In this document: in pieces, positions 1-64,000 of the stretch | Numbering within the stretch: the first letter of the stretch is position 1 | Layout: each line of letters begins with the position of its first letter | Origin: Candidatus Omnitrophota bacterium | GTDB taxonomy: Bacteria; Omnitrophota; Gorgyraeia; Tantalellales; Tantalellaceae | Direction: 5' to 3' | Length of the DNA stretch: 64,000 nucleotides | Assembly: GCA_043812935.1 (NCBI GenBank) | Contig: JBDRLO010000059.1 | Location: 929 to 64,928, forward strand | Position numbers and translations under genes: made by a program | The notes under the pieces: model-generated | What the model was told of the DNA's origin: nothing | Databases searched by the model: none | Seen by the model: only the letters and a program-made list of their open reading frames with translations

Positions 1-3000
1 TTTTTTGACTCATCCGCGATATTGGTCAATGTGTTTTCCATTGACTCTATCATATTATCCAGTTGATCCAGCTGATCCTGCATGTTCTCTATAGACTGCC
101 CCGGATCATCTTTTGAAGGAAATTTATCTGACGGAGTAAAAGGTGATGGTTTTGTCCGGGAAGGTTTTCCCGGTTTTGAACCTCCAGGAGTATGCCCTTT
201 AGAAGGCTGTGGTTTACCACCACCCATGGCCATGGAATTCATCATATCCATTATTTGTTTAATAATTTGTTCCTGAATTTTTTTCGGAAGCGCGTCAAAC
301 ATTTGCTGCAGTTTATCTTTATCTGCGTCTGTTAAATTATCCGGATCCATATCATCAACATCGGGATTATTTTCGTTTTTCATTTTCGTGAGCATTTCCC
401 TTTGTTTAGCAGCTTCAATATCCTCTTCGAAAAGTTTTTTGTACTCATTCCATATTCCGTCTTTATCATTAACAATGATTTCAAAAATATCTTTGTAATT
501 GGAATATTTTCCCGCCTGGAACATAATTTTCAGCCATCCGTCAAAAGTATTATCTAACGCATCAGCAACAAGTGAACCCTTTTTTAAACGCGGATCCAAA
601 GGCAGACAATCTCCGTGTTTTTCAGGATCATACTGGGTGTATTTATAAAGAAGCGAATCCAGATACTGTAAATGCAGAGGATATGACTGATACAAGAGTT
701 TTTCGATTTCAGGATCTCCTAAATTGTATTTAAGGTCAAAAACCCGCTGGATTAAATCAGGGATCTCTTTTGTCATTTTTTGATCTTTTGCTGCTAAAAG
801 CCTGTCTTTAATAAAAGGGACTCCTGAACTAATTGCCCTGGGCAGAAGCAAAGCATCCCATAAAACTTGAAATTCAGGGGCACTGAACCATTCTTTGTGC
901 TGGGCTTCAAAATCCTTATCCTTAGCATACTTGGTTCTGTAAATTACTAAGAACAAATTACCAATAGCCCTTTTTTGCGCGGCCTCTCTGGCTTTAATTC
1001 TGTCCGGATTTCTTTTATCAGGATAAAGTGTAAACGGCCAATAATAAATTTCCGCCCTGCGCCAGGATTTCATACCCGTGGCCTGGTTCTCCCGAAATTC
1101 CACTTTACATTGCCATAATCCCAACCTGTCTTTTACGTCTTTGGGGAAAAATTTTACTCTTACACCGAAATGCTGACGCGCTAATGCTTCCAGCATAAGA
1201 ATAAGCTCTTTCTCTACCCATATTCTGTCAGCTTCACTAGGCGGGCCCATAGTATCATCTAAAGTCTGAAAAAAATCTTTAAGAGTACGTACAGGATGTT
1301 TGCCGGTTCTTGGGGCTTGCCGCAAAATTGATACTAGCTTTTCATTTTCTTCATTTGACAAATCATCTAATCCTGCTTCATACTCTTTTTCTGAAGCACG
1401 CAAAACTGCTTTTTCGCCATCTATCGGCTCGATCCATTTTTTTTCTTCACATAACTTTGTCCAAATAGTTTCTCCATCCGTAAAGACATCCATAATAGTT
1501 TGTTTTAAAACAGTTCTTTTCTGATATTCTCCTATCATTATTCCGGCCATTATCCTGCCGACTGCTTCTTGCGCAACATATTCATCTTTCAAAAACTGAT
1601 ACTTTTCAACATCAGACAATTCTTTATTGGCATTTTCCCTATACCTTTTTAACTGCAAACTATTTAATCCCATTTTGTCATATACTTTTATGGCTTCAAA
1701 CACAAGTAAATCTATTGAAAAGCTTTCTGCCCTCTCATCTGTTTTGGATCCCTCCAATATATATAGTGACTTCCCCGTTTCTGATATCCATTTTCCGTGG
1801 TCATATAAAGCTTTTACTTCAGGTAAATACACCGCTCCGAAAATACCTATGTTTTCTTCCGCTTTATCTAAATCCCCGTCAAAAGCATGCAGAACCCAAT
1901 CACACATTGCAATTGAATATGCTATGTGCTCCCATGCCATATTACTTTTTATCTGTCCGTGATCCGGCATATAATGCGCGACCAATTCATGCACAATGGT
2001 GCTTCTTATCGTTTTTTTGTCCCATTTCGCACGCATATATATCCTTTTGTCATCCGCATTATAAGCACCTTCCGCACCGGAAAAAAGAGGTGTCATATCT
2101 AAAACTTTTGCCATGATAGAATTGTGCTTATCTTCAAAAACACTTTCCATAAAATATTTTTCTGGTAAAACATTCTCAAAACTATACAGCGAAATATCAC
2201 TTTTGATTTGTTTTGTCCATTCGCCCCTTTCATTTTCATCATCGTACAAAGCTTCTGTTACCTCTTTAATTACATCGTTAATAATGTCATCCCAATAAGG
2301 AGGCACGGACGGATTAGAAACATTTTTAATTTCCTGGGCAATTGACTTCGAAACACCCAGCATAAAATAATATAAAAACATTTCTTTTGACTGTACTCTA
2401 TAATGCTGCATTTTTTTAAGGTTGTCATATATGTTTTTACCTAAAACAGGAGAAACCTTGTATTCTTCAAAAATCTGATCTAACACCATGGCTTCAAAAT
2501 TTAAATCTCCCTGCATAAATCCTTCTAACTGAGCAATCTCGCCCATCACAGGTTCAAGAACAGGCATAAACTCTTTCAGAAGCATAAGAGTTAATGCCTT
2601 TACTGAAAAATCGTTTTTACCCATTTCATTGACACATTCCTGTACGGCTTTATAATGTTCCAGGGCTTCTTCGCGTAGATTTTTACTGACCGCGTAAAAA
2701 AGCTTCTCTTTTCCGACCAAATAATTTGCAATCTCTTTTGAAACATTGATTTTTTTGTTTTGGTCAGCATGCGCATAACTAAATTCCGTTTCTATCGCCT
2801 CTGCCAGCATATGGACATCATTACCCTTACCCAAGAGAAGATGAACCATTTCATGTATAATAATACCCAACGCGTCACTTTCTCCGAGGCTTTTACAATA
2901 AGGATCCGCGATATAAATATTCTGTTCAACGAGCTCAGGATTTGCGTTAGGAACATTTGTCTGATTGTGGCCAAAATGCGCGTTGGCATTTAAAAACATA

Positions 3001-3911
3001 ACTCTTTCTTTTGTTTTATGTAAAAACCTGAATTCATCATCTCCGCCCTCAGGCATCAGAAAAAAACATTTAAATTTCGGATGCTGTGCCAGTTCTGTTA
3101 AATTTTGAATCAGTTTTTCAAACGTCAGGTTTTCATTAATCGCTTTAATTGATTTTTCTAACCATTTTTTAATTTCCGGAGCAACTGTTTCATTCATATT
3201 TCCTAATGTTGTAACAAAACTATTTCGCATCTTTGACTGATTATAGTCTGAAGTATGGTCATTTTTTGTGTTAATAAGTTTACGAATCATTGTATTCAAT
3301 TCATCATGCACTTCATCCGGCCAATCACCGGAAGCAATATTTGCAGATTTAACGAAAGGCTCCTGAATGTTTTTTGGGGACATAATTTTTCGTACGCAGA
3401 TTTTTTTATTACTATTGCGGCAGGATATTTCAGGCCACTCGCTGATAACAGAATCATTTTTGAATTTATTCTTGTCCTGCGAAAAGAAAAACCTTATCTC
3501 ATAAGGCTCCGTGCTGAGCGGAATTAGAATTGAACCATTTTCACGCCTGTGACCCGATATATCATATTCTTTTTTATTAAGCGTCAGATCATTAAACTGC
3601 TGCCTGCCCAACAAGTTTTTTATATAGCTAACAAAAGCATCATGGTCTAATTGCAGTTTTTTTTCTGATTCAACTTCCAACAAATTTGCCACACCATACA
3701 TAATAAACGGAAAAACAAATGATTCAGAAGAAAAACTTGTATCCAACAGGCCGGACTGATAATCAGAAACTGCGGAACGAAGTTTATTTGAAATATTGGA
3801 TGGAACTATAAACTTCTGCGCGCCGAATCCAATATTCTGTGCACTTACAAACTGATTGCACAAAAATGTAGTACAAACGATAATTGCAGTTATTTTTTTA
3901 AAAACTTTCAT
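1..3911 (-). CDS. Giant secreted protein of unknown function, C-terminus beyond window (>1,303 aa), one HExxH motif
   Basis: Not in the ORF track because its stop lies outside the window. Manual reverse translation from ATG 3911-3909 gives MKVFKKITAIIVCTTFLCNQFVSAQN (signal peptide). Frame checked open at 2841-2855 (IIIHEMVHLLLG), 1974-1991 (VHELVAHY) and 180-311 (LQQMFDALPKKIQE...MGGGKPQPSKGHTPGG). Other frames hold only short shadow ORFs. Confidence 0.75.
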   Translation of the reverse strand, partial: MKVFKKITAIIVCTTFLCNQFVSAQNIGFGAQKFIVPSNISNKLRSAVSDYQSGLLDTSFSSESFVFPFIMYGVANLLEVESEKKLQLDHDAFVSYIKNLLGRQQFNDLTLNKKEYDISGHRRENGSILIPLSTEPYEIRFFFSQDKNKFKNDSVISEWPEISCRNSNKKICVRKIMSPKNIQEPFVKSANIASGDWPDEVHDELNTMIRKLINTKNDHTSDYNQSKMRNSFVTTLGNMNETVAPEIKKWLEKSIKAINENLTFEKLIQNLTELAQHPKFKCFFLMPEGGDDEFRFLHKTKERVMFLNANAHFGHNQTNVPNANPELVEQNIYIADPYCKSLGESDALGIIIHEMVHLLLGKGNDVHMLAEAIETEFSYAHADQNKKINVSKEIANYLVGKEKLFYAVSKNLREEALEHYKAVQECVNEMGKNDFSVKALTLMLLKEFMPVLEPVMGEIAQLEGFMQGDLNFEAMVLDQIFEEYKVSPVLGKNIYDNLKKMQHYRVQSKEMFLYYFMLGVSKSIAQEIKNVSNPSVPPYWDDIINDVIKEVTEALYDDENERGEWTKQIKSDISLYSFENVLPEKYFMESVFEDKHNSIMAKVLDMTPLFSGAEGAYNADDKRIYMRAKWDKKTIRSTIVHELVAHYMPDHGQIKSNMAWEHIAYSIAMCDWVLHAFDGDLDKAEENIGIFGAVYLPEVKALYDHGKWISETGKSLYILEGSKTDERAESFSIDLLVFEAIKVYDKMGLNSLQLKRYRENANKELSDVEKYQFLKDEYVAQEAVGRIMAGIMIGEYQKRTVLKQTIMDVFTDGETIWTKLCEEKKWIEPIDGEKAVLRASEKEYEAGLDDLSNEENEKLVSILRQAPRTGKHPVRTLKDFFQTLDDTMGPPSEADRIWVEKELILMLEALARQHFGVRVKFFPKDVKDRLGLWQCKVEFRENQATGMKSWRRAEIYYWPFTLYPDKRNPDRIKAREAAQKRAIGNLFLVIYRTKYAKDKDFEAQHKEWFSAPEFQVLWDALLLPRAISSGVPFIKDRLLAAKDQKMTKEIPDLIQRVFDLKYNLGDPEIEKLLYQSYPLHLQYLDSLLYKYTQYDPEKHGDCLPLDPRLKKGSLVADALDNTFDGWLKIMFQAGKYSNYKDIFEIIVNDKDGIWNEYKKLFEEDIEAAKQREMLTKMKNENNPDVDDMDPDNLTDADKDKLQQMFDALPKKIQEQIIKQIMDMMNSMAMGGGKPQPSKGHTPGGSKPGKPSRTKPSPFTPSDKFPSKDDPGQSIENMQDQLDQLDNMIESMENTLTNIADESK

Positions 3912-3972
3912 ATTATCCGCGGTTATAAATTATAGAATATAAAATGTGTTTTTTGCTTTTTTTTTGTATAAC

Positions 3973-4001
3973 AGTATCTCAAAAAAATAATATTCTGTCA
4001 A
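3973..4001 (-). promoter_or_regulatory. Candidate sigma70-type promoter for the giant secreted protein gene
   Basis: Minus strand reads TTGACA (4001-3996), 17-nt spacer, GATACT (3978-3973), about 60 nt upstream of the ATG at 3911. Confidence 0.3.
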
Positions 4002-4225
4002 CAAAAAACAAGTTAGTTTTCTAGCTTTTTTTTATTATACACCGTGGCCTAAATTAGTAAGAAAGTGAAGAAGTTTGTTAGCTGTTCAGAAATTCGTCCG
4101 GAAAATTGTTTAGTTTAGTAATTATAGCTTATTCCGAACCAAATCTACCGAAAAAAGATAGGTCAGTAAAATACATAACATATTTTAAATATTGGGATTA
4201 CCGAAAAGTGCTGTTCCGTCTGGAA

Positions 4226-5446
4226 TCAGAACCTAATGAGGGTAGAAATCTTAAATACCGGCAGAAACATACAAATTACTATGCCGCCGATTACTATTCC
4301 CAAAAAAGCGATTATTAGAGGCTCTATCAAACTTGTCATACTATCAACCACAACATCAACCTGTTCATCGGAGAAATCAGCGATTTTTGTAAGCATTGTT
4401 TCCAATTGCCCGCTCTTTTCTCCAACCGAAACCATGCGTATAACAACCGGCGGAAATATCCCGCTTTTTTCCAATGGTTCCGCAATGGTTTCTCCTTCGC
4501 GAACACTTTCTTTTACTTTGTAAATCGAACGCTCGACAACAAGGTTTCCGGATGTTTTTGCCACAATCTCAAGTGCTGAAAGTATCGGCACTCCGCTTTT
4601 AACCAACGTTGCTAATGTACGGGTAAATTTGCTTATTGAAACCTTTTTAAATAAAGGGCCAAAAACCGGAAGTTTCAATTTTATACTGTCTAAAACAAAT
4701 TTTCCTTTGTCTGTTGCTATATACATTTTTAACGAAATCATGGCAATAATAAATCCTATAACAAAAAAACCAAAATATTTCCGGGTTATATCGCTTATAT
4801 TAATCAAAATTTGTGTAGGCGCGGGCAAAGCCGAACCAAACCCTGCAAACATATCTTTAAAAACAGGAATAACTTTTATGATCATTACAAGGGTTATTGC
4901 CAACGCCATTGACGTTACAACTCCGGGATAAATCATGGCAGATTTAATTTTTTTCTGAAGAGTGTTACTTTTTTCTAAATATGAAGCTACCCGCTCTAAA
5001 ACATCTTCTAACATACCGCTAGACTCACCAGCCTTTACCATATTTATAAAATAATCAGAAAAAACTTCCGAATACTTACTCATGGCTTCTGAAAAACTCG
5101 CACCCGTATTAACAGCGTCTTTTACTTCTTTTAAAACTTTTTTAAACCGCGGATTATCAATCTGCTCCGCTAAAGTTTCAAGTGAACTAACAATTGTGAT
5201 GCCTGCCGATGTCATAGTCGCCATTTGCCGCGCGAATACCACTAGTTCTTCCATTTTTATTTTTTTTCTACCAAAAATCTTTGTTCCTGAAAATAAAGAT
5301 TTTTTTTTCACGGTTTCTTCCAACTTCAAAATAAGCAGGTTTTTACTTCGCAACAAATCTAAAACATATTTTTTGTCCGCGCCTTCAATTTCTCCTTTAA
5401 CTGTGCGGCCGTTACTTTCTTTTGCTACATACATAAACTTCGGCAT
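4226..5446 (-). CDS. pilC: Type IV pilus / T2SS platform protein (GspF/PilC family)
   Basis: 406 aa. Duplicated GspF-type motif (FARQMATMTSAGITIVSSL and FTRTLATLVKSGVPILSAL), polytopic membrane segments, adjacent to PilB/PilT ATPases. Confidence 0.9.
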   Translation of the reverse strand: MPKFMYVAKESNGRTVKGEIEGADKKYVLDLLRSKNLLILKLEETVKKKSLFSGTKIFGRKKIKMEELVVFARQMATMTSAGITIVSSLETLAEQIDNPRFKKVLKEVKDAVNTGASFSEAMSKYSEVFSDYFINMVKAGESSGMLEDVLERVASYLEKSNTLQKKIKSAMIYPGVVTSMALAITLVMIIKVIPVFKDMFAGFGSALPAPTQILINISDITRKYFGFFVIGFIIAMISLKMYIATDKGKFVLDSIKLKLPVFGPLFKKVSISKFTRTLATLVKSGVPILSALEIVAKTSGNLVVERSIYKVKESVREGETIAEPLEKSGIFPPVVIRMVSVGEKSGQLETMLTKIADFSDEQVDVVVDSMTSLIEPLIIAFLGIVIGGIVICMFLPVFKISTLIRF

Positions 5447-5516
5447 ATTTTCCTTCGCCCTTTCACTTGACTCGTTGTAATACCAATTTTTTTAATATTA
5501 CTAATGAATCCCCGTA

Positions 5517-6011
5517 TTATATTCTTTTTCTTTTATCCCGAACAATTCTCTTAGCCTTAGGCTCTGAAGTCTTAACAATAATATCCAAATCAATTTTATC
5601 CTGTTTACGGCTTGATGCTTTTTTAGACTTTATTAATTCTTTTTTGCCAATAAAAAATATTTTAATTTTGCCGTAATTTGTCTTTTTTCGGTTTTTCCAA
5701 ACCTCTTTAAAATCAACTCCACTAATGGAAGTCAAAATATCAATCCGTATTGGCTCATACCCTAATTGTATAATCCGGCCGCAATAGGCAAAGTCTTCTC
5801 CCTTCAAATTAAGGCTATTAAATCCAAAACTATTTAACGCCTTAACAATTTTAGCGGCATTTTCCATAGTTGGTTCTACTAAAATATCTATATCTTTGGT
5901 ATAGCGAGGTAATGCATAAAAAGCCACGGCAAAAGCGCCTACAACGCAATATTTAACTTTGTATTTGTTGAATAATTTTAACAGATCTTCGTAATCTTTT
6001 TCTATTTTCAT
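5517..6011 (-). CDS. Nucleotidyltransferase-fold (Pol-beta superfamily-like) protein, function unknown
   Basis: Motif VVGAFAVAFYALPRYTKDIDILV resembles the G-x-A...TKD-x-D core of minimal nucleotidyltransferases. Likely start is ATG 6011 (MKIEKDYEDLL), preceded by GGGAG 6 nt upstream. Basic K/R-rich tail. Confidence 0.55.
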   Translation of the reverse strand: MKIEKDYEDLLKLFNKYKVKYCVVGAFAVAFYALPRYTKDIDILVEPTMENAAKIVKALNSFGFNSLNLKGEDFAYCGRIIQLGYEPIRIDILTSISGVDFKEVWKNRKKTNYGKIKIFFIGKKELIKSKKASSRKQDKIDLDIIVKTSEPKAKRIVRDKRKRI

Positions 6012-6159
6012 TTTTACTCCCATTAAATTTACAATGTATTTCTCTCAAAAACTGGAGTACATCCAAGCGGTCTGTTCCGGACATCGACCGATAATACTTT
6101 TCATCAAAAGTCCGTGCTTCTTTAAAAGACAAAGCTTTATTTATCCATATCTTTTTCAT
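5953..6159 (-). CDS. Small protein (68 aa) overlapping the downstream nucleotidyltransferase-fold gene by about 59 nt
   Basis: ORF-track ORF MKKIWINKALSFKEARTFDEKYYRSMSGTDRLDVLQFLREI...RKRLRRSVKIIQQ. Both reading frames look protein-like across the overlap 5953-6011. Confidence 0.45.
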   Translation of the reverse strand: MKKIWINKALSFKEARTFDEKYYRSMSGTDRLDVLQFLREIHCKFNGSKNENRKRLRRSVKIIQQIQS

Positions 6160-6184
6160 ATTAAATTTACTTTTCTTTTCATTT

Positions 6185-6224
6185 AAACCGGTAAACCGGC
6201 TAACCAGCTAACCGGCTAACCAAC
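6185..6224. repeat. Five tandem 8-nt units (plus strand aaaccggt aaaccggc taaccagc taaccggc taaccaac; minus strand GCCGGTTA-like)
   Basis: Read directly. Immediately downstream of the pilB-2 stop codon (6224-6226). Confidence 0.8.
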
Positions 6225-7930
6225 TATGTGACTCTCAAAACCTCTTCCAATGTAGTCCACCCTTTTATAAACTTTATCATAGCATTATCACGTAAAGTCC
6301 TTACACCTTTTGAATCCAGATATTGCCTTATATCTCCTTCGGATTTTCTTTTATTTATCATTTCTTTTAAAGTATTATCAATAAGCAGTGTTTCCAATGT
6401 CCCTAAACGGCCGTAATACCCTGTTCCGTTGCATAAATCACAGCCTTTTCCATGAAAATATTTTCCGGTTTCAATATACTTTTTATATTTGCATTCTATT
6501 TCTTTGAGAACTTTTTCCGGTATTTTTGTTTCAGTTTTACAATTGGGGCAAATTTTCCGAAGAAGCCTCTGCGCACATGACATAATCAGACTCGACGCGA
6601 TAAGAAACGGCTCTATGCCCATATTTTCAAGACGTGTAATCGCACCCACCGCGTCATTTGTATGAAGCGTACTCAAAACCATCTGTCCAGTCAGAGACGC
6701 TTTAATCGCGATATCAGCGGTCTCAAAATCACGAATTTCACCTACCATAATTATATCCGGACTCTGTCTGAGCAGTGCCCTTAATCCACTGGCAAAATCC
6801 AACCCAATTTCCGGATAAGCTGCGATCTGAGTTATTCCCGTAAGCTGATATTCAACAGGATCTTCTACTGTAATAATATTTTTTTCCGGGACATTCATTT
6901 TATTAAGAACAGAATAAAGCGTTGTTGATTTACCGCTTCCAGTCGGCCCTGTTACCAGAATTATGCCAAAAGGTTTTTCAAGGGCTTTTTTAAAATCATC
7001 TAATGGTTCCGGTAAAAAACCTAAAGTCTCCAATCCAACCGACAAATTGCTCTTATCAAGCGCTCTAAGAACTATTTTGTTTCCAAAAGCCGTAGGTAAA
7101 GAAGAAACCCTGAAATCAATTTCTTTACCCTCATACTTTGTACGAAACCTGCCGTCTTGCGGCGCCCGGGTTTCCGTAATATCTAAACTGGACATTATTT
7201 TTATTCTTGCTAATATCGCTTTCTGGTTTTTCGAAGGTAAATCAAAAATATCATGCAGTTTCCCATCCACACGAAAACGTACGCGTAAAGATTTTTCCTG
7301 CGGTTCAATATGAATATCACTCGCGCGTTTTCGTATAGCCTCACTTATAATAAGATCCACCATCTTAATTATAGGCGCAGCTTTACTTTCCTGAGTAATT
7401 TCCAGCATATCAAAACCCTCAGATTTTTCTATAATCTCTACCTCTGATTTCTCCTTCTCATCTTCAATAACCGTTAAAATATCTTCTTCCGCGCTTTTAA
7501 AAAAACCCCGGATAGATTCCTGAATTTGACGGCGCATCGCAACCACCAACTTTATGTTACACCCGGTAACAGATTTAATATCGTCAATTGCTAAAATATC
7601 CGTCGGGTCATAAACAACCAACGTAAGGTCATTACCAATTTGCGACAAAGGTACAATCGAATAACGCCGGATAAGCTTTTCCGGGATTAGATTCATGCTC
7701 TCTTCGGTCAAAGTTAATCGTGAAAGGTCAAGAGGAGGAACATTTAATTCACGGCTTAATACGGTTAAAAAACCCATTTCCGGAACAAGATCCGTTTCCG
7801 CGAACATTTTGATAACATCACTTTCATTTTTCGCACGCACTTCCGCCAACAGATCGTTTAAACGTTTTTCGTCTATTAATCCATCTTCCTTTAATGCCTT
7901 TAATATTCTGTCTTTCAATGATTCTGCCAT
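6224..7930 (-). CDS. pilB: Type IV pilus / T2SS assembly ATPase (GspE/PilB family), paralogue 2
   Basis: 568 aa. Walker A GPTGSGKST, tetracysteine CPNC...CDLCNGTGY, N-terminal T2SSE_N-like region with degenerate MshEN motifs. Confidence 0.9.
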   Translation of the reverse strand: MAESLKDRILKALKEDGLIDEKRLNDLLAEVRAKNESDVIKMFAETDLVPEMGFLTVLSRELNVPPLDLSRLTLTEESMNLIPEKLIRRYSIVPLSQIGNDLTLVVYDPTDILAIDDIKSVTGCNIKLVVAMRRQIQESIRGFFKSAEEDILTVIEDEKEKSEVEIIEKSEGFDMLEITQESKAAPIIKMVDLIISEAIRKRASDIHIEPQEKSLRVRFRVDGKLHDIFDLPSKNQKAILARIKIMSSLDITETRAPQDGRFRTKYEGKEIDFRVSSLPTAFGNKIVLRALDKSNLSVGLETLGFLPEPLDDFKKALEKPFGIILVTGPTGSGKSTTLYSVLNKMNVPEKNIITVEDPVEYQLTGITQIAAYPEIGLDFASGLRALLRQSPDIIMVGEIRDFETADIAIKASLTGQMVLSTLHTNDAVGAITRLENMGIEPFLIASSLIMSCAQRLLRKICPNCKTETKIPEKVLKEIECKYKKYIETGKYFHGKGCDLCNGTGYYGRLGTLETLLIDNTLKEMINKRKSEGDIRQYLDSKGVRTLRDNAMIKFIKGWTTLEEVLRVT

Positions 7931-7952
7931 AATACCCGGTTTTAATTAAGTA

Positions 7953-9665
7953 TTACGATTCAATCGTAATACAAAGAACATCCTCTAGTGAAGCAATTCC
8001 TTCAATCACGTTTTGTATCCCGTTTTCACGTAAAGTAATCATACCTTCCTCCTTGGCCGCATCTTGTAGATCGAACTCCTGCGCACCCGAGACAATAAGG
8101 TCTTTAATCCTCTGAGTCAACACTATACACTCAATAATGCCAAGTCTCCCCTGGTATCCGCTATTCATGCAGCGTTTACAGCCCTTTGGGCGATATAACC
8201 TGGGAATCCGCCCTTTTGAATCAAAAAGTTTATATTTTTCAGCATTCTCTTTTGACGGGAGATAAGCTTCTTTGCATTCAGGGCATAATTTGCGCAGTAA
8301 TCTTTGTGCCGCAATAAGTTCTACTGATGCTGCTATTAAAAATGGTTCGATCCCCATATTTACCATTCTTACAATTGATCCACTCGCTGTATTTGTATGA
8401 AGCGTGCTTAAAACAAGATGCCCTGTCAACGCTGATTTTATGGCAACATCCAAGGTTTCAAAATCCCGAATCTCTCCCACCATGATAACATCCGGATCCT
8501 GACGCAATATTGAACGCAGGCTCCCGGCAAAAGTTAATCCGATTTCTTCATTTACACTAACCTGATTAATACCTTTAAGTTCAAATTCTACAGGATCTTC
8601 AACCGTAACAATGTTTTTGCCGGGATCATCCACATAATTTAATATGGAATAAAGCGTTGTAGTTTTTCCGCATCCTGTCGGACCGCAAACCAATATCATC
8701 CCATGGGGTTTAAGCGCAGCGTCTTTCATTTTTTGTTTATTCTCATCCTTAAACCCAAGTTTATCCAGATCAATAGTGGCCTGCGCTTTATCCAGGATTC
8801 GAAGAGCGGCTTTTTCACCATAACTCGACGGAACGATCGAAACTCTAAAATCTATTTTGCGATTTTCTATCTTTATTTTAAAACGTCCGTCTTGTGGAAG
8901 CCGCCTTTCAGCGATATCCAAATCCGACATAACCTTTATGCGCGATATTATTGCTTGATGGAACTTCTTTGGAGGAACATAATACTCACATAATACGCCG
9001 TCAATCCTAAAACGAACACGTGATTTTTTTTCCATGGGTTCAATCAAAATGTCACTTGCGCGTTCTTTTACCGCCTTGCTTAATATCATATTTGTCAATT
9101 TAACTATTGGAGCATCTTCCGTAATACTTAAAAGGTCTTCCGAAGAGACTTCTGTTTCTGCTTCTGTAATCATTTCCATTTGCGCGGTTTTTATGCCGTT
9201 AATAATCGCGCTTATTTCTTCATCAGCCGATTTTTCGTAATGCCTGCGGATCGCCTGCTGCATATCATCTTCCGAGGCAATAACAGGTGTAATATTAAGA
9301 TGCGTCATTATCTTTAAATCGTCAAGCGCGACTATATTAAGCGGGTCAACCATTGCAACCGTAAGTTGATCACCGATACGGGAAACCGGCAGGATTTGAT
9401 ATAAACGTGAAATTTTTTCGGGAATAAGCGCAAGAATATCTTTATCAATTTTGAAACGTATAAGCTGAATCGGAGGAAACTCCAAACTCTCGGTGATCGA
9501 AGTAAAAAGATCTTCTTTTGACACTGCTTTCATTTTAACAAGAATATCACCAAGACTTCCGCCTTCAGCAGCGAATGTTTTCCTGGCTTTTTCTAAAACT
9601 TCTTTTGTAATAAGCTTCTTATTAATTAAAAGTTCACAAATTTTTTTTGTTAAAGCCAGCGCCAT
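7953..9665 (-). CDS. pilB: Type IV pilus / T2SS assembly ATPase (GspE/PilB family), paralogue 1
   Basis: 570 aa. Walker A GPTGCGKTT, tetracysteine CPEC...CKRCMNSGY, N-terminal T2SSE_N region with partly conserved MshEN motif (SLGDILVKMKAVSKEDL). Confidence 0.9.
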   Translation of the reverse strand: MALALTKKICELLINKKLITKEVLEKARKTFAAEGGSLGDILVKMKAVSKEDLFTSITESLEFPPIQLIRFKIDKDILALIPEKISRLYQILPVSRIGDQLTVAMVDPLNIVALDDLKIMTHLNITPVIASEDDMQQAIRRHYEKSADEEISAIINGIKTAQMEMITEAETEVSSEDLLSITEDAPIVKLTNMILSKAVKERASDILIEPMEKKSRVRFRIDGVLCEYYVPPKKFHQAIISRIKVMSDLDIAERRLPQDGRFKIKIENRKIDFRVSIVPSSYGEKAALRILDKAQATIDLDKLGFKDENKQKMKDAALKPHGMILVCGPTGCGKTTTLYSILNYVDDPGKNIVTVEDPVEFELKGINQVSVNEEIGLTFAGSLRSILRQDPDVIMVGEIRDFETLDVAIKSALTGHLVLSTLHTNTASGSIVRMVNMGIEPFLIAASVELIAAQRLLRKLCPECKEAYLPSKENAEKYKLFDSKGRIPRLYRPKGCKRCMNSGYQGRLGIIECIVLTQRIKDLIVSGAQEFDLQDAAKEEGMITLRENGIQNVIEGIASLEDVLCITIES

Positions 9666-9683
9666 AAAAAAACTCCGAATTAC

Positions 9684-10124
9684 TTACGGTTCATAGATTT
9701 TATCCAATGCCTCGTGAACAGCTGTCACAGTAGCTATAAATATCTGGACTTTCTTCTTGGTTATCATCTCAATATCTTCTATGGCTTTATCATTAAGAGG
9801 GTTTGACATTGCTATTGTAAGTATGTTTCCAATAATATCAAGAGGCACAATACAATATTGTCTGGCAACATTTTCGGGCACTATGTCGCCCATTTCTTTT
9901 TTTAATTCATAGTTTTCCAAAGGAAGATAAGGAAATCCGCATTGGACTGTTAAGGCCTGGACTATTTCCCGTTCACTTACATATCCAAGTTTAATCAAAA
10001 TTTCGCCTAAAAGGCCGCCCTCTCTTTTTTGCAAATCAAGCGCCATTTTTAGTTGTTCTTTTGAAATAACATTATTTCTTTGCAAAATCTGGCCTAATTT
10101 TTCCCATACACGTTTTTCCGTCAC
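9684..10124 (-). CDS. Stand-alone T2SSE_N / MshEN domain protein (putative c-di-GMP receptor)
   Basis: 146 aa. Two 24-residue MshEN-type motifs (KLGQILQRNNVISKEQLKMALDLQ and LLGEILIKLGYVSEREIVQALTVQ) separated by exactly 5 residues (KREGG). GTG start with AAGGAG 6 nt upstream. Confidence 0.8.
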   Translation of the reverse strand: MTEKRVWEKLGQILQRNNVISKEQLKMALDLQKREGGLLGEILIKLGYVSEREIVQALTVQCGFPYLPLENYELKKEMGDIVPENVARQYCIVPLDIIGNILTIAMSNPLNDKAIEDIEMITKKKVQIFIATVTAVHEALDKIYEP

Positions 10125-10141
10125 TTCTGCTCCTTATTCAT

Positions 10142-10200
10142 GGGGTCAGACCTCGAAAATCGAAAATACATTGTATTTTCGATTTTCGAGGTCTGGCCCC
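10142..10200. repeat. 59-nt near-perfect palindrome (29-nt arms) between pilT and the MshEN gene
   Basis: ggggtcagacctcgaaaatcgaaaataca t tgtattttcgattttcgaggtctggcccc. 28 of 29 positions are complementary; the exception is T10146/G10196. Confidence 0.9.
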
Positions 10201-10207
10201 ATTTATT

Positions 10208-11269
10208 CTATCCAATCAATTTCAATAACTCTTCCACATCTGATGACCTGGATAATACCTCATCATATGACACAAGTTTTTTACGGTAAAGTTCCGATAG
10301 TGCCTGATTCATTGTACGCATCCCATATTTTTGAGATGTCTGTATAATTGAATATATTTGATGTTCTTTTGCATCGCGAATCATACTCTTTACTGCCGGT
10401 GTTGATATCAGAATCTCCGCTGCCAATACCCTGCCTTTTTGGTCCATTCGTGGTATAAGCTGCTGAGAAAGTATCCCGACTAAAACAAACGAAAGCTGTG
10501 TCCGTATCTGACTCTGCTGATGAGCCGGAAAAACATCAACAATACGATTTATAGTCTGAATACTGTCCGATGTATGCAAAGTCCCTAGAACCAAATGACC
10601 GGTATCCGCAATTATCATTGCCTGCTGTATCGTTTCCAAATCCCTTAACTCACCTATAAGGATTACATCAGGATCCTGCCGGAGAACATGCCGTAAAGCT
10701 TCCGAAAAAGAAAAAGTGTCATCCATCAATTGCCGCTGATCAATAATAGCTTTCTTGTTTTTATGCACAAATTCTATGGGATCCTCCACCGTAACAATAT
10801 GACAATCACGGTTATTATTAATTTCATCCACCATGGCCGCTAAAGTAGTTGATTTCCCGCTTCCCGTAGCCCCGGTTACTAAAACCAAGCCTCTTTGTGC
10901 GTTACAAAAACTTCTTACAACATCCACAGGTAATCCGCACTCATCTAAAGTCATGATATTAAGCGGAATCAGTCGAACCGCACATCCGACATTATTCCTC
11001 TGAAGAAAAACATTGCACCTGTACCGGGCCACACCTTCTATTGCTATTGAGAAATCAAGTTCTTTTTCTTTTTCAAATTTTTCAATTTGTGCGTCTGTCA
11101 TCAACTCATATATATTTGCTTTAGCTTCCGCGGGAGACAATGTTTTATCCTCAATATTCACCAGCCTGTCATCTATGCGGTAATGCATAACTGAATTCGC
11201 TCCTATATGAAGATCTGAGGCATTTTTCTCCGGCATTTCTTTTAGTATTTTTTGTATGTCTTCTCTCAT
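10208..11269 (-). CDS. pilT: Twitching-motility retraction ATPase PilT
   Basis: Walker A GATGSGKST and PilT-type C-terminus (AVKSMIRDAKEHQI, GMRTMNQAL). Start moved to the internal ATG (MREDIQKILKEM) with GGAG upstream; the track ORF starts at a GTG inside the repeat-filled spacer. Confidence 0.9.
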   Translation of the reverse strand: MREDIQKILKEMPEKNASDLHIGANSVMHYRIDDRLVNIEDKTLSPAEAKANIYELMTDAQIEKFEKEKELDFSIAIEGVARYRCNVFLQRNNVGCAVRLIPLNIMTLDECGLPVDVVRSFCNAQRGLVLVTGATGSGKSTTLAAMVDEINNNRDCHIVTVEDPIEFVHKNKKAIIDQRQLMDDTFSFSEALRHVLRQDPDVILIGELRDLETIQQAMIIADTGHLVLGTLHTSDSIQTINRIVDVFPAHQQSQIRTQLSFVLVGILSQQLIPRMDQKGRVLAAEILISTPAVKSMIRDAKEHQIYSIIQTSQKYGMRTMNQALSELYRKKLVSYDEVLSRSSDVEELLKLIG

Positions 11270-11290
11270 TTTATCAACTCCATAATTATG

Positions 11291-11318
11291 TGTACGCGTT
11301 TCACGCTGCACGTTTTAT
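11291..11318. repeat. Heptad tract, 4 units (tgtacgc gtttcac gctgcac gttttat)
   Basis: Read directly. Same GTTNCAC family as 28359-28414 and 41601-41663. Lies in the spacer upstream of pilT. Confidence 0.7.
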
Positions 11319-11331
11319 GCATACCCTAAAA

Positions 11332-11349
11332 CAGGTAGCATGCTACCTG
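11332..11349. repeat. 18-nt perfect palindrome caggtagcatgctacctg (GCATGC centre)
   Basis: Self-complementary by inspection. Lies in the GGDEF-pilT spacer. Confidence 0.85.
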
Positions 11350-11364
11350 CAACGTGTTACGCTC

Positions 11365-12783
11365 TTATCCCTCACCCAACACTTTGTTTTTCCCGCTTTT
11401 TTTCGCTGTATCCGCGTAATGTCGGGCTTTCTTTATAATGTCTTTACCATTAACACCGTCAATAGGGTTTTCACTTACTCCGATACTCACCGTAATTCGA
11501 TCATCTTGTGATGAAGAAATTTTCATAGTTTCAATTTTTTTTCGTATTTCCTCGGCCATTTCAAGACTCTCTCTCTTATTTATTTCCGGTAAAAGAATCC
11601 CGAATTCACCATCATCAGAACGCGCGATTTTACCTACTGAGGGAATAATCCCTCCAAGGAGTTTACCCACCTGCCTTAAAACCTGCTTTGTCTTTTCTTC
11701 TCCATAATAATTGGCATACTCATCGAAATCATCTATTTCAACCATAATCAGAGAACAAGGCCTTTGGTAATAAACAGCTCTATTAATTTCATCATTTAAA
11801 CGTTCTTCAAGATACGATAACGTATAAAGCCCCGTAATGTTATCAACAATTTCTAAGCTTTTTACTTTTTTAAACACCTGCGCGCTTTGATAAGCTAACC
11901 CGATTTCCTTCTCAAAAGCTCTAAGCATATCCACTTGTTCATCCTCAAACACGGTTCCTTTGGTAAAACTTCCCAGCACAATAATTCCTACAATATTTTC
12001 TGATATCTTTATCGGGAAAAATATTAAGTTCATATTCCCTAATTCATCCTTCATTTCCTTTTGCCACGGTTTCTTTAAAGCCTGTGAATCTATTGCAATA
12101 TATTCTTCTTCAATTAAAAATTTTTCAACTGACAACATATGCTCTTCAAGCTTTTTTGCCTGTAAATCTTGGCCTGAATTGTTATGTACCGCTTTTAAAA
12201 CATATTTTGATGAATCTTCCTTAATAAAAACCGCAGAAAACCCGCCATATATCTCATTTGCTATCTTATCAGCGGCAAAATCCGAAATTTCACTGAATTC
12301 ATTACCCGCGCTTATCAGATCTCCCAACTGCATTAAGTTAGTCAAAGTAAGCACTTTCTTGTGTATCTGAAGATTTAAAGATGCTGTTTTCTCGCTGTAT
12401 TCCTGTAATTCTCCAATATAATTACGGATTTTCGATGTCATGGTGTTAACCGCGTTCGCTATATCGCCTAATTCGTCATCTCGATTAATTATAACTTTCG
12501 AATCGTAACGTCCATTAGCAATATTTTTTGCTTCCACTGCTAATCCGATAATAGGAACAATTATTCTTTTTGCAAGCATATATCCGGCAGCCGCGAGCCA
12601 CAAAGCAAAAACCACAATAAGAGTAGCCTGGAATATCCGTTCCGGAGCATCAAAAACATAATTAGTAAGTATATATGCCAACACTAAAAAAGGTATAATT
12701 GACATAAGCGAAACAGCCACCAACAGTTTATACCTTACTCCTTTTCGAGCTGATCCTGAATTTGTTTCTTTAGGTTTCGCCAC
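11365..12783 (-). CDS. Membrane sensor with HAMP, GAF-like and degenerate GGDEF domains
   Basis: 472 aa. TM segments at the N-terminus, HAMP-like DELGDIANAVNTMTSKIRNYIGEL. The GGDEF-fold C-terminus reads ARSDDGEFGILLP where ARYGGDEFAILLP is expected. GTG start with GGGAGGTG upstream. Confidence 0.85.
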   Translation of the reverse strand: MAKPKETNSGSARKGVRYKLLVAVSLMSIIPFLVLAYILTNYVFDAPERIFQATLIVVFALWLAAAGYMLAKRIIVPIIGLAVEAKNIANGRYDSKVIINRDDELGDIANAVNTMTSKIRNYIGELQEYSEKTASLNLQIHKKVLTLTNLMQLGDLISAGNEFSEISDFAADKIANEIYGGFSAVFIKEDSSKYVLKAVHNNSGQDLQAKKLEEHMLSVEKFLIEEEYIAIDSQALKKPWQKEMKDELGNMNLIFFPIKISENIVGIIVLGSFTKGTVFEDEQVDMLRAFEKEIGLAYQSAQVFKKVKSLEIVDNITGLYTLSYLEERLNDEINRAVYYQRPCSLIMVEIDDFDEYANYYGEEKTKQVLRQVGKLLGGIIPSVGKIARSDDGEFGILLPEINKRESLEMAEEIRKKIETMKISSSQDDRITVSIGVSENPIDGVNGKDIIKKARHYADTAKKSGKNKVLGEG

Positions 12784-12854
12784 AAAACACCTCCCTCTAA
12801 CGATTATAGAAATGTCTTATATATAAATAGATATAATTAATAATAGACTATACA

Positions 12855-12883
12855 AATATACATTACACCTTCTGGAAAGTCAA
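12855..12883 (-). promoter_or_regulatory. Candidate sigma70-type promoter of the GGDEF-pilus operon
   Basis: Minus strand TTGACT (12883-12878), 17-nt spacer, TATATT (12860-12855), inside a 200-nt AT-rich gap. Confidence 0.4.
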
Positions 12884-12983
12884 AATGGAAAACTAAAATT
12901 AAAATCTGAATTTATAAGTTGCCCCTAATAAAACCGGCGTATAACAAAATTTTTATCAGATGGACATGAGAAGATTATACGTT

Positions 12984-14727
12984 TTAAAAACCGCTGTTTT
13001 TAAACTCCTTCCGTAGATATTCTTCATTCCGTTCAATTTTTATATGCGCCCATGGCAATACATCATTTAAAGAATACCTGCCGCACGCATACTCATAAAT
13101 ATTAATTCCATTTTGCTCAAACGCGTCTTCCCAAATTTTAAAACTAAAAAATTCCGTCCAACCGTCCATTTTGGCTCCCTTAAGCCAGGCTTCATATATA
13201 ACATCTGAAATTTTCCTGTTTCCGCGAGCTAAACAAGCTTCCACTATTGATTGATCAATATTATGAAATTCAAACTTAACCTTTTTTGACGAACTTGCCG
13301 TTAATTTGCGTCGTATTTTTAACAAACTTTCTTTATCACCCATTCCAAGCCATTGTAAAGCAGTATGCGGTTTTGGGATAAAAGCGTTAACGCTGACTTT
13401 TACTTCCGCGCTCTTTGAAGCTACCCTTTTTCTTAAAATAGAAAGTTTTTGGGCTATCTCTATGATTTTGTCAACTTCATCCTCATACTCGCCGGGAAAC
13501 CCAACCATAAAGTATAATTTCATTCTCTGCCATCCATGTTTAAATGCCATTTCCGCTGATTTACAAAAAACCTGCAAATCAATTTTTTTCCCCAAAGACT
13601 TCCTCAACCCGTCATCCGCGCTTTCTAGCGCGAATGTCAAACCAGTTTTTCGAATTGCGGCTATCATTTCCGGAAGTTCATAGAACGCTTCATCGACTCT
13701 CAATGAGGGGATAGAAACCCCGACACCTTCACCCTTGAAATCACTATTTAAACCGGAAATTACATCTTTCAAATATGGGTAATTAATGCTTGAAAGAGAC
13801 AAAAGCGCGATATTTTCATAACCCGTATTTTTGTAGGTATCCCTGCATATTTTCCGTATTTTACCAGGAGTTTTAATTCTTACCGGATAGTTTATGCTAC
13901 TTGCTTGGCAAAAACGGCACTGGTTAGGACAACCCCGCATAATTTCAACTACCATACGATCATGGATTATTTTCACAAAAGGAACTATTTGTTTCGCGGG
14001 ATAATAACTCTCTTCAAAGTTTTTAACTGATACTTTTTTTATTACACACGGCACATCTTCTGAAACAGGTTCTAACCCCGAAAATTTATTATCACAATAC
14101 TTTTCCTCATAAAGAGCAGGAACATATACCCCTTCTAATCCCGAAAAGGATTTTATAAGTTCTTTTCTGTTTAAACCCTTTTTTTTAAGCTTTTTGTATC
14201 TGTCTACAAACTTTAAAGAAGATTCCTCTCCGTCTCCGACAATAAACACATCAATGAACCTGCTCATTGGTTCGGGATTATAACAACACGCCCCTCCCGC
14301 TATAACCAAAGGTTCCTCTTGGCTGCGTTTCTCCGATAAAACCGTTATTCCGCCGGCTCGCAACATATCTAAAACATTGGTGTATGTAAGTTCGTATGAA
14401 AGGGAAAAACCAACTATGTCAAACTCACTCATATTTTTTTTTTGATTCAAGGCTAAAAAGTTTTTTACCTGCTCTATCTAACTCCTGCTTCATGTCTTCA
14501 TACGGCATAAAAACACGTTCACAAAGAATATCGTCCTGTTCATTAAGCAGATGATATAAAATACGCAGGCCTAAATAACTCATGCCGACTTCATATACAT
14601 CCGGATATGCCAAAAGAACCGCCACTTTATTATCCGAAAAATCTTTACACACACTATTAATTTCTCCGCCTAAATAACGTCCGGGTTTTTGAACCCTATC
14701 TAATATTTTTTTAATATCTTTTTCCAC
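12984..14727 (-). pseudogene. TIGR03960-type B12-binding-domain radical SAM protein, split by a frameshift in an A10 run
   Basis: ORFs 14425-14727 (...GRYLGGEINS...AYPDVYEVGMSYLGLRILY...LFSLESKKKYE*) and 12984-14450 (...KKNMSEFDIVGFSLSYELTYTNVLDML...CPNQCRFCQ) overlap at T10 14434-14443. Removing one A joins them into about 585 aa. Confidence 0.75.
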
Positions 14728-14774
14728 AAGCCGCCTTTCCTTGTTATGTCCTGCATATCAAAAATTCATTGTTT

Positions 14775-15866
14775 TCACTCGATCCTCCGGCTTATACTAA
14801 GCAAAAGTCCCACACCCATAAGCGTCACTATTGTATTTGATCCCCCATAAGTTATTGCCGGAAGAGGAAGCCCCACTACCGGCATAAATCCGATTGTCAT
14901 GGCAATATTCACAAAAACCTGAAACGATATCAGCATTACAACACCAACAGCAATAGCTTTTCCCTGTATATCGGTGCTATTTGAAGCGATACGTATTCCC
15001 CTCATAATAATAACCGCATATACCCCCACCAAAGCAAGCGCCCCGACAAAACCCCATTCTTCGCCAATAACGGAAAAAATGAAATCCGTGTGCCGTTCCG
15101 GAAGAAATTTTAAATAACTTTGACTTCCACATAACCATCCTTTTCCAAACATTCCGCCCGAACCAACCGCTATTTTTGACTGGATTATAGTATATCCCGC
15201 TCCTAATGGATCCAGATTAGGATTCATAAAAACCATAAGCCTGTTTTTCTGGTAATCTTTTAAAAATGCCCAAAAGAATGGAAGGCTTACAAGCCCTGCC
15301 GCAATATTCCAAAATATGTATTTTACTTTTGCCCCGCATATAAAAAGTACGGAAAAGAGAATTGGAAAAAGAACAAACGCGGTTCCTAAATCCGGCTGAA
15401 GAAAGATTAAAACAACCGCCGGCATAATTAAAATAATGGAATTTACGTAAGTTTTTAGAGTGCCTATCTTTTCACGTCTTTCCCCTAAGAACACTGCCAA
15501 CACCAATATTATTGTTATTTTAATAAATTCCGAAGGCTGTAATGAAACAGGCCCAAGAGTTATCCACCGGCGCGCGCCATAACGTTCTCCGCCAAATACC
15601 AAAAGAAAAACAAGAGCCGCAAGATTAAAAATATATATTATATAAACATAATTCAAAATTTTTAAGTAATCCATCCTTGCCAATATAATAAGAAAAACTA
15701 AACCTATAAGCACCCACACAGCCTGTTTTATCACCAATGAATCCAAACCATGCCCGTCATTCTGCCAATCCCATGTAGCACTATGTACAAAAAAAACACC
15801 TAGAAAGGCTATTAATACCGCCGCGAATAATAAAACCTTATCCACACGTCCTTTGGCCGCTCTCAT
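14775..15866 (-). CDS. rodA: SEDS peptidoglycan polymerase RodA
   Basis: 363 aa polytopic FtsW/RodA/SpoVE family protein, next to PBP2 and mreBCD. Confidence 0.9.
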   Translation of the reverse strand: MRAAKGRVDKVLLFAAVLIAFLGVFFVHSATWDWQNDGHGLDSLVIKQAVWVLIGLVFLIILARMDYLKILNYVYIIYIFNLAALVFLLVFGGERYGARRWITLGPVSLQPSEFIKITIILVLAVFLGERREKIGTLKTYVNSIILIMPAVVLIFLQPDLGTAFVLFPILFSVLFICGAKVKYIFWNIAAGLVSLPFFWAFLKDYQKNRLMVFMNPNLDPLGAGYTIIQSKIAVGSGGMFGKGWLCGSQSYLKFLPERHTDFIFSVIGEEWGFVGALALVGVYAVIIMRGIRIASNSTDIQGKAIAVGVVMLISFQVFVNIAMTIGFMPVVGLPLPAITYGGSNTIVTLMGVGLLLSISRRIE

Positions 15867-15973
15867 AATATCATACCTCTTACTTTTCTCTCGATTTTAC
15901 CGTTTAAAAATTCTTTCAAAATTGCTGCATAGTATAAAGTTTATATATATTCAAACTTCTGCTGAAAACTTCA

Positions 15974-17692
15974 TTAAATAATGCCCAACTCTTTTGCCTT
16001 TTTAAAAACCTCACCGGATGTTTTTGCGGCATAATACCCGCCTTTGCCGCCAAATTCATCAAATACCACTACTGTCAGTTTTGCTTCAGAAAATGGAGCA
16101 AAACCCGCAAACCAGCCATGATTTTTGTGTCTTGATGTTTGCGCGGTCCCGGTTTTTCCGGCAACTATAAAATCTTTTTGCTTCGCTTTAAAACCTGTTC
16201 CCCGGTACCCGTTAACTACTTCTTTTAATCCTTCTCTTATATTGGAAACTGTTTTAGGAGAAATGTCCAAAAAAACTTTTTCGCCACTGTTCACATGAAC
16301 ATCATCTACGCGTTCAACAACATAAGGCTTCACTAAATACCCTCCATTCGCAAATACAGACATCATACGCGCAACCTGGATAGGTGAAGTTAAAAGATAA
16401 CCTTGTCCAATTGAATAATTTACGGTATCACCCTTATACCATTTTTTATTCATATTTTTACGTTTCCACTCGGATGAAGGCAATGTTCCATTACGTTCTC
16501 CGGGAAGATCTATTCCGGAAAAAGAGCCAAACCCAAACTTTCCGGCAAATTCAGATATTTTATCCGCCCCTGCAAGAAGTCCCATTTTAAAAAAATAAAC
16601 ATTGCATGAATTTTTTAAAGCGTCCTGTAAAACCTGGTCACCATGCCCATTCTCCCGCCAACACGCGAAAGAAGTTTTGCCCAGAGTAAAACTTCCCGGG
16701 CAATTAACAACTGTCTCTGTCGTTGCTTTGGATCCCTCTAAAACACTTACAGCAGTTATTGTTTTAAATACCGACCCGGGTGGATACACTCCGGAAATAG
16801 CCCTGTTAAGTAGAGGATACTCGTGATCAGACAACACACTTTTTATTTTTTTTCTCTTTTCCTTATCAATAAAAATTTCCGGATCATAAGCCGGCGAGCT
16901 TGCCATTGCTAAAACAGCTCCAGACGACGGATCCATTGCCACAATAGCTCCTTTTCTGCCGTCCATTAAATTTTCGCAGTATTTTTGCAAATCCAGATCA
17001 ATAGTCAAATAAATATCCCTGCCGGGAAGAGGTTCCCGGAAACCTAATGTAGCTGTCTCTCTGCCTCTATGATCAACTTCTATTTGTTTTCCACCGTGTT
17101 TTCCCCTTAAATAATCATCATAATATTTTTCAACCCCGTCCCTGCCGACAAAATCGTTTATCCTATACCCGTAATGTTTTAATTTATTCAATTCCGAACG
17201 GTTAATAAGCCCCACATATCCCAATATATGCGAAGCTGTTTCCTCATACTTATATTTACGTTTTGCTGAAACTTGAAGAACCAAATCAGGATGATTCATC
17301 CCAAGTTCTTCCATATGCACGGTTTTTTCCATTCCAATATCCTCAACGATACAAACTGGAGAATACGGGGTTTTCCTGCTTTCTTTTATTCTCGCGATCA
17401 TCTTATCGTTCGGTATTTCAAAAATTGAATTTAACTCCGTGGCTAAAGCGTTTACATCTTTTATCCGGTAATATATAACTGACACATTGAACGCTAATAT
17501 GTCTTCAACCAACACTCTGCCTTTTCTGTCCAGAATACTGCCTCTCGGTGCCATTAAAGGCAGCACTTTAAGCCGGTTTCCTTCAGACATTACTCTATAT
17601 CTTTCATGAATACCTATCTGCAGATATGCTACTCCTGACAAAAGTACTACCATAGCAATAACTAATATTAGACTAAAAATACCTATCCGCAT
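15974..17692 (-). CDS. mrdA: Penicillin-binding protein 2 (elongasome transpeptidase)
   Basis: 572 aa. N-terminal TM, SVFK (SxxK), SCN (SxN) and KTGT motifs. Located between mreD and rodA. Confidence 0.9.
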   Translation of the reverse strand: MRIGIFSLILVIAMVVLLSGVAYLQIGIHERYRVMSEGNRLKVLPLMAPRGSILDRKGRVLVEDILAFNVSVIYYRIKDVNALATELNSIFEIPNDKMIARIKESRKTPYSPVCIVEDIGMEKTVHMEELGMNHPDLVLQVSAKRKYKYEETASHILGYVGLINRSELNKLKHYGYRINDFVGRDGVEKYYDDYLRGKHGGKQIEVDHRGRETATLGFREPLPGRDIYLTIDLDLQKYCENLMDGRKGAIVAMDPSSGAVLAMASSPAYDPEIFIDKEKRKKIKSVLSDHEYPLLNRAISGVYPPGSVFKTITAVSVLEGSKATTETVVNCPGSFTLGKTSFACWRENGHGDQVLQDALKNSCNVYFFKMGLLAGADKISEFAGKFGFGSFSGIDLPGERNGTLPSSEWKRKNMNKKWYKGDTVNYSIGQGYLLTSPIQVARMMSVFANGGYLVKPYVVERVDDVHVNSGEKVFLDISPKTVSNIREGLKEVVNGYRGTGFKAKQKDFIVAGKTGTAQTSRHKNHGWFAGFAPFSEAKLTVVVFDEFGGKGGYYAAKTSGEVFKKAKELGII

Positions 17693-17767
17693 ATTTGTAT
17701 CCGCAATTTAATTTTATTAACGTATTTAGTTTCCATTATTTGACCACAAAAGAAAAAAGATTCTTAA

Positions 17768-18256
17768 CTACTCCTTTATCCTTAAAACAATCTTCAAAAA
17801 CATAAAAAAAATCGGAGAAAACAAAACAGTAACAACAACTTGCTTCCAATTAGCCGATACCGGCAAAACTAATTCAAGAGTATTATGCAAAACAACATTA
17901 AAATAACAAGTCTGCAGACCAATTACCAAAATAATAACCGCAAATGAAATTAAACTTTGTACGGCAAAATTTTGTTTATAAAACATTTTTGCCAATAGCG
18001 CAGAGGCTAAAGCGCTGATAGGAAAAATAATAATACCCGGAATCATCATGTCGACCGAAAAACACGCGCTGAAAAATCCAGCCGTAATCCCAAAAATTAC
18101 CGCGTCAAAAACATCAAGAAAAATACCCGCAAAAACTACCATAAGTAAAATAATATCCGGAAACCATAAAACACGGCGCATTAAAAAAACCTGAACAAAA
18201 ATACAGCTCAACATGCTTATGTATAATGCCAAATTTTTTTTCATTTCTTGTCCCAT
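17768..18256 (-). CDS. mreD: Rod shape-determining protein MreD
   Basis: Small polytopic membrane protein directly after mreC. True start may be the internal MKKNLALY (18244). Confidence 0.75.
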   Translation of the reverse strand: MGQEMKKNLALYISMLSCIFVQVFLMRRVLWFPDIILLMVVFAGIFLDVFDAVIFGITAGFFSACFSVDMMIPGIIIFPISALASALLAKMFYKQNFAVQSLISFAVIILVIGLQTCYFNVVLHNTLELVLPVSANWKQVVVTVLFSPIFFMFLKIVLRIKE

Positions 18257-18308
18257 TTTTCAGCTCATTTAAGCACAGCTGTCCGATAAAAATAACTTTT
18301 TTATTGTT

Positions 18309-18336
18309 GTAAAGGCCAGGCATGCCTGGCCTTTAC
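18309..18336. repeat. 28-nt perfect GC-rich palindrome gtaaaggccaggcatgcctggcctttac between mreC and mreD
   Basis: Self-complementary by inspection (12-bp stem plus CATG loop). Confidence 0.85.
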
Positions 18337-18395
18337 GGTTTCTGTCGTCTTCTTCCTCAAAACACGTAAGCTGCCGCACATAACATGTGGCACAA

Positions 18396-19172
18396 CTATT
18401 TTATGCACAAAACTTCTTCCTGATCGAAAGGATTTGCGGAAGGTTTAATAATCGCGTATTTATATAAACCGTTTTTACTCTTGCCTGCAAACTCTATTGT
18501 TCCTATTGTTATGCCTTTTGGAAATATTTTACTATATTCTGAAGTCGTAACTATGTCACCTTTTTTCACTTCCGCGTCTATTGGAAGATAGAGCATTTTC
18601 ACTATACCATTACCTGCTCCCATGACAATTGCGTTAATCCGCGCTTTTTTCAAAATACCACCGGCTCGAAAACTTGGATGGGTTATCAACATTACGGAAC
18701 TCGTCTGCTGTCCGGGTTCTATAACTTTCCCCAATAACCCATCGGCCGAACAAACCGCGGAATCTTTTAATACTCCATCCACGACTCCTTTATCAATCAT
18801 AAAAGATGCCATCCACTTGCTGGGATCCCGAGCTATAACTTCCGCTGAGATTGTATCAAATTTTATGTTTTCTTTAAAATTCAAAAGTTTACGCAGACGA
18901 ATATTTTCATCTCGCAGTTCTTTAAAGCGTTCTATGTGAAGAGAAAGTTGCTTAACTTTGTCAGTTAAAAACGTATTTTTTTCATAAAGATCTTTTTTAG
19001 AATGAAAATATCCGCCGGTTTTAGAATAAAGTTTTATGGGAAAAGAAATAACTGCTATGGAAAAATTTTTTACGTTCAGGAAAAATGAAGGGATAAAAAT
19101 GAAAAGCAAAATCAGGCCGCTAAGCCAAATAACTAATAATCTGTTTCTTTTTTTTGAAAAAAATCTATACAC
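18396..19172 (-). CDS. mreC: Rod shape-determining protein MreC
   Basis: 258 aa. N-terminal TM, coiled-coil, beta-rich C-terminal domain. Located between mreB and mreD. Confidence 0.85.
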   Translation of the reverse strand: MYRFFSKKRNRLLVIWLSGLILLFIFIPSFFLNVKNFSIAVISFPIKLYSKTGGYFHSKKDLYEKNTFLTDKVKQLSLHIERFKELRDENIRLRKLLNFKENIKFDTISAEVIARDPSKWMASFMIDKGVVDGVLKDSAVCSADGLLGKVIEPGQQTSSVMLITHPSFRAGGILKKARINAIVMGAGNGIVKMLYLPIDAEVKKGDIVTTSEYSKIFPKGITIGTIEFAGKSKNGLYKYAIIKPSANPFDQEEVLCIK

Positions 19173-19210
19173 ATTGAAAAACTACCGTTTATTTATTGAA
19201 AATTTACCAT

Positions 19211-20272
19211 TTATTTTTGGTGGCTTGAACCAACAGTTAACCTTTTTAAATACTTCAATTCGCTTAGAACTTTACCTGTACCTAATGCAACTGCGGTTAA
19301 TGGGTCATCAGCCAAATGAACAGGTAAACTAGTCTCTTCCGATATCAACTTATCTAATCCCCGAAGAAGACATCCTCCGCCGGCAAGAATTAAACCTTTT
19401 TCTATAAGGTCGGCTGACAATTCCGGAGGCGTTCTTTCCAATGTAATCCGTACCGCCTCAACTATCTGAGCTATTGGCTCTGAAAGTGCTTCACGAACTT
19501 CTTCACTTGTAATATTTACCATTTTCGGCAAACCCGCGACAAGATCACGTCCCCTAACATCCATTGTCATTTCTTCTTCCAGAGGATATCCAGAACCTAT
19601 ACGTATCTTTATCTCTTCAGCTGTTCTTTCCCCCACCATAAGATTATAGGTGCGTTTCAAATAATTGATAATGGCATCATCCATTTCATCTCCGCCAATG
19701 CGAATAGATTTTGAGAAAACCACACCAGCTAAAGATATGACCGCCATTTCAGTCGTACCGCCGCCAATGTCAATTATCATATTTCCGGAAGGTTCCTGGA
19801 TTGGAAGCCCGACCCCGATCGAAGCCGCGACAGGTTCTTCAAGCATATACACTTCTCTTGCGCCGGCATGTAAAGCTGAATCTTTAACCGCACGTTTCTC
19901 AACTTCGGTTATCCCTGACGGAACAGCAATAACCATTCTTGGCCGCACTAACCGGCGGGAATTATGCACCTTTTTTATGAAATATCTTAGCATACTTTCC
20001 GCTATTTCAAAATCCGCAATAACACCGTCTCTCATGGGCCGAATTGCAATAATATTTCCGGGAGTTCTTCCCAACATACGTTTAGCTTCTTCACCAACTG
20101 CCAAAACCTTGGAAGTACCTGCTTCAATAGCAACAACAGAAGGTTCACACAAAACAATTCCTTCATTCTTAAGATACACTAAAGTAGAAGCCGTACCCAA
20201 ATCAATTCCCATGTCACTGGAAAAAAGGCCTAGTAGATTGTCATAATATTTTTTAAGTTTTGTTCGTATCAT
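19211..20272 (-). CDS. mreB: Actin-like rod shape protein MreB
   Basis: 353 aa. [24 protein letters not shown] and [12 protein letters not shown] actin-fold motifs. Confidence 0.95.
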
Positions 20273-20326
20273 ATATTTTTATATATATTACTTATTGTGG
20301 TAGGATCATTTTTTAAAGTTGATAGA

Positions 20327-20355
20327 ATAGTAACAGATAAAATTCTTTTTGTCAA
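20327..20355 (-). promoter_or_regulatory. Candidate sigma70-type promoter of mreBCD-mrdA-rodA
   Basis: Minus strand TTGACA (20355-20350), 17-nt spacer, TACTAT (20332-20327). Confidence 0.4.
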
Positions 20356-20391
20356 ATTATTTTCTTAATTATTTTCATAATTAAGTGTTAG

Positions 20392-20425
20392 AAAAGAGTT
20401 TTTAGTACATACTCAAAACTCTTTT
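20392..20425 (-). terminator. Candidate intrinsic terminator after aroA
   Basis: 11-bp perfect stem aaaagagtttt/aaaactctttt with a 12-nt loop. On the minus strand it ends in CUCUUUUCU. AT-rich stem, so only moderate support. Confidence 0.3.
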
Positions 20426-20445
20426 TCCAATATTTCTTCTTCTTT

Positions 20446-21735
20446 TTATTGTAATTTTTGAAACTGCTTCAGAAAACCCGGATAAGACGTATCTGTACAA
20501 CCGGCATTCTTTACAATACATTCTCCATCCGTAAGCAAACTTGCTATTGCCATTGTCATGGCAATCCGATGGTCTCCAAAACTGTCAAATTCAGCTGATT
20601 TTAATATCTTATAACCGCCTGTAATAATTAAATCTTCTCCTTGTTCCTCAACACTAATTCCCATGCGTTTAAAATTGCTGACAATACTTTTCACCCTGTC
20701 AGTTTCTTTCACCTTAAGCTCATTTATTCCTTTAACTACAGTTTTTCCTGATGCGAAAACTGCCGCAAGCGAAAGAATTGGAATTTCATCAATTAAAAGT
20801 GGTATTTCATGTTTCTCTATAATTGTCCCCTTTAATATGGAATAGCCTACTTTTAAATCGCCGATAGGCTCAAGCTCGTCTTTATAATTCATGATCTTAA
20901 TGTCTGCCCCCATCCTCTTCAAAACATTTATAAGGCCTGCGCGTGTAGGATTTAACCCGACATTCCTAAAAACAATTTGTGATCCCTTTATTAAAACTCC
21001 GCCCACAATAAAAAATGCCGCGCTTGATATGTCTGACGGAATCGTAAAATCTTTTGGAACAAGTTCTTTTAATCCCAAAATCCCGGTTGTCAGGCCTTTT
21101 CTTTTTATGTTCGCTGAAAAATATTCAAGCATCCTTTCCATATGATCTCTGGATTGAAAAGGTTCTGTAACTGAGGTTACCCCCTGAGCATAGAGCCCTG
21201 CAATTAGTACACATGATTTCACCTGCGCGCTTGCCATGGGCATTTTATAATTAATCGGCATTAAAGGCTTGCTTTTTCCCTCAATTTTAAGCGGAGCGTG
21301 ACTACCGCCTTCCATTGGTTTAATTATAGCGCCCATCTTTGACAAAGGTTTAATAACCCGATCCATTGGCCGACTATTTAAAGAATCATCACCGGTCAAA
21401 ATCGTACCAAAACTCTGACCGGCCAATACCCCTGATAATATTCTCATACTTGTCCCGGAATTACCTAAATACAACGTGTCTAAAGGCGCTTCTAACCCCA
21501 TAAGCCCTTTTCCGAAAACAGTAATATTTGAACCCTCTTGTTCTATTTTTATACCCATGGCTCTAAAAGATTCCAAAGTTTTTATACAATCATCACTGAA
21601 AAGAAAATTCGACACACGGCACCGGTTATTTGAAAGCGCCCCCAATATCACAGCTCTGTGTGAAATACTTTTATCCGGAGGAACTTCTATTTCTCCTTTT
21701 AACCCATTTGTGTTTTTGCTAATTTCCCAATCCAT
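20446..21735 (-). CDS. aroA: 3-phosphoshikimate 1-carboxyvinyltransferase (EPSP synthase)
   Basis: 429 aa. PPDKSISHRA, LGNSGTSMR and RPMDR motifs. Confidence 0.95.
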   Translation of the reverse strand: MDWEISKNTNGLKGEIEVPPDKSISHRAVILGALSNNRCRVSNFLFSDDCIKTLESFRAMGIKIEQEGSNITVFGKGLMGLEAPLDTLYLGNSGTSMRILSGVLAGQSFGTILTGDDSLNSRPMDRVIKPLSKMGAIIKPMEGGSHAPLKIEGKSKPLMPINYKMPMASAQVKSCVLIAGLYAQGVTSVTEPFQSRDHMERMLEYFSANIKRKGLTTGILGLKELVPKDFTIPSDISSAAFFIVGGVLIKGSQIVFRNVGLNPTRAGLINVLKRMGADIKIMNYKDELEPIGDLKVGYSILKGTIIEKHEIPLLIDEIPILSLAAVFASGKTVVKGINELKVKETDRVKSIVSNFKRMGISVEEQGEDLIITGGYKILKSAEFDSFGDHRIAMTMAIASLLTDGECIVKNAGCTDTSYPGFLKQFQKLQ

Positions 21736-21795
21736 TTTTCCTCAACTATTAAATTTTTAAATTACATTTCAGAGATATAACACGTTATCTTTTTA

Positions 21796-22710
21796 CTAGC
21801 CACTTTTAGCAGCGTTTTCAATTATTTCTTTCATATCATCCGGCATTGGTGAACTGAATTCCATATATTTTCCGGTTTCAGGATGAGAAAACCCCAGTTT
21901 TTCAGAATGTAAGGCTTGCCTTTTCGCGCTTTTATCCATGCCGTATTTGGCATCTCCTAATACGGGATGCCCCAAATACTTCATATGTACGCGGATTTGA
22001 TGGGTCCTCCCTGTTAAGAGTTCTAATCTTACCACAGTGAATTTATTATAGCGCCTTAGAACATGATAAATAGTACGCGCCTCTTTCCCCTCCAGATGTT
22101 CAACTTGCATTTTTTTTCGGTCTGTCTTATTTCTAGCTAACGGCGCTTCAATAATGCCATTATCCAATTCTAATCGGCCTTTAACAAATGCAATATAATT
22201 TTTTTTAACAGCCCGCTTTTGAAACTGTTTAGCGAGCGACCTTAATGCCTTGGAATTTTTTGCGGCGACCATAACCCCTGACGTATCTTTATCTAAACGA
22301 TGGACAATTCCCGGACGTGATTCATTACCAGTATCCGGAAGTTTACCGCAATGAAAAAGAAGAGCGTTAACCAACGTCCCATTCCTTGTCCCTGCTCCCG
22401 GATGAACAACCATACCATAAGGCTTATCAATCACAATAAGCCATTCATCTTCATAAATAATGTTTAAAGGAATATTTTCCGCCTCTAAATTTTCGTTCTG
22501 AGGCGTATCAACAATTCGGACAAAAATTTTGTCCCCTTCGCGGATAATGTAATGCGCTTTTACGTTTTTTGAGTTCACCAAAACAAATCCACTATCAATT
22601 AAAAACTTCACATATGTCCGCGAATATTCTTTGCCAAGTTTATCCGTTAGACATTTATCCAGCCGTTGGCCAGCTTCTGCCTCCTCAATTTTTATGTCAA
22701 ATTCTTCCAT
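21796..22710 (-). CDS. rluD: 23S rRNA pseudouridine synthase, RluA/RluD family
   Basis: 304 aa. N-terminal S4 domain, catalytic HRLDKDTSG, RTHQIRVH. Confidence 0.9.
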   Translation of the reverse strand: MEEFDIKIEEAEAGQRLDKCLTDKLGKEYSRTYVKFLIDSGFVLVNSKNVKAHYIIREGDKIFVRIVDTPQNENLEAENIPLNIIYEDEWLIVIDKPYGMVVHPGAGTRNGTLVNALLFHCGKLPDTGNESRPGIVHRLDKDTSGVMVAAKNSKALRSLAKQFQKRAVKKNYIAFVKGRLELDNGIIEAPLARNKTDRKKMQVEHLEGKEARTIYHVLRRYNKFTVVRLELLTGRTHQIRVHMKYLGHPVLGDAKYGMDKSAKRQALHSEKLGFSHPETGKYMEFSSPMPDDMKEIIENAAKSG

Positions 22711-22740
22711 TTCACCTCTTTAAAAACACTCGGTTTACCG

Positions 22741-23496
22741 CTAGGGGCGGGATTTCCCCGCCCAATAAATTTGTAACAGAACAAAGAGAGCCAGCCCGAT
22801 CAGAAAAGTACCCAACCCAATAACCTGGGAAAGTTTTATGCCCCAAACCAATACAAGATTGTCTCCTCTTAAAAAATCCATAAAAAAGCGAACAATGCCA
22901 TATAAAATTAAATATAAAGCAAAAATGCTACCTTGAAATAAACGATACCGCCTCAATTGCAACAATAGAAAACATATTAAAAAAAGAACCAAGCTCGAAT
23001 AAAGCTGTACCGGCATTCTGCATACATCTTCACCGGGAAACATAACCCTCCACCCGTTTTGAATAATTTTCCCATAACAACATCCATTAAAAAAACATCC
23101 TATTCGCCCGAAAGCCTGCCCCAGGACAATATACGGGACAATCAGGTCACTCATTTTCCAAAATGATATTTTTTTTACACGGCAAAAAATAATACCGGAA
23201 AAAACCGCGGCAATTAAAGCTCCCTGAAACGCAAGGCCTCCTTCGTGAAACATTAATATCCTTAAAGGAAAACGCAAATAATATTCCCAATTAATACACA
23301 CATATAAAAGACGCCCGCCAATTAATCCACTAATTAAAAGCGTTATTAGACAATCTAAAATGGTTCCTTTTGAAATTTCAGTGTATTTATTCGCACCGCG
23401 AAGCAAAAAAAACGCTGACATCAAAAACCCTATCGCTACGCACAAACCGTACGAATAAAAAGTAACAGGTCCTATTTGTAAAAAAACACGGTGCAT
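22741..23496 (-). CDS. lgt: Prolipoprotein diacylglyceryl transferase
   Basis: 251 aa polytopic protein. GRIGCFFNGCCYG motif typical of Lgt. Confidence 0.9.
   Translation of the reverse strand: MHRVFLQIGPVTFYSYGLCVAIGFLMSAFFLLRGANKYTEISKGTILDCLITLLISGLIGGRLLYVCINWEYYLRFPLRILMFHEGGLAFQGALIAAVFSGIIFCRVKKISFWKMSDLIVPYIVLGQAFGRIGCFFNGCCYGKIIQNGWRVMFPGEDVCRMPVQLYSSLVLFLICFLLLQLRRYRLFQGSIFALYLILYGIVRFFMDFLRGDNLVLVWGIKLSQVIGLGTFLIGLALFVLLQIYWAGKSRP
22744..22763. repeat. GGGGCGGG-ATTT-CCCCGCCC hairpin embedded in the last codons of lgt
   Basis: Same family as 28614-28633 and 38948-38967 but in inverted orientation. Encodes the terminal WAGKSRP plus the stop. Confidence 0.8.
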
Positions 23497-23541
23497 TAAT
23501 CTCCTGTCTTAGTCAATTACATATTTTATGCTTTAAAAAAA

Positions 23542-24018
23542 TTAATGTTCTTTTTTGAAAAGCATAGAAAAAATAAGGATTACGGCGCCGCAGGTTATAA
23601 AACTATCTGCCAGATTAAAAACAGGCCATATCCTAAAATCAATAAAATCTATTACATATCCGTACCGGATTCTATCAATAAGATTACCGCCAGCGCCTCC
23701 AAGAATAAAACAAAGCGATATTTTTTCATAAACATTTAATACCTGCTTTTTCCTAGCTAAAAAATAAATGATAAAGACAACAACACAGGCAGTAATACCG
23801 GCAAACAAATAAGGATATCTATTGAACAGGCCAAACGCTGTACCCTTGTTATGTACAAGCGTCACATAAAAAAACCTGTCAATTACGGAAATACTCGACC
23901 CTTCCGTTACCAACATTTTAACACAGGCTTTTAAAGCCTGATCCAAGAAACATATTATTAACGCGCAAATATAATAACACACTATCGTTTCGAAGATTTT
24001 TCGTTTTTTTCCTGGCAT
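23542..24018 (-). CDS. lspA: Lipoprotein signal peptidase II
   Basis: 158 aa. NKGTAFG and FNLADSFI motifs. Confidence 0.9.
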   Translation of the reverse strand: MPGKKRKIFETIVCYYICALIICFLDQALKACVKMLVTEGSSISVIDRFFYVTLVHNKGTAFGLFNRYPYLFAGITACVVVFIIYFLARKKQVLNVYEKISLCFILGGAGGNLIDRIRYGYVIDFIDFRIWPVFNLADSFITCGAVILIFSMLFKKEH

Positions 24019-24416
24019 TCAATACAATATTCCGCTTCCGGCATCGCGCTTAAGCGCTGTTTTGAAATAGATTCGCCGCAATAATCACATATACCGTATT
24101 CACCATTATCAATACGCTTTATCGCGTCATCCAAAGCATAAAGCCGTTCTCTTTCACCTTCAGCTAATTCCAAAGAAAATTCCCGGTCATAAAGATCCGT
24201 TGCCATATCAGCCATATGAAAAGAATACCCTGAAAGATCTCCTGAAGCGTCTTTGAAAGATTTATTCAAAGAATCCCCTTTAAGGCTTATCAGTTCCTCC
24301 AAAATTTTAGCCTTTTCATTAACCAATTTCTTCCTTATAGCCTGAAGCTGTTTTGCAGTAAAAGCTTTCCCTTTTCCTGCGGTCTTTTTCTTAACCATTA
24401 TTACTCCTTTCGACAA
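23982..24416 (-). CDS. DksA/TraR-family C4 zinc-finger protein
   Basis: 144 aa. CDYCGESI...CIECQ four-Cys finger after a coiled-coil. Sits between ileS and lspA like Bacillus ylyA. Confidence 0.8.
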   Translation of the reverse strand: MSKGVIMVKKKTAGKGKAFTAKQLQAIRKKLVNEKAKILEELISLKGDSLNKSFKDASGDLSGYSFHMADMATDLYDREFSLELAEGERERLYALDDAIKRIDNGEYGICDYCGESISKQRLSAMPEAEYCIECQEKNEKSSKR

Positions 24417-27204
24417 CTACGTTAAAACATCGTTGACATAAATCCGGATAATCTTTATTATCACCAACACTTTCGCTGAAATTCCAGCATCTTTGGCATT
24501 TCTCTCCAAGAGCCCTTTTTACAATAGCTTTTATATTAATAGCCCCTGGAACCATTTCCATTCCTTCTTTATCTTTCTCTGAAACAAATACTTGTGAAAC
24601 TTTAAAAATACTTGCAAATAACGCAAGATTTTCTTTTATAAAATCTTGCGTATCCTGATCTCCTGAATAAAACTCAATTGAAGCTTCGAGAGAACTTCCT
24701 ATCAAATTGTTTTCTCTTTTAAGTTCAAGTAGTTTCATAACCCCGTTTCTAAGTTCCAATATGCGTTCCCACTTGGCATCAAGCGTGCTATTCCTGCATT
24801 CTGAAAGATCTTCCGGCCAAAAGGCCATATGCACGCTTTTTTCTTTATTTTCAAGTCCTATCACACTCCAAACTTCTTCTGTGGTAAACGAAATAATCGG
24901 CGCCATGACCCTCACCAAAGTATCCAATATTCTGCTGATAATTGTCTGAACCGAACGTCTTGCCCGAGAATCTGGAGCATCAACATATAAAACGTCTTTC
25001 AATACATCAAGATAAAACGCGCTTACTTCATAAACACAAAAGTTATACACAGCCCGATAAACTTTATAAAACTCATATCTGTCATAATGCCCTGCAACTT
25101 CTTCAACTAACCCCGAAAGCCTTGATAACATCCATTTATCTATCTCCATCAAATCGTCTGTTTTTACCATAGTTTGTGAAATATCAAAATCATACAAATT
25201 ACTTAACAAAAACCTGAATGTGTTCCGTATCTTTCTATACCCATCTGCAAGCCGTTCCAGAATTTCCTGAGAAAGCTTAATATCCCCGACATAATCACTC
25301 GAAGCCACCCATAACCGCAATATATCAGCTCCGTACTTTTTCATAACCTGTGCCGGACTGATTACATTACCAATGGACTTTGACATTTTTTTGCCTTCTC
25401 CGTCAACCACAAACCCATGAGTAAGCACTTCCTTATATGGCGCTTTTCCTTTTATTCCCATGGCCGTAATAAGCGCGGACTGAAACCACCCGCGATGCTG
25501 ATCAGAACCTTCTAAATATAAATCAGCTGGAAACCCTAGCCCTTTCCTGGCCTCAAGCACAGCTTTATGGCTAACCCCTGAATCAAACCACACATCAAGA
25601 ATATCATTTTCTTTAATTAATTCGCTGCTCCCGCATTTTATACAAACCGTGTTTTCAGGGCATATTTGTTTTACGGATTTTTCAAACCACACATCCGCCC
25701 CATTCTCGCGCGTTAAATCAGCAATTTTCCTTATAATAGCTGAATTTGTAAATGTTTCACCGCACGAAGCGCACTGAAACGCAGGTATTGGTACCCCCCA
25801 ATACCTTTGCCTTGAAAGGCACCAATCAGGCCGGGTTGCAACCATCGCGCTTATCCGATCTTTTGCAGCAGAAGGTATCCATTTAACATCCTTATTTATA
25901 ACTTCATCCATCTTCTCGCGAAGATCACTATGATCAATCTTCATGAACCATTGTTTTGTTGCTCTAAATATTATAGGTTCCTTACAACGCCAGCAATGAG
26001 GATATGAATGTTTTATATCTTCCGTTTTAATTAACATATTTTCTCTGCGAAGCTTTTCTATTATATCTCTATTTGCCTCAAACACATTTTGCCCGGCGAA
26101 TTCCCCGGAATCAGCGCTGAATTTTCCCGTAGCTTCAACCGGCATAATAACCGGTAAATTATATTTTTTTCCGGTAATATAGTCATCCTGCCCATGCCCC
26201 GGAGCCGTATGTACACAACCAGTTCCTTCTTCTTTGGTAACATAATCCGCCAGTACAATTGTTGAATCACGATCAATAAAAGGATGTTTCGCGATCGGTA
26301 TTTCTTCAGCAACAACCTTACCCGGCTTTTCTTCCAAAACATGATAATCAACCACTTTAAGCTTCTCCATAATACCTTTAACCATATCTTTCGCCATAAT
26401 CCAGATTTCTTCGCCTGTTTTGACAAAAGAATACTCAAAATCAGGATGGAGAGCTACTGCCGCATTAGCTAAAAGCGTCCATGGAGTAGTAGTCCATATA
26501 ACAAAAAAAGTTTTAAATTTTTTCTGCCGGTCTATTTCAACTTGAAATTTTACATATATTGAAGGCGATATTTTATCTTCATACTCAACTTCAGCTTCAG
26601 CTAATGCTGTTTCACAGGTTTTACACCAGTTAACCGGTTTAAGATCTGTATAAATATACCCTTTCTCAAATAAATCGGCAAAAGCATACAGAATATCCGC
26701 TTCATAACCTTTCGTCAAAGTCAGATAAGGATTATCCCATTCACCAAAAATACCGAGCCTTTTAAACTCTTCAGCTTGAATCTTTACATATTTCATTGCG
26801 TAATCATAGGCTTTTTTTCTAAATTTAACCTGGTCAATATCATGTTTTGTAATCTTTAGTTCTTTAAAAAGCTGATGCTCCACCGGTAACCCATGACAAT
26901 CCCATCCCGGAACATACGGTGATGAAAAACCTTTCATTGTATAATATTTTATACAAATATCCTTAAGAATTTTATTAAGCACATGCCCCATATGAATATG
27001 GCCGTTTGCATACGGCGGCCCGTCATGAAGAACAAATCTTTTTTGAGAATTTTCCCTTTTTTTCATAATCGCAGAATAAATATCTTCACTGTTCCACAAT
27101 TTTAAAATTTCAGGTTCCCTTTGAGGAAGATTCGCTTTCATTGAAAATACCGTACGCGGCAAATTCAAAGTATCTTTATATCCTGTTTTATTATTCTGTC
27201 CCAT
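24391..27204 (-). CDS. ileS: Isoleucyl-tRNA synthetase
   Basis: 937 aa. PYANGHIHMGH (HIGH), KMSKS, C-terminal CQRCWNF...CQRC zinc finger. Confidence 0.97.
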   Translation of the reverse strand: MGQNNKTGYKDTLNLPRTVFSMKANLPQREPEILKLWNSEDIYSAIMKKRENSQKRFVLHDGPPYANGHIHMGHVLNKILKDICIKYYTMKGFSSPYVPGWDCHGLPVEHQLFKELKITKHDIDQVKFRKKAYDYAMKYVKIQAEEFKRLGIFGEWDNPYLTLTKGYEADILYAFADLFEKGYIYTDLKPVNWCKTCETALAEAEVEYEDKISPSIYVKFQVEIDRQKKFKTFFVIWTTTPWTLLANAAVALHPDFEYSFVKTGEEIWIMAKDMVKGIMEKLKVVDYHVLEEKPGKVVAEEIPIAKHPFIDRDSTIVLADYVTKEEGTGCVHTAPGHGQDDYITGKKYNLPVIMPVEATGKFSADSGEFAGQNVFEANRDIIEKLRRENMLIKTEDIKHSYPHCWRCKEPIIFRATKQWFMKIDHSDLREKMDEVINKDVKWIPSAAKDRISAMVATRPDWCLSRQRYWGVPIPAFQCASCGETFTNSAIIRKIADLTRENGADVWFEKSVKQICPENTVCIKCGSSELIKENDILDVWFDSGVSHKAVLEARKGLGFPADLYLEGSDQHRGWFQSALITAMGIKGKAPYKEVLTHGFVVDGEGKKMSKSIGNVISPAQVMKKYGADILRLWVASSDYVGDIKLSQEILERLADGYRKIRNTFRFLLSNLYDFDISQTMVKTDDLMEIDKWMLSRLSGLVEEVAGHYDRYEFYKVYRAVYNFCVYEVSAFYLDVLKDVLYVDAPDSRARRSVQTIISRILDTLVRVMAPIISFTTEEVWSVIGLENKEKSVHMAFWPEDLSECRNSTLDAKWERILELRNGVMKLLELKRENNLIGSSLEASIEFYSGDQDTQDFIKENLALFASIFKVSQVFVSEKDKEGMEMVPGAINIKAIVKRALGEKCQRCWNFSESVGDNKDYPDLCQRCFNVVVERSNNG

Positions 27205-27259
27205 AACAATCTGCTTTTATGTCCTTGATTTAAATTTCAATAATTATCAACTGTTTTTC

Positions 27260-28123
27260 TTAAATAACACCATCCAAAATAGGCTTTAGTTTCTCAAGTG
27301 TTTTTTTCGGAACTGCTTCTTTTCTAGTAACAATTGCATCACGCAGCGCGTTTTTACACATACAATTTCGAACCTCTGGTATTTTTGGAATTATGTTATG
27401 TAAGATATTTTTAGCTGTTTCAATATTTTTTTTAAGGTTTGCTATGACCATTTCCACTGAAACATTTTCAATTTCCGGACCTAGATACCATGAATCATAA
27501 TCTGTTACCATAGCAATTGTTACATAACAAATACCGGCTTCACGAGCAAGCCGAGCTTCCGGCATATTAGTCATACCGATAATATCAACTCCCCAGCTTT
27601 TATATAAATATGATTCCGCCTTTGTTGAAAAAGCCGGCCCTTCCATGTTAAGATACGTTCCCCCATCATGCATCCTTAAATTCAAATCCGCACTATTATT
27701 ATAGATGATTTCTTTTAATTCCTGACAAACGGGTTCGGCCAAAGAAACATGCGCGACCATACCTTCGCCGAAAAAAGTAGTCTGCCTGCCCTGATTTGTC
27801 CTGTCAATAAACTGATCCGCTAAAACAATATCTAAAGGGCGAATTTCTTCTTTAAGACTGCCTACAGCGGAAATCGATATAATTCTGTCCACTCCCAAAA
27901 TTTTAAAAGCATAAATATTAGCTCTGTAATTAAGCTCTGACGGAAGAATTGTGTGTTCATGGCCATGCCTTGGCAAAAACACACATTCCTGCCCGGCAAA
28001 TGTGCCAAGTACAAATTCATCTGAGGGATCCCCAAACGGAGTCTTTACTTTTTTTCTTTCCCGCGTTTCAAAGCCTTCAATTGTATAAAGCGCACTTCCG
28101 CCTATTATTCCTATTTTTCCCAT
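27260..28123 (-). CDS. mtnP: S-methyl-5'-thioadenosine phosphorylase
   Basis: 287 aa PNP/MTAP family protein (IGIIGGSALY, GMTNMPEARLAREAGICY). Confidence 0.85.
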   Translation of the reverse strand: MGKIGIIGGSALYTIEGFETRERKKVKTPFGDPSDEFVLGTFAGQECVFLPRHGHEHTILPSELNYRANIYAFKILGVDRIISISAVGSLKEEIRPLDIVLADQFIDRTNQGRQTTFFGEGMVAHVSLAEPVCQELKEIIYNNSADLNLRMHDGGTYLNMEGPAFSTKAESYLYKSWGVDIIGMTNMPEARLAREAGICYVTIAMVTDYDSWYLGPEIENVSVEMVIANLKKNIETAKNILHNIIPKIPEVRNCMCKNALRDAIVTRKEAVPKKTLEKLKPILDGVI

Positions 28124-28341
28124 TAAATCTCCACCTCCAATATTTTGTTCCTGCCGGTTAATCCGCTTATTATTGCAACATCACGTTTTTTTACCTTGTA
28201 TTTTTTTGCAACCACGGCAATTACTGCTTTATTAGCTTTGCCTTTTTCAGGTGCCGCTTTAACATGAACTTTTATAATCCCGTCTTGTTCAATAACTTCT
28301 TCGCGTGACGATTTGGGAAACACCTTTATCTTGAGTTTCAT
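28123..28341 (-). CDS. yggU: DUF167 (YggU) family protein
   Basis: MKLKIKVFPKSSREEV...VHVKAAPEKGKANKAV...SGLTGRNKILEV is typical of YggU. Start moved to ATG 28341 because the upstream part of the track ORF is the heptad repeat tract. Confidence 0.75.
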   Translation of the reverse strand: MKLKIKVFPKSSREEVIEQDGIIKVHVKAAPEKGKANKAVIAVVAKKYKVKKRDVAIISGLTGRNKILEVEI

Positions 28342-28358
28342 ATATCTTTGTATCCCTA

Positions 28359-28414
28359 TGTTTACGTTGCGCGTTACACGTGGCACTTAGTGCGTTTCAC
28401 GTACATTAATGTTA
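28359..28414. repeat. Heptad tract, 8 units (tgtttac gttgcgc gttacac gtggcac ttagtgc gtttcac gtacatt aatgtta)
   Basis: Read directly with strict 7-nt phase. Begins 18 nt upstream of the yggU ATG and abuts the REP array. Confidence 0.75.
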
Positions 28415-28604
28415 CGGACAGGCACAGGGGCCTGTCCCTACGGTTTACTTCCCGGATTTTTCAATTACGGACAGGCACAGGGGCCTGTCTCTACGGTTTT
28501 ACTTCCCGGATTTTTCAATTATGGACAGGCACGGGGGCCTGTCCCTACGGTTTTACTTTCCGGATTTTTCAATTACGGACAGGCACGGGGGCCTGTCCCT
28601 ACGG
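28415..28604 (-). repeat. Tandem array of four REP-like units (53-54-nt period)
   Basis: Each unit is hairpin cGGACAGGCacrgggGCCTGTCCctac plus conserved linker ggtttacttcccggatttttcaatta. Unit starts at 28415, 28468, 28522 and 28576. The minus strand reads GTAG followed by the palindrome. Confidence 0.9.
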
Positions 28605-28613
28605 TTTTCATTA

Positions 28614-28633
28614 GGGCGGGGAAACCCCGCCCC
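28614..28633. repeat. GGGCGGGG-AAA-CCCCGCCC hairpin followed by CTAC
   Basis: 8-bp GC stem read directly. Second hairpin family, flanking REP array 1. Confidence 0.85.
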
Positions 28634-28652
28634 TACGCCGATCCACTCGACA

Positions 28653-28688
28653 TAACCGGCTAACTGACTGACTAACCGGCTAACCGAT
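28653..28688. repeat. Octamer repeats of the taaccggc family, partly inside the yggT 3' end
   Basis: taaccggc taactgac tgac taaccggc taaccgat. Same family as 6185-6224. Confidence 0.6.
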
Positions 28689-28971
28689 ACGCAATCTGAT
28701 ATATAACATTCACAATAAAACTTTTTAAAAGGCTTAACACTAAAAAAGCAAGTATCGGAGAAAAATCCATAGCCCCCACGCGCAAAGGAAGCGCACGAAA
28801 AGGAGCCAAAATTGGATCCGTAATCTTGTAAATTATTCTCACAATCTCGTTATATGGATCCGCTCCAACCCATGAAATAATAATCCGGATAATTAAAACA
28901 AAATACAAAATGTTAAATACAAGAGACACCAAAAGACCGATACTTTTCAATAATTCCCCAAGTATAAACAT
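28672..28971 (-). CDS. yggT: YggT (YlmG) family membrane protein
   Basis: 99 aa, two TM segments. Conserved ILSWV..DPYN....I..ITDPIL.PFR pattern. Confidence 0.8.
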   Translation of the reverse strand: MFILGELLKSIGLLVSLVFNILYFVLIIRIIISWVGADPYNEIVRIIYKITDPILAPFRALPLRVGAMDFSPILAFLVLSLLKSFIVNVIYQIAYRLAG

Positions 28972-28972
28972 A

Positions 28973-29773
28973 CTACCCCCCTGACAATTCTTCCGAACGC
29001 TGTTTCGCTTTTAAAATAGCAGTTTTTATAATACTTTTCATTTTATTTTCAGTAAAAACAGACAAAGCCGCTTCTGTGGTTCCACCTTTAGAAGAAACCA
29101 TTTTTATCAAATCTTCCGGCAGAAAATCCGTGTTTTTCATAAAAACAGACGATCCGTATAAAGTTTGCGTCACTAATCTTCTTACCATAAACTCTTCAAG
29201 ACCTAACGCGCACCCGGCTTCAATCATAGCTTCTGCTAAATAAAACAAATATGCCGGCCCGCTTCCGGAAAGAGCGGTAATACTATCCATCAAGCTTTCA
29301 TCAATTTCCTGAACTTCACCAATACCAAAAAAAATATTCTTTATTTCATCCGCATTTTTCACTCTTTCATTAAAAGAAATACACGTCATTCCCTCTAACT
29401 CAAATGAAGCCATATTCGGCATAGCTCTAACTACAGGAATTTGCCTTCCAATTTTATCCAATATAGTTTTAATTCTAATACCGGCTGCAATAGACACTAT
29501 GGTTTGATTCTTAATATTTTCAGATATTTGTTTAAGCACAGGATCAAAATCCTGCGGTTTTACCGCAATAATGATAGTATTTGACTCTTGTATTAATGAT
29601 AACAGCTCTTTATCCTCGCAATTGGTTTCTCTCGATAAATTTTCCGACTTTTTCTTGTCTTTATCATTCAAGAAGACAAACTCCGGGTTAATAATTTTTC
29701 GCGCAATAATACTCCTTACAATCGCGCCGCCCATATTTCCGCATCCAATAACACCAAGTTTATATAAACTCAT
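28973..29773 (-). CDS. proC: Pyrroline-5-carboxylate reductase
   Basis: 266 aa. N-terminal GVIGCGNMGGAI Rossmann motif, C-terminal SKGGTTEAAL. Confidence 0.9.
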   Translation of the reverse strand: MSLYKLGVIGCGNMGGAIVRSIIARKIINPEFVFLNDKDKKKSENLSRETNCEDKELLSLIQESNTIIIAVKPQDFDPVLKQISENIKNQTIVSIAAGIRIKTILDKIGRQIPVVRAMPNMASFELEGMTCISFNERVKNADEIKNIFFGIGEVQEIDESLMDSITALSGSGPAYLFYLAEAMIEAGCALGLEEFMVRRLVTQTLYGSSVFMKNTDFLPEDLIKMVSSKGGTTEAALSVFTENKMKSIIKTAILKAKQRSEELSGG

Positions 29774-29811
29774 CTCTCTATTCCTCTGTTTTACGTTTTA
29801 ATAGATGGTTA

Positions 29812-29840
29812 AAAGTATCATAATTTGCTCCTGATGTCAA
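29812..29840 (-). promoter_or_regulatory. Candidate promoter of proC-yggT
   Basis: Minus strand TTGACA (29840-29835), 17-nt spacer, TACTTT (29817-29812), in the 200-nt gap after the ftsA-like gene. Confidence 0.3.
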
Positions 29841-29973
29841 TGTTACACCAGGATTTTCTACTCAGCCCCCAAAAGAAAATATAGTCAATCTCAAAGTTGA
29901 TTATAATATGAAGAACTAATAATATAATAATTAATGTAAATGTTATAAGAATGGACAATTGAATCGTTTGCAG

Positions 29974-31026
29974 TTAAAAATAGCGGTCAATAAAACGTAC
30001 TATATTGTTAATATTGGTTTTAATAAAATTAGTATTACCACGGCGCCAAGCGTTTTCGTTTTCAAGATAGTCCAAAATCCCAAGACTCCCGGTGTAAACT
30101 GCCCTTTCGGGAGGTAATTCTTCAAAAGGCCTGACATGGCAAATTCCGGGAAAAACCGGTAATTTAAAAAACTTCTCCGAGAAATCTATTAAGTCATCCA
30201 TGAAATTGCCTTCTCCCAGGACAATAATCTTCTCATATTTTTCCCATTCTTTTAATTTAGTAATCTCAGAGCAAAAACTCTCTAATTTATATTTCTCAAC
30301 TTCGTTGGCTTGGGAATAAAAATCATTTGCGCCCATTGGAAAAACAATACATTCATTTAATATCCCACGATAAAAAACCATAACTTCCGTCGAATTTTCA
30401 CAAATGTTTAAAAAAGCAACCGTCAGAACTTTATCTTCATCTTTTAAAATCCTATATGCTGAAGCAAGCCCTGAAAAAACAAAACCAGCGGGAACAAACC
30501 CGGCTTGAGCAATACACTTCGACATATTTCTCAAAACCGAGGAATTGATGGTCAAAATATTTACGTCAACCCCAAGTTTTACACCTTCCAGGTTTAATGG
30601 GTTTCTTATGCCTCTTTCATCATCAATATAAAAATCCTTAACAATTTTATGCAAAGGTTCTTTATCTAAACCTATTTTTACCGTTGCCCCTATTTCTACA
30701 CAACGTTTAACATCTGATTCTGTGACCTCTCTTCCATATTTTGAAAGTAAAACAACACCTGAAGAAGGCATAATATTTACAGATTCAGAACTTATCGTTG
30801 CATATACATTCTGAATATGCTTACCGGTCTTACGCATTAATTTATCTAAAACCGCTGCAATTGAATTAGAGGCTTCTGCTGCATCCGTAACCATCCCTTT
30901 TTTAAAACCTTTACATCTTAACCTGCAAAAACCTTCTAACACACATGATCCGGGGGAACGCCATCTCGACGCAACCGCACTGATTTCATCCGCCTTTGTA
31001 TCAATTGCCGCAAAATATTTATTCAT
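29974..31026 (-). CDS. Divergent FtsA-like actin-fold protein with degenerate nucleotide-binding motifs
   Basis: 350 aa, immediately after ftsQ. Alignable to FtsA (KGFKKGMVTDAAEASNSI, NPLNLEGVKLGVDVNILT, VFSGLASAY). Phosphate-1 reads AIDTKAD, phosphate-2 reads FLNICENSTEVMVF (expected DIGGGT.D) and the adenosine motif reads VLGEGNF. Confidence 0.6.
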   Translation of the reverse strand: MNKYFAAIDTKADEISAVASRWRSPGSCVLEGFCRLRCKGFKKGMVTDAAEASNSIAAVLDKLMRKTGKHIQNVYATISSESVNIMPSSGVVLLSKYGREVTESDVKRCVEIGATVKIGLDKEPLHKIVKDFYIDDERGIRNPLNLEGVKLGVDVNILTINSSVLRNMSKCIAQAGFVPAGFVFSGLASAYRILKDEDKVLTVAFLNICENSTEVMVFYRGILNECIVFPMGANDFYSQANEVEKYKLESFCSEITKLKEWEKYEKIIVLGEGNFMDDLIDFSEKFFKLPVFPGICHVRPFEELPPERAVYTGSLGILDYLENENAWRRGNTNFIKTNINNIVRFIDRYF

Positions 31027-31097
31027 AATCCAACCTATTCATCAACCATTACAGCAAATTACGAAAACATCACAGCCTGTTTATACGTATACAGACA

Positions 31098-31892
31098 CTA
31101 TTTAAAAGAAATAACCGCATCTTCAAACCTGAGATCTATATATCTCAAATCCTGTACATTCATATTCGGATCATTTAATATCTCTTTTAATGCGTTAATT
31201 TTACGTGCAAAATTATTTTTCCCGATTTTTACTTCTACATCCGCAATACTCAATACAACATTATTACGATCAGAAACATCAACAAAATCTATATTATTTG
31301 TTTCCAGTCCCATCTCTCGGTCTAATCCTCGAAGCAAAAGTAACGCCCTGCTCAAAACTTTACTATCTATCTTTTCTCCCTTTTTCGGCATGTTAAGAAA
31401 AAATTTCAAACCTTTTATTATTATCACATTTTCGGGATTTTCACCGACAGCAAGCACAACTCCTTCTTCATCAATAACAATATCTCCAAAATCAATTTTC
31501 GCGATTGGCACTCTGCTAACAACATTAAGTTCTATTATATTGGGGAAAATTTTCCGCACTTCAACTTCTTTAAACTGCGGAAAATTATTTTTTATAAATA
31601 TTTCTGCCTGGTTTAAATTAATTGTAAAAATATTGCGGCCTAAATATAATTCGTTAAGTCTATTTGCATCAAGCTCAAAAACATTATCCTCATTTTTATT
31701 TACAGAAATTTCTTTTACCTTAAAAATTTCGTTATTACAAAAATAGTTGCGGATAATAAAACAAGTACCTATTAACAAACCCGCAATAACTGCCGTAATC
31801 AATATAATTTTACCTAAAAATTTTTTTTCATCAATAAAGTTTTCAGAATAAACTTTCTTTCGCGTCCCCTTTGAAACACCTCTTCTTGCCAC
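31098..31892 (-). CDS. ftsQ: Cell division protein FtsQ/DivIB
   Basis: 264 aa. Single TM, then a POTRA-like region (IFKVKEISVNKNED...). Located between ddl and the ftsA-like gene. Confidence 0.75.
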   Translation of the reverse strand: MARRGVSKGTRKKVYSENFIDEKKFLGKIILITAVIAGLLIGTCFIIRNYFCNNEIFKVKEISVNKNEDNVFELDANRLNELYLGRNIFTINLNQAEIFIKNNFPQFKEVEVRKIFPNIIELNVVSRVPIAKIDFGDIVIDEEGVVLAVGENPENVIIIKGLKFFLNMPKKGEKIDSKVLSRALLLLRGLDREMGLETNNIDFVDVSDRNNVVLSIADVEVKIGKNNFARKINALKEILNDPNMNVQDLRYIDLRFEDAVISFK

Positions 31893-31939
31893 TATCCCTC
31901 CTTACTTATGGTTAGCCCTTACACCCATTAGCCGGTTGG

Positions 31940-32920
31940 CTACATAATTCTTCTATTTGCTTCTGCATAATTTTTTTGTTCAAAAACAGAATTTTTTTCA
32001 CCTAATGCTCCAATAAGCATATTAGCACATAAACTAAAAAAATCCAAACCCGCTTCTTTTGCGGCAAGCGGTAATAAACTTCTTTGCGTAAGACCGGGAA
32101 TCGTATTTACTTCTAAAACAAAGATTTTTTCGTCCTCAGATAAGATTAAATCTACCCTTGAAAAATGACGGCAGCCAAGAATTTCATGGGCTTTAACCGC
32201 GGTTTCTTTCACCCTTCGCGTACATTCAGCAGATAACTCAGCAGGAACAAGATATCGGGTTTCATTTGATTTATATTTCGCGTTAAAATCATATATACCG
32301 TTTGCGGCAATCACTTCAACCACGGGTAGAGCTCTATCATTTAAAATACCAACAGTCAATTCTCTGCCGGAAATGAATTGTTCCAGCATTATCTCTTTTC
32401 CGAATTGAAACGCATTTTTTATTGAATCGCGAAAACTATCCTGCGACGAAACAATAGAAACACCGACACTGGATCCTTCATTCCGCGGTTTAATAACACA
32501 GGGATATTCTATGTTCAACGTTAAAACGTCATCAGTTTCGTTAACAAGAATATGTTCCGGTACAACTAAACCAATTTCTTTGAATTTGTTTTTGGAAGTT
32601 ATTTTATCCAGCGCAAGTGCCGAAGCTTCCGGACCTGAACCCGTATATGGAATCCTCCTATTCTCAAATAACCGCTGTATTACTCCGTCTTCTCCAAGCT
32701 TTCCATGTAAAGCAATAAATGCAACGTCAATATCAATACCAGCTATTAATACTTCCAAGCTATCTTCTTCTACGTTAAAAAATTCACAATCCAAACCAGA
32801 CGCTTTTAAAACATCAAAAACCGCTGTTCCGCTTTTAAGGCTGATTTCACTTTCGCTTGAATTACCGCCGGCAAAAATACCTATTTTATTTGGTTTAATA
32901 ATATCAAATAGTTCTGTCAT
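31940..32920 (-). CDS. ddl: D-alanine--D-alanine ligase
   Basis: 326 aa ATP-grasp protein (HGKLGEDGVIQ, EVNTIPGLT). Confidence 0.95.
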   Translation of the reverse strand: MTELFDIIKPNKIGIFAGGNSSESEISLKSGTAVFDVLKASGLDCEFFNVEEDSLEVLIAGIDIDVAFIALHGKLGEDGVIQRLFENRRIPYTGSGPEASALALDKITSKNKFKEIGLVVPEHILVNETDDVLTLNIEYPCVIKPRNEGSSVGVSIVSSQDSFRDSIKNAFQFGKEIMLEQFISGRELTVGILNDRALPVVEVIAANGIYDFNAKYKSNETRYLVPAELSAECTRRVKETAVKAHEILGCRHFSRVDLILSEDEKIFVLEVNTIPGLTQRSLLPLAAKEAGLDFFSLCANMLIGALGEKNSVFEQKNYAEANRRIM

Positions 32921-33005
32921 AGAATCTCCACCTTTATAAATTTTCTATTTATTTTCCAAAAATTTTTTTGCTCAAGACCGTTAAGATAATCCAGTTACTC
33001 TACCT

Positions 33006-33986
33006 TCACAATATTTCAATTTCAGGTTCAAGCGTAACTGAAAACTTTTTTTCTATGTCATATTTCACGTTCTGTATAAGGTTACTAATATCAGAGGCCG
33101 TTGCCTGTCCGGTATTTATAATAAAATTCGCATGTTTTTCAGATATCTTCGCGTTTCCGCACTGAAACCCCTTTTTACCGGCTTTATCTATAAGCTGTCC
33201 GCTAGTATACTTACTTGCCAGCGGATTCTTGAAAATACACCCTAATGTTTTGGCACCAAGCGGCTGTGTCCGCATTTTTAGTGAAAAATACTCTTTCATT
33301 TTGTTTTTAATTTCTAAAACAGGCGCTTTTTTAAAATCAAAGTCCGCCTGCACAATTATATCCTGTTTTTTAAAAGAAGAATACCGGTACCCAAAATCTA
33401 TTTCTTCTTTTTTCAACCACTCAAACTTCCCGCGGCTATTAAGTATTAAAACTTTCAACAGATTCTCCGAAATGGCGCTTATATGCGAAGCATTAATTTT
33501 AAGCGCGCCGCCGATTGTAGCAGGTATTCCGACCAGCCCCTCTAATCCGGATAAACCGTTCAAACAGGAATGCGCTATAAGCCTCCTCAAATGCGTTCCG
33601 GCACCTGCCCTAACAACAGATTTTTTTATCCTGATACATTCAAAGAAATCTCCCTCCAATTTCAACACAACCGTGTCAATTCCCTTATCCGAAATCAATA
33701 TATTACTGCCGTTACCAATAACCATAACCGGAACGTTAACAGAATCTAAAAACAACTTTATTCTCTGCAAAGTTTTCACATCTACCGGCGTACACCAAGC
33801 CGCGGCTTTACCACCAACACCAATTGTATTGCAGGTTGAAAGCGGAAAATCAAATAAAACACGGCCTCCACCGGATTCACATATATTTTTTAATTCTTTC
33901 TTAATTTTAGTATTCAGCATTTGACCGCCGCTTATTACCGCGTTATTCTCATTAGTCAGTTCTACTGCCCTGTATTTTTTTGACAA
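33006..33986 (-). CDS. murB: UDP-N-acetylenolpyruvoylglucosamine reductase
   Basis: 326 aa. FAD-binding GVGGKAA, GNGSNIL, C-terminal SEKHANFIIN. True start may be the internal MLNTK (33920). Confidence 0.9.
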   Translation of the reverse strand: MSKKYRAVELTNENNAVISGGQMLNTKIKKELKNICESGGGRVLFDFPLSTCNTIGVGGKAAAWCTPVDVKTLQRIKLFLDSVNVPVMVIGNGSNILISDKGIDTVVLKLEGDFFECIRIKKSVVRAGAGTHLRRLIAHSCLNGLSGLEGLVGIPATIGGALKINASHISAISENLLKVLILNSRGKFEWLKKEEIDFGYRYSSFKKQDIIVQADFDFKKAPVLEIKNKMKEYFSLKMRTQPLGAKTLGCIFKNPLASKYTSGQLIDKAGKKGFQCGNAKISEKHANFIINTGQATASDISNLIQNVKYDIEKKFSVTLEPEIEIL

Positions 33987-35334
33987 TTTCCGAAGAAATC
34001 TGCCTTATATCTCCAGCGCCTAAAACCAATACTATATCATTCCTCTTAACGATTCCTGAAATCGATTCAGGGATGTCTTCTTTTTTTAAAAACAAAGTTT
34101 TTTCAAATCTCGTTTTATCCAAAACTTTATATAATCCGCCGGCATTAATATCCCCTTTTATTTCTTCATCCGCGGAATAAATATCCGTTAAAACCAGAAT
34201 ATCAGTAGAATAAAAACACTCAGCAAATTCTTTTATTAAATCCTTTGTCCGGCTATACCGATGCGGCTGAAAAACCGACACAACCCTGCCCGATGAATAA
34301 TTTTTGGCCGCTGTAATTACAGCATTTATTTCTGTCGGATGATGAGCGTAATCTTCAATTATTTTTATACCACCGCATTCGCCTACTATATCAAATCTCC
34401 TCTTTACTCCGTTAAAAGAAGCTATGGCATCGGCAATTTGAGTGAAATCAAGTTTCATTTCCAAACCTACGGCTGCTGCCGCCAGTATATTCATTAAATT
34501 ATATCTTCCGATAAGCGAAGATCTAACCCTGCCCATGCCCCTGCCAAACGCTTTCAGATCAAACTCGATACTTTTATCATAAATATAATTACTAGCACAA
34601 ACATCAAACTTTTTCTCTATTCCAAAAGAAATGTTTTTACATGAATTTTTTCTTACAAAATCGTCTAAAATTTCATCTTCACCATTATAAACACAAAAAC
34701 CCTGCTTATCTATCCGGCTGACAAATTCTTTATAAGCTTCTATCAAATTATTCATTGACCCGTAATTTTCGATATGTTCTCTTTCAATATTTGTAACTAC
34801 ACCGGAACTTACATCTATATTTCGAAAATAACCGTCGCTCTCATCAATTTCAGCAGCCACTATACCCGAAGCTCCGAATTTAAAATTCCCATTAAAAGAA
34901 TCCACTTCACCTCCGATCAAAACCGTGGGGTCTTTTCCGCAATATGACAAAATATGTGAAATCAAACCCGTTGTTGTAGTCTTGCCGTGTGTTCCCGTAA
35001 TCCCAACGGAAAACCGCGCTCTATTAATAATGCTTTTAAGCATTTGCCCTCTTGAAATAACATTAATACCTGAATTTGCGGCCTGAACTATTTCGGGGTT
35101 ATCATCCCTAATACAGCTAGACTTTACAACGATATCCGTATCCTTGGCCACATTACCCGCATCATGCCCGTCATATATTAACACTCCGCTTTTGGATAAC
35201 CGCCGGGTAAGATTATTAGGACGCAGATCTGAACCGCTTACGATATCACCATCCGCAAGACAAATCCCGGCTATGGCACTCATCCCTATACCGCCAATTC
35301 CAACAAAATGTATTTTTTTTATGTTGTCTTGCAT
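33952..35334 (-). CDS. murC: UDP-N-acetylmuramate--L-alanine ligase
   Basis: 460 aa. HFVGIGGIGMSAIA and GTHGKTTTT motifs. Confidence 0.95.
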   Translation of the reverse strand: MQDNIKKIHFVGIGGIGMSAIAGICLADGDIVSGSDLRPNNLTRRLSKSGVLIYDGHDAGNVAKDTDIVVKSSCIRDDNPEIVQAANSGINVISRGQMLKSIINRARFSVGITGTHGKTTTTGLISHILSYCGKDPTVLIGGEVDSFNGNFKFGASGIVAAEIDESDGYFRNIDVSSGVVTNIEREHIENYGSMNNLIEAYKEFVSRIDKQGFCVYNGEDEILDDFVRKNSCKNISFGIEKKFDVCASNYIYDKSIEFDLKAFGRGMGRVRSSLIGRYNLMNILAAAAVGLEMKLDFTQIADAIASFNGVKRRFDIVGECGGIKIIEDYAHHPTEINAVITAAKNYSSGRVVSVFQPHRYSRTKDLIKEFAECFYSTDILVLTDIYSADEEIKGDINAGGLYKVLDKTRFEKTLFLKKEDIPESISGIVKRNDIVLVLGAGDIRQISSEIVKKIQGSRTD

Positions 35335-35341
35335 ATTTGCT

Positions 35342-36448
35342 CTATTTATTTTTAACTGCTAAATTAAAAACTTCTTCGGCCAATTTTTTCCCGGCATCCG
35401 GACAAGCAAGACTACCGGCTGATTGTGATAGTTCAAAAAGTTTGTTCTTATTAAACAAAATCTCAACAATTTCTTCCGCCAAGTTTTCAGAGGAAAATGT
35501 CCCCTCTTCTTTATAAACTGCAGCTTTCTTGTCTGAAAAATACCGTGCGTTTGACCTTTGATTATTTTTTGGATTAGGATAAGGAACCAATATCATTGCC
35601 CTTGAATAATACGCAAGCTCAAAAACCGCTGCCGCACCTGATCTTGTAACCGCCAGATCACTCGCAGCATACGCGTCAGAAATCGATTCTAAAAATGAAA
35701 AAACTTTTCCGGGAATTACATTTTCCTCATAAAACTGTTTTATCCGCAAATAATCCTTTGCTCCCGTAAGATGTATAAACTGTAACTTTTGAGGCATTTT
35801 TTTATTCATTATTACTGCCGCCCGGGAAACAGTTTCATTCAAAAACGAACATCCCTGACTGCCTCCCATTATAAGTACTGTTTTTATGCCGGGGAATAAT
35901 CCAAGTCTCTTGGCTGCCGCGTCCCTATCCTTTAAAAGCGTATCTATTCTCAAAGGATTACCCGAATAAACCGTTTTTGATTTAACATTCGCGAAATATT
36001 TATCCGTCCCATCAAAACTAAGCGCAACTTTGTCTGCTATTCGGCACAATATCTTATTAGCCCTGCCAGGCGCAAAATTCTGTTCATGCAAAAGAATGGG
36101 AACACCAAATACCTTTGCCGCCACACAAGTCGTTCCTGACGAATAACCTCCGAAACCAACAACCGCATCAGGTTTAACTGTCAGAATTATATACAACGAA
36201 CAAAGAATATCCGCAAAAAACTTTAACGCAAAAACCGCAAACTTAAACACATTAAAAGTTAAAGGCATTGGATTTACAGACAGAAAAAAACACGGATATC
36301 TACTGTTTTTAAAAATATTTTTGTCCAAACGTCTTTTACTTGAAACAAAAAATATATCAGTATTCCCTTTCTTTTTTAATTCATCAGCTAAAGCTATTGA
36401 CGGAAAAATATGGCCTCCGCTTCCGCCGGCAGCAAGAATGACTTTCAT
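35342..36448 (-). CDS. murG: Lipid II synthase MurG (undecaprenyl-PP-MurNAc-pentapeptide GlcNAc transferase)
   Basis: 368 aa. AAGGSGGHIFP and TRSGAAAVFEL motifs. Confidence 0.95.
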   Translation of the reverse strand: MKVILAAGGSGGHIFPSIALADELKKKGNTDIFFVSSKRRLDKNIFKNSRYPCFFLSVNPMPLTFNVFKFAVFALKFFADILCSLYIILTVKPDAVVGFGGYSSGTTCVAAKVFGVPILLHEQNFAPGRANKILCRIADKVALSFDGTDKYFANVKSKTVYSGNPLRIDTLLKDRDAAAKRLGLFPGIKTVLIMGGSQGCSFLNETVSRAAVIMNKKMPQKLQFIHLTGAKDYLRIKQFYEENVIPGKVFSFLESISDAYAASDLAVTRSGAAAVFELAYYSRAMILVPYPNPKNNQRSNARYFSDKKAAVYKEEGTFSSENLAEEIVEILFNKNKLFELSQSAGSLACPDAGKKLAEEVFNLAVKNK

Positions 36449-36449
36449 A

Positions 36450-37535
36450 TTATTCCGCCTCCCTTGCCATATTCAAAACAAGACCAATTGCCGCAAGATG
36501 ACAAACCAAAGAACTTCCGCCGTAACTAATAAAAGGTAACGGCAACCCTTTTGTCGGGAGAACACCGGTGGATACTCCCACATTTACCAATACTTCAAAC
36601 GCAATTATAATACTTATTCCAAGAACTGTGCGCGAAGCAAAAACATTCCGGAGTCTAAGCGCAATTCTTATTGAAACCCAAATTAAAACCGCAAAAAGCG
36701 CAAGTACTAATGCCGTGCCCGCAAAACCTGCCTCTTCGCCTATTATTGAAAATATAAAATCTGTATGTGAAGCCGGCAAATAAAAAAGTTTTTGTTTTGA
36801 CATCCCCAGCCCTGTTCCCCAGAACCCTCCTGATCCCAAAGCAATAAAAGACTGTACTAACTGAAACCCCGCGCCTTTTGCATCTTTCCAGGGGTTAAAA
36901 ACTATAATTATGCGTTTTATCCGATACGGCGCAATAATAACCGCCGTACATAACGCGGGTAAAGCCGATGCCGTTATAAAACCCAAATGTTTCAATTTCA
37001 ACCCTGAGACAAATAAAACAGCGCCTCCCGCAAAAAGTATTGAAACACAAGTTCCCATATCAGGCTCCAAAAGTACTAATCCGGCTGTAAGCCCCGTAAC
37101 AAAAAGCGGCGGCAATATTCCCTGCCTAAAATTCTCAATTAAATATTTTTTGCGGGCAGTTAAATCCGCCAGATAAATTATGAGCGCAAACTTAGCTAAT
37201 TCCGAAGGTTGAACATTCATTCCAAAAACAGATATCCACCTCCGCGCGCCGCCGGCCATTTTTCCTACACCAGGAACAAGAACTATCAGCAAAAGAAAAA
37301 GCACGCACAACATTATAGCCCTGGAGTTATCGGCAATTTTTTTAGACGGTACTGCCATACAAAAAACCGCCGCGCTTAATCCAACAACTAAATACACCAA
37401 ATGTCTTAACACAAAATACAAACTATTTCCATATTGGCGATAAGCGTAAACCGCACTTGAAGAATAAATCATCACTACCCCGATCATTAAAAGAATCGAA
37501 ACTATTATTATAATTATTTTCGAATCATTCTTCAT
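36450..37535 (-). CDS. ftsW: SEDS protein FtsW
   Basis: 361 aa polytopic FtsW/RodA family protein, between murD and murG. Confidence 0.9.
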   Translation of the reverse strand: MKNDSKIIIIIVSILLMIGVVMIYSSSAVYAYRQYGNSLYFVLRHLVYLVVGLSAAVFCMAVPSKKIADNSRAIMLCVLFLLLIVLVPGVGKMAGGARRWISVFGMNVQPSELAKFALIIYLADLTARKKYLIENFRQGILPPLFVTGLTAGLVLLEPDMGTCVSILFAGGAVLFVSGLKLKHLGFITASALPALCTAVIIAPYRIKRIIIVFNPWKDAKGAGFQLVQSFIALGSGGFWGTGLGMSKQKLFYLPASHTDFIFSIIGEEAGFAGTALVLALFAVLIWVSIRIALRLRNVFASRTVLGISIIIAFEVLVNVGVSTGVLPTKGLPLPFISYGGSSLVCHLAAIGLVLNMAREAE

Positions 37536-37556
37536 GTTTTTTTAGAAAACTTTAGT

Positions 37557-38900
37557 TTATGTTAATTTTTCATCACTTGCTGTTTCATACTGTTTTTTAA
37601 CTTCTTCCTGAAAAGCTTTACCTCGTTCTTTATAACTTGAAAACATGTCAAAACTGGAACACATGGGAGACAATATAACTGCTTCCCCACGCTTTGCCAA
37701 TGATATACTTTTACACACAGCTTCTTTCATGCCTGAAACACTAAACACAGGCACCACATCATTAAAAACCTGTTTTATCTTTTTTTGTGCTTCTCCCATA
37801 AGCACCATAGCTTTTACTTTTTCTTTTACTAAAGGCATAACCAAATCATAATTTCCGCCTTTATCCCGGCCTCCTGCTATAAGCACCACTTTCTTGTCTA
37901 TGGATTCCAACGCGGAATAAACTGCACCAACATTTGTTGCTTTTGAATCATCAATAAAATCAATACCATTAAAATTGAATACTCCTTCAAGGCGATGGCC
38001 TAACCCTTTAAACCCGGACACCGAGCTTCGGATAACCTTTTCATCTATTCCCATTGCCAGCGCCGCGCAAACAGCGCCCTCAACGTTATCCCTGTTATGC
38101 CTCCCTTTTAAAAGAATCTCATTTTCCCTGAGAATAAAACTCCCATCATCAACGTTAACAACAATATCACCTTCTTTTTTAGCAAAATAAACAATACGGC
38201 TTTTAATACTATCTACAATGGGATCATTTAAAAACACAGAATTTATAACAGCATAATCTTTATTTGTTTGATTTTTAAAAATTTTAAATTTTTCTTTTTG
38301 ATAATTCGCGTAATTTCCATGCCTCTCATAATGATCATCCGTAATATTAAGTAAAACCGCGACTCTAGGCCGAAAATCCTTTATTGTTTGAAGCTGAAAA
38401 GAACTAACCTCCACAACCGCAATACTGTCCTCTGTAAGAAACTCCACCTCTCCGCTCAAAGGGTTTCCAATATTTCCGCATACAATTGTATGTTTACCGG
38501 CACATGAAAATATTTTACCAATAAGCTCTGTTGTAGTAGTTTTTCCGTTAGTTCCAGTTACTGCCACAATCGGCGCAGGACAAAATAAAAATCCTAACTC
38601 CAGTTCGCCTAACACTAAAGCTTCTTTGGAAAATAAATTCGTAGATTTTAAAACTTCAATATCAATTCCAGGACTAACAACCACTATTTCAGCGTCAGAA
38701 CAAAAACTAGAAGTATGGCCGCCCGTTTCATACCTCACAGAAAATTCATCCAGACTTTTTAAGCGTTCAGAGACATCCGGACTATCAGAATTGTCGCTGA
38801 TTTTTACAAAAGCTCCTTTATTCAACATAAGTTTAGAAGCCGCGTATCCGCTTTCACCAAACCCTAAAATCAAAACTTTCTTACCCTTAACGTTTAACAT
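37557..38900 (-). CDS. murD: UDP-N-acetylmuramoylalanine--D-glutamate ligase
   Basis: 447 aa. GFGESGYA and GTNGKTTTT motifs. Confidence 0.95.
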   Translation of the reverse strand: MLNVKGKKVLILGFGESGYAASKLMLNKGAFVKISDNSDSPDVSERLKSLDEFSVRYETGGHTSSFCSDAEIVVVSPGIDIEVLKSTNLFSKEALVLGELELGFLFCPAPIVAVTGTNGKTTTTELIGKIFSCAGKHTIVCGNIGNPLSGEVEFLTEDSIAVVEVSSFQLQTIKDFRPRVAVLLNITDDHYERHGNYANYQKEKFKIFKNQTNKDYAVINSVFLNDPIVDSIKSRIVYFAKKEGDIVVNVDDGSFILRENEILLKGRHNRDNVEGAVCAALAMGIDEKVIRSSVSGFKGLGHRLEGVFNFNGIDFIDDSKATNVGAVYSALESIDKKVVLIAGGRDKGGNYDLVMPLVKEKVKAMVLMGEAQKKIKQVFNDVVPVFSVSGMKEAVCKSISLAKRGEAVILSPMCSSFDMFSSYKERGKAFQEEVKKQYETASDEKLT

Positions 38901-38947
38901 AATATTTCATCAATGTTCTTTCTTCTTAATCACATAGGTTTTTATCC

Positions 38948-38967
38948 GGGCGGGGAAACCCCGCCCC
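38948..38967. repeat. GGGCGGGG-AAA-CCCCGCCC hairpin followed by CTAC
   Basis: Identical to 28614-28633. Lies in the 259-nt mraY-murD spacer. Confidence 0.85.
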
Positions 38968-39006
38968 TACTGGTCAACCGGCGTAAGGAGCTAACCGACA
39001 TCTTAC

Positions 39007-39115
39007 CGGACAGGCACAAGGGCCATGTACCACACAGGGTACATGGCAAGACCTGTCCCTACGGTTTACTTCCCGGATTTTTCAATTACGGACAGGCACG
39101 GGGGCCTGTCCCTAC
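39007..39115 (-). repeat. Two REP-like units, the first carrying a nested second palindrome in its loop
   Basis: 39007-39064: cggacaggcacaagggc CATGTACC acacag GGTACATG gcaagacctgtccctacgg. Then the conserved linker and a canonical unit at 39089-39115. Confidence 0.85.
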
Positions 39116-39127
39116 ATCAATAATTTC

Positions 39128-39155
39128 GTGTAGCGTGAAACGTATTACGTGTCAC
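39128..39155. repeat. Heptad tract, 4 units, opposite orientation (gtgtagc gtgaaac gtattac gtgtcac)
   Basis: Read directly. The plus strand carries the GTGNAAC form here, inverted relative to the other tracts. Confidence 0.7.
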
Positions 39156-39159
39156 GCTT

Positions 39160-40248
39160 TTATCGTACCTTAAGCGTTGCAATACTTACAAGAGCTAAAA
39201 TCGCAGCAACAATCAGAAAACGCATGGTAACTTTTGCTTCATGCCACCCTTTTATCTGAAAATGGTGATGTATCGGCGACATAAGAAAAACTCTTTTTTT
39301 ACGGGTCTTGAAAGACACAACCTGGATAATAACGGACAAGGCTTCAACAACTAATACCCCGCCCGCTATTAACAATAAAACTTCTTTTTTTATCAAAACA
39401 CTAATAATCGCGATTGCGCCGCCAAGAGAAAGCGCGCCTGTATCTCCCATAAAAATAGTCGCGGGATAACTGTTAAACCACAGGAACCCTAATCCAGCTC
39501 CAGTTAATGCTGAGCAAAAAACAGCTAACTCCCCTGAACCGGGCAAATAAAACACTTGAAGATATTTACTAAGCGCAGCGTGTCCCGTAATATAGCTAAA
39601 AACAGCATATGTAAAAGTAATAAATACCATACATCCTATAGCCAGACCATCAAGACCGTCTGTCAGGTTTAAAGCATTTGAAGCGCCAACAATAACTAAA
39701 AGAACAAAAACAATATAAAACAAACCTAGATTGCAAACCGCGTTTTTCACAAAAGGTATATATAAATCCGAACCAATTTGTTTACTATGCAGAACAAAAA
39801 GGCCTACAATTAAAGCAAGAACCACTTGCCCGACTAATTTGGTTATACCGCGGATACCTTTAGCGCTTTTGTTTCTGATTTTAATATAATCATCAACAAA
39901 CCCGACACATCCAAGCCATATCATACCGGAAAGCGCCAACAACACATAATCATTATTAATCCGGCACCACAAAAGTGAGGATACGGTTACAGCAACAATA
40001 ATTAAAACCCCGCCCATTGTCGGGGTTCCTTCTTTATGTTTATGCAAGTCATATAACCCCTTAACGTGTTCTTTTCTTACATACTGTCCTATCTTAAAAA
40101 GTTTAAGACGCTCTATAATAAATGGCCCGACAATCACACAAATTACAAAAGAAGTTACCGCGGCCATACTGGCACGAAAAGTAATATATTTAAAAACATT
40201 AAAACCAAACCAAATTTCCGTTAGTGGATATAAGATGTCGTATAACAC
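39160..40248 (-). CDS. mraY: Phospho-N-acetylmuramoyl-pentapeptide transferase
   Basis: 362 aa polytopic protein. NLTDGLDGLA and FMGDTGALSLGG motifs. Confidence 0.95.
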   Translation of the reverse strand: MLYDILYPLTEIWFGFNVFKYITFRASMAAVTSFVICVIVGPFIIERLKLFKIGQYVRKEHVKGLYDLHKHKEGTPTMGGVLIIVAVTVSSLLWCRINNDYVLLALSGMIWLGCVGFVDDYIKIRNKSAKGIRGITKLVGQVVLALIVGLFVLHSKQIGSDLYIPFVKNAVCNLGLFYIVFVLLVIVGASNALNLTDGLDGLAIGCMVFITFTYAVFSYITGHAALSKYLQVFYLPGSGELAVFCSALTGAGLGFLWFNSYPATIFMGDTGALSLGGAIAIISVLIKKEVLLLIAGGVLVVEALSVIIQVVSFKTRKKRVFLMSPIHHHFQIKGWHEAKVTMRFLIVAAILALVSIATLKVR

Positions 40249-41594
40249 TTCAGAACTTCCTCCATTCTTGAAGACCTTGACCCTTTTAATAAAATCATAG
40301 CTTCAGGGCATGACATCATTCGAATCATTTCAGCCGCCTCTTCATGATTCGAAACATGCGCGATTAAATCCTTTTTCATGCCTTTTTCCCCTGCCCCATT
40401 AGCGATATGAACGGCTTTTTTTCCCAATACAATTAAAAAATCGATATTCTTGTCCGCAATGCTTGCTCCGATTTTTTTATGAAAATTTTCACTTTCTTTC
40501 CCCAATTCCGCCATATCACCCGCAACAACTCCTTTTCTGGGAGCTTTACAACTCTCTAAAAATCTAAGCGCGGCTTCAAACGATTCAGGATTAGCATTAT
40601 AGGAATCATTAATAAACACACGCCCGCCGGCTATTGTTTTTTCAAGACGCATTTTCGGTAATGAGATTTTTTCTAAACTTTTGTAGATATCCTTATAACC
40701 AATCCCAAAAAATTCGGCTACGGATATAGCCGCGGCAGAATTATAAACATTATGAATTCCTTTTAACGGAATAAAATACTTTCTCTTGTTAACACAAAAT
40801 TCATATCCGTCAGTTTTTTCCAAAATTTTATCAACATAGAAATCGCTACCCGGTTTTGTTCCAAAAAACTCTATCAAAAATTTTTCACGCGAAACATCTG
40901 ACAACAAATCATCATCTATATTAAGAAAACCTTTTCCATTTTCACGCAAATATTTTAAAAGACTCATCTTTTCCTTTAAAACACCTTTTTTGTCAGAAAA
41001 ATACTGCAAATGTCCATTTCCGATATTTGTAATAACCGCAACATCCGGCCCGGCAATTCTGGATAATTCAGCAATTTCACCCGGATAATTCGTTCCGAGC
41101 TCAACAACAGCCATATCATAATCTACGGTTAAATTAAATAAAGTCAAGCTTACCCCGACAATATTATTATACGATTTGATACTTCGCAACACTTTATATT
41201 TAGAAGAAAGTACCTCGGCTAAAATATCTTTAACTGTAGTTTTCCCGTTAGTGCCCGTTATGCAGATTACCGGAATATTTATTCTCCTCCTTATTTCTTC
41301 AGCTATCCTGCCCATAGCCCTAAAATTATTCTGTGTAAGAATAATATGTCCGATTTCCTGCTTTAAAAGCTTATCATTAACACGCTCGACAATTATTCCC
41401 ATAGCTTTTTTTCTGACAGCTTCATTAATATAATCATGTCCGTCAAAATTTTTCCCCTTAAGCGCTATAAAGAACTGCCCGGGACGTATTGTCCTGGAAT
41501 CAACGGAAAACCCTTCCTCAATCAATTTTTTTTTGTTTTTTGAGGATAATTTTCCACCCGTAATTTCAGATATCTCTTCAACTGTAAATTTCAT
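40221..41594 (-). CDS. murF: UDP-MurNAc-tripeptide--D-Ala-D-Ala ligase
   Basis: 457 aa. GTNGKTT and DSYNANPES motifs. Confidence 0.95.
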   Translation of the reverse strand: MKFTVEEISEITGGKLSSKNKKKLIEEGFSVDSRTIRPGQFFIALKGKNFDGHDYINEAVRKKAMGIIVERVNDKLLKQEIGHIILTQNNFRAMGRIAEEIRRRINIPVICITGTNGKTTVKDILAEVLSSKYKVLRSIKSYNNIVGVSLTLFNLTVDYDMAVVELGTNYPGEIAELSRIAGPDVAVITNIGNGHLQYFSDKKGVLKEKMSLLKYLRENGKGFLNIDDDLLSDVSREKFLIEFFGTKPGSDFYVDKILEKTDGYEFCVNKRKYFIPLKGIHNVYNSAAAISVAEFFGIGYKDIYKSLEKISLPKMRLEKTIAGGRVFINDSYNANPESFEAALRFLESCKAPRKGVVAGDMAELGKESENFHKKIGASIADKNIDFLIVLGKKAVHIANGAGEKGMKKDLIAHVSNHEEAAEMIRMMSCPEAMILLKGSRSSRMEEVLKCYTTSYIH

Positions 41595-41600
41595 AATTTT

Positions 41601-41663
41601 GCGTTACATGTTTCACGTTGCAGGTTACACACTACACGTTACAAGTTACACGTTGCACGTTTT
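41601..41663. repeat. Heptad tract, 9 units (phase GTTNCAC: gttacat gtttcac gttgcag gttacac actacac gttacaa gttacac gttgcac gttttct)
   Basis: Read directly with strict 7-nt period. Begins 7 nt upstream of the murF ATG (41594); no Shine-Dalgarno sequence is evident in between. Confidence 0.85.
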
Positions 41664-41703
41664 CTAAAACAAAAAAAATAGCGTCTTAATTTGTGATATA
41701 AAC

Positions 41704-41738
41704 CTGTTTCGTGCCGCATGCTACATGTTACGCGTCTT
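41704..41738. repeat. Second heptad block, about 5 units (ctgtttc gtgccgc atgctac atgttac gcgtctt)
   Basis: Read directly. Just downstream of the murE stop (41743). Confidence 0.6.
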
Positions 41739-41742
41739 TTAA

Positions 41743-43218
41743 TCAATAACCTTTGTTTTTTAAAACCTTCAGGGCAATTTTGCAATCATCAAACGGAAGT
41801 ACCCGATCACCTACTATCTGATAGTTTTCATGTCCTTTGCCGGCAATAACAACTATGTCTTCCGGTTCTGCCGCATCTATGGCAGCATTTATGGCAGCTT
41901 CACGCACTTCTATTATACTATACCTGGCCCCTTTCACCATTCCTTTTTCAATTTGTTTAAGTATTTCACAAGGATCTTCCCGCCTGGGGTTATCATTTGT
42001 AAGTATTATATTATCACAAAAATCACTCGCGATTTCCCCCATTAACGGCCTTTTTAACTTATCCCTGTCCCCGCCGCACCCAAAAACACAAATGAGCTGT
42101 TTCTTTGCCAATCCCCGGAGAGCCTCCAATAAATTTTTTAAAGCATCAGGAGTATGCGCGTAATCTACAAAAACTTTAAAGGGCGCATTTGAACAGACAT
42201 TTTCAAGCCTACCAGGCACTTCAATAAAACTTTCCAAAGTATTTTTTACAATTTTCAGATTTATATTGTTATTAATGAGCGCGCCGACAGCTGACAAAAC
42301 ATTGTAAACATTATGCGTACCGATAAGTCTCGATTTAATAAAAACCCGTCCGCATCCCTTTACTTCCAGATTAAATTCTGTCCCTGACGCGGACAATTTA
42401 ATGTTTTCCGCTCTTACATCGGCATTTTTTGACATTCCAAACCCAACAAATTCAGGAAAATTAATAACTTTCTTTAATCCGATAACCATCGGATCGTCAA
42501 CATTAAGAACCGCTGTTCCGTCCGGTTTTAAATTCTGAAATATTTTTGATTTATCATTTAAATATGCTTCCATATTTTTATGATAATCCAAATGTTCCGG
42601 AGTAATATTGGTAAAAACCGCGGTATCCAGATTAATTCCGTAAACCCTTTTTTGACTAAGCGCATGGCTTGACATTTCAATGACTGCCGAATTTTTCCCC
42701 TCTGAAAGCATATCAGATAAAAAGCTATTAAGCGCCACCACATCCGGAGTTGTAAGATTAGAACGCTCAAAAACATTATTTCTTTTCTGGGTAAAAACCG
42801 TACTAACAAACGCGCTGGAATTACCATGAGCGTTTAACAACGCGTTTATCAAAAACACCGTGGTAGTTTTACCATTTGTCCCGGTCACTCCGAAAACGTT
42901 GAGCTTATCCGACGGATCTCCAAAAACATGTTTTGCCGCATATCCAAGCGTTTCCCTGACATCATTAACAACGATAACACGCTTTAATTGTTCTTGCGTT
43001 ACCCCTGATGGTTTTTTTTCGCAAAAAACCCGCCGTGCGCCTTTTTTTATAACATCACAGATATAGCAATGCCCGTCAAAAATAACACCTTTAACGGCAA
43101 AAAAAACATCGCCGGGACAAACCATTCGGGAATCCGTTTTAATATTCAGTTTGTTAATATAATTCCCTTTAATAAGGCCATTAACTATATTCATATTTTC
43201 AAAGTCAGAATAAGACAT
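41743..43218 (-). CDS. murE: UDP-MurNAc-L-Ala-D-Glu--2,6-diaminopimelate ligase
   Basis: 491 aa. GTNGKTT motif. A DNPR motif (LTNDNPRREDP) suggests meso-DAP specificity. Confidence 0.95.
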   Translation of the reverse strand: MSYSDFENMNIVNGLIKGNYINKLNIKTDSRMVCPGDVFFAVKGVIFDGHCYICDVIKKGARRVFCEKKPSGVTQEQLKRVIVVNDVRETLGYAAKHVFGDPSDKLNVFGVTGTNGKTTTVFLINALLNAHGNSSAFVSTVFTQKRNNVFERSNLTTPDVVALNSFLSDMLSEGKNSAVIEMSSHALSQKRVYGINLDTAVFTNITPEHLDYHKNMEAYLNDKSKIFQNLKPDGTAVLNVDDPMVIGLKKVINFPEFVGFGMSKNADVRAENIKLSASGTEFNLEVKGCGRVFIKSRLIGTHNVYNVLSAVGALINNNINLKIVKNTLESFIEVPGRLENVCSNAPFKVFVDYAHTPDALKNLLEALRGLAKKQLICVFGCGGDRDKLKRPLMGEIASDFCDNIILTNDNPRREDPCEILKQIEKGMVKGARYSIIEVREAAINAAIDAAEPEDIVVIAGKGHENYQIVGDRVLPFDDCKIALKVLKNKGY

Positions 43219-43220
43219 AA

Positions 43221-44888
43221 TTATCCGTTATTGGAATTTATATATTGTAAAATCCGTTCAGCTATGTTTTTAAACGCAGGAGCCGCAACCTTCCCGCCGG
43301 AATAAACAGGATGCGGATCATATATTGCCACAACAATGCTTATAAGAGGGTTATCCATCGGCGCAAAACCCACAAAAGTCGCGTCATGTTTGTTTTTATA
43401 ATAACCGCCTTCGGGATTAACCATCTGAGCCGTACCGGTTTTTCCGCACAACTCATATAAATCCGAAGCGGCGCGCCTGCCGGTAGCATCAGTAACAACA
43501 TACCTTAAAACATCTTTCATTTTTTGACTAGTTTCCCTACTTATAACCCGCCGCAAGACTACGGGTTTATATGCTCTATATAAACCGTTATCCCAGGTTG
43601 TCATTCTTTCCACAATATAGGGTTTCATTAAATAACCGCCGTTTGCTATTACACTTACGGCATTCACGAGCTGAATGGGAGTAACCGCTATCCCTTGTCC
43701 GATAGGTATTGTAGTTATATCGCTTCGAGACCACTGGCTAACGGGACGGCTTATCCCGTCAACTTCGCCGGGCAATGTAATCCCGGTTTTTTTCCCAAAT
43801 CCAAAACGGTCGATATAACTATATAATTTCGCCTCACCCAGCTTACTTGCCGCTTTTACAGTACCTATATTACTCGACTTTCCAATAACTTCGCGAAACG
43901 TAAGCGTTTCATATCCCCGGACATCATGCAATATCCGGCCCCGCGTTTTATAAAAGCCTTTTTCGCAATAAAACTTATCATCTAAATCTACAAGCCCCTC
44001 GTTCAGCACAGCACTCGCAGTTACAATTTTAAAAACACTGCCCGGCTCGTAAACGCTTGCAACCGCTTTATTTTTGACAATATCCTGCGAAGCTGTTTCT
44101 AAAACGTTTAAATTATAATCAGGGTAATTCGCCAATGCCAATATCCGGCCTGAAAAAGGCTCCATCACAATAACAGATCCGCCCGCGGCGTTAAACTTAC
44201 AGACCGTATTTTTCAACTCTTCCCCGGCAATATACTGCGCTACACTATCAATTGTTAATACTATGTTGTATCCATTTTGCGGCGGCAAAGAATCCTTTTC
44301 ATTAAATAATACTGTTTTCCTATTCGCGTCTCTTATTAAATGCCTGTATCCGGGTTTACCTTTCAGCTTATCTTCAAACTCCAGTTCAATACCTTCTAAG
44401 CCTTCATTATCTATTCCGACAAAACCAATAACATGACAGGCTCTATTATCATTTGAATAATACCTTTTACTTTCATTTGAAAAATTTATGCCGTTAAGCT
44501 GCAGGTTTTTTATTTCCTGAGCTTCACTATTGTCAATTTTACGTTTGAGCCAAACAAAGCTCTTATCCCTTTTAAGCTTCTCCAAAAGCACATCATTATC
44601 AATATCTAAAACCTTCGAAAGAATACGGGCAGTATCTTCCTTTTTCTTTATCCTCCGCGAATCTGAATAAACACTGGGAATATCAAGATTTACTGCCAAC
44701 GGATCCATATTATGGTCGAAAATTATACCTCTTAAAGGCATTATTTCCATTACCTTATTATGCTGTTCCGAAGCTAATTTAGAAAATTTTTCAAAATTTA
44801 ACACCTGCAAATAATACAATCTACAGAACAAAAAGAGAATAAACGTCATTATTGAAAAAAATACAAAATATTGGCGGGTTTTGTACAT
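43221..44888 (-). CDS. ftsI: Division transpeptidase PBP3 (FtsI)
   Basis: 555 aa. N-terminal TM, SVFK, SSN and KTGT motifs. Located between the ftsL-like gene and murE. Confidence 0.9.
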   Translation of the reverse strand: MYKTRQYFVFFSIMTFILFLFCRLYYLQVLNFEKFSKLASEQHNKVMEIMPLRGIIFDHNMDPLAVNLDIPSVYSDSRRIKKKEDTARILSKVLDIDNDVLLEKLKRDKSFVWLKRKIDNSEAQEIKNLQLNGINFSNESKRYYSNDNRACHVIGFVGIDNEGLEGIELEFEDKLKGKPGYRHLIRDANRKTVLFNEKDSLPPQNGYNIVLTIDSVAQYIAGEELKNTVCKFNAAGGSVIVMEPFSGRILALANYPDYNLNVLETASQDIVKNKAVASVYEPGSVFKIVTASAVLNEGLVDLDDKFYCEKGFYKTRGRILHDVRGYETLTFREVIGKSSNIGTVKAASKLGEAKLYSYIDRFGFGKKTGITLPGEVDGISRPVSQWSRSDITTIPIGQGIAVTPIQLVNAVSVIANGGYLMKPYIVERMTTWDNGLYRAYKPVVLRRVISRETSQKMKDVLRYVVTDATGRRAASDLYELCGKTGTAQMVNPEGGYYKNKHDATFVGFAPMDNPLISIVVAIYDPHPVYSGGKVAAPAFKNIAERILQYINSNNG

Positions 44889-44922
44889 TATTCCTCACTG
44901 TAAATTATATTACTCTACTCTT

Positions 44923-45285
44923 TTATTCGCGGGACCTTGCTTCAGCGCTCAAAGTAAAAACGTCAAAAAACCGTTCAATTAAACTTCCGCCAAGAACTCC
45001 TTCATCTACCGTATTATAAGCAATCTGATAATTGTTTATCCCTCCGGTTCGATGATTCGCAAACTCGATTTCTTGGCCGCTAAGCGAGGCAAGCAGGTGT
45101 CCAGGAGACTCCAGTTTGGATAGATTATACATTAATTTCGAATTCTGGTCAACGAGACTGGTTAAACAGCTTATATTCTTCTGCAAAGTATATCCGGCTT
45201 TAACAATTTCAATACGCTGATGGACATATCCAACAGCAATAATCGTTATTATAATTCCGCTGAAAATGATTTTATGCAATTTCAT
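44923..45285 (-). CDS. FtsL-position small bitopic protein
   Basis: The ATG at 45285 starts 2 nt after the rsmH stop. MKLHKIIFSGIIITIIAVGYV provides a single TM. Assignment rests on position between rsmH and ftsI only. Confidence 0.5.
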   Translation of the reverse strand: MKLHKIIFSGIIITIIAVGYVHQRIEIVKAGYTLQKNISCLTSLVDQNSKLMYNLSKLESPGHLLASLSGQEIEFANHRTGGINNYQIAYNTVDEGVLGGSLIERFFDVFTLSAEARSRE

Positions 45286-45286
45286 A

Positions 45287-46204
45287 TTAAACTCTTTCTG
45301 CCACACGCAATTTTGCGCTTCTTGACCTTGGATTTCTTGCAATTTCGTCCTGACCGGGACAAACCGGTTTTTTCGTGATAATCTTCATTTCCCCGGTTTT
45401 TGCTGTTTCTCTAAATATATTTTTTACTATTCGATCCTCAAGAGAATGAAACGATATAACAGTTATACGCGCACCCGGGTTCAAAAACCTTATCGTATTT
45501 TTGACCGCCGCTTCCGCGGCTTTAAGTTCGTCATTCACATAAATCCGTAAAGCCTGGAAGGTCCTCGCCGCAGCGCTTATTTTCTGGCGGTTATATTTTC
45601 GGCCCAACGCACCTTTGATCACTGAAACAAGCTCCATAGTAGTTTCTATGTTCTTTTTTTTTCGCGCGCGAACTATCGCAGCAGCCGCAAGTTTAGCATG
45701 ACGCTCTTCCCCATATTCTTTTATAATATCCGAAAGAACTTCTTTACTAAACTTATTCACGACCTCTTTTGCCGATAGTTTTTGCCGGCTATCCATTCTC
45801 ATATCCAAAGGCCCGTCTTTCAAAAAACTAAATCCGCGTTCTGCTTCATCAATCTGAAAAGAAGACATACCAAAATCAAAAATTGCCCCGTCCAGTTTTT
45901 CAATTTCAACAGATTTCAAAATTTGAACTATATTTCTAAAATCATCATTCACATATATTATTCGGCCGTTAAACTCTTTCAGAGTTCTTTTAACTCTTTC
46001 TATCGCTGAAGAATCCTTGTCAATTCCGATAACACAACCTTTGGGCCCTATTTTTTTTAAACATTCCCTCGTATGTCCTCCTCCGCCCAATGTTCCGTCA
46101 AGGATAACACTGCCCGAAGTGATATCTAAATAATCTATTACTTCGTTTAAAAGAACAGGAACATGCGCGTTGGTTTTCTTTTCTGTCATTTTAACGTTTT
46201 TCAT
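45287..46204 (-). CDS. rsmH: 16S rRNA (cytosine1402-N4)-methyltransferase
   Basis: 305 aa. HVPVLLNEV, DGTLGGGGH, DFGMSSFQID and FHSLEDRIVK motifs. Confidence 0.95.
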   Translation of the reverse strand: MKNVKMTEKKTNAHVPVLLNEVIDYLDITSGSVILDGTLGGGGHTRECLKKIGPKGCVIGIDKDSSAIERVKRTLKEFNGRIIYVNDDFRNIVQILKSVEIEKLDGAIFDFGMSSFQIDEAERGFSFLKDGPLDMRMDSRQKLSAKEVVNKFSKEVLSDIIKEYGEERHAKLAAAAIVRARKKKNIETTMELVSVIKGALGRKYNRQKISAAARTFQALRIYVNDELKAAEAAVKNTIRFLNPGARITVISFHSLEDRIVKNIFRETAKTGEMKIITKKPVCPGQDEIARNPRSRSAKLRVAERV

Positions 46205-46383
46205 TTATCGTTCTTAAAAAATTTATCCATTACGGCAAACTGTTTTTTATAAAACTTTGAGTACGAACTGACTAACCCCGGCCTATTGGAATGCTTGTTA
46301 TTGGAATTGCTTCTTTTATTTGTCGTACGTTTTTTGCCATAAATTGACCCGCCGAATTCACAAGCCTGCAAATACTTTTTCAT
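46201..46383 (-). CDS. Small basic protein (60 aa), unknown
   Basis: GGAGG lies 7 nt upstream of the ATG. Its stop overlaps the rsmH start (ATGA). K/R/N-rich sequence. Confidence 0.45.
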   Translation of the reverse strand: MKKYLQACEFGGSIYGKKRTTNKRSNSNNKHSNRPGLVSSYSKFYKKQFAVMDKFFKNDK

Positions 46384-46424
46384 GAAATACCTCCAAAAGA
46401 CTTATATTTATGACATTTTATCAA

Positions 46425-46616
46425 TCACAGACAGTCTTTAGCTCTTATGTGTTTTTTTTTACCCAACCCGGAAGAAGAAACAACATACCTCTTAACCCCC
46501 AAATGCGAAGTACCGGCAGGAAGCGCTCTTGCCTTTTTTACCCTTTCCACCATATTTACACAATTAATAAACTCTACCTGTTTCTTATGAAACTTTACGG
46601 CATAACGTCTATACAT
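46425..46616 (-). CDS. Small basic protein (63 aa from MYRRYAVKFHKK), unknown
   Basis: GGAGG lies 6 nt upstream of the ATG at 46616. Located between mraZ and rsmH. Confidence 0.45.
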   Translation of the reverse strand: MYRRYAVKFHKKQVEFINCVNMVERVKKARALPAGTSHLGVKRYVVSSSGLGKKKHIRAKDCL

Positions 46617-46649
46617 ATCAACCTCCTTCCCGGTGTTCATCAATATCAG

Positions 46650-47084
46650 CTAATCCAAAAGTTTTTCAGCTATATCTTCATAATTCTCTTTTGAATTTTT
46701 ATAAAAATTTTCCCATTTTTTCTTATCCCATATTTCTATTCGATTGGAAATCCCGACTATAACGATATCCCTTGTTAACCCCGCGTACTGCCTTAAGTAA
46801 TCCGGTAAAAGTATTCTCCATTGTTTATCCGGAATAACTTCTCCGGCACCGGAAAAAAACATTCTCCGAAATTTTCTTACTTCTTTTTTGGTAAATGACA
46901 TTTCTTTAAACTTGTTTTCCTGCACCCTCCATTCATTTTCCGGAAACATAAACAGACATTCATCTAATCCACGGGTTATATAAAACTTTTCTATACCCAT
47001 TTCTTCTATGGCATCGCGAAACCGCGCCGGTATTATTAAGCGGTTTTTCTTATCTAAGATATGTATATGTTCCCCATAAAACAT
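46650..47084 (-). CDS. mraZ: Transcriptional regulator MraZ
   Basis: MFYGEHIHILDKKNRLIIPARFR... and a second SpoVT/AbrB-like repeat (DKQWRILLPDYLRQYA). Internal start chosen (GGAGGAAAG upstream), because the extended track ORF would contain the predicted promoter. Confidence 0.9.
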   Translation of the reverse strand: MFYGEHIHILDKKNRLIIPARFRDAIEEMGIEKFYITRGLDECLFMFPENEWRVQENKFKEMSFTKKEVRKFRRMFFSGAGEVIPDKQWRILLPDYLRQYAGLTRDIVIVGISNRIEIWDKKKWENFYKNSKENYEDIAEKLLD

Positions 47085-47085
47085 T

Positions 47086-47112
47086 CCACTTTCCTCCACT
47101 TTTATCCACTTA
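47086..47112 (-). promoter_or_regulatory. Three direct GTGGA repeats with about 10-nt period (candidate MraZ operator)
   Basis: Minus strand AAGTGGAtaaaAGTGGAggaaAGTGGAATG. Spacing inferred from the ORF-track translation KWIKVEESGM. Coordinates are +/-1 nt. Confidence 0.5.
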
Positions 47113-47120
47113 CAATAAAG

Positions 47121-47149
47121 AGTATACACATGAAATGGGAACATGTCAA
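47121..47149 (-). promoter_or_regulatory. Candidate dcw (mraZ) promoter
   Basis: Minus strand TTGACA (47149-47144), 17-nt spacer, TATACT (47126-47121), about 35 nt upstream of the mraZ ATG. Confidence 0.45.
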
Positions 47150-47486
47150 ATGCATAATCTAAGCATTTTAAATCTTTTTAGAAAGTACACACTATATAGC
47201 ATTTATATGTTTCCTGCTACATCATATTGTGTTTCATAATACAAAAAAATATGCCCACAATACAATAAAAAGACCTTTTCTCCTTGCTATAATATGATAT
47301 AAGAAAAATTGTGAGGTTAAATAAGACAATCTGATAAGAACTTAATTATAGATCGGCAAAATTTACTACAAAAATAACGAGAAATTACACTAGATGGGAT
47401 CCCAATGAAAGCTATTATCAGGCAGCACATTATAGAAATAATACACTATTCTGCGCAACCCCTTCTACCTAATACTAAAAAATAAA

Positions 47487-50400
47487 TTACGCATACTTTA
47501 TCATTTCTCTGATATTCCGATTTAACTCAATTAAAAGGTCATGGTCAAGTTCCCGGCACTCCGGCAAGACAAAAACTATTTCTCTCATAAAATCTTGTAT
47601 AGTTTTAATGTCTTCCGATGGGTCTAAATTTTTACCAGTTATCAATTTATACACTTCATACAAACGCTCAAGATTATTCGAATGCAACGCGCGAAGCGCC
47701 AAGATAATACCTTCCACTTGTACAAAACTTTTTTCATCTACTCTGAATGCAAGCGCTTTTGTTCCCAGTTCCTTTTCAATCCGTTTGTTAACACCCGTAT
47801 CAGGCGCAGCCACATCAAAATCAACTTCAATACCTTTTTCCTTATAATACTTTCTCAGCCTTTTCATTTCTTTTGTCAATTCCTCAATAAAATCCACAGT
47901 ATTGCTCCCCTCTAGCCGTACTATTTTTTCTTTATATTTATCCTTACGCGTTTCCTGCTCGAGTTCCTGCACCATTTGTTTTTGAAGTTCACCGGGAATA
48001 ATTGAATCCGCGATAATGTGACAAAGTACTCGTTCTTTCTTGATACCCGAAGTAAGTTCAAGGTTCTTCATCGGATTAAATTCAAGATCTTTCATGAATA
48101 TTTTTTCAGAAATTTGTTTTATTTTATCTCTTCTTTTTCGTTTATTTTTTTTCGTAATTTTAACTTCATGCCAGCTCTCTCCCCTTGCCGCTACATGCCC
48201 GCAAAATGCTGTAATATCAGGATGGTACTTTGAAAAAAAATCACTAATTCTTCCAAGCAAATTATGCCCATTATTTACAATTTTATCGACATAAGCTTCA
48301 GCAATATAAGCATATTCACCTTCTGACACATTTTCCGGGATATAGCCAAGGCTTTCTCCTTTTTTTACTCTCTCCTTTTCATTACTGTTTAATAACCAAT
48401 AAGTTGTGAAAGCAACAATTTTATTTTTGAAATCTTTTGCTACGATTAAAAGCTTTTTTTCTGCCAAACCCGCACAATAATTTATAAAAAACTCTTCTCT
48501 CGAAACTCCAAACTCCATATAAAAATAATTATTATCAGGTATCCCCGGACCATTCTCATTCATTTCTATAATCTTTTCCGCAATTTCCTTTATCTCTGAT
48601 TCATCGGGCACGCAAACCAAATACTCTTCTTCATTCTTGTGCTCTTTTATTTCCCGCACTAATAAAAATTCATTCGCAGTAAATGACGGATCTTTTCCGT
48701 TTCTCGGAAACGTTATCTCTTCATCTAATGTAATCGAACTGAATCCTGCACGTTTAATCGCTCTTTTCATGCCCTCACAATTGGACCAATACTGCTCATC
48801 TGTTGATAGCAAAATCTTACTAACTCCTCTTTTACGCACCTCTCCCTCAAACCCATCCAGCACCTTCTTCAGAAACTGGTCATAATCCAGATTAAGTCCA
48901 GGCACAGGCTGTATGCCAGTCAATACCCATACAAGATCTTCTCCCAGTTTTCTTTCAGCAACATAGATATAACCATCTATCCTTTTTGATCCTTCGATCA
49001 ATATCCTGTATAAATAAAAATCTTTTTCATAAATAGCTTCTTCATTCTTCCCGATACAATCATATACCACACTTGAATAATTAAGATCTATTTTTTGCTT
49101 TGCAGGAACCAGCCGGATATATACCTCTCGTACAGTTTCTGTCTTTACCTTCTCCATTTCTCTATCAACATCTGCTATTGCTTTATTATTACGGTAAAAC
49201 TCTTTTATAATATCCCATTTTTTTGGCGAGATAATATCCGCGTCAGGATTTATATCTAAAATTGCTGATTTTATTACGTCCAAATACCTGTCAGTATAAA
49301 TATTATTTAAAAGCTCCATCATACTGTAACGCTCTTTGGGCGATGAAGCATCACTATACGAATTGATAAGTTTATGTTCGCCACCACCAATACGTTCCTT
49401 CACAATAATTGCTAATACCAGAATGCCAAACATTTGTCTGATATTATTACGAAATTCGGATTTGTTTTCGTGAAAATATACCGCTATCCTGCCAGTGAGC
49501 GCTTTCAAATATGATAACGTTAAAACGTCATCTTTAAATATGTCTTCAACTGAACTAAGATTATATTTTTTCAGGAAATCCCCATTTAGCGGATTAATAA
49601 TAGATTTGTTGTATACACATAATCCGCTAGCTTTAATTAGTTTCGGCAAAGCCTCTTTCCAAAAAACATTATCACGATCTGATTCTGTATTCTGAGTTTC
49701 CTGTTTTAACTGATTTTTCTCTGACTTATTTTTTGCATTGTAACCACAAAATTCAAACAATTTCGTCAATGCCTCATTACACGAAATCCTCCCACTATTT
49801 AGCAATACCATGAGAGTTTCATGATAATGCCTAATAATTCCTTTGTTTATTGGCGCCCCTGTATACATTATCTCACGCATACTGAAAGGAGGCACTTTGC
49901 TCAAATTCTGCGGCATAGCCGGCAGTTTCTCAGACAAAAGAAGGCGGTTTTTAAATGTATCATAATCAAGAGATTTAGTATCTTTATCCGATATTCTCGC
50001 GCCTCTTACAATCGCATACGCAAGAAGCATTTCTATTTCATTTGTTGTATTAATATCTTTTCTAGCAAATAGAATATCATCTCTTATCCTGTTATATTCA
50101 TATATTCGCTTTTGAATATCTTCATTATGCGCAATAAGATTTTGCGTTAAGTACGGCTGAAAAATAAATTCTGTTATATTTTCTTTTTCCATAAGACGAT
50201 TAAATAATTCGAGAAGCAATTTACCTCTAGCTGCTCCCGGGTCACTCTTTATAATATACGGCAAGACATATACTCCCAACATCTGATAATTTGGGTTTCT
50301 CGCTTTTCGTTTTAAATGCCGGATCAAATGGGTGTATTTTTTCACCAAAGCTACATTCTTTACTTTCGACTCTATTGCAAGATTTATTGCCTCATCTAAT

Positions 50401-52856
50401 TTAGGTATTCTCCACAATTGCACCATACGCTCATTTGCCGAGGTTGTTATCATTATATTTTCATCCACGTCTATACATGTATTTATACGTTTGACCCAAC
50501 CCGTGTCGCCCTTTAATGCGATTGTCCGCACTCTAGTCTTTCTTTTCCACACCTCTTTATCCATTCTCCACAACCGTACTGTCATATCGTTTGACATACT
50601 CGTTACTATTAGATTCCCTTCTCCATCCATATACGTATTTACATAGTTAACCCAATCCGCATGCCCTTTTAATACTATTTCCCGCAAATTACCTATCGCA
50701 TCTATTCTCCACAACCGTACAGTATTATCCCTTGACGCGCTAGTTACTGTTATGTTTCCTTCTCCATTTATGCTGGTATCTGTATAGCTGACCAAACCAA
50801 TATTCCCCCTCAATATTATCACCCGCACATTTCCCTTCTGATCTTTGTTCCAAACTTCTCTGTCTATTTTCCATAATCGTACTGTCGTATCTTTTGACCC
50901 GCTCGTTACTGTTAGATTTCCTTCTCCATCCATATGCGTATTTATATGATACACCCAATCAGTATGCCCATTTAATACTACTTTCCGCACGTCAACCTCT
51001 TTACCGCTCTGCCACATATTTTTATCTATTCTCCACAACCATACCGTTTTACCAAATGAACTACTCGTTACTATTATGTTTCCTTCTCCATCTATTTGTG
51101 TATTTATATGCCTCGCCTCGATACTATGCCCCTTTAGTACTATCGTACACACCTTACCCGCTTCCTTATCTACTCTCCATAAGCGTACTGTTTCATCAAG
51201 TGACCCGCTTGTTACTATTATGTTTCCTTTTTCGTCTATGTATGTATTTATATGATTGACTGCACCAGTATGTCCCTTTAATTCTACCGTCCGCACCTTA
51301 CCCGCTTGATCTATTTTCCACAAGCGTACCGTATTGTCATGTGAACCACTCGTTATTGTTATATTTCCAGCTTCGTCTATATGAGTATAGGTACGGCAAA
51401 CCAAACCAGTGTGCCCTTTCGCACCGCCTAATACCATTGTCAATGCTTTACCTTCTTTATTTATCCGCCACAAACGTATTGTCTTATCATGCGAACCGCT
51501 CGTTACAACTATATTTTTATCACGGTCTATGTGAGTGTTTACATGCTCGACAACGTCAGTATGCCCCTTTAATACTTTCTGGATTCGGTCTTTTTCTTTC
51601 AACTCGCATTCAGTCCAAATAGCATTTTCTACATTTTCCCACACGGCATTATAAGTCTCTCTTCCTACATCCTTCACCTCCTCAAAGGAAACCTCCCCGG
51701 TTTTCTCCCATTGAACCTTACTCATTTTTGGAGTAACAGTAAAAGAATCCATTTCCATCGAAGAAACCACAGGCCCTGTTAAATCCGAATCCAAAACTGA
51801 AAGAGAAAGAACTCCGTTAGTTTTGTCTTTTTTCCGGGTTTCTTCTTTACTAAAATCACCAAAAGAATAATCTCTATCACGCCGCGCGTCCATATCAACA
51901 AATCGGCATTCGGATAAATCAATAGCCCAGTTTGAAACAATTTTGAGCCTGGCAATTATTTTCCTGGGACAAAATTCCTCATCCTTATTCTTCCAATAAG
52001 TATATTCTCTACAAATCACATCTTTAACGTCTTTGCTGTCATTAATTGAGGTGGGGATTCCCAATTTTGCTAATATCTCATGAATAATGGCAAGTTCCAA
52101 TTCTATCGGCTTCTTTCGAGCTTTAACATGAATTGCCCGATTAGAAACATGATCTATTTCCTCGGCAGGTACATGGTCATACCCTACAACTTTAAATATT
52201 GCCCTCTTGTTCGCAAAATCCGAAATATCAGCTACCATAGAACTTTTTGAAGCGTCCGGACTAATTTCAAAAGTTTCTTCTATTTCTTTAAAAAAGTTAA
52301 GAACATTTCCTATCGGCTCGCTGAAAAAACTAAGCACAACTCTTCCCTTGGCAGAAGCATCACTATCATCAGTTATTGTTTTTAAACTAGAGAGAAAAGC
52401 ATCTTTCTTTTCCTGATGCTTAAGATATATTTTCATTTCACGAATAGTATAGACATGCACATCAAAGTTACAATCACCATTTGTAGGATTCAAACCTTCG
52501 TCTACATAGGCAATATATTTCGCTCCGCTCACCCAACACGGAATTAGATATCCGCCTAATTTCTTATGAGAGACTCGTTTATTAAAGCCTAAAATGATAG
52601 GTTTTTTATCCAAAAATGTTTCGCGCGCAGAAACAGCATTACACAAAAGAGTTTCGTCTGTCTTTAGTTCTCTAATTAAAGCTATCTTTATCAATTTTTC
52701 ATCCGGCAAACGATCAAAGATGGATTGAACACCTAACGTATTAGAATTATAGCCATAGTCATACGCCCACACAAAACTGTTAATTAAAAACAGGCACGCT
52801 ACAACCATTACTAAGGCCTTTAGCCAAATACTATATTTATTTTTATAGTCATTCAT
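47487..52856 (-). CDS. Giant secreted multidomain protein (1,789 aa) with an eight-blade WD40-like propeller; function unknown
   Basis: Signal/anchor IWLKALVMVVACLFLINSFVWA-YD. Eight repeats of KGHTxxVxxxNTxxDxxGNIxVTSGSxDxTVRLWRID (aa 428-817). Long C-terminal region with two weak GNAT-like segments. No Walker A motif. Confidence 0.85.
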   Translation of the reverse strand: MNDYKNKYSIWLKALVMVVACLFLINSFVWAYDYGYNSNTLGVQSIFDRLPDEKLIKIALIRELKTDETLLCNAVSARETFLDKKPIILGFNKRVSHKKLGGYLIPCWVSGAKYIAYVDEGLNPTNGDCNFDVHVYTIREMKIYLKHQEKKDAFLSSLKTITDDSDASAKGRVVLSFFSEPIGNVLNFFKEIEETFEISPDASKSSMVADISDFANKRAIFKVVGYDHVPAEEIDHVSNRAIHVKARKKPIELELAIIHEILAKLGIPTSINDSKDVKDVICREYTYWKNKDEEFCPRKIIARLKIVSNWAIDLSECRFVDMDARRDRDYSFGDFSKEETRKKDKTNGVLSLSVLDSDLTGPVVSSMEMDSFTVTPKMSKVQWEKTGEVSFEEVKDVGRETYNAVWENVENAIWTECELKEKDRIQKVLKGHTDVVEHVNTHIDRDKNIVVTSGSHDKTIRLWRINKEGKALTMVLGGAKGHTGLVCRTYTHIDEAGNITITSGSHDNTVRLWKIDQAGKVRTVELKGHTGAVNHINTYIDEKGNIIVTSGSLDETVRLWRVDKEAGKVCTIVLKGHSIEARHINTQIDGEGNIIVTSSSFGKTVWLWRIDKNMWQSGKEVDVRKVVLNGHTDWVYHINTHMDGEGNLTVTSGSKDTTVRLWKIDREVWNKDQKGNVRVIILRGNIGLVSYTDTSINGEGNITVTSASRDNTVRLWRIDAIGNLREIVLKGHADWVNYVNTYMDGEGNLIVTSMSNDMTVRLWRMDKEVWKRKTRVRTIALKGDTGWVKRINTCIDVDENIMITTSANERMVQLWRIPKLDEAINLAIESKVKNVALVKKYTHLIRHLKRKARNPNYQMLGVYVLPYIIKSDPGAARGKLLLELFNRLMEKENITEFIFQPYLTQNLIAHNEDIQKRIYEYNRIRDDILFARKDINTTNEIEMLLAYAIVRGARISDKDTKSLDYDTFKNRLLLSEKLPAMPQNLSKVPPFSMREIMYTGAPINKGIIRHYHETLMVLLNSGRISCNEALTKLFEFCGYNAKNKSEKNQLKQETQNTESDRDNVFWKEALPKLIKASGLCVYNKSIINPLNGDFLKKYNLSSVEDIFKDDVLTLSYLKALTGRIAVYFHENKSEFRNNIRQMFGILVLAIIVKERIGGGEHKLINSYSDASSPKERYSMMELLNNIYTDRYLDVIKSAILDINPDADIISPKKWDIIKEFYRNNKAIADVDREMEKVKTETVREVYIRLVPAKQKIDLNYSSVVYDCIGKNEEAIYEKDFYLYRILIEGSKRIDGYIYVAERKLGEDLVWVLTGIQPVPGLNLDYDQFLKKVLDGFEGEVRKRGVSKILLSTDEQYWSNCEGMKRAIKRAGFSSITLDEEITFPRNGKDPSFTANEFLLVREIKEHKNEEEYLVCVPDESEIKEIAEKIIEMNENGPGIPDNNYFYMEFGVSREEFFINYCAGLAEKKLLIVAKDFKNKIVAFTTYWLLNSNEKERVKKGESLGYIPENVSEGEYAYIAEAYVDKIVNNGHNLLGRISDFFSKYHPDITAFCGHVAARGESWHEVKITKKNKRKRRDKIKQISEKIFMKDLEFNPMKNLELTSGIKKERVLCHIIADSIIPGELQKQMVQELEQETRKDKYKEKIVRLEGSNTVDFIEELTKEMKRLRKYYKEKGIEVDFDVAAPDTGVNKRIEKELGTKALAFRVDEKSFVQVEGIILALRALHSNNLERLYEVYKLITGKNLDPSEDIKTIQDFMREIVFVLPECRELDHDLLIELNRNIREMIKYA

Positions 52857-52935
52857 GTATGTTCAATTACTTTCCCGCATTATTTGGTTACCTATTGTAA
52901 AAATAATAGCAATAATATAAATCTAAGCTTAGGTC

Positions 52936-52964
52936 ATATTAACACAAAACCTTCATTAGTTCAA
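52936..52964 (-). promoter_or_regulatory. Candidate promoter of the giant WD40 gene (extended -10)
   Basis: Minus strand TTGAAC (52964-52959), 17-nt spacer ending in TGT, TAATAT (52941-52936), about 80 nt upstream of ATG 52856. Confidence 0.4.
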
Positions 52965-53139
52965 CAAACAGATAGTTGGCTTTTTTCTTCTCAACCAACT
53001 TAACATATTTAAAATAAAGAGGTTACATGCAAAATTCGAGTGTTATGACAGATACAGCGATCAGTTTCTATGCTTTTGTGAATTTTTTTAGGACAATGTG
53101 TATAAAAATGAAGTGTCTCTTTAGCAACAAACATAAATT

Positions 53140-53160
53140 TCTCCCTTTGAAAAAGGGAGA
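53140..53160 (-). terminator. Candidate terminator hairpin upstream of the giant gene
   Basis: tctcccttt gaa aaagggaga, a 9-bp perfect stem. On the minus strand it is followed by AAUUUAUGUUUGUU. About 150 nt downstream of the zinc-ribbon gene. Confidence 0.3.
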
Positions 53161-53306
53161 TTAAGAAGGATTTCTTTTAATTTAAAAATCCCTCCACCTT
53201 TTCCAAAGGGTGTTTGCACAGCTATTCCATTAGCTAAATGATCACAAAACAAACTGCGGTTACTTCTATCGCGGGATATTTGAAATTAGAAAAGGGAGCC
53301 CAAAGA

Positions 53307-53618
53307 TTATCGTTTTATATTTTTAATTGACTCTAATTGCGAATTATACCTGTCCAAAGTGCTTAACCCGTTTTTCATATCTTTTATCATGTCTTTCGAA
53401 GAACTTACTATTTCCTTTAATTCCTGAAAAAATATTTTTATATTAGTAATAATAAGCGTTGCTTCCTGCCGGTAAAAAAATGCGGTGCTTATCAGCAATA
53501 TTACAAGCACAATTTTAAAAACTCTGCCGATCCAAAGGCCTTTTATCTTTTTACGGCAAAACCTGCAATATATCGCCTCATCCTTTATTTCCTCACTACA
53601 AAACGGACATTTTTTCAT
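53307..53618 (-). CDS. Zinc-ribbon membrane protein, unknown function
   Basis: 103 aa. CPFC...CRFC ribbon, one TM (VFKIVLVILLISTAFF), helical tail. Confidence 0.6.
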   Translation of the reverse strand: MKKCPFCSEEIKDEAIYCRFCRKKIKGLWIGRVFKIVLVILLISTAFFYRQEATLIITNIKIFFQELKEIVSSSKDMIKDMKNGLSTLDRYNSQLESIKNIKR

Positions 53619-53629
53619 CTCTTAATCCT

Positions 53630-54391
53630 TTATTTTTTCCAGACAAATTTCGTTATCCTTTCAGGGCAGTCGTATACACAATCCATGCACAAAATACATT
53701 CTTCTTTAGTATAATCCGCACTATCTTTTATCGCTCCCATACGGCATTTTATTTTACAAATATCGCAATTCACACACGTGGATATTTTTCTTTTTAATAA
53801 TGAAAATTTTGAAAAAAATGCGTAAATCGCGCCCAAAGGACATAATGACCTGCACCATAACCGGGGAATAAAAAATGCCGAAACATAAATCAATAAAAAA
53901 AGTATACCGGTAATTACAATACCTGGCACATCCGTTATTTTATTCCGCACGAACAAAACAAACCTGCTCATGTTTACCAACGGATCAAAAAACCAAACCA
54001 TTCCGCCGCCCATTAAAGAGCTGACAAAAACAACCCCAAGCACAAAAAACTTAGCATATCTAAGCTTGCCGGTACGATTATCGGAAACATTTTTATTCTT
54101 TTTTCTGATTAGCGACGCGCTGTCAATAAAAGTTCCCAAAGGACATATCCATCCGCAAAAAAATCTTCCTAAAACTAAAGTTAAAAATATCATAATCAAT
54201 GAAACTGCTAAACGGGGCGAAAATATTTTTTCGCTGATTGAAAGAAAAACCGTAAGGTTAGGATTAATTGCAGAAAAAAACGAAGAAGACAAAAGACGGC
54301 TGAAAGGATACATCGCTGAATATACAAATAAGACAAAAAATATGAGTTGTGAAATTCTTCTTAAAACAACAAGTTTTTTCATGCCCCTCAT
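53630..54391 (-). CDS. NapH/MauN-like polytopic 4Fe-4S binding protein
   Basis: 253 aa. Membrane CxxxCP motifs (CGWICPLG, CRSLCPLG) and two ferredoxin motifs (CVNCDICKIKC, CILCMDCVYDCP). Confidence 0.75.
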   Translation of the reverse strand: MRGMKKLVVLRRISQLIFFVLFVYSAMYPFSRLLSSSFFSAINPNLTVFLSISEKIFSPRLAVSLIMIFLTLVLGRFFCGWICPLGTFIDSASLIRKKNKNVSDNRTGKLRYAKFFVLGVVFVSSLMGGGMVWFFDPLVNMSRFVLFVRNKITDVPGIVITGILFLLIYVSAFFIPRLWCRSLCPLGAIYAFFSKFSLLKRKISTCVNCDICKIKCRMGAIKDSADYTKEECILCMDCVYDCPERITKFVWKK

Positions 54392-54424
54392 TTCTCAATA
54401 AATATGTATATATATCGAAAACTA

Positions 54425-55690
54425 TTATTTACAATACTTAACTGGAAGTTTCTTGACCGCCGCAACTCCTTCTTCTATAGCGGTTTCAGCCACGCGTCTG
54501 GATTCCCAGTCCAATATTCTGGGATCAAACGGTGTAGGAATAATATAATCAGGGCCAAACTTAAAATCGCGGCCGTAAGCTTTTTTTACTTCTTCAGGGA
54601 TATCTGTTTCCCTTGCTAAATCTGCTAATGCAGAAGACGCCGCGCGTTTCATATTCATTGTAATTCTATTTGCTCTTACATCAAGCGCTCCGCGGAAAAT
54701 AAATGGAAAACCTAAAACATTGTTAACCTGGTTAGGATAATCCGAACGGCCCGTTGCCATAATAAACTTACGTCCTTTCATACATCTATTAACAAGTTCG
54801 GGTTTTATTTCAGGCGAAGGGTTTGCCATAGCAAAAATCGCGGGATAATCCGCCATTGATAGAACCATTTCTTCCGTAACACAATCGGCAACTGACACAC
54901 CGATAAATACGTCCGCGTCTCTCATGGCATCTTTAAGCGACCGTTTAGGAGTCTCTATTGCGTGTTTTCTTTTATATTTATTAAGGCCTTCCCTGTCCTC
55001 GCTGACAATTCCTTTGGAATCACACAAAATACAATTCACAGCACCTTCAGCTTTTATCATTTCAGTTATCCTGATTCCGGCGGCACCGGCGCCGTTTATT
55101 ACCACAAGTATATCTTTCATATTTTTGCCTGAAAGTATACAATAATTTTTAAGCGCTGCAAGCGTAATAATAGCCGTCCCCCACTGATCATCATGAAACA
55201 CAGGTATATCCAAGATTTCATCTAACCTGTCTTCTATTTCAAAACAAGCCGGAGCCGCGATATCTTCAAGGTTTATTCCGCCGTATATACCCGAAATTTT
55301 GACGGCCGCGTCAATAAAAGCATCAACGTTTGTATATCCATTTTTATCAGCAACATTTTCAATAGTAACCGGCCACGCGTCAACGCCGGCAAAAGCTTTA
55401 AATAAAACAGCTTTTCCTTCCATAACCGGAATAGAAGCTTTCGCTCCAATGTTTCCCAACCCAAGAACAGCGGTTCCATCCGTTATAACCGCGACAAGAT
55501 TTCCTTTAGCAGTCAAAGAATACGCTAAACTTTCATCATCTTTGATAGCTTCGCATATTTTTGAAACTCCCGGCGTATATGCCATGCTAAGATCTTTTTG
55601 ATTAACAAGTTTCTTTGTAAGTCCCAACGCAATTTTTCCGCCAAGATGATATTCAAAAATCTCTTCTTTTGTAATTCTATTTTTGTCCAT
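54425..55690 (-). CDS. maeB: NAD(P)-dependent malic enzyme
   Basis: 421 aa. Typical short malic enzyme (AYTPGVS, VITDGTAVLGLGNIG, INGAGAAG). No PTA domain. Confidence 0.9.
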   Translation of the reverse strand: MDKNRITKEEIFEYHLGGKIALGLTKKLVNQKDLSMAYTPGVSKICEAIKDDESLAYSLTAKGNLVAVITDGTAVLGLGNIGAKASIPVMEGKAVLFKAFAGVDAWPVTIENVADKNGYTNVDAFIDAAVKISGIYGGINLEDIAAPACFEIEDRLDEILDIPVFHDDQWGTAIITLAALKNYCILSGKNMKDILVVINGAGAAGIRITEMIKAEGAVNCILCDSKGIVSEDREGLNKYKRKHAIETPKRSLKDAMRDADVFIGVSVADCVTEEMVLSMADYPAIFAMANPSPEIKPELVNRCMKGRKFIMATGRSDYPNQVNNVLGFPFIFRGALDVRANRITMNMKRAASSALADLARETDIPEEVKKAYGRDFKFGPDYIIPTPFDPRILDWESRRVAETAIEEGVAAVKKLPVKYCK

Positions 55691-55760
55691 TATTCATTAT
55701 TCCTCCGGTTTCAAGATATGGTTACTTTGCACGCAAATAACCAGCCAACTGACGCACCGG

Positions 55761-56033
55761 TTAACCATTTCTATACGCGCAATTTGGGCGCAATGTATCA
55801 TTTTTTATGTGTTCGCGAATTGAAACACAATTAAAAACTCTTCCGGAAACTGTTTTTTGCCGGCCAAAACGTTTATCATAAACTTTGCAAATCCAAATTT
55901 CCCGGCCTTTAATTTTCTCCAAATTCTCACACGGATCATCAAGCGCACCGCAACACTCACCGCATCTTTTGCAGCGAGCTTCAAACTCTCTTTCTAGGCT
56001 GTTCTCATATTCTTTGTATTTTTCAGAATCCAT
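55761..56033 (-). CDS. YkgJ-type CxxCxxCC cysteine-cluster protein
   Basis: 90 aa. Contains CKRCGECC. Confidence 0.65.
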   Translation of the reverse strand: MDSEKYKEYENSLEREFEARCKRCGECCGALDDPCENLEKIKGREIWICKVYDKRFGRQKTVSGRVFNCVSIREHIKNDTLRPNCAYRNG

Positions 56034-56043
56034 TTTGCAAATT

Positions 56044-56280
56044 CTATTTTCGTCTTAACAAACGCCGCGTAACCTGGCCGACAAGCACAACAACATAAAA
56101 AATAAGAACAAAAAACAATATCCCTGCCAAAATTGACAGCAATATCGAACTTATGCCAATAATCAAAGGCCATGTAAAAGATACAATGCTTAATAGAATA
56201 AGAGAAAAAACTATAACAACGAATCCAATAAAAAAATTTTTTAATATTTCCATTTTCACTCCTCCCCTTAATGAGGCCAT
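56044..56280 (-). CDS. Small hydrophobic membrane protein, unknown
   Basis: Two predicted TM helices with an RRLLRRK tail. True start is possibly MEILKNF (56253). Confidence 0.45.
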   Translation of the reverse strand: MASLRGGVKMEILKNFFIGFVVIVFSLILLSIVSFTWPLIIGISSILLSILAGILFFVLIFYVVVLVGQVTRRLLRRK

Positions 56281-56395
56281 GATTTACACAACTGTACGCT
56301 GTAGGGGCGAGGCATGTCCCGCTCCTATCTAATCGAATTAACCTCGAAACCCTCTTATGGGCGGGAGGTTTTATCGTCTATTACGCTCACCGGAA

Positions 56396-56522
56396 TGGAC
56401 AGGCACGGGGGCCTGTCCCTACATATTTATTTCCGGGTGCCGGACAGGCGCAGGGGCCTGTCCCTACATGTTTATTTCTGGGTGCCGGACCAGGCGGGTA
56501 CATAGCAAGGCCTGTCTCTACA
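56396..56522 (-). repeat. Three REP-like units (45-nt period) with a different linker
   Basis: Units at 56396-56422 and 56441-56467, plus a degenerate unit at 56486-56522. Linker is atrtttatttcygggtgc. All end in CTAC on the plus strand. Confidence 0.85.
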
Positions 56523-56539
56523 ATTTCATCACGTAAACA

Positions 56540-56929
56540 TTAATCTGATATTAACGCCTGTATTTCATCCGCGCTCATATCGCTTTTTCTCAAAAAACAC
56601 ACTCCAATATTATAGGATTTGCCCGGATCCCCTTCCGCTATCCTGACCACTCTTCCAAAAACCCCGTTTTTATGAATTACCAGGTCATCTTCGATTTCTT
56701 CACATACATTCATCAATTTCTGGTCAAGTTCTATCCATACTATGCTCGAAAGCGCCGGAATGGAAGATTCGCTTGAAGTATTAAACAAAAGCCCGCAAGC
56801 ACTGATATTACGCGCCTGAATGTCAGACTTACCGGCAAATTTTTCGCCCTTTAACACTTTAAAATTTAATTGAGTATCATAATCTACCCTAAGAAACTCG
56901 CGTCTTTCATCTCTGTTTTCAGACTGCAT
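56540..56929 (-). CDS. PilZ-domain c-di-GMP receptor
   Basis: 129 aa. Canonical RRxxxR (RREFLR) and [DN]xSxxG (NISACG) motifs. Confidence 0.85.
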   Translation of the reverse strand: MQSENRDERREFLRVDYDTQLNFKVLKGEKFAGKSDIQARNISACGLLFNTSSESSIPALSSIVWIELDQKLMNVCEEIEDDLVIHKNGVFGRVVRIAEGDPGKSYNIGVCFLRKSDMSADEIQALISD

Positions 56930-56930
56930 A

Positions 56931-57596
56931 TCATTTCCCTCCTGTTTTATGATAAAACTTATTTACAAATTTAACCATTTCTTTTGGATCGTCAATTGAT
57001 TTAAATATTGTTAAATCCTTTTTTTCGATTGTATCATGCCCCAGGCAAACATCTTGTATCCATTCAAGCATGCCTTTCCAATAACTCTTCCCAACCAATA
57101 TTACGGGAAACGCGTCTACTCTTTTTGTCTGAACAAGCGCCAGCGCCTCAAAAAATTCATCAAGCGTTCCGAATCCACCCGGAAAGACCAAAAAAGCTTT
57201 ACTGTATTTCGCAAACATAAGTTTTCTTACAAAAAAATACCTGAATTCCAAAGGAAGCGTAACATAATCATTAATTTTCTGATCAAGCGGAATTGTAATA
57301 TTCAGCCCGATAGATTTACCACCCGCTTCTTTTGCTCCTTTATTTGCCGCTTCCATAATACCTCTACCAGCGCCTGTAATAACAGCGTATCCGTTTTTTG
57401 CAAACACTTGAGCAGTACGTTCCGCTAAACTATAAAATTTGTTTTTTTTTGACATCCGCGCTGATCCGAATATACTGACGGCAGCTTTGCCGACATCACG
57501 AAAAGTTTCAAACCCGTCAACGAATTCACTCATTATTCTAAAAACGCGCCATGGATCTTCTAAAAGCAAATCTTGTTTTTCAATTTGTTTTTTCAC
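56931..57596 (-). CDS. LOG / TIGR00730 family protein (nucleotide 5'-monophosphate nucleosidase-like)
   Basis: 221 aa. TGAGRGIMEAANKGA and PGGFGTLDEFFE motifs. Confidence 0.9.
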   Translation of the reverse strand: MKKQIEKQDLLLEDPWRVFRIMSEFVDGFETFRDVGKAAVSIFGSARMSKKNKFYSLAERTAQVFAKNGYAVITGAGRGIMEAANKGAKEAGGKSIGLNITIPLDQKINDYVTLPLEFRYFFVRKLMFAKYSKAFLVFPGGFGTLDEFFEALALVQTKRVDAFPVILVGKSYWKGMLEWIQDVCLGHDTIEKKDLTIFKSIDDPKEMVKFVNKFYHKTGGK

Positions 57597-57619
57597 CTTA
57601 TCTCCTCCAGTGGTTTATT

Positions 57620-58423
57620 CTAAATAATATTTTCTTCAGTGTATTTTACTCCATTATCAAAAATTTTCAGACCAATACCCGGTTCGGATTTATTTTCATC
57701 ATTCCGCCGCCAATTCGGATGCTGAAGATATGAAATATGCCTTTCAGGATGAGGCATCATACCGAGAATTCTACCTGTAGTATCGCATATACCGGCAATA
57801 TCATCAATAGAGCCATTTGGATTATACGGCACGCCCGATAATGTCCCGGTTTTATCCGTGTACCGAAACACTATCTGTTCATTCTTCTTCAGGATGTCAA
57901 TAATACTTTCATCCTTAGGGATAAATTTACCTTCAGCATGAGCAATAGGCACATCTATAACTTCCGGCAAATCTTTTATCCAGATACATTTATCATTCTT
58001 TGACCTTTTCAGATATACCCATTCCGCATTAAACTTACCCGAATCATTAAGGCTGAGAGTTGCTTCTATCCCGCCATCTTGTTTTCCTCTAGTATCAGGC
58101 AAAAGTCCCATTTTTACAAGCACCTGAAACCCGTTACATATACCAATAACAATTTTACCATCTGAAATAAATTGTAATATCTGATTCTTTAATTTTGATT
58201 TAAGTTCATTAGCAAGTATTTTTCCCGAAGCAACATCATCTCCGTAAGTAAAACCACCTGGTATAGCTAATATCTGGTAATCTCCAAGGTTTTTATCATT
58301 CATTACGAGCGAGTTAATATGTACCAGTTCTGTTTCCGCCCCGCACATCTTAAACGCGTAAGCGGTTTCTTTATCACAATTTGTACCTGCAGTACGTAGA
58401 ATTATAACTTTAGCTTTTTTCAT
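57620..58423 (-). CDS. purQ: FGAM synthase glutaminase subunit PurQ
   Basis: 267 aa. GICNGFQ nucleophile elbow and the HPER histidine region. Confidence 0.9.
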   Translation of the reverse strand: MKKAKVIILRTAGTNCDKETAYAFKMCGAETELVHINSLVMNDKNLGDYQILAIPGGFTYGDDVASGKILANELKSKLKNQILQFISDGKIVIGICNGFQVLVKMGLLPDTRGKQDGGIEATLSLNDSGKFNAEWVYLKRSKNDKCIWIKDLPEVIDVPIAHAEGKFIPKDESIIDILKKNEQIVFRYTDKTGTLSGVPYNPNGSIDDIAGICDTTGRILGMMPHPERHISYLQHPNWRRNDENKSEPGIGLKIFDNGVKYTEENII

Positions 58424-61292
58424 GCATCAACTTTCTAAATGGTTTTTTCCAATATTCTTTAAGTAAATTAATGTCCGCCTCTATAACTTTAGTGTTTTCA
58501 AGACCGTATACAACAAATTCTTTCGTATCGTTCAATGTTCCGATTAACGAAAAAGAAATTTCCTCCATATTTTTTTCAAACACTTCTCTTTTTTCCTGCG
58601 GCACTTCAACAACAAACCTTGAATTTGATTCAGAAAATAAAATAACATCATCTCTGGTGATACTATTTTCCCTTGGAATGTCTTTAAGCCTGATTTCAGC
58701 GCCATATCCCCCCGCAAAAAGCATTTCGCCGATACAAACCGCAAGCCCTCCCTCAGATGAATCATGCGCGGAGACAATAATACCCTCATGAATCGCTTGA
58801 ACTAACGTTTTCATTATTTTCAGAGATTTAACCGGATCAACCTTAGGAACAACACCACCGCGTAAACCTTTTGTTTTAAAATACTGACTGCCTCCCATTT
58901 CCTGAAAGGTGTTTCCTAGAACATACAGCAAATTCCCGGGGCACTTAACATCCGGCGATATTGTTTTCGAAACATCGTCAATCACTCCGATTGCTGATAT
59001 TAATAAAGTCGGTGGAATTGAAATCGTAGTTTCTTCAGCGTTAAACTCGTTATTCAGACTGTCTTTTCCGGAAATAAACGGAGTCCCGTACACTTTAGCC
59101 ATATCATAACAAGCCTGAGCCGCGCGCACAAGACTGCCTAATTGATCAGATTTCTCGGTATTTCCCCAGCAAAAATTGTCTAAAAGCGCGGTTTTTTCGA
59201 CACAACCGCCTACCGCGGCAATCTGACGAAGCGACTCGTCAATTACACTAGCCGCCATCCAATAAGGATCGATATCCCCATAATCCGGATTTATACCGTT
59301 AGACAGTACAATTCCTTTTTTACTGTCAAGAAAAGGCCGGGTTATTGAAGCATCTGCCGGGCCGTCATTATCCGCACCAATAAGAGGTTTTAAAACGCTT
59401 CCGCCCTGCACCTCATGATCATATTGCCTTATAATCCATTCCTTACTGCAAACATTCCAGGATGATAGTACATTTAAAAGATCCTGCGTTAAATCGTTTT
59501 CCATTTTCGGCAATACATTTTTATCCTGCGGTTTTTCTTCCGCAACGGCGGATCTGTCAACACGCGGAATACCGTCATGTATAAACTCCATATCCAAATC
59601 CGCAACTTTGTTAGTGTTATAATACAACTTCAATTTTTTGTCATCCGTAAATTTACCAATTACAGTCGCTTCAACATTTTCAGCATTAAAAATATCCATT
59701 AACGCCTGTAATTTTTCTTCTTTAACAGCTAAAACCATTCTTTCCTGGGCTTCTGAAACCCATATTTCCCATGGATTTAACCCCTGATATTTTAAAGGCG
59801 CTTTCTCAAGATACACTAGAGCCCCAGTTTCTTCCCCCATTTCACCCACTGCGCTGGAAAATCCGCCTGCGCCACAATCCGTAATAGCTTCATACAAACC
59901 AAGATCACGAGCTTTTAATAATGTATCGACAATCTTTTTCTCTGTAATGGGATTCCCTATTTGAACAGCGGAACCGGAACTAATTTCAGACTCAGAAGTA
60001 AGTTCCGCTGAAGAAAATGTGGCTCCATGAATACCGTCACGCCCGGTTCTTCCGCCAACCGTAACAATAAGATCGCCCGGAGAAACTTTTTTAAATGAAC
60101 AGCCTTTAGGCATTATGCCCACGTTACCGCAAAAAACAAGAGGGTTACCCGTATATCTTTCATCAAAACAAACCGCCCCGTTAACCGTGGGAATACCCAT
60201 TTTATTTCCATAATCACGAACACCTGATACCACGCCTTTGAGAACCCTTTTGGGATGTAAAGCACCTTTTGGAACAGAAGAAACCTTCATGTCCGGAATT
60301 CCAAAACAAAAAACATCCGTATTAATTATAGGCTTAGCACCAAGCCCTGTACCCATCGGATCCCGGATAACCCCACCAATACCGGTTTCCGCACCGCCAT
60401 ACGGTTCAAGCGCTGAAGGATGATTGTGTGTTTCCACTTTAAAACATATATTATGTTCTGAATCAAATTCTATAATACCAGCATTATCCTTAAAAACCGA
60501 AATACACCATGGTTTATTCAACTCTTCAGTTACTTTCATTACTGTTTCTTTAAGAAGGTTTTTTATTTTTCTGCCGTTATAAATAACAGCGCCCATCATT
60601 GTTTTATGTTTACAATGTTCGCTCCATGTCTGCGCAATGGTTTCAAGTTCACAATCCGTAGGGTTCCTCTTAAGTGTCCCGAAATATTGTTTTACGGCTT
60701 TCATCTCAACAAGGCTAAGATAAAGCTGTCCATCCCGGCTTATGCGTTTTAAATCATTATCATCCGCTGACGCAAGATCAACTTCAACACGTTTAAATAT
60801 ATACGGTTTAATTTCGGTCTCTTGCTCTCCGAAAGAAACAACGTGCTGGATAACCTTGTTATATAAAAGCTTCTCCTGTATTTGGAAAAGATCATTTTCG
60901 GAAAGTTCACCATAGATAATATATTTTTTAGATGTTGCGGCTGAAACAATCCCGGATACACCCATATCCCGCGCCGCTTTTATAATACTTTCTTCAACCG
61001 GATCCATAACCCCGGCGTTATATGCAACTTCAACAGCATGAACATCTTTGGACTCTTTAACCTCAAATCCGCCGTTAAAACTATATTCCTGAGAAACTGG
61101 ATCTGTAAGTAAATTTTTTGCAATACAAACGGCTTCTTCAGCCAAAAGATTTCCTCGAAGCGTATATACCTGGATATATTCAACATCTTTAACAGTTTTT
61201 ATACCCAGATCCAGAATGTCTCTTTTTACACCGACACTCACCGCATCATAAATATTCTCTTTATCCCTAACTTCTATTCTAGCGCAATTCAT
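58410..61292 (-). CDS. purL: FGAM synthase PurL with two N-terminal PurS-like modules (PurS-PurS-PurL fusion)
   Basis: 960 aa, about 220 aa longer than small PurL. aa 4-72 and 85-153 each resemble PurS (…NLLTDPVSQEY, …KLLYNKVIQHV). The remainder is typical PurL (WSEHCKH, ETHNHPSA). Confidence 0.9.
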   Translation of the reverse strand: MNCARIEVRDKENIYDAVSVGVKRDILDLGIKTVKDVEYIQVYTLRGNLLAEEAVCIAKNLLTDPVSQEYSFNGGFEVKESKDVHAVEVAYNAGVMDPVEESIIKAARDMGVSGIVSAATSKKYIIYGELSENDLFQIQEKLLYNKVIQHVVSFGEQETEIKPYIFKRVEVDLASADDNDLKRISRDGQLYLSLVEMKAVKQYFGTLKRNPTDCELETIAQTWSEHCKHKTMMGAVIYNGRKIKNLLKETVMKVTEELNKPWCISVFKDNAGIIEFDSEHNICFKVETHNHPSALEPYGGAETGIGGVIRDPMGTGLGAKPIINTDVFCFGIPDMKVSSVPKGALHPKRVLKGVVSGVRDYGNKMGIPTVNGAVCFDERYTGNPLVFCGNVGIMPKGCSFKKVSPGDLIVTVGGRTGRDGIHGATFSSAELTSESEISSGSAVQIGNPITEKKIVDTLLKARDLGLYEAITDCGAGGFSSAVGEMGEETGALVYLEKAPLKYQGLNPWEIWVSEAQERMVLAVKEEKLQALMDIFNAENVEATVIGKFTDDKKLKLYYNTNKVADLDMEFIHDGIPRVDRSAVAEEKPQDKNVLPKMENDLTQDLLNVLSSWNVCSKEWIIRQYDHEVQGGSVLKPLIGADNDGPADASITRPFLDSKKGIVLSNGINPDYGDIDPYWMAASVIDESLRQIAAVGGCVEKTALLDNFCWGNTEKSDQLGSLVRAAQACYDMAKVYGTPFISGKDSLNNEFNAEETTISIPPTLLISAIGVIDDVSKTISPDVKCPGNLLYVLGNTFQEMGGSQYFKTKGLRGGVVPKVDPVKSLKIMKTLVQAIHEGIIVSAHDSSEGGLAVCIGEMLFAGGYGAEIRLKDIPRENSITRDDVILFSESNSRFVVEVPQEKREVFEKNMEEISFSLIGTLNDTKEFVVYGLENTKVIEADINLLKEYWKKPFRKLMHEKS

Positions 61293-61343
61293 CTCATCCT
61301 TTTCTGTGATTTCGTATATTTGTATTAATTTATAACTATATTA

Positions 61344-61420
61344 CGGACAGGCACAGGGGCCTGTCCCTACTCATCATTCCATATATGCAATCCCGGACAG
61401 GCACAGGGGCCTGTCCCTAC
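61344..61420 (-). repeat. Two REP-like units (50 nt apart) between guaA and purL
   Basis: cggacaggcacaggggcctgtccctac occurs at 61344-61370 and 61394-61420. Confidence 0.9.
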
Positions 61421-61427
61421 ATATTTG

Positions 61428-61458
61428 TTTTGTCATTTGAATTTTGTCATTTGTCATT
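61428..61458. repeat. Direct repeat ttttgtcatttg x2 plus tcatt
   Basis: Read directly. Immediately downstream of the guaA stop. Confidence 0.7.
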
Positions 61459-61463
61459 ACTAA

Positions 61464-63005
61464 CTATTCCCATTCAATAGTACTAGGCGGTTTTGAACTT
61501 ATATCATAAACAACTCTGTTTATACCTTCAACCTGATTAATTATCCTGTTAGATATTTCACCGAGCACTTCATACGGAATTTTCGCCCAATCCGCTGTCA
61601 TACCATCTGTACTTGTAACTGCGCGCACTGCAAGCGTATTTTCATAAGTACGGTCGTCTCCCATTACACCTACACTTTTAACAGGCAGAAGCACACCAAA
61701 AATCTGCCATGTTTTATGATAAATGCCGTGTTTTTTAGCCACATCTATTATAATCCAGTCAGCTTCCCGTAAAATATCGAGCCGTTCTTTTGTAACTTCC
61801 CCAATAATACGTACCGCTAACCCCGGCCCGGGAAACGGCTGACGGCCCGTAAGCTCCTTTGCCATACCTAACTCACTGCCGACTTTTCGAACTTCATCTT
61901 TAAATAAATCCCTTAAAGGTTCCACAAGTTTGAGGCCCATTTTTTTCGGAAGCCCGCCTACATTATGATGAGATTTTATGGTTTTACTCGGCCCTCCAAA
62001 AAAAGATTGGGATTCAATTACATCAGGATAAAGCGTCCCCTGCGCCAGAAAATTAACATTTCTAAAACTTTTGGCTTTTTTCTCAAAAACCTTAATAAAC
62101 GTTCTACCTATTATTTTACGTTTTTTTTCCGGATCAGTAACGCCTTTAAGAGCAGTCAAAAATTCTTTTTCAGCTTGGGCAACGTGTAAATCCAGTTTTA
62201 TATTTCTTTTAAATATTTCTTCCACTCTTTCTTTTTCTTTTTTTCGAAGAAGCCCGTTATCCACAAAAATACAATGAAGTTTTTTGCCAAGCGCTTTATG
62301 CAAAAGAACAGCGCTTACGGTTGAATCAACCCCACCGGAAAGCCCTAAAACAACTTCAGAATCTTTAACCTGATCCTGAATATCTTTCACCTTTTTATTT
62401 ATAAACGACTTCATTGTCCATGTTTTTTTGCATTTACATATTGAAAAAAGGAAATTCTTTAAAATCTTGTCGCCTTCTTCAGTATGAACAACTTCCGGAT
62501 GGAACTGAACCCCATAAATATTTTTCTCCAAATTCATAAATGCTGCTGAGAGAGTATCATCGCTTTCCGCGATTATCTGAAAATTTTCAGGAAGTTTTTC
62601 AACCTTATCTCTGTGGCTCATCCATGTAATGCTTTTTGGTTTTAAACCTTTAAAAATATCATTATCCCTTTTAAACCGCACAGAAGTACGGCCGTATTCC
62701 CGTTTACCGCTTTTTTTTATTTTTCCGCCCAAAACTTTGCCAATAACCTGCATGCCGTAACAAATACCTAAAACAGGCACGTTTAAATCAAAGATTCCCG
62801 GATCAAATACCGGAGCATCTTTATCATAAACACTTGACGGGCCGCCTGAAAATATTATACCGCATGGATTAATTTGTTTTATCCTATGAACAGGTACTTT
62901 GGGAGACTCAACTATTGAATGCACACTGTTTTCTCTTATGCGCCGAGCTATAAGCTGTACGTACTGTGAACCAAAATCAATAATTAAAATTCCTTCTTTT
63001 GACAT
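61464..63005 (-). CDS. guaA: GMP synthase (glutamine-hydrolysing)
   Basis: GATase (GICYGMQ) plus ATP-PPase (SGGVDSTV) plus the conserved C-terminus PPSTIEWE. Start moved to [15 protein letters not shown]. Confidence 0.95.
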
Positions 63006-63037
63006 TTGATTTTGTCCTTTATTTTGCCGCATTAACA

Positions 63038-64000
63038 TTAAATTGCCCCTGAAAACTTTTGCCATTCCTGTTCAAGGTTTTCGTTCCCGGCCCAGTCCAA
63101 AAGATATGTTGTAAACTCTTCGCCTGTCGCTCCGGTATCCCTTCCGGTAATTACAAATTTTTTCTCAAACTGGCAACAGATTTCAAGTGCCTTATCTAAT
63201 CTATCAGCCCTTTCGGGAAAACCAACATGCCTGACAAGCATTGCAGCAGCCCGTATCATTGACGATGGATCCGCGTAAACATCACGGCCTTCATCAACCA
63301 TACGCGGCGCGCTTCCGTGTATAGCTTCAAACATAGCCCATTTCTTGCCTATATTAGCGCTCCCGGCAGTTCCAACCCCGCCTTGAAGCTGCGCCGCTTC
63401 ATCCGTAAGAATATCACCATACAAATTAGGCATAACAAGAACTTCAAAATCTTTGCGCCGTGCGGGATCAATAAGCTTTGCTGTCATGATATCAATATAC
63501 CATTCATCGCACTTTATGCCAAAATCTTTATATTCTTCAGCTATTTGTTTAGCTATCCTGGAAAATTTTCCGTCTGTTGTTTTAACCACATTTGCTTTGG
63601 TAACAACCGTTACTTTTTTGCGGACGTTATTTTTCGCGTATTCAAAAGCTAACCTTATTATTCTTTCAGCGCCTTGTGTTGTTGTTACTTTAAAATCAAG
63701 GCTCAGGTCTTCGCTTACATCTATTCCTCTGGATCCCAAAACATATGCACCTTCGGTGTTTTCCCTAAAAAAACACCAATCAATACCTTCTGAAGGTATT
63801 TTTACAGGGCGTACGTTTGCAAAAAGATCAAGTTCTTTCCGCATCGCGACATTAGCGCTTTCAATATTAGGCCATTTATCACCTGCCTGAGGCGTAGTTG
63901 TGGGGCCCTTTAAAATTACATGGCAGGCCTTTATTTCACGAAGAACATCTGCCGGTATTGCCCTATTATGTTTTACTCTATTTTCAATGGTCAAACCTTC
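63038..64000 (-). CDS. icd: Isocitrate dehydrogenase (isocitrate/isopropylmalate dehydrogenase family), N-terminus outside window
   Basis: [27 protein letters not shown] and LKGPTTTP motifs. The ORF remains open to the window edge; the track start is a TTG artefact. Confidence 0.85.

Follow-up and report, generated by a model that had tools for sequence, protein, structure and literature searches.

The analyzed window, that is, the whole 64-kb stretch of DNA taken from one MAG, carries a family of phased heptanucleotide repeats, of which six blocks are distributed in four intergenic spacers. This AACGTGY family is probably specific to the host lineage and would constitute one module of a repeat mosaic that spread into gene junctions which used to be tight or overlapping, where it grew by 7-nt slippage and decayed by substitution, any effects on neighboring genes being incidental. 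The other modules of this mosaic are two families of GC-rich hairpins and an array of 8-mers.

Heptad blocks in four intergenic spacers

All the genes around these repeats are located on the minus strand, including murE (41743-43218) and murF (40221-41594), which are separated by a gap of 148 nt. This spacer harbors two blocks. Block A (41599-41661, minus strand) consists of nine phased heptads that read, in gene sense from 41661 to 41599, aacgtgc aacgtgt aacttgt aacgtgt agtgtgt aacctgc aacgtga aacatgt aacgcaa. Its 3′ end lies 4 nt from the murF ATG (41594), or 6 nt when the two terminal bases of the degenerate final unit are left out, and TRF delimited it as 41602-41661 with a period of 7, 8.6 copies, 73% matches and 0% indels. 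Block B (41709-41736, minus strand) starts 6 nt past the murE stop codon and includes four degenerate heptads (gacgcgt aacatgt agcatgc ggcacga); it is weak, with about 4.25 matches per 7-nt unit. The register analysis places block B 2 nt out of phase with block A, which rules out an in-phase reading of the two blocks. The middle of the spacer (41662-41708, minus strand) is an AU-rich and non-heptadic stretch of 47 nt; it corresponds in the predicted fold to the loop separating blocks B and A, and in the MFE fold the partners of block B are the initial units of block A. The murE-murF spacer contains no promoter or terminator consensus. The first-pass annotation, made from the sequence alone, had described this spacer as almost entirely heptadic, with a first unit (gttacat) at 41601 and about five units in a second tract. 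Actually, about two-thirds of the 148 nt are heptadic, gttacat starts at 41603 (a shift of about 2 nt) and the second tract does exist, but with the four weak and out-of-phase units of block B. The identities of MurE, MurF, MraY, MurD, YggU/DUF167 and the PilT-like T2SSE were confirmed, and MurF is 100% identical to the NCBI protein MFH1395382.1 from a Candidatus Omnitrophota MAG.

Four other blocks are found in three spacers. The yggU-proximal tract (28362-28403, minus strand) is real but contains about six recognizable degenerate units located 20 nt upstream of the yggU ATG (28341), and not eight units at 18 nt as initially reported. The mraY tract (39125-39159, plus strand), already noticed as inverted relative to the genes, now extends over five heptads (ttcgtgt agcgtga aacgtat tacgtgt cacgctt), with a 3′ end directly adjacent to the mraY stop codon (39160-39162). 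The GGDEF-pilT spacer carries the two arms of a hairpin. Its direct arm (11294-11314, minus strand), which corresponds to the pilT tract of the first-pass annotation, includes three heptads (aacgtgc agcgtga aacgcgt) and is located 24 nt upstream of the ATG of the pilT-like gene (11269), with a GGAG Shine-Dalgarno (SD)-like motif in between. The inverted arm (11337-11364, plus strand; agcatgc tacctgc aacgtgt tacgctc), which had been missed, touches by its 3′ end the stop codon of the GGDEF gene (11365-11367).

The 29 units of these blocks define the consensus AACGTGY on the array strand (A-A-C-G-T-G-(T/C/A)). In all six blocks, the AAC-3′ end is oriented toward the nearest gene boundary, namely the start codons of murF, yggU and pilT and the stop codons of mraY and GGDEF. 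On this small sample, three of the five tracts are forward and lie 6-24 nt from an ATG while two are inverted at stop codons. The position ahead of start codons that had been put forward, in which the coding strand reads GTGNAAC, applies to three blocks but not to the two inverted blocks, which abut stop codons. The antisense strand of the arrays is open in all frames, which generates spurious ORFs such as 28348-28614 (plus strand).

The phased 7-nt repeats proposed by the first-pass annotation are real and largely exceed chance. The AACNTGN ×3 pattern, with at most two mismatches, has nine matches in the window compared to 0.10 ± 0.33 expected from 100 dinucleotide shuffles, none of which reached this number (0/100). 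The comparison with composition-matched random sequence, which had been suggested as a check, also gave a result far above chance: a scan for four tandem units (at least 19 of 28 matching positions) detected five tracts compared to 0.1 in second-order Markov simulations of the window. Furthermore, an unbiased 3-mer autocorrelation has its maxima, for all the intergenic DNA, at lags 7, 14 and 21 (3.35, 3.19 and 3.44% vs about 2.5%), coding DNA showing only a 3-nt period in the same analysis. Every heptad block falls inside the intergenic share, which amounts to 8.6% of the window. The search for the motif in related genomes, also suggested initially, revealed no tract, either in the 31 kb scanned from a sister species or in the 79 kb from four other relatives, all with the same GC content, and a scan of 194 kb of unrelated loci gave one marginal match.

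Junctions in related genomes and the repeat mosaic

The sister species of the host (protein identity of 81-83%, with 83% for MurF and 81% for ProC) shares the dcw gene order. Its murE-murF spacer has a length of 32 nt and is devoid of heptads. The comparison was extended to four more Omnitrophota relatives (62-64% identity of AroA) that are collinear with positions 10-31 kb of the window and fully syntenic; they were retrieved by a search with AroA, which gave no orthologue from the sister species. The yggT-yggU junction, for which the comparison rests on these four relatives since the sister contig ends inside yggT, ranges from -4 to +4 nt in the relatives and reaches 330 nt in the window. 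The GGDEF-pilT junction (3-50 nt in relatives compared to 95 nt in the window) and the mreC-mreD junction (-4 to 28 nt compared to 139 nt) are similarly enlarged. Neither the two GC-rich hairpin families nor the paired 8-mer motif were found in any of the sister and relative loci scanned. Since the heptads are missing and the junctions are tight in the relatives, the arrays would be lineage-specific insertions or expansions and not conserved regulators of mur, yggU or pilT. As judged from these comparisons, they are recent insertions or expansions specific to the host lineage. The dedicated role at start codons that had been initially envisaged is not supported, since neither the sister species nor the four relatives carry arrays at these junctions.

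However, the term "recent" may not hold for every site, since the mraY-murD spacer of the sister species carries what may be a degenerate trace, cgtatgt cgtacat, together with a weak GGGGCG hairpin. If this trace is real, the mraY-murD site may be older than the murE-murF site. A metagenome scan with MurF retrieved only distant relatives (at most 44% identity) and no conspecific contigs. No target-site duplication was recognizable by comparison with the empty murE-murF site of the sister species, the spacers being too diverged.

The heptads are associated with other repeats. In the yggT-yggU junction, a composite element fills the 330-nt spacer: beyond the heptads, it comprises hairpin modules (28412-28636), which include four 54-bp units with a GGACAGGC...GCCTGTCC hairpin and then a GGGCGGGG-AAA-CCCCGCCC hairpin, and, at its yggT end, an 8-mer array of GGTTAGCC/AACCGGCT type (28640-28690). 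In the mraY-murD junction, the remainder of the composite (38944-39115) comprises a GGGCGGGG hairpin, an 8-mer-like stretch and two GGACAGGC hairpin units, one of which is 97% identical to 28431-28494. The yggT-yggU spacer read in gene sense can be aligned with the opposite strand of the mraY-murD spacer: the modules are common and their order is kept, with the GGGCGGGG hairpin, the 54-bp GGACAGGC...GCCTGTCC units, a short linker and the heptads (about 22/28 identical positions, although part of the similarity between heptad blocks is expected from the common consensus unit alone). These shared and ordered modules found on opposite strands show that a single composite, with terminal heptads, is present in two junctions in opposite orientations. 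The putative mobility of this composite rests on two copies. Further heptamer families, (TGACAAA)n and (TCGAAAA)2, were also observed in the window; the (TGACAAA)n array (61429-61458) abuts a GGACAGGC hairpin, directly after the guaA stop codon.

The two other spacers have a different organization. The GGDEF-pilT and murE-murF spacers both consist of a left arm (GCGTAACAyGTwGCA..GCA), a variable loop and a right arm (AAAACGTGCAnCGTGnAAC...); both are hairpins with heptad-periodic arms. The hairpin of the pilT spacer has a predicted energy of -34.2 kcal/mol (z = -4.8 compared to shuffles). Inverted heptad arms are present in the pilT and murF spacers, a MITE being defined by terminal inverted repeats plus a target-site duplication. 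The intergenic reuse, in both orientations, of a few short modules including GC-rich palindromes is REP/BIME-like. REP/BIME of enterobacteria and BOX elements of pneumococci are intergenic mosaics of few module types including GC-rich palindromes. The mosaic described here resembles them by the variable copy number of its modules, their presence in both orientations and their location between co-transcribed genes; to our knowledge, no heptad-array module exists in BIME or BOX elements. No transposase-like or RAYT-like protein was detected among the 19 proteins of the window scanned against Pfam.

Taken as a whole, the mosaic was probably built in several steps. Non-autonomous units of small size, either palindromic or composite and comparable to REP/BIME or MITE, would have arrived in the junctions. 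The heptad part would then extend in 7-nt steps through replication slippage. The perfect phase and the lack of indels would follow from such a slippage, in line with the slipped-strand role evoked in the first-pass annotation. Point substitutions would progressively wear down the heptads, from which an identity of 73% between units would follow. Lying inside operons, the arrays would be co-transcribed with their neighbors, and any effect on the latter would be a by-product and not the reason why the arrays exist. Such effects may include stop codons in all three frames of the sense strand, an altered translational coupling and a change in RNA stability.

AACNTGN arrays in other phyla and alternative explanations

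Arrays of the same general form were searched in one genome per GTDB species with the pattern AACNTGN ×4 (20 specified bases), for which about one match per 1.2 × 10^12 positions is expected by chance. This survey, in which only the AACNTGN class was scanned with no other heptamers as control, revealed such arrays in at least 120 stretches from many phyla. The carriers among the matches listed include Flavobacterium and other Bacteroidota, Acidobacteriota, Desulfobacterota (including Desulfonema magnum), Chloroflexota, Verrucomicrobiota, Planctomycetota, Pseudomonadota, Bifidobacterium and CPR bacteria, and their units include GAAACCT, GAAACTT, GAAACGT (the unit type of the window), GTAACCT, GCAACCT and GGAACTT. 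These arrays are polar. In 40/132 of the arrays listed, an ORF of at least 80 codons starts no more than 15 nt from the 3′ end, compared to 6/132 in the mirrored position (p = 3 × 10^-7). Still among the matches listed, the 3′ end abuts opposite-strand stop codons (n = 24) nearly as often as starts (n = 29), whereas the 5′ end lies beside a gene boundary in only 20/132 (p = 1.4 × 10^-4). When an inverted partner array is present in these matches, it is generally located on the 5′ side (29 cases compared to four on the 3′ side; p = 1 × 10^-5); the inverted pairs of the matches listed fold into long and stable hairpins of the form 5′-(CANGTT)n-loop-(AACNTG)n-3′, and a GC-rich hairpin is often present within the loop. 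The other tandem arrays found at the listed loci mostly have periods of 7, 14 or 21 (n = 78, 90 and 38) compared to 22 for a period of 8. The elements of the window match this cross-phylum polarity and hairpin architecture.

Among the alternatives to a lineage-specific repeat mosaic, the one that best withstands these data, although we consider it unlikely, is a post-transcriptional cis-element. The AACGUGY repeats would serve, in a leader or between cistrons, as a platform for a protein that binds single-stranded RNA with a footprint of about 7 nt, for which ribosomal protein S1 or a cold-shock-domain protein would be candidates at the same low likelihood, or a three-frame stop that insulates the downstream start, with SD-independent initiation. 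The three forward blocks located 6-24 nt upstream of start codons speak for it, as do the closure of two to three reading frames by the sense strand of the arrays, the antisense strand being open, and, across the matches listed, the excess of starts just 3′ of AACNTGN arrays. This forward preference before starts in many phyla leaves room for selection on function, beyond mere tolerance. The same proposal was made by MacGregor for the TAACTGA repeats, with S1, Csp or CsrA as proposed readers (PMC4679880), and the deletion of heptamers changed the behavior of a recO reporter in Nostoc and E. coli (bioRxiv 10.1101/2022.06.06.494920).

The lack of a visible SD upstream of murF, correctly pointed out by the first-pass annotation, would also fit a cis-element but has little weight, since an SD-like motif is present in only 24 of the 45 genes of the window; furthermore, the SD status differs between sites, murF being devoid of SD whereas pilT has GGAG. 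The murF gene of the sister species also lacks an SD, and therefore the array did not substitute for it. Other data are difficult to reconcile with a cis-element: (i) at these genes, the sister species and the four relatives have no arrays but tight or overlapping junctions, (ii) two blocks out of six are inverted, in contact with stop codons, and (iii) the units are degenerate. Across phyla, among the matches listed, opposite-strand stops are docked about as often as starts, which argues for a DNA-level polarity or hairpin architecture rather than for a leader function. Finally, AACGUGY arrays pair with themselves (-18.6 kcal/mol for (AACGTGT)×9), unlike nine-unit arrays of TAACTGA or AACCTGA (0.0 kcal/mol). 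A role of the heptads at the RNA or translation level is possible but is not supported by these data.

The pairing of neighboring units in alternative registers, another suggestion of the first-pass annotation, holds in principle for such a perfect array, but the folding of the real murE-murF spacer does not differ from that of shuffles (z = -0.2) even though its arms pair, and block A alone reaches only z = -1.5. A structured-RNA reading was rejected: Rfam covariance models gave no match at gathering score across the whole window, the yggU tract (z = +0.3) behaves like the murE-murF spacer, and only the pilT hairpin is significant.

It is much less likely that the arrays are contingency loci in which slippage of the heptad copy number switches or tunes the downstream gene, although this phase variation had been evoked initially. 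A unit length that is not a multiple of 3 is a classic slippage substrate, the phase is maintained without indels and heptamers are thought to be prone to slippage (Mrazek 2007, as reported in PMC4679880). However, the arrays lie within housekeeping operons (the dcw cluster and yggT-yggU), with no promoter-like site, and are located neither within ORFs nor between -35 and -10 boxes. Moreover, their units match at only 73%, and imperfect tandem repeats are poor slippage substrates. These features distinguish them from phase-variable contingency SSRs.

Marginally less probable still is an iterated DNA operator bound by an oligomeric protein such as an MraZ-like regulator of the dcw cluster. Two sites lie inside this cluster, in which mraZ is present (46650-47144), and some regulators (SARP-LAL, PMC5930380) make use of heptameric direct repeats. 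However, with a 7-bp period and no spacer, successive sites would rotate around the helix, the remaining sites are at unrelated genes (yggU and pilT), the sites are missing in relatives that retain the same genes, and the heptads co-occur with unrelated repeat modules. Furthermore, the operators of MraZ have a period of about 10 bp and are located upstream of mraZ. An MraZ operator was therefore rejected on the basis of period, position and lack of conservation.

An artefact of chance, composition or assembly is practically negligible: although short low-complexity repeats are common in this AT-rich genome (37.5% GC), the nine matches and five tracts far exceed those of shuffles and simulations, no tract occurs in the 110 kb scanned from relatives of equal GC content, and collapse or duplication by the assembler is unlikely since the units are imperfect and carry different substitutions in each copy.

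Known heptanucleotide repeats and significance of the AACGTGY family

The preferred explanation, a lineage-specific family included in a repeat mosaic, can be compared to heptanucleotide repeats that are already known. According to the accounts given in PMC4679880 and PMC4692102, heptamers are the most abundant class of long SSRs, for which polymerase slippage was suggested (Mrazek 2007), and tandem heptanucleotides named STRR were described in Calothrix (Mazel 1990). The AACGTGY family, a head-to-tail 7-nt unit that exceeds chance, recurs at dispersed intergenic loci and varies in presence between relatives, belongs to this bacterial class of heptanucleotide long SSRs (STRR-like). It shares with the class tandem 7-nt units, several unit families per genome, a strongly intergenic location, a patchy phylogeny and a proposed origin by slippage. 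It differs from STRR by its unit and phylum, both new, and by its short and decayed arrays compared to the long perfect arrays of Nostoc or Microcystis.

The closest parallel in detail is provided by the TAACTGA repeats, with 169 sets in one Beggiatoaceae genome, mostly forward and ending from one to a few nt upstream of start codons without RBS, and with carriers among marine Beggiatoaceae, some Cyanobacteria and Bacteroidetes (MacGregor 2015, PMC4679880). Like them, the AACGTGY family is a head-to-tail heptanucleotide located at dispersed intergenic sites, with stop codons in the unit and a TAAC core (TAAC-TGA vs TAAC-GTG), TAACGTG being its closest rotation to TAACTGA. Most TAACTGA copies are forward, a few nt before starts and often without SD; of the five AACGTGY tracts, three are so oriented, and in neither family do the downstream genes show a functional pattern. 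However, the unit is AACGTGY and its arrays pair with themselves, whereas TAACTGA is predicted to be unstructured. In addition, AACGTGY arrays are degenerate and reach nine units, whereas TAACTGA arrays are mostly perfect with two to six copies, and they are tied to hairpin modules, with two of six blocks inverted beside stop codons.

Other described families include GGGAATC of Xanthomonas and GGGGAYT of Nostoc, which include inverted pairs and vary widely in length and sequence between close species (Rehm 2015, PMC4692102), GGACCGG ×4 and MTYCTGA ×5 of Geobacter metallireducens (PMC2700814), and Nostoc heptamers located close to start codons, with an effect on recF and recO reporters (bioRxiv 10.1101/2022.06.06.494920). 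Like GGGAATC and GGGGAYT, AACGTGY is intergenic and varies between close species, with some inverted stem-loop pairs and some arrays within operons (pecE-pecF for the former), but it cannot form the G-quadruplexes of these G-rich repeats. The statement of the first-pass annotation that no element of this form had been described is therefore contradicted by STRR, TAACTGA, GGGAATC/GGGGAYT and the heptamers of Geobacter and Nostoc. The form is already described; the AACGTGY unit, the phylum Omnitrophota and the hairpin-linked mosaic are new. A literature search on Omnitrophota repeats and on GAAACCT/GAAACYT or AACCTGA arrays returned nothing relevant.

A broader proposal, which is quite doubtful and which we make more tentatively than that of a cis-element, is that AACNTGN-type arrays, including AACGTGY, are the arms of an unrecognized class of palindromic intergenic elements found across phyla. 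It is equally speculative that this class has the architecture 5′-(CANGTT)n-loop-(AACNTG)n-3′, often around a GC-rich hairpin, with outer AAC-3′ ends docking stop or start codons. If this were true, a polarity common to Bacteroidota, Acidobacteriota, Desulfobacterota, Chloroflexota, Verrucomicrobiota, Planctomycetota, Pseudomonadota and CPR bacteria would imply that the arrays share a generating mechanism or a universal reader, and did not arise by independent neutral slippage. Candidate readers would then be the ribosome (with S1), cold-shock proteins or the replisome.

Overall, this work adds a new phylum and a new unit to the poorly understood heptanucleotide repeats. The contrast between the tight or overlapping junctions of the relatives and the repeat-filled junctions of 95-330 nt of the host shows that essential operons can accommodate array insertions that have no conserved function. 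Since the heptads travel with hairpin modules and share their polarity with AACNTGN arrays in general, the hypothesis on their origin becomes testable in cultivable carriers such as Flavobacterium. The most interesting aspect is the polarity and the hairpin architecture that AACNTGN arrays show across phyla.

Hairpin families and 8-mers in the intergenic spacers

Besides the heptads (phased 7-nt intergenic repeats of consensus AACGTGY), the window carries 10 copies of a REP-like hairpin family, GTAGGGACAGGCCCCyGTGCCTGTCC, distributed over 28412-28621, 39008-39115, 56397-56486 and 61345-61420. Four of these 10 copies make up a 54-bp tandem array, and none was found in the sister species (81-83% protein identity) or in the four related Omnitrophota loci. 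The other GC-rich hairpin family, TAGGGGCGGGG-(A/T)3-CCCCGCCC, is present in three copies (22742-22763, 28610-28636 and 38944-38970), two of which sit in the heptad-bearing composites, i.e., the ordered module sets of the yggT-yggU and mraY-murD spacers. A further intergenic family of this heptad/hairpin mosaic consists of GGTTAGCC/AACCGGCT-type 8-mers repeated in tandem, located at 6186-6226 and 28640-28690 and, in weaker form, at 31893-31939 and about 56560.

Other heptad-periodic tracts and palindromes

The guaA stop codon is directly followed by a heptamer array distinct from AACGTGY, (TGACAAA)x4.3 in gene sense (61429-61458), which two GGACAGGC hairpins adjoin. The murE-murF spacer of the sister species has only one ATGACAAA. 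Between the PilT-like gene and the one that comes next lies a near-perfect palindrome (10140-10202; 31-nt arms, 97% complementary, 1-nt loop), both arms of which include (TCGAAAA)x2; it is a further hairpin with heptad-periodic arms. In relatives the mreC-mreD spacer ranges from -4 to 28 nt; here it reaches 139 nt (18257-18395) and contains a perfect palindrome, aaaggccaggcatgcctggccttt, along with what may be a degenerate tract of heptads (gtgccac atgttat gtgcggc agcttac gtgtttt).

AACNTGN arrays in other phyla

Among the matches listed (L005-L124) from a scan of one genome per GTDB species, which yielded at least 120 stretches, AACNTGN-type heptad arrays occur in many bacterial phyla (for example at loci L011, L013, L023, L024, L040 and L070). 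Within these listed matches, many arrays form long hairpins, 5'-(CANGTT)n-loop-(AACNTG)n-3', that often enclose a GC-rich terminator-like hairpin, start or stop codons adjoin the outer AAC-3' ends, and many arrays are adjoined by unrelated heptamer arrays (TGATGCG, AGGTGTC, CTTACGA, TACCTCG and others).

Long genes and spurious reading frames

Between the Fer4_5 gene and mraZ, the window encodes a WD40 beta-propeller protein of 1,789 aa (47487-52856), whose gene includes a tandem series of eight repeats, each about 141-162 nt long (50396-51576); the corresponding position in the sister species is occupied by an ORF of just 105 aa. A very long open reading frame on the minus strand (1 to about 3950), continues beyond the window start and is absent from the ORF lists because it is open at this end. 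By-eye translation of its protein revealed HExxH-like motifs (e.g., 'ihemvhll' and 'vhelvah').

Stop codons are sparse on the non-gene strand along the heptad tract and along the 54-bp hairpin array; this strand therefore displays spurious ORFs of 84-88 aa (28348-28614 and 28409-28663, both on the plus strand), which annotators could miscall.
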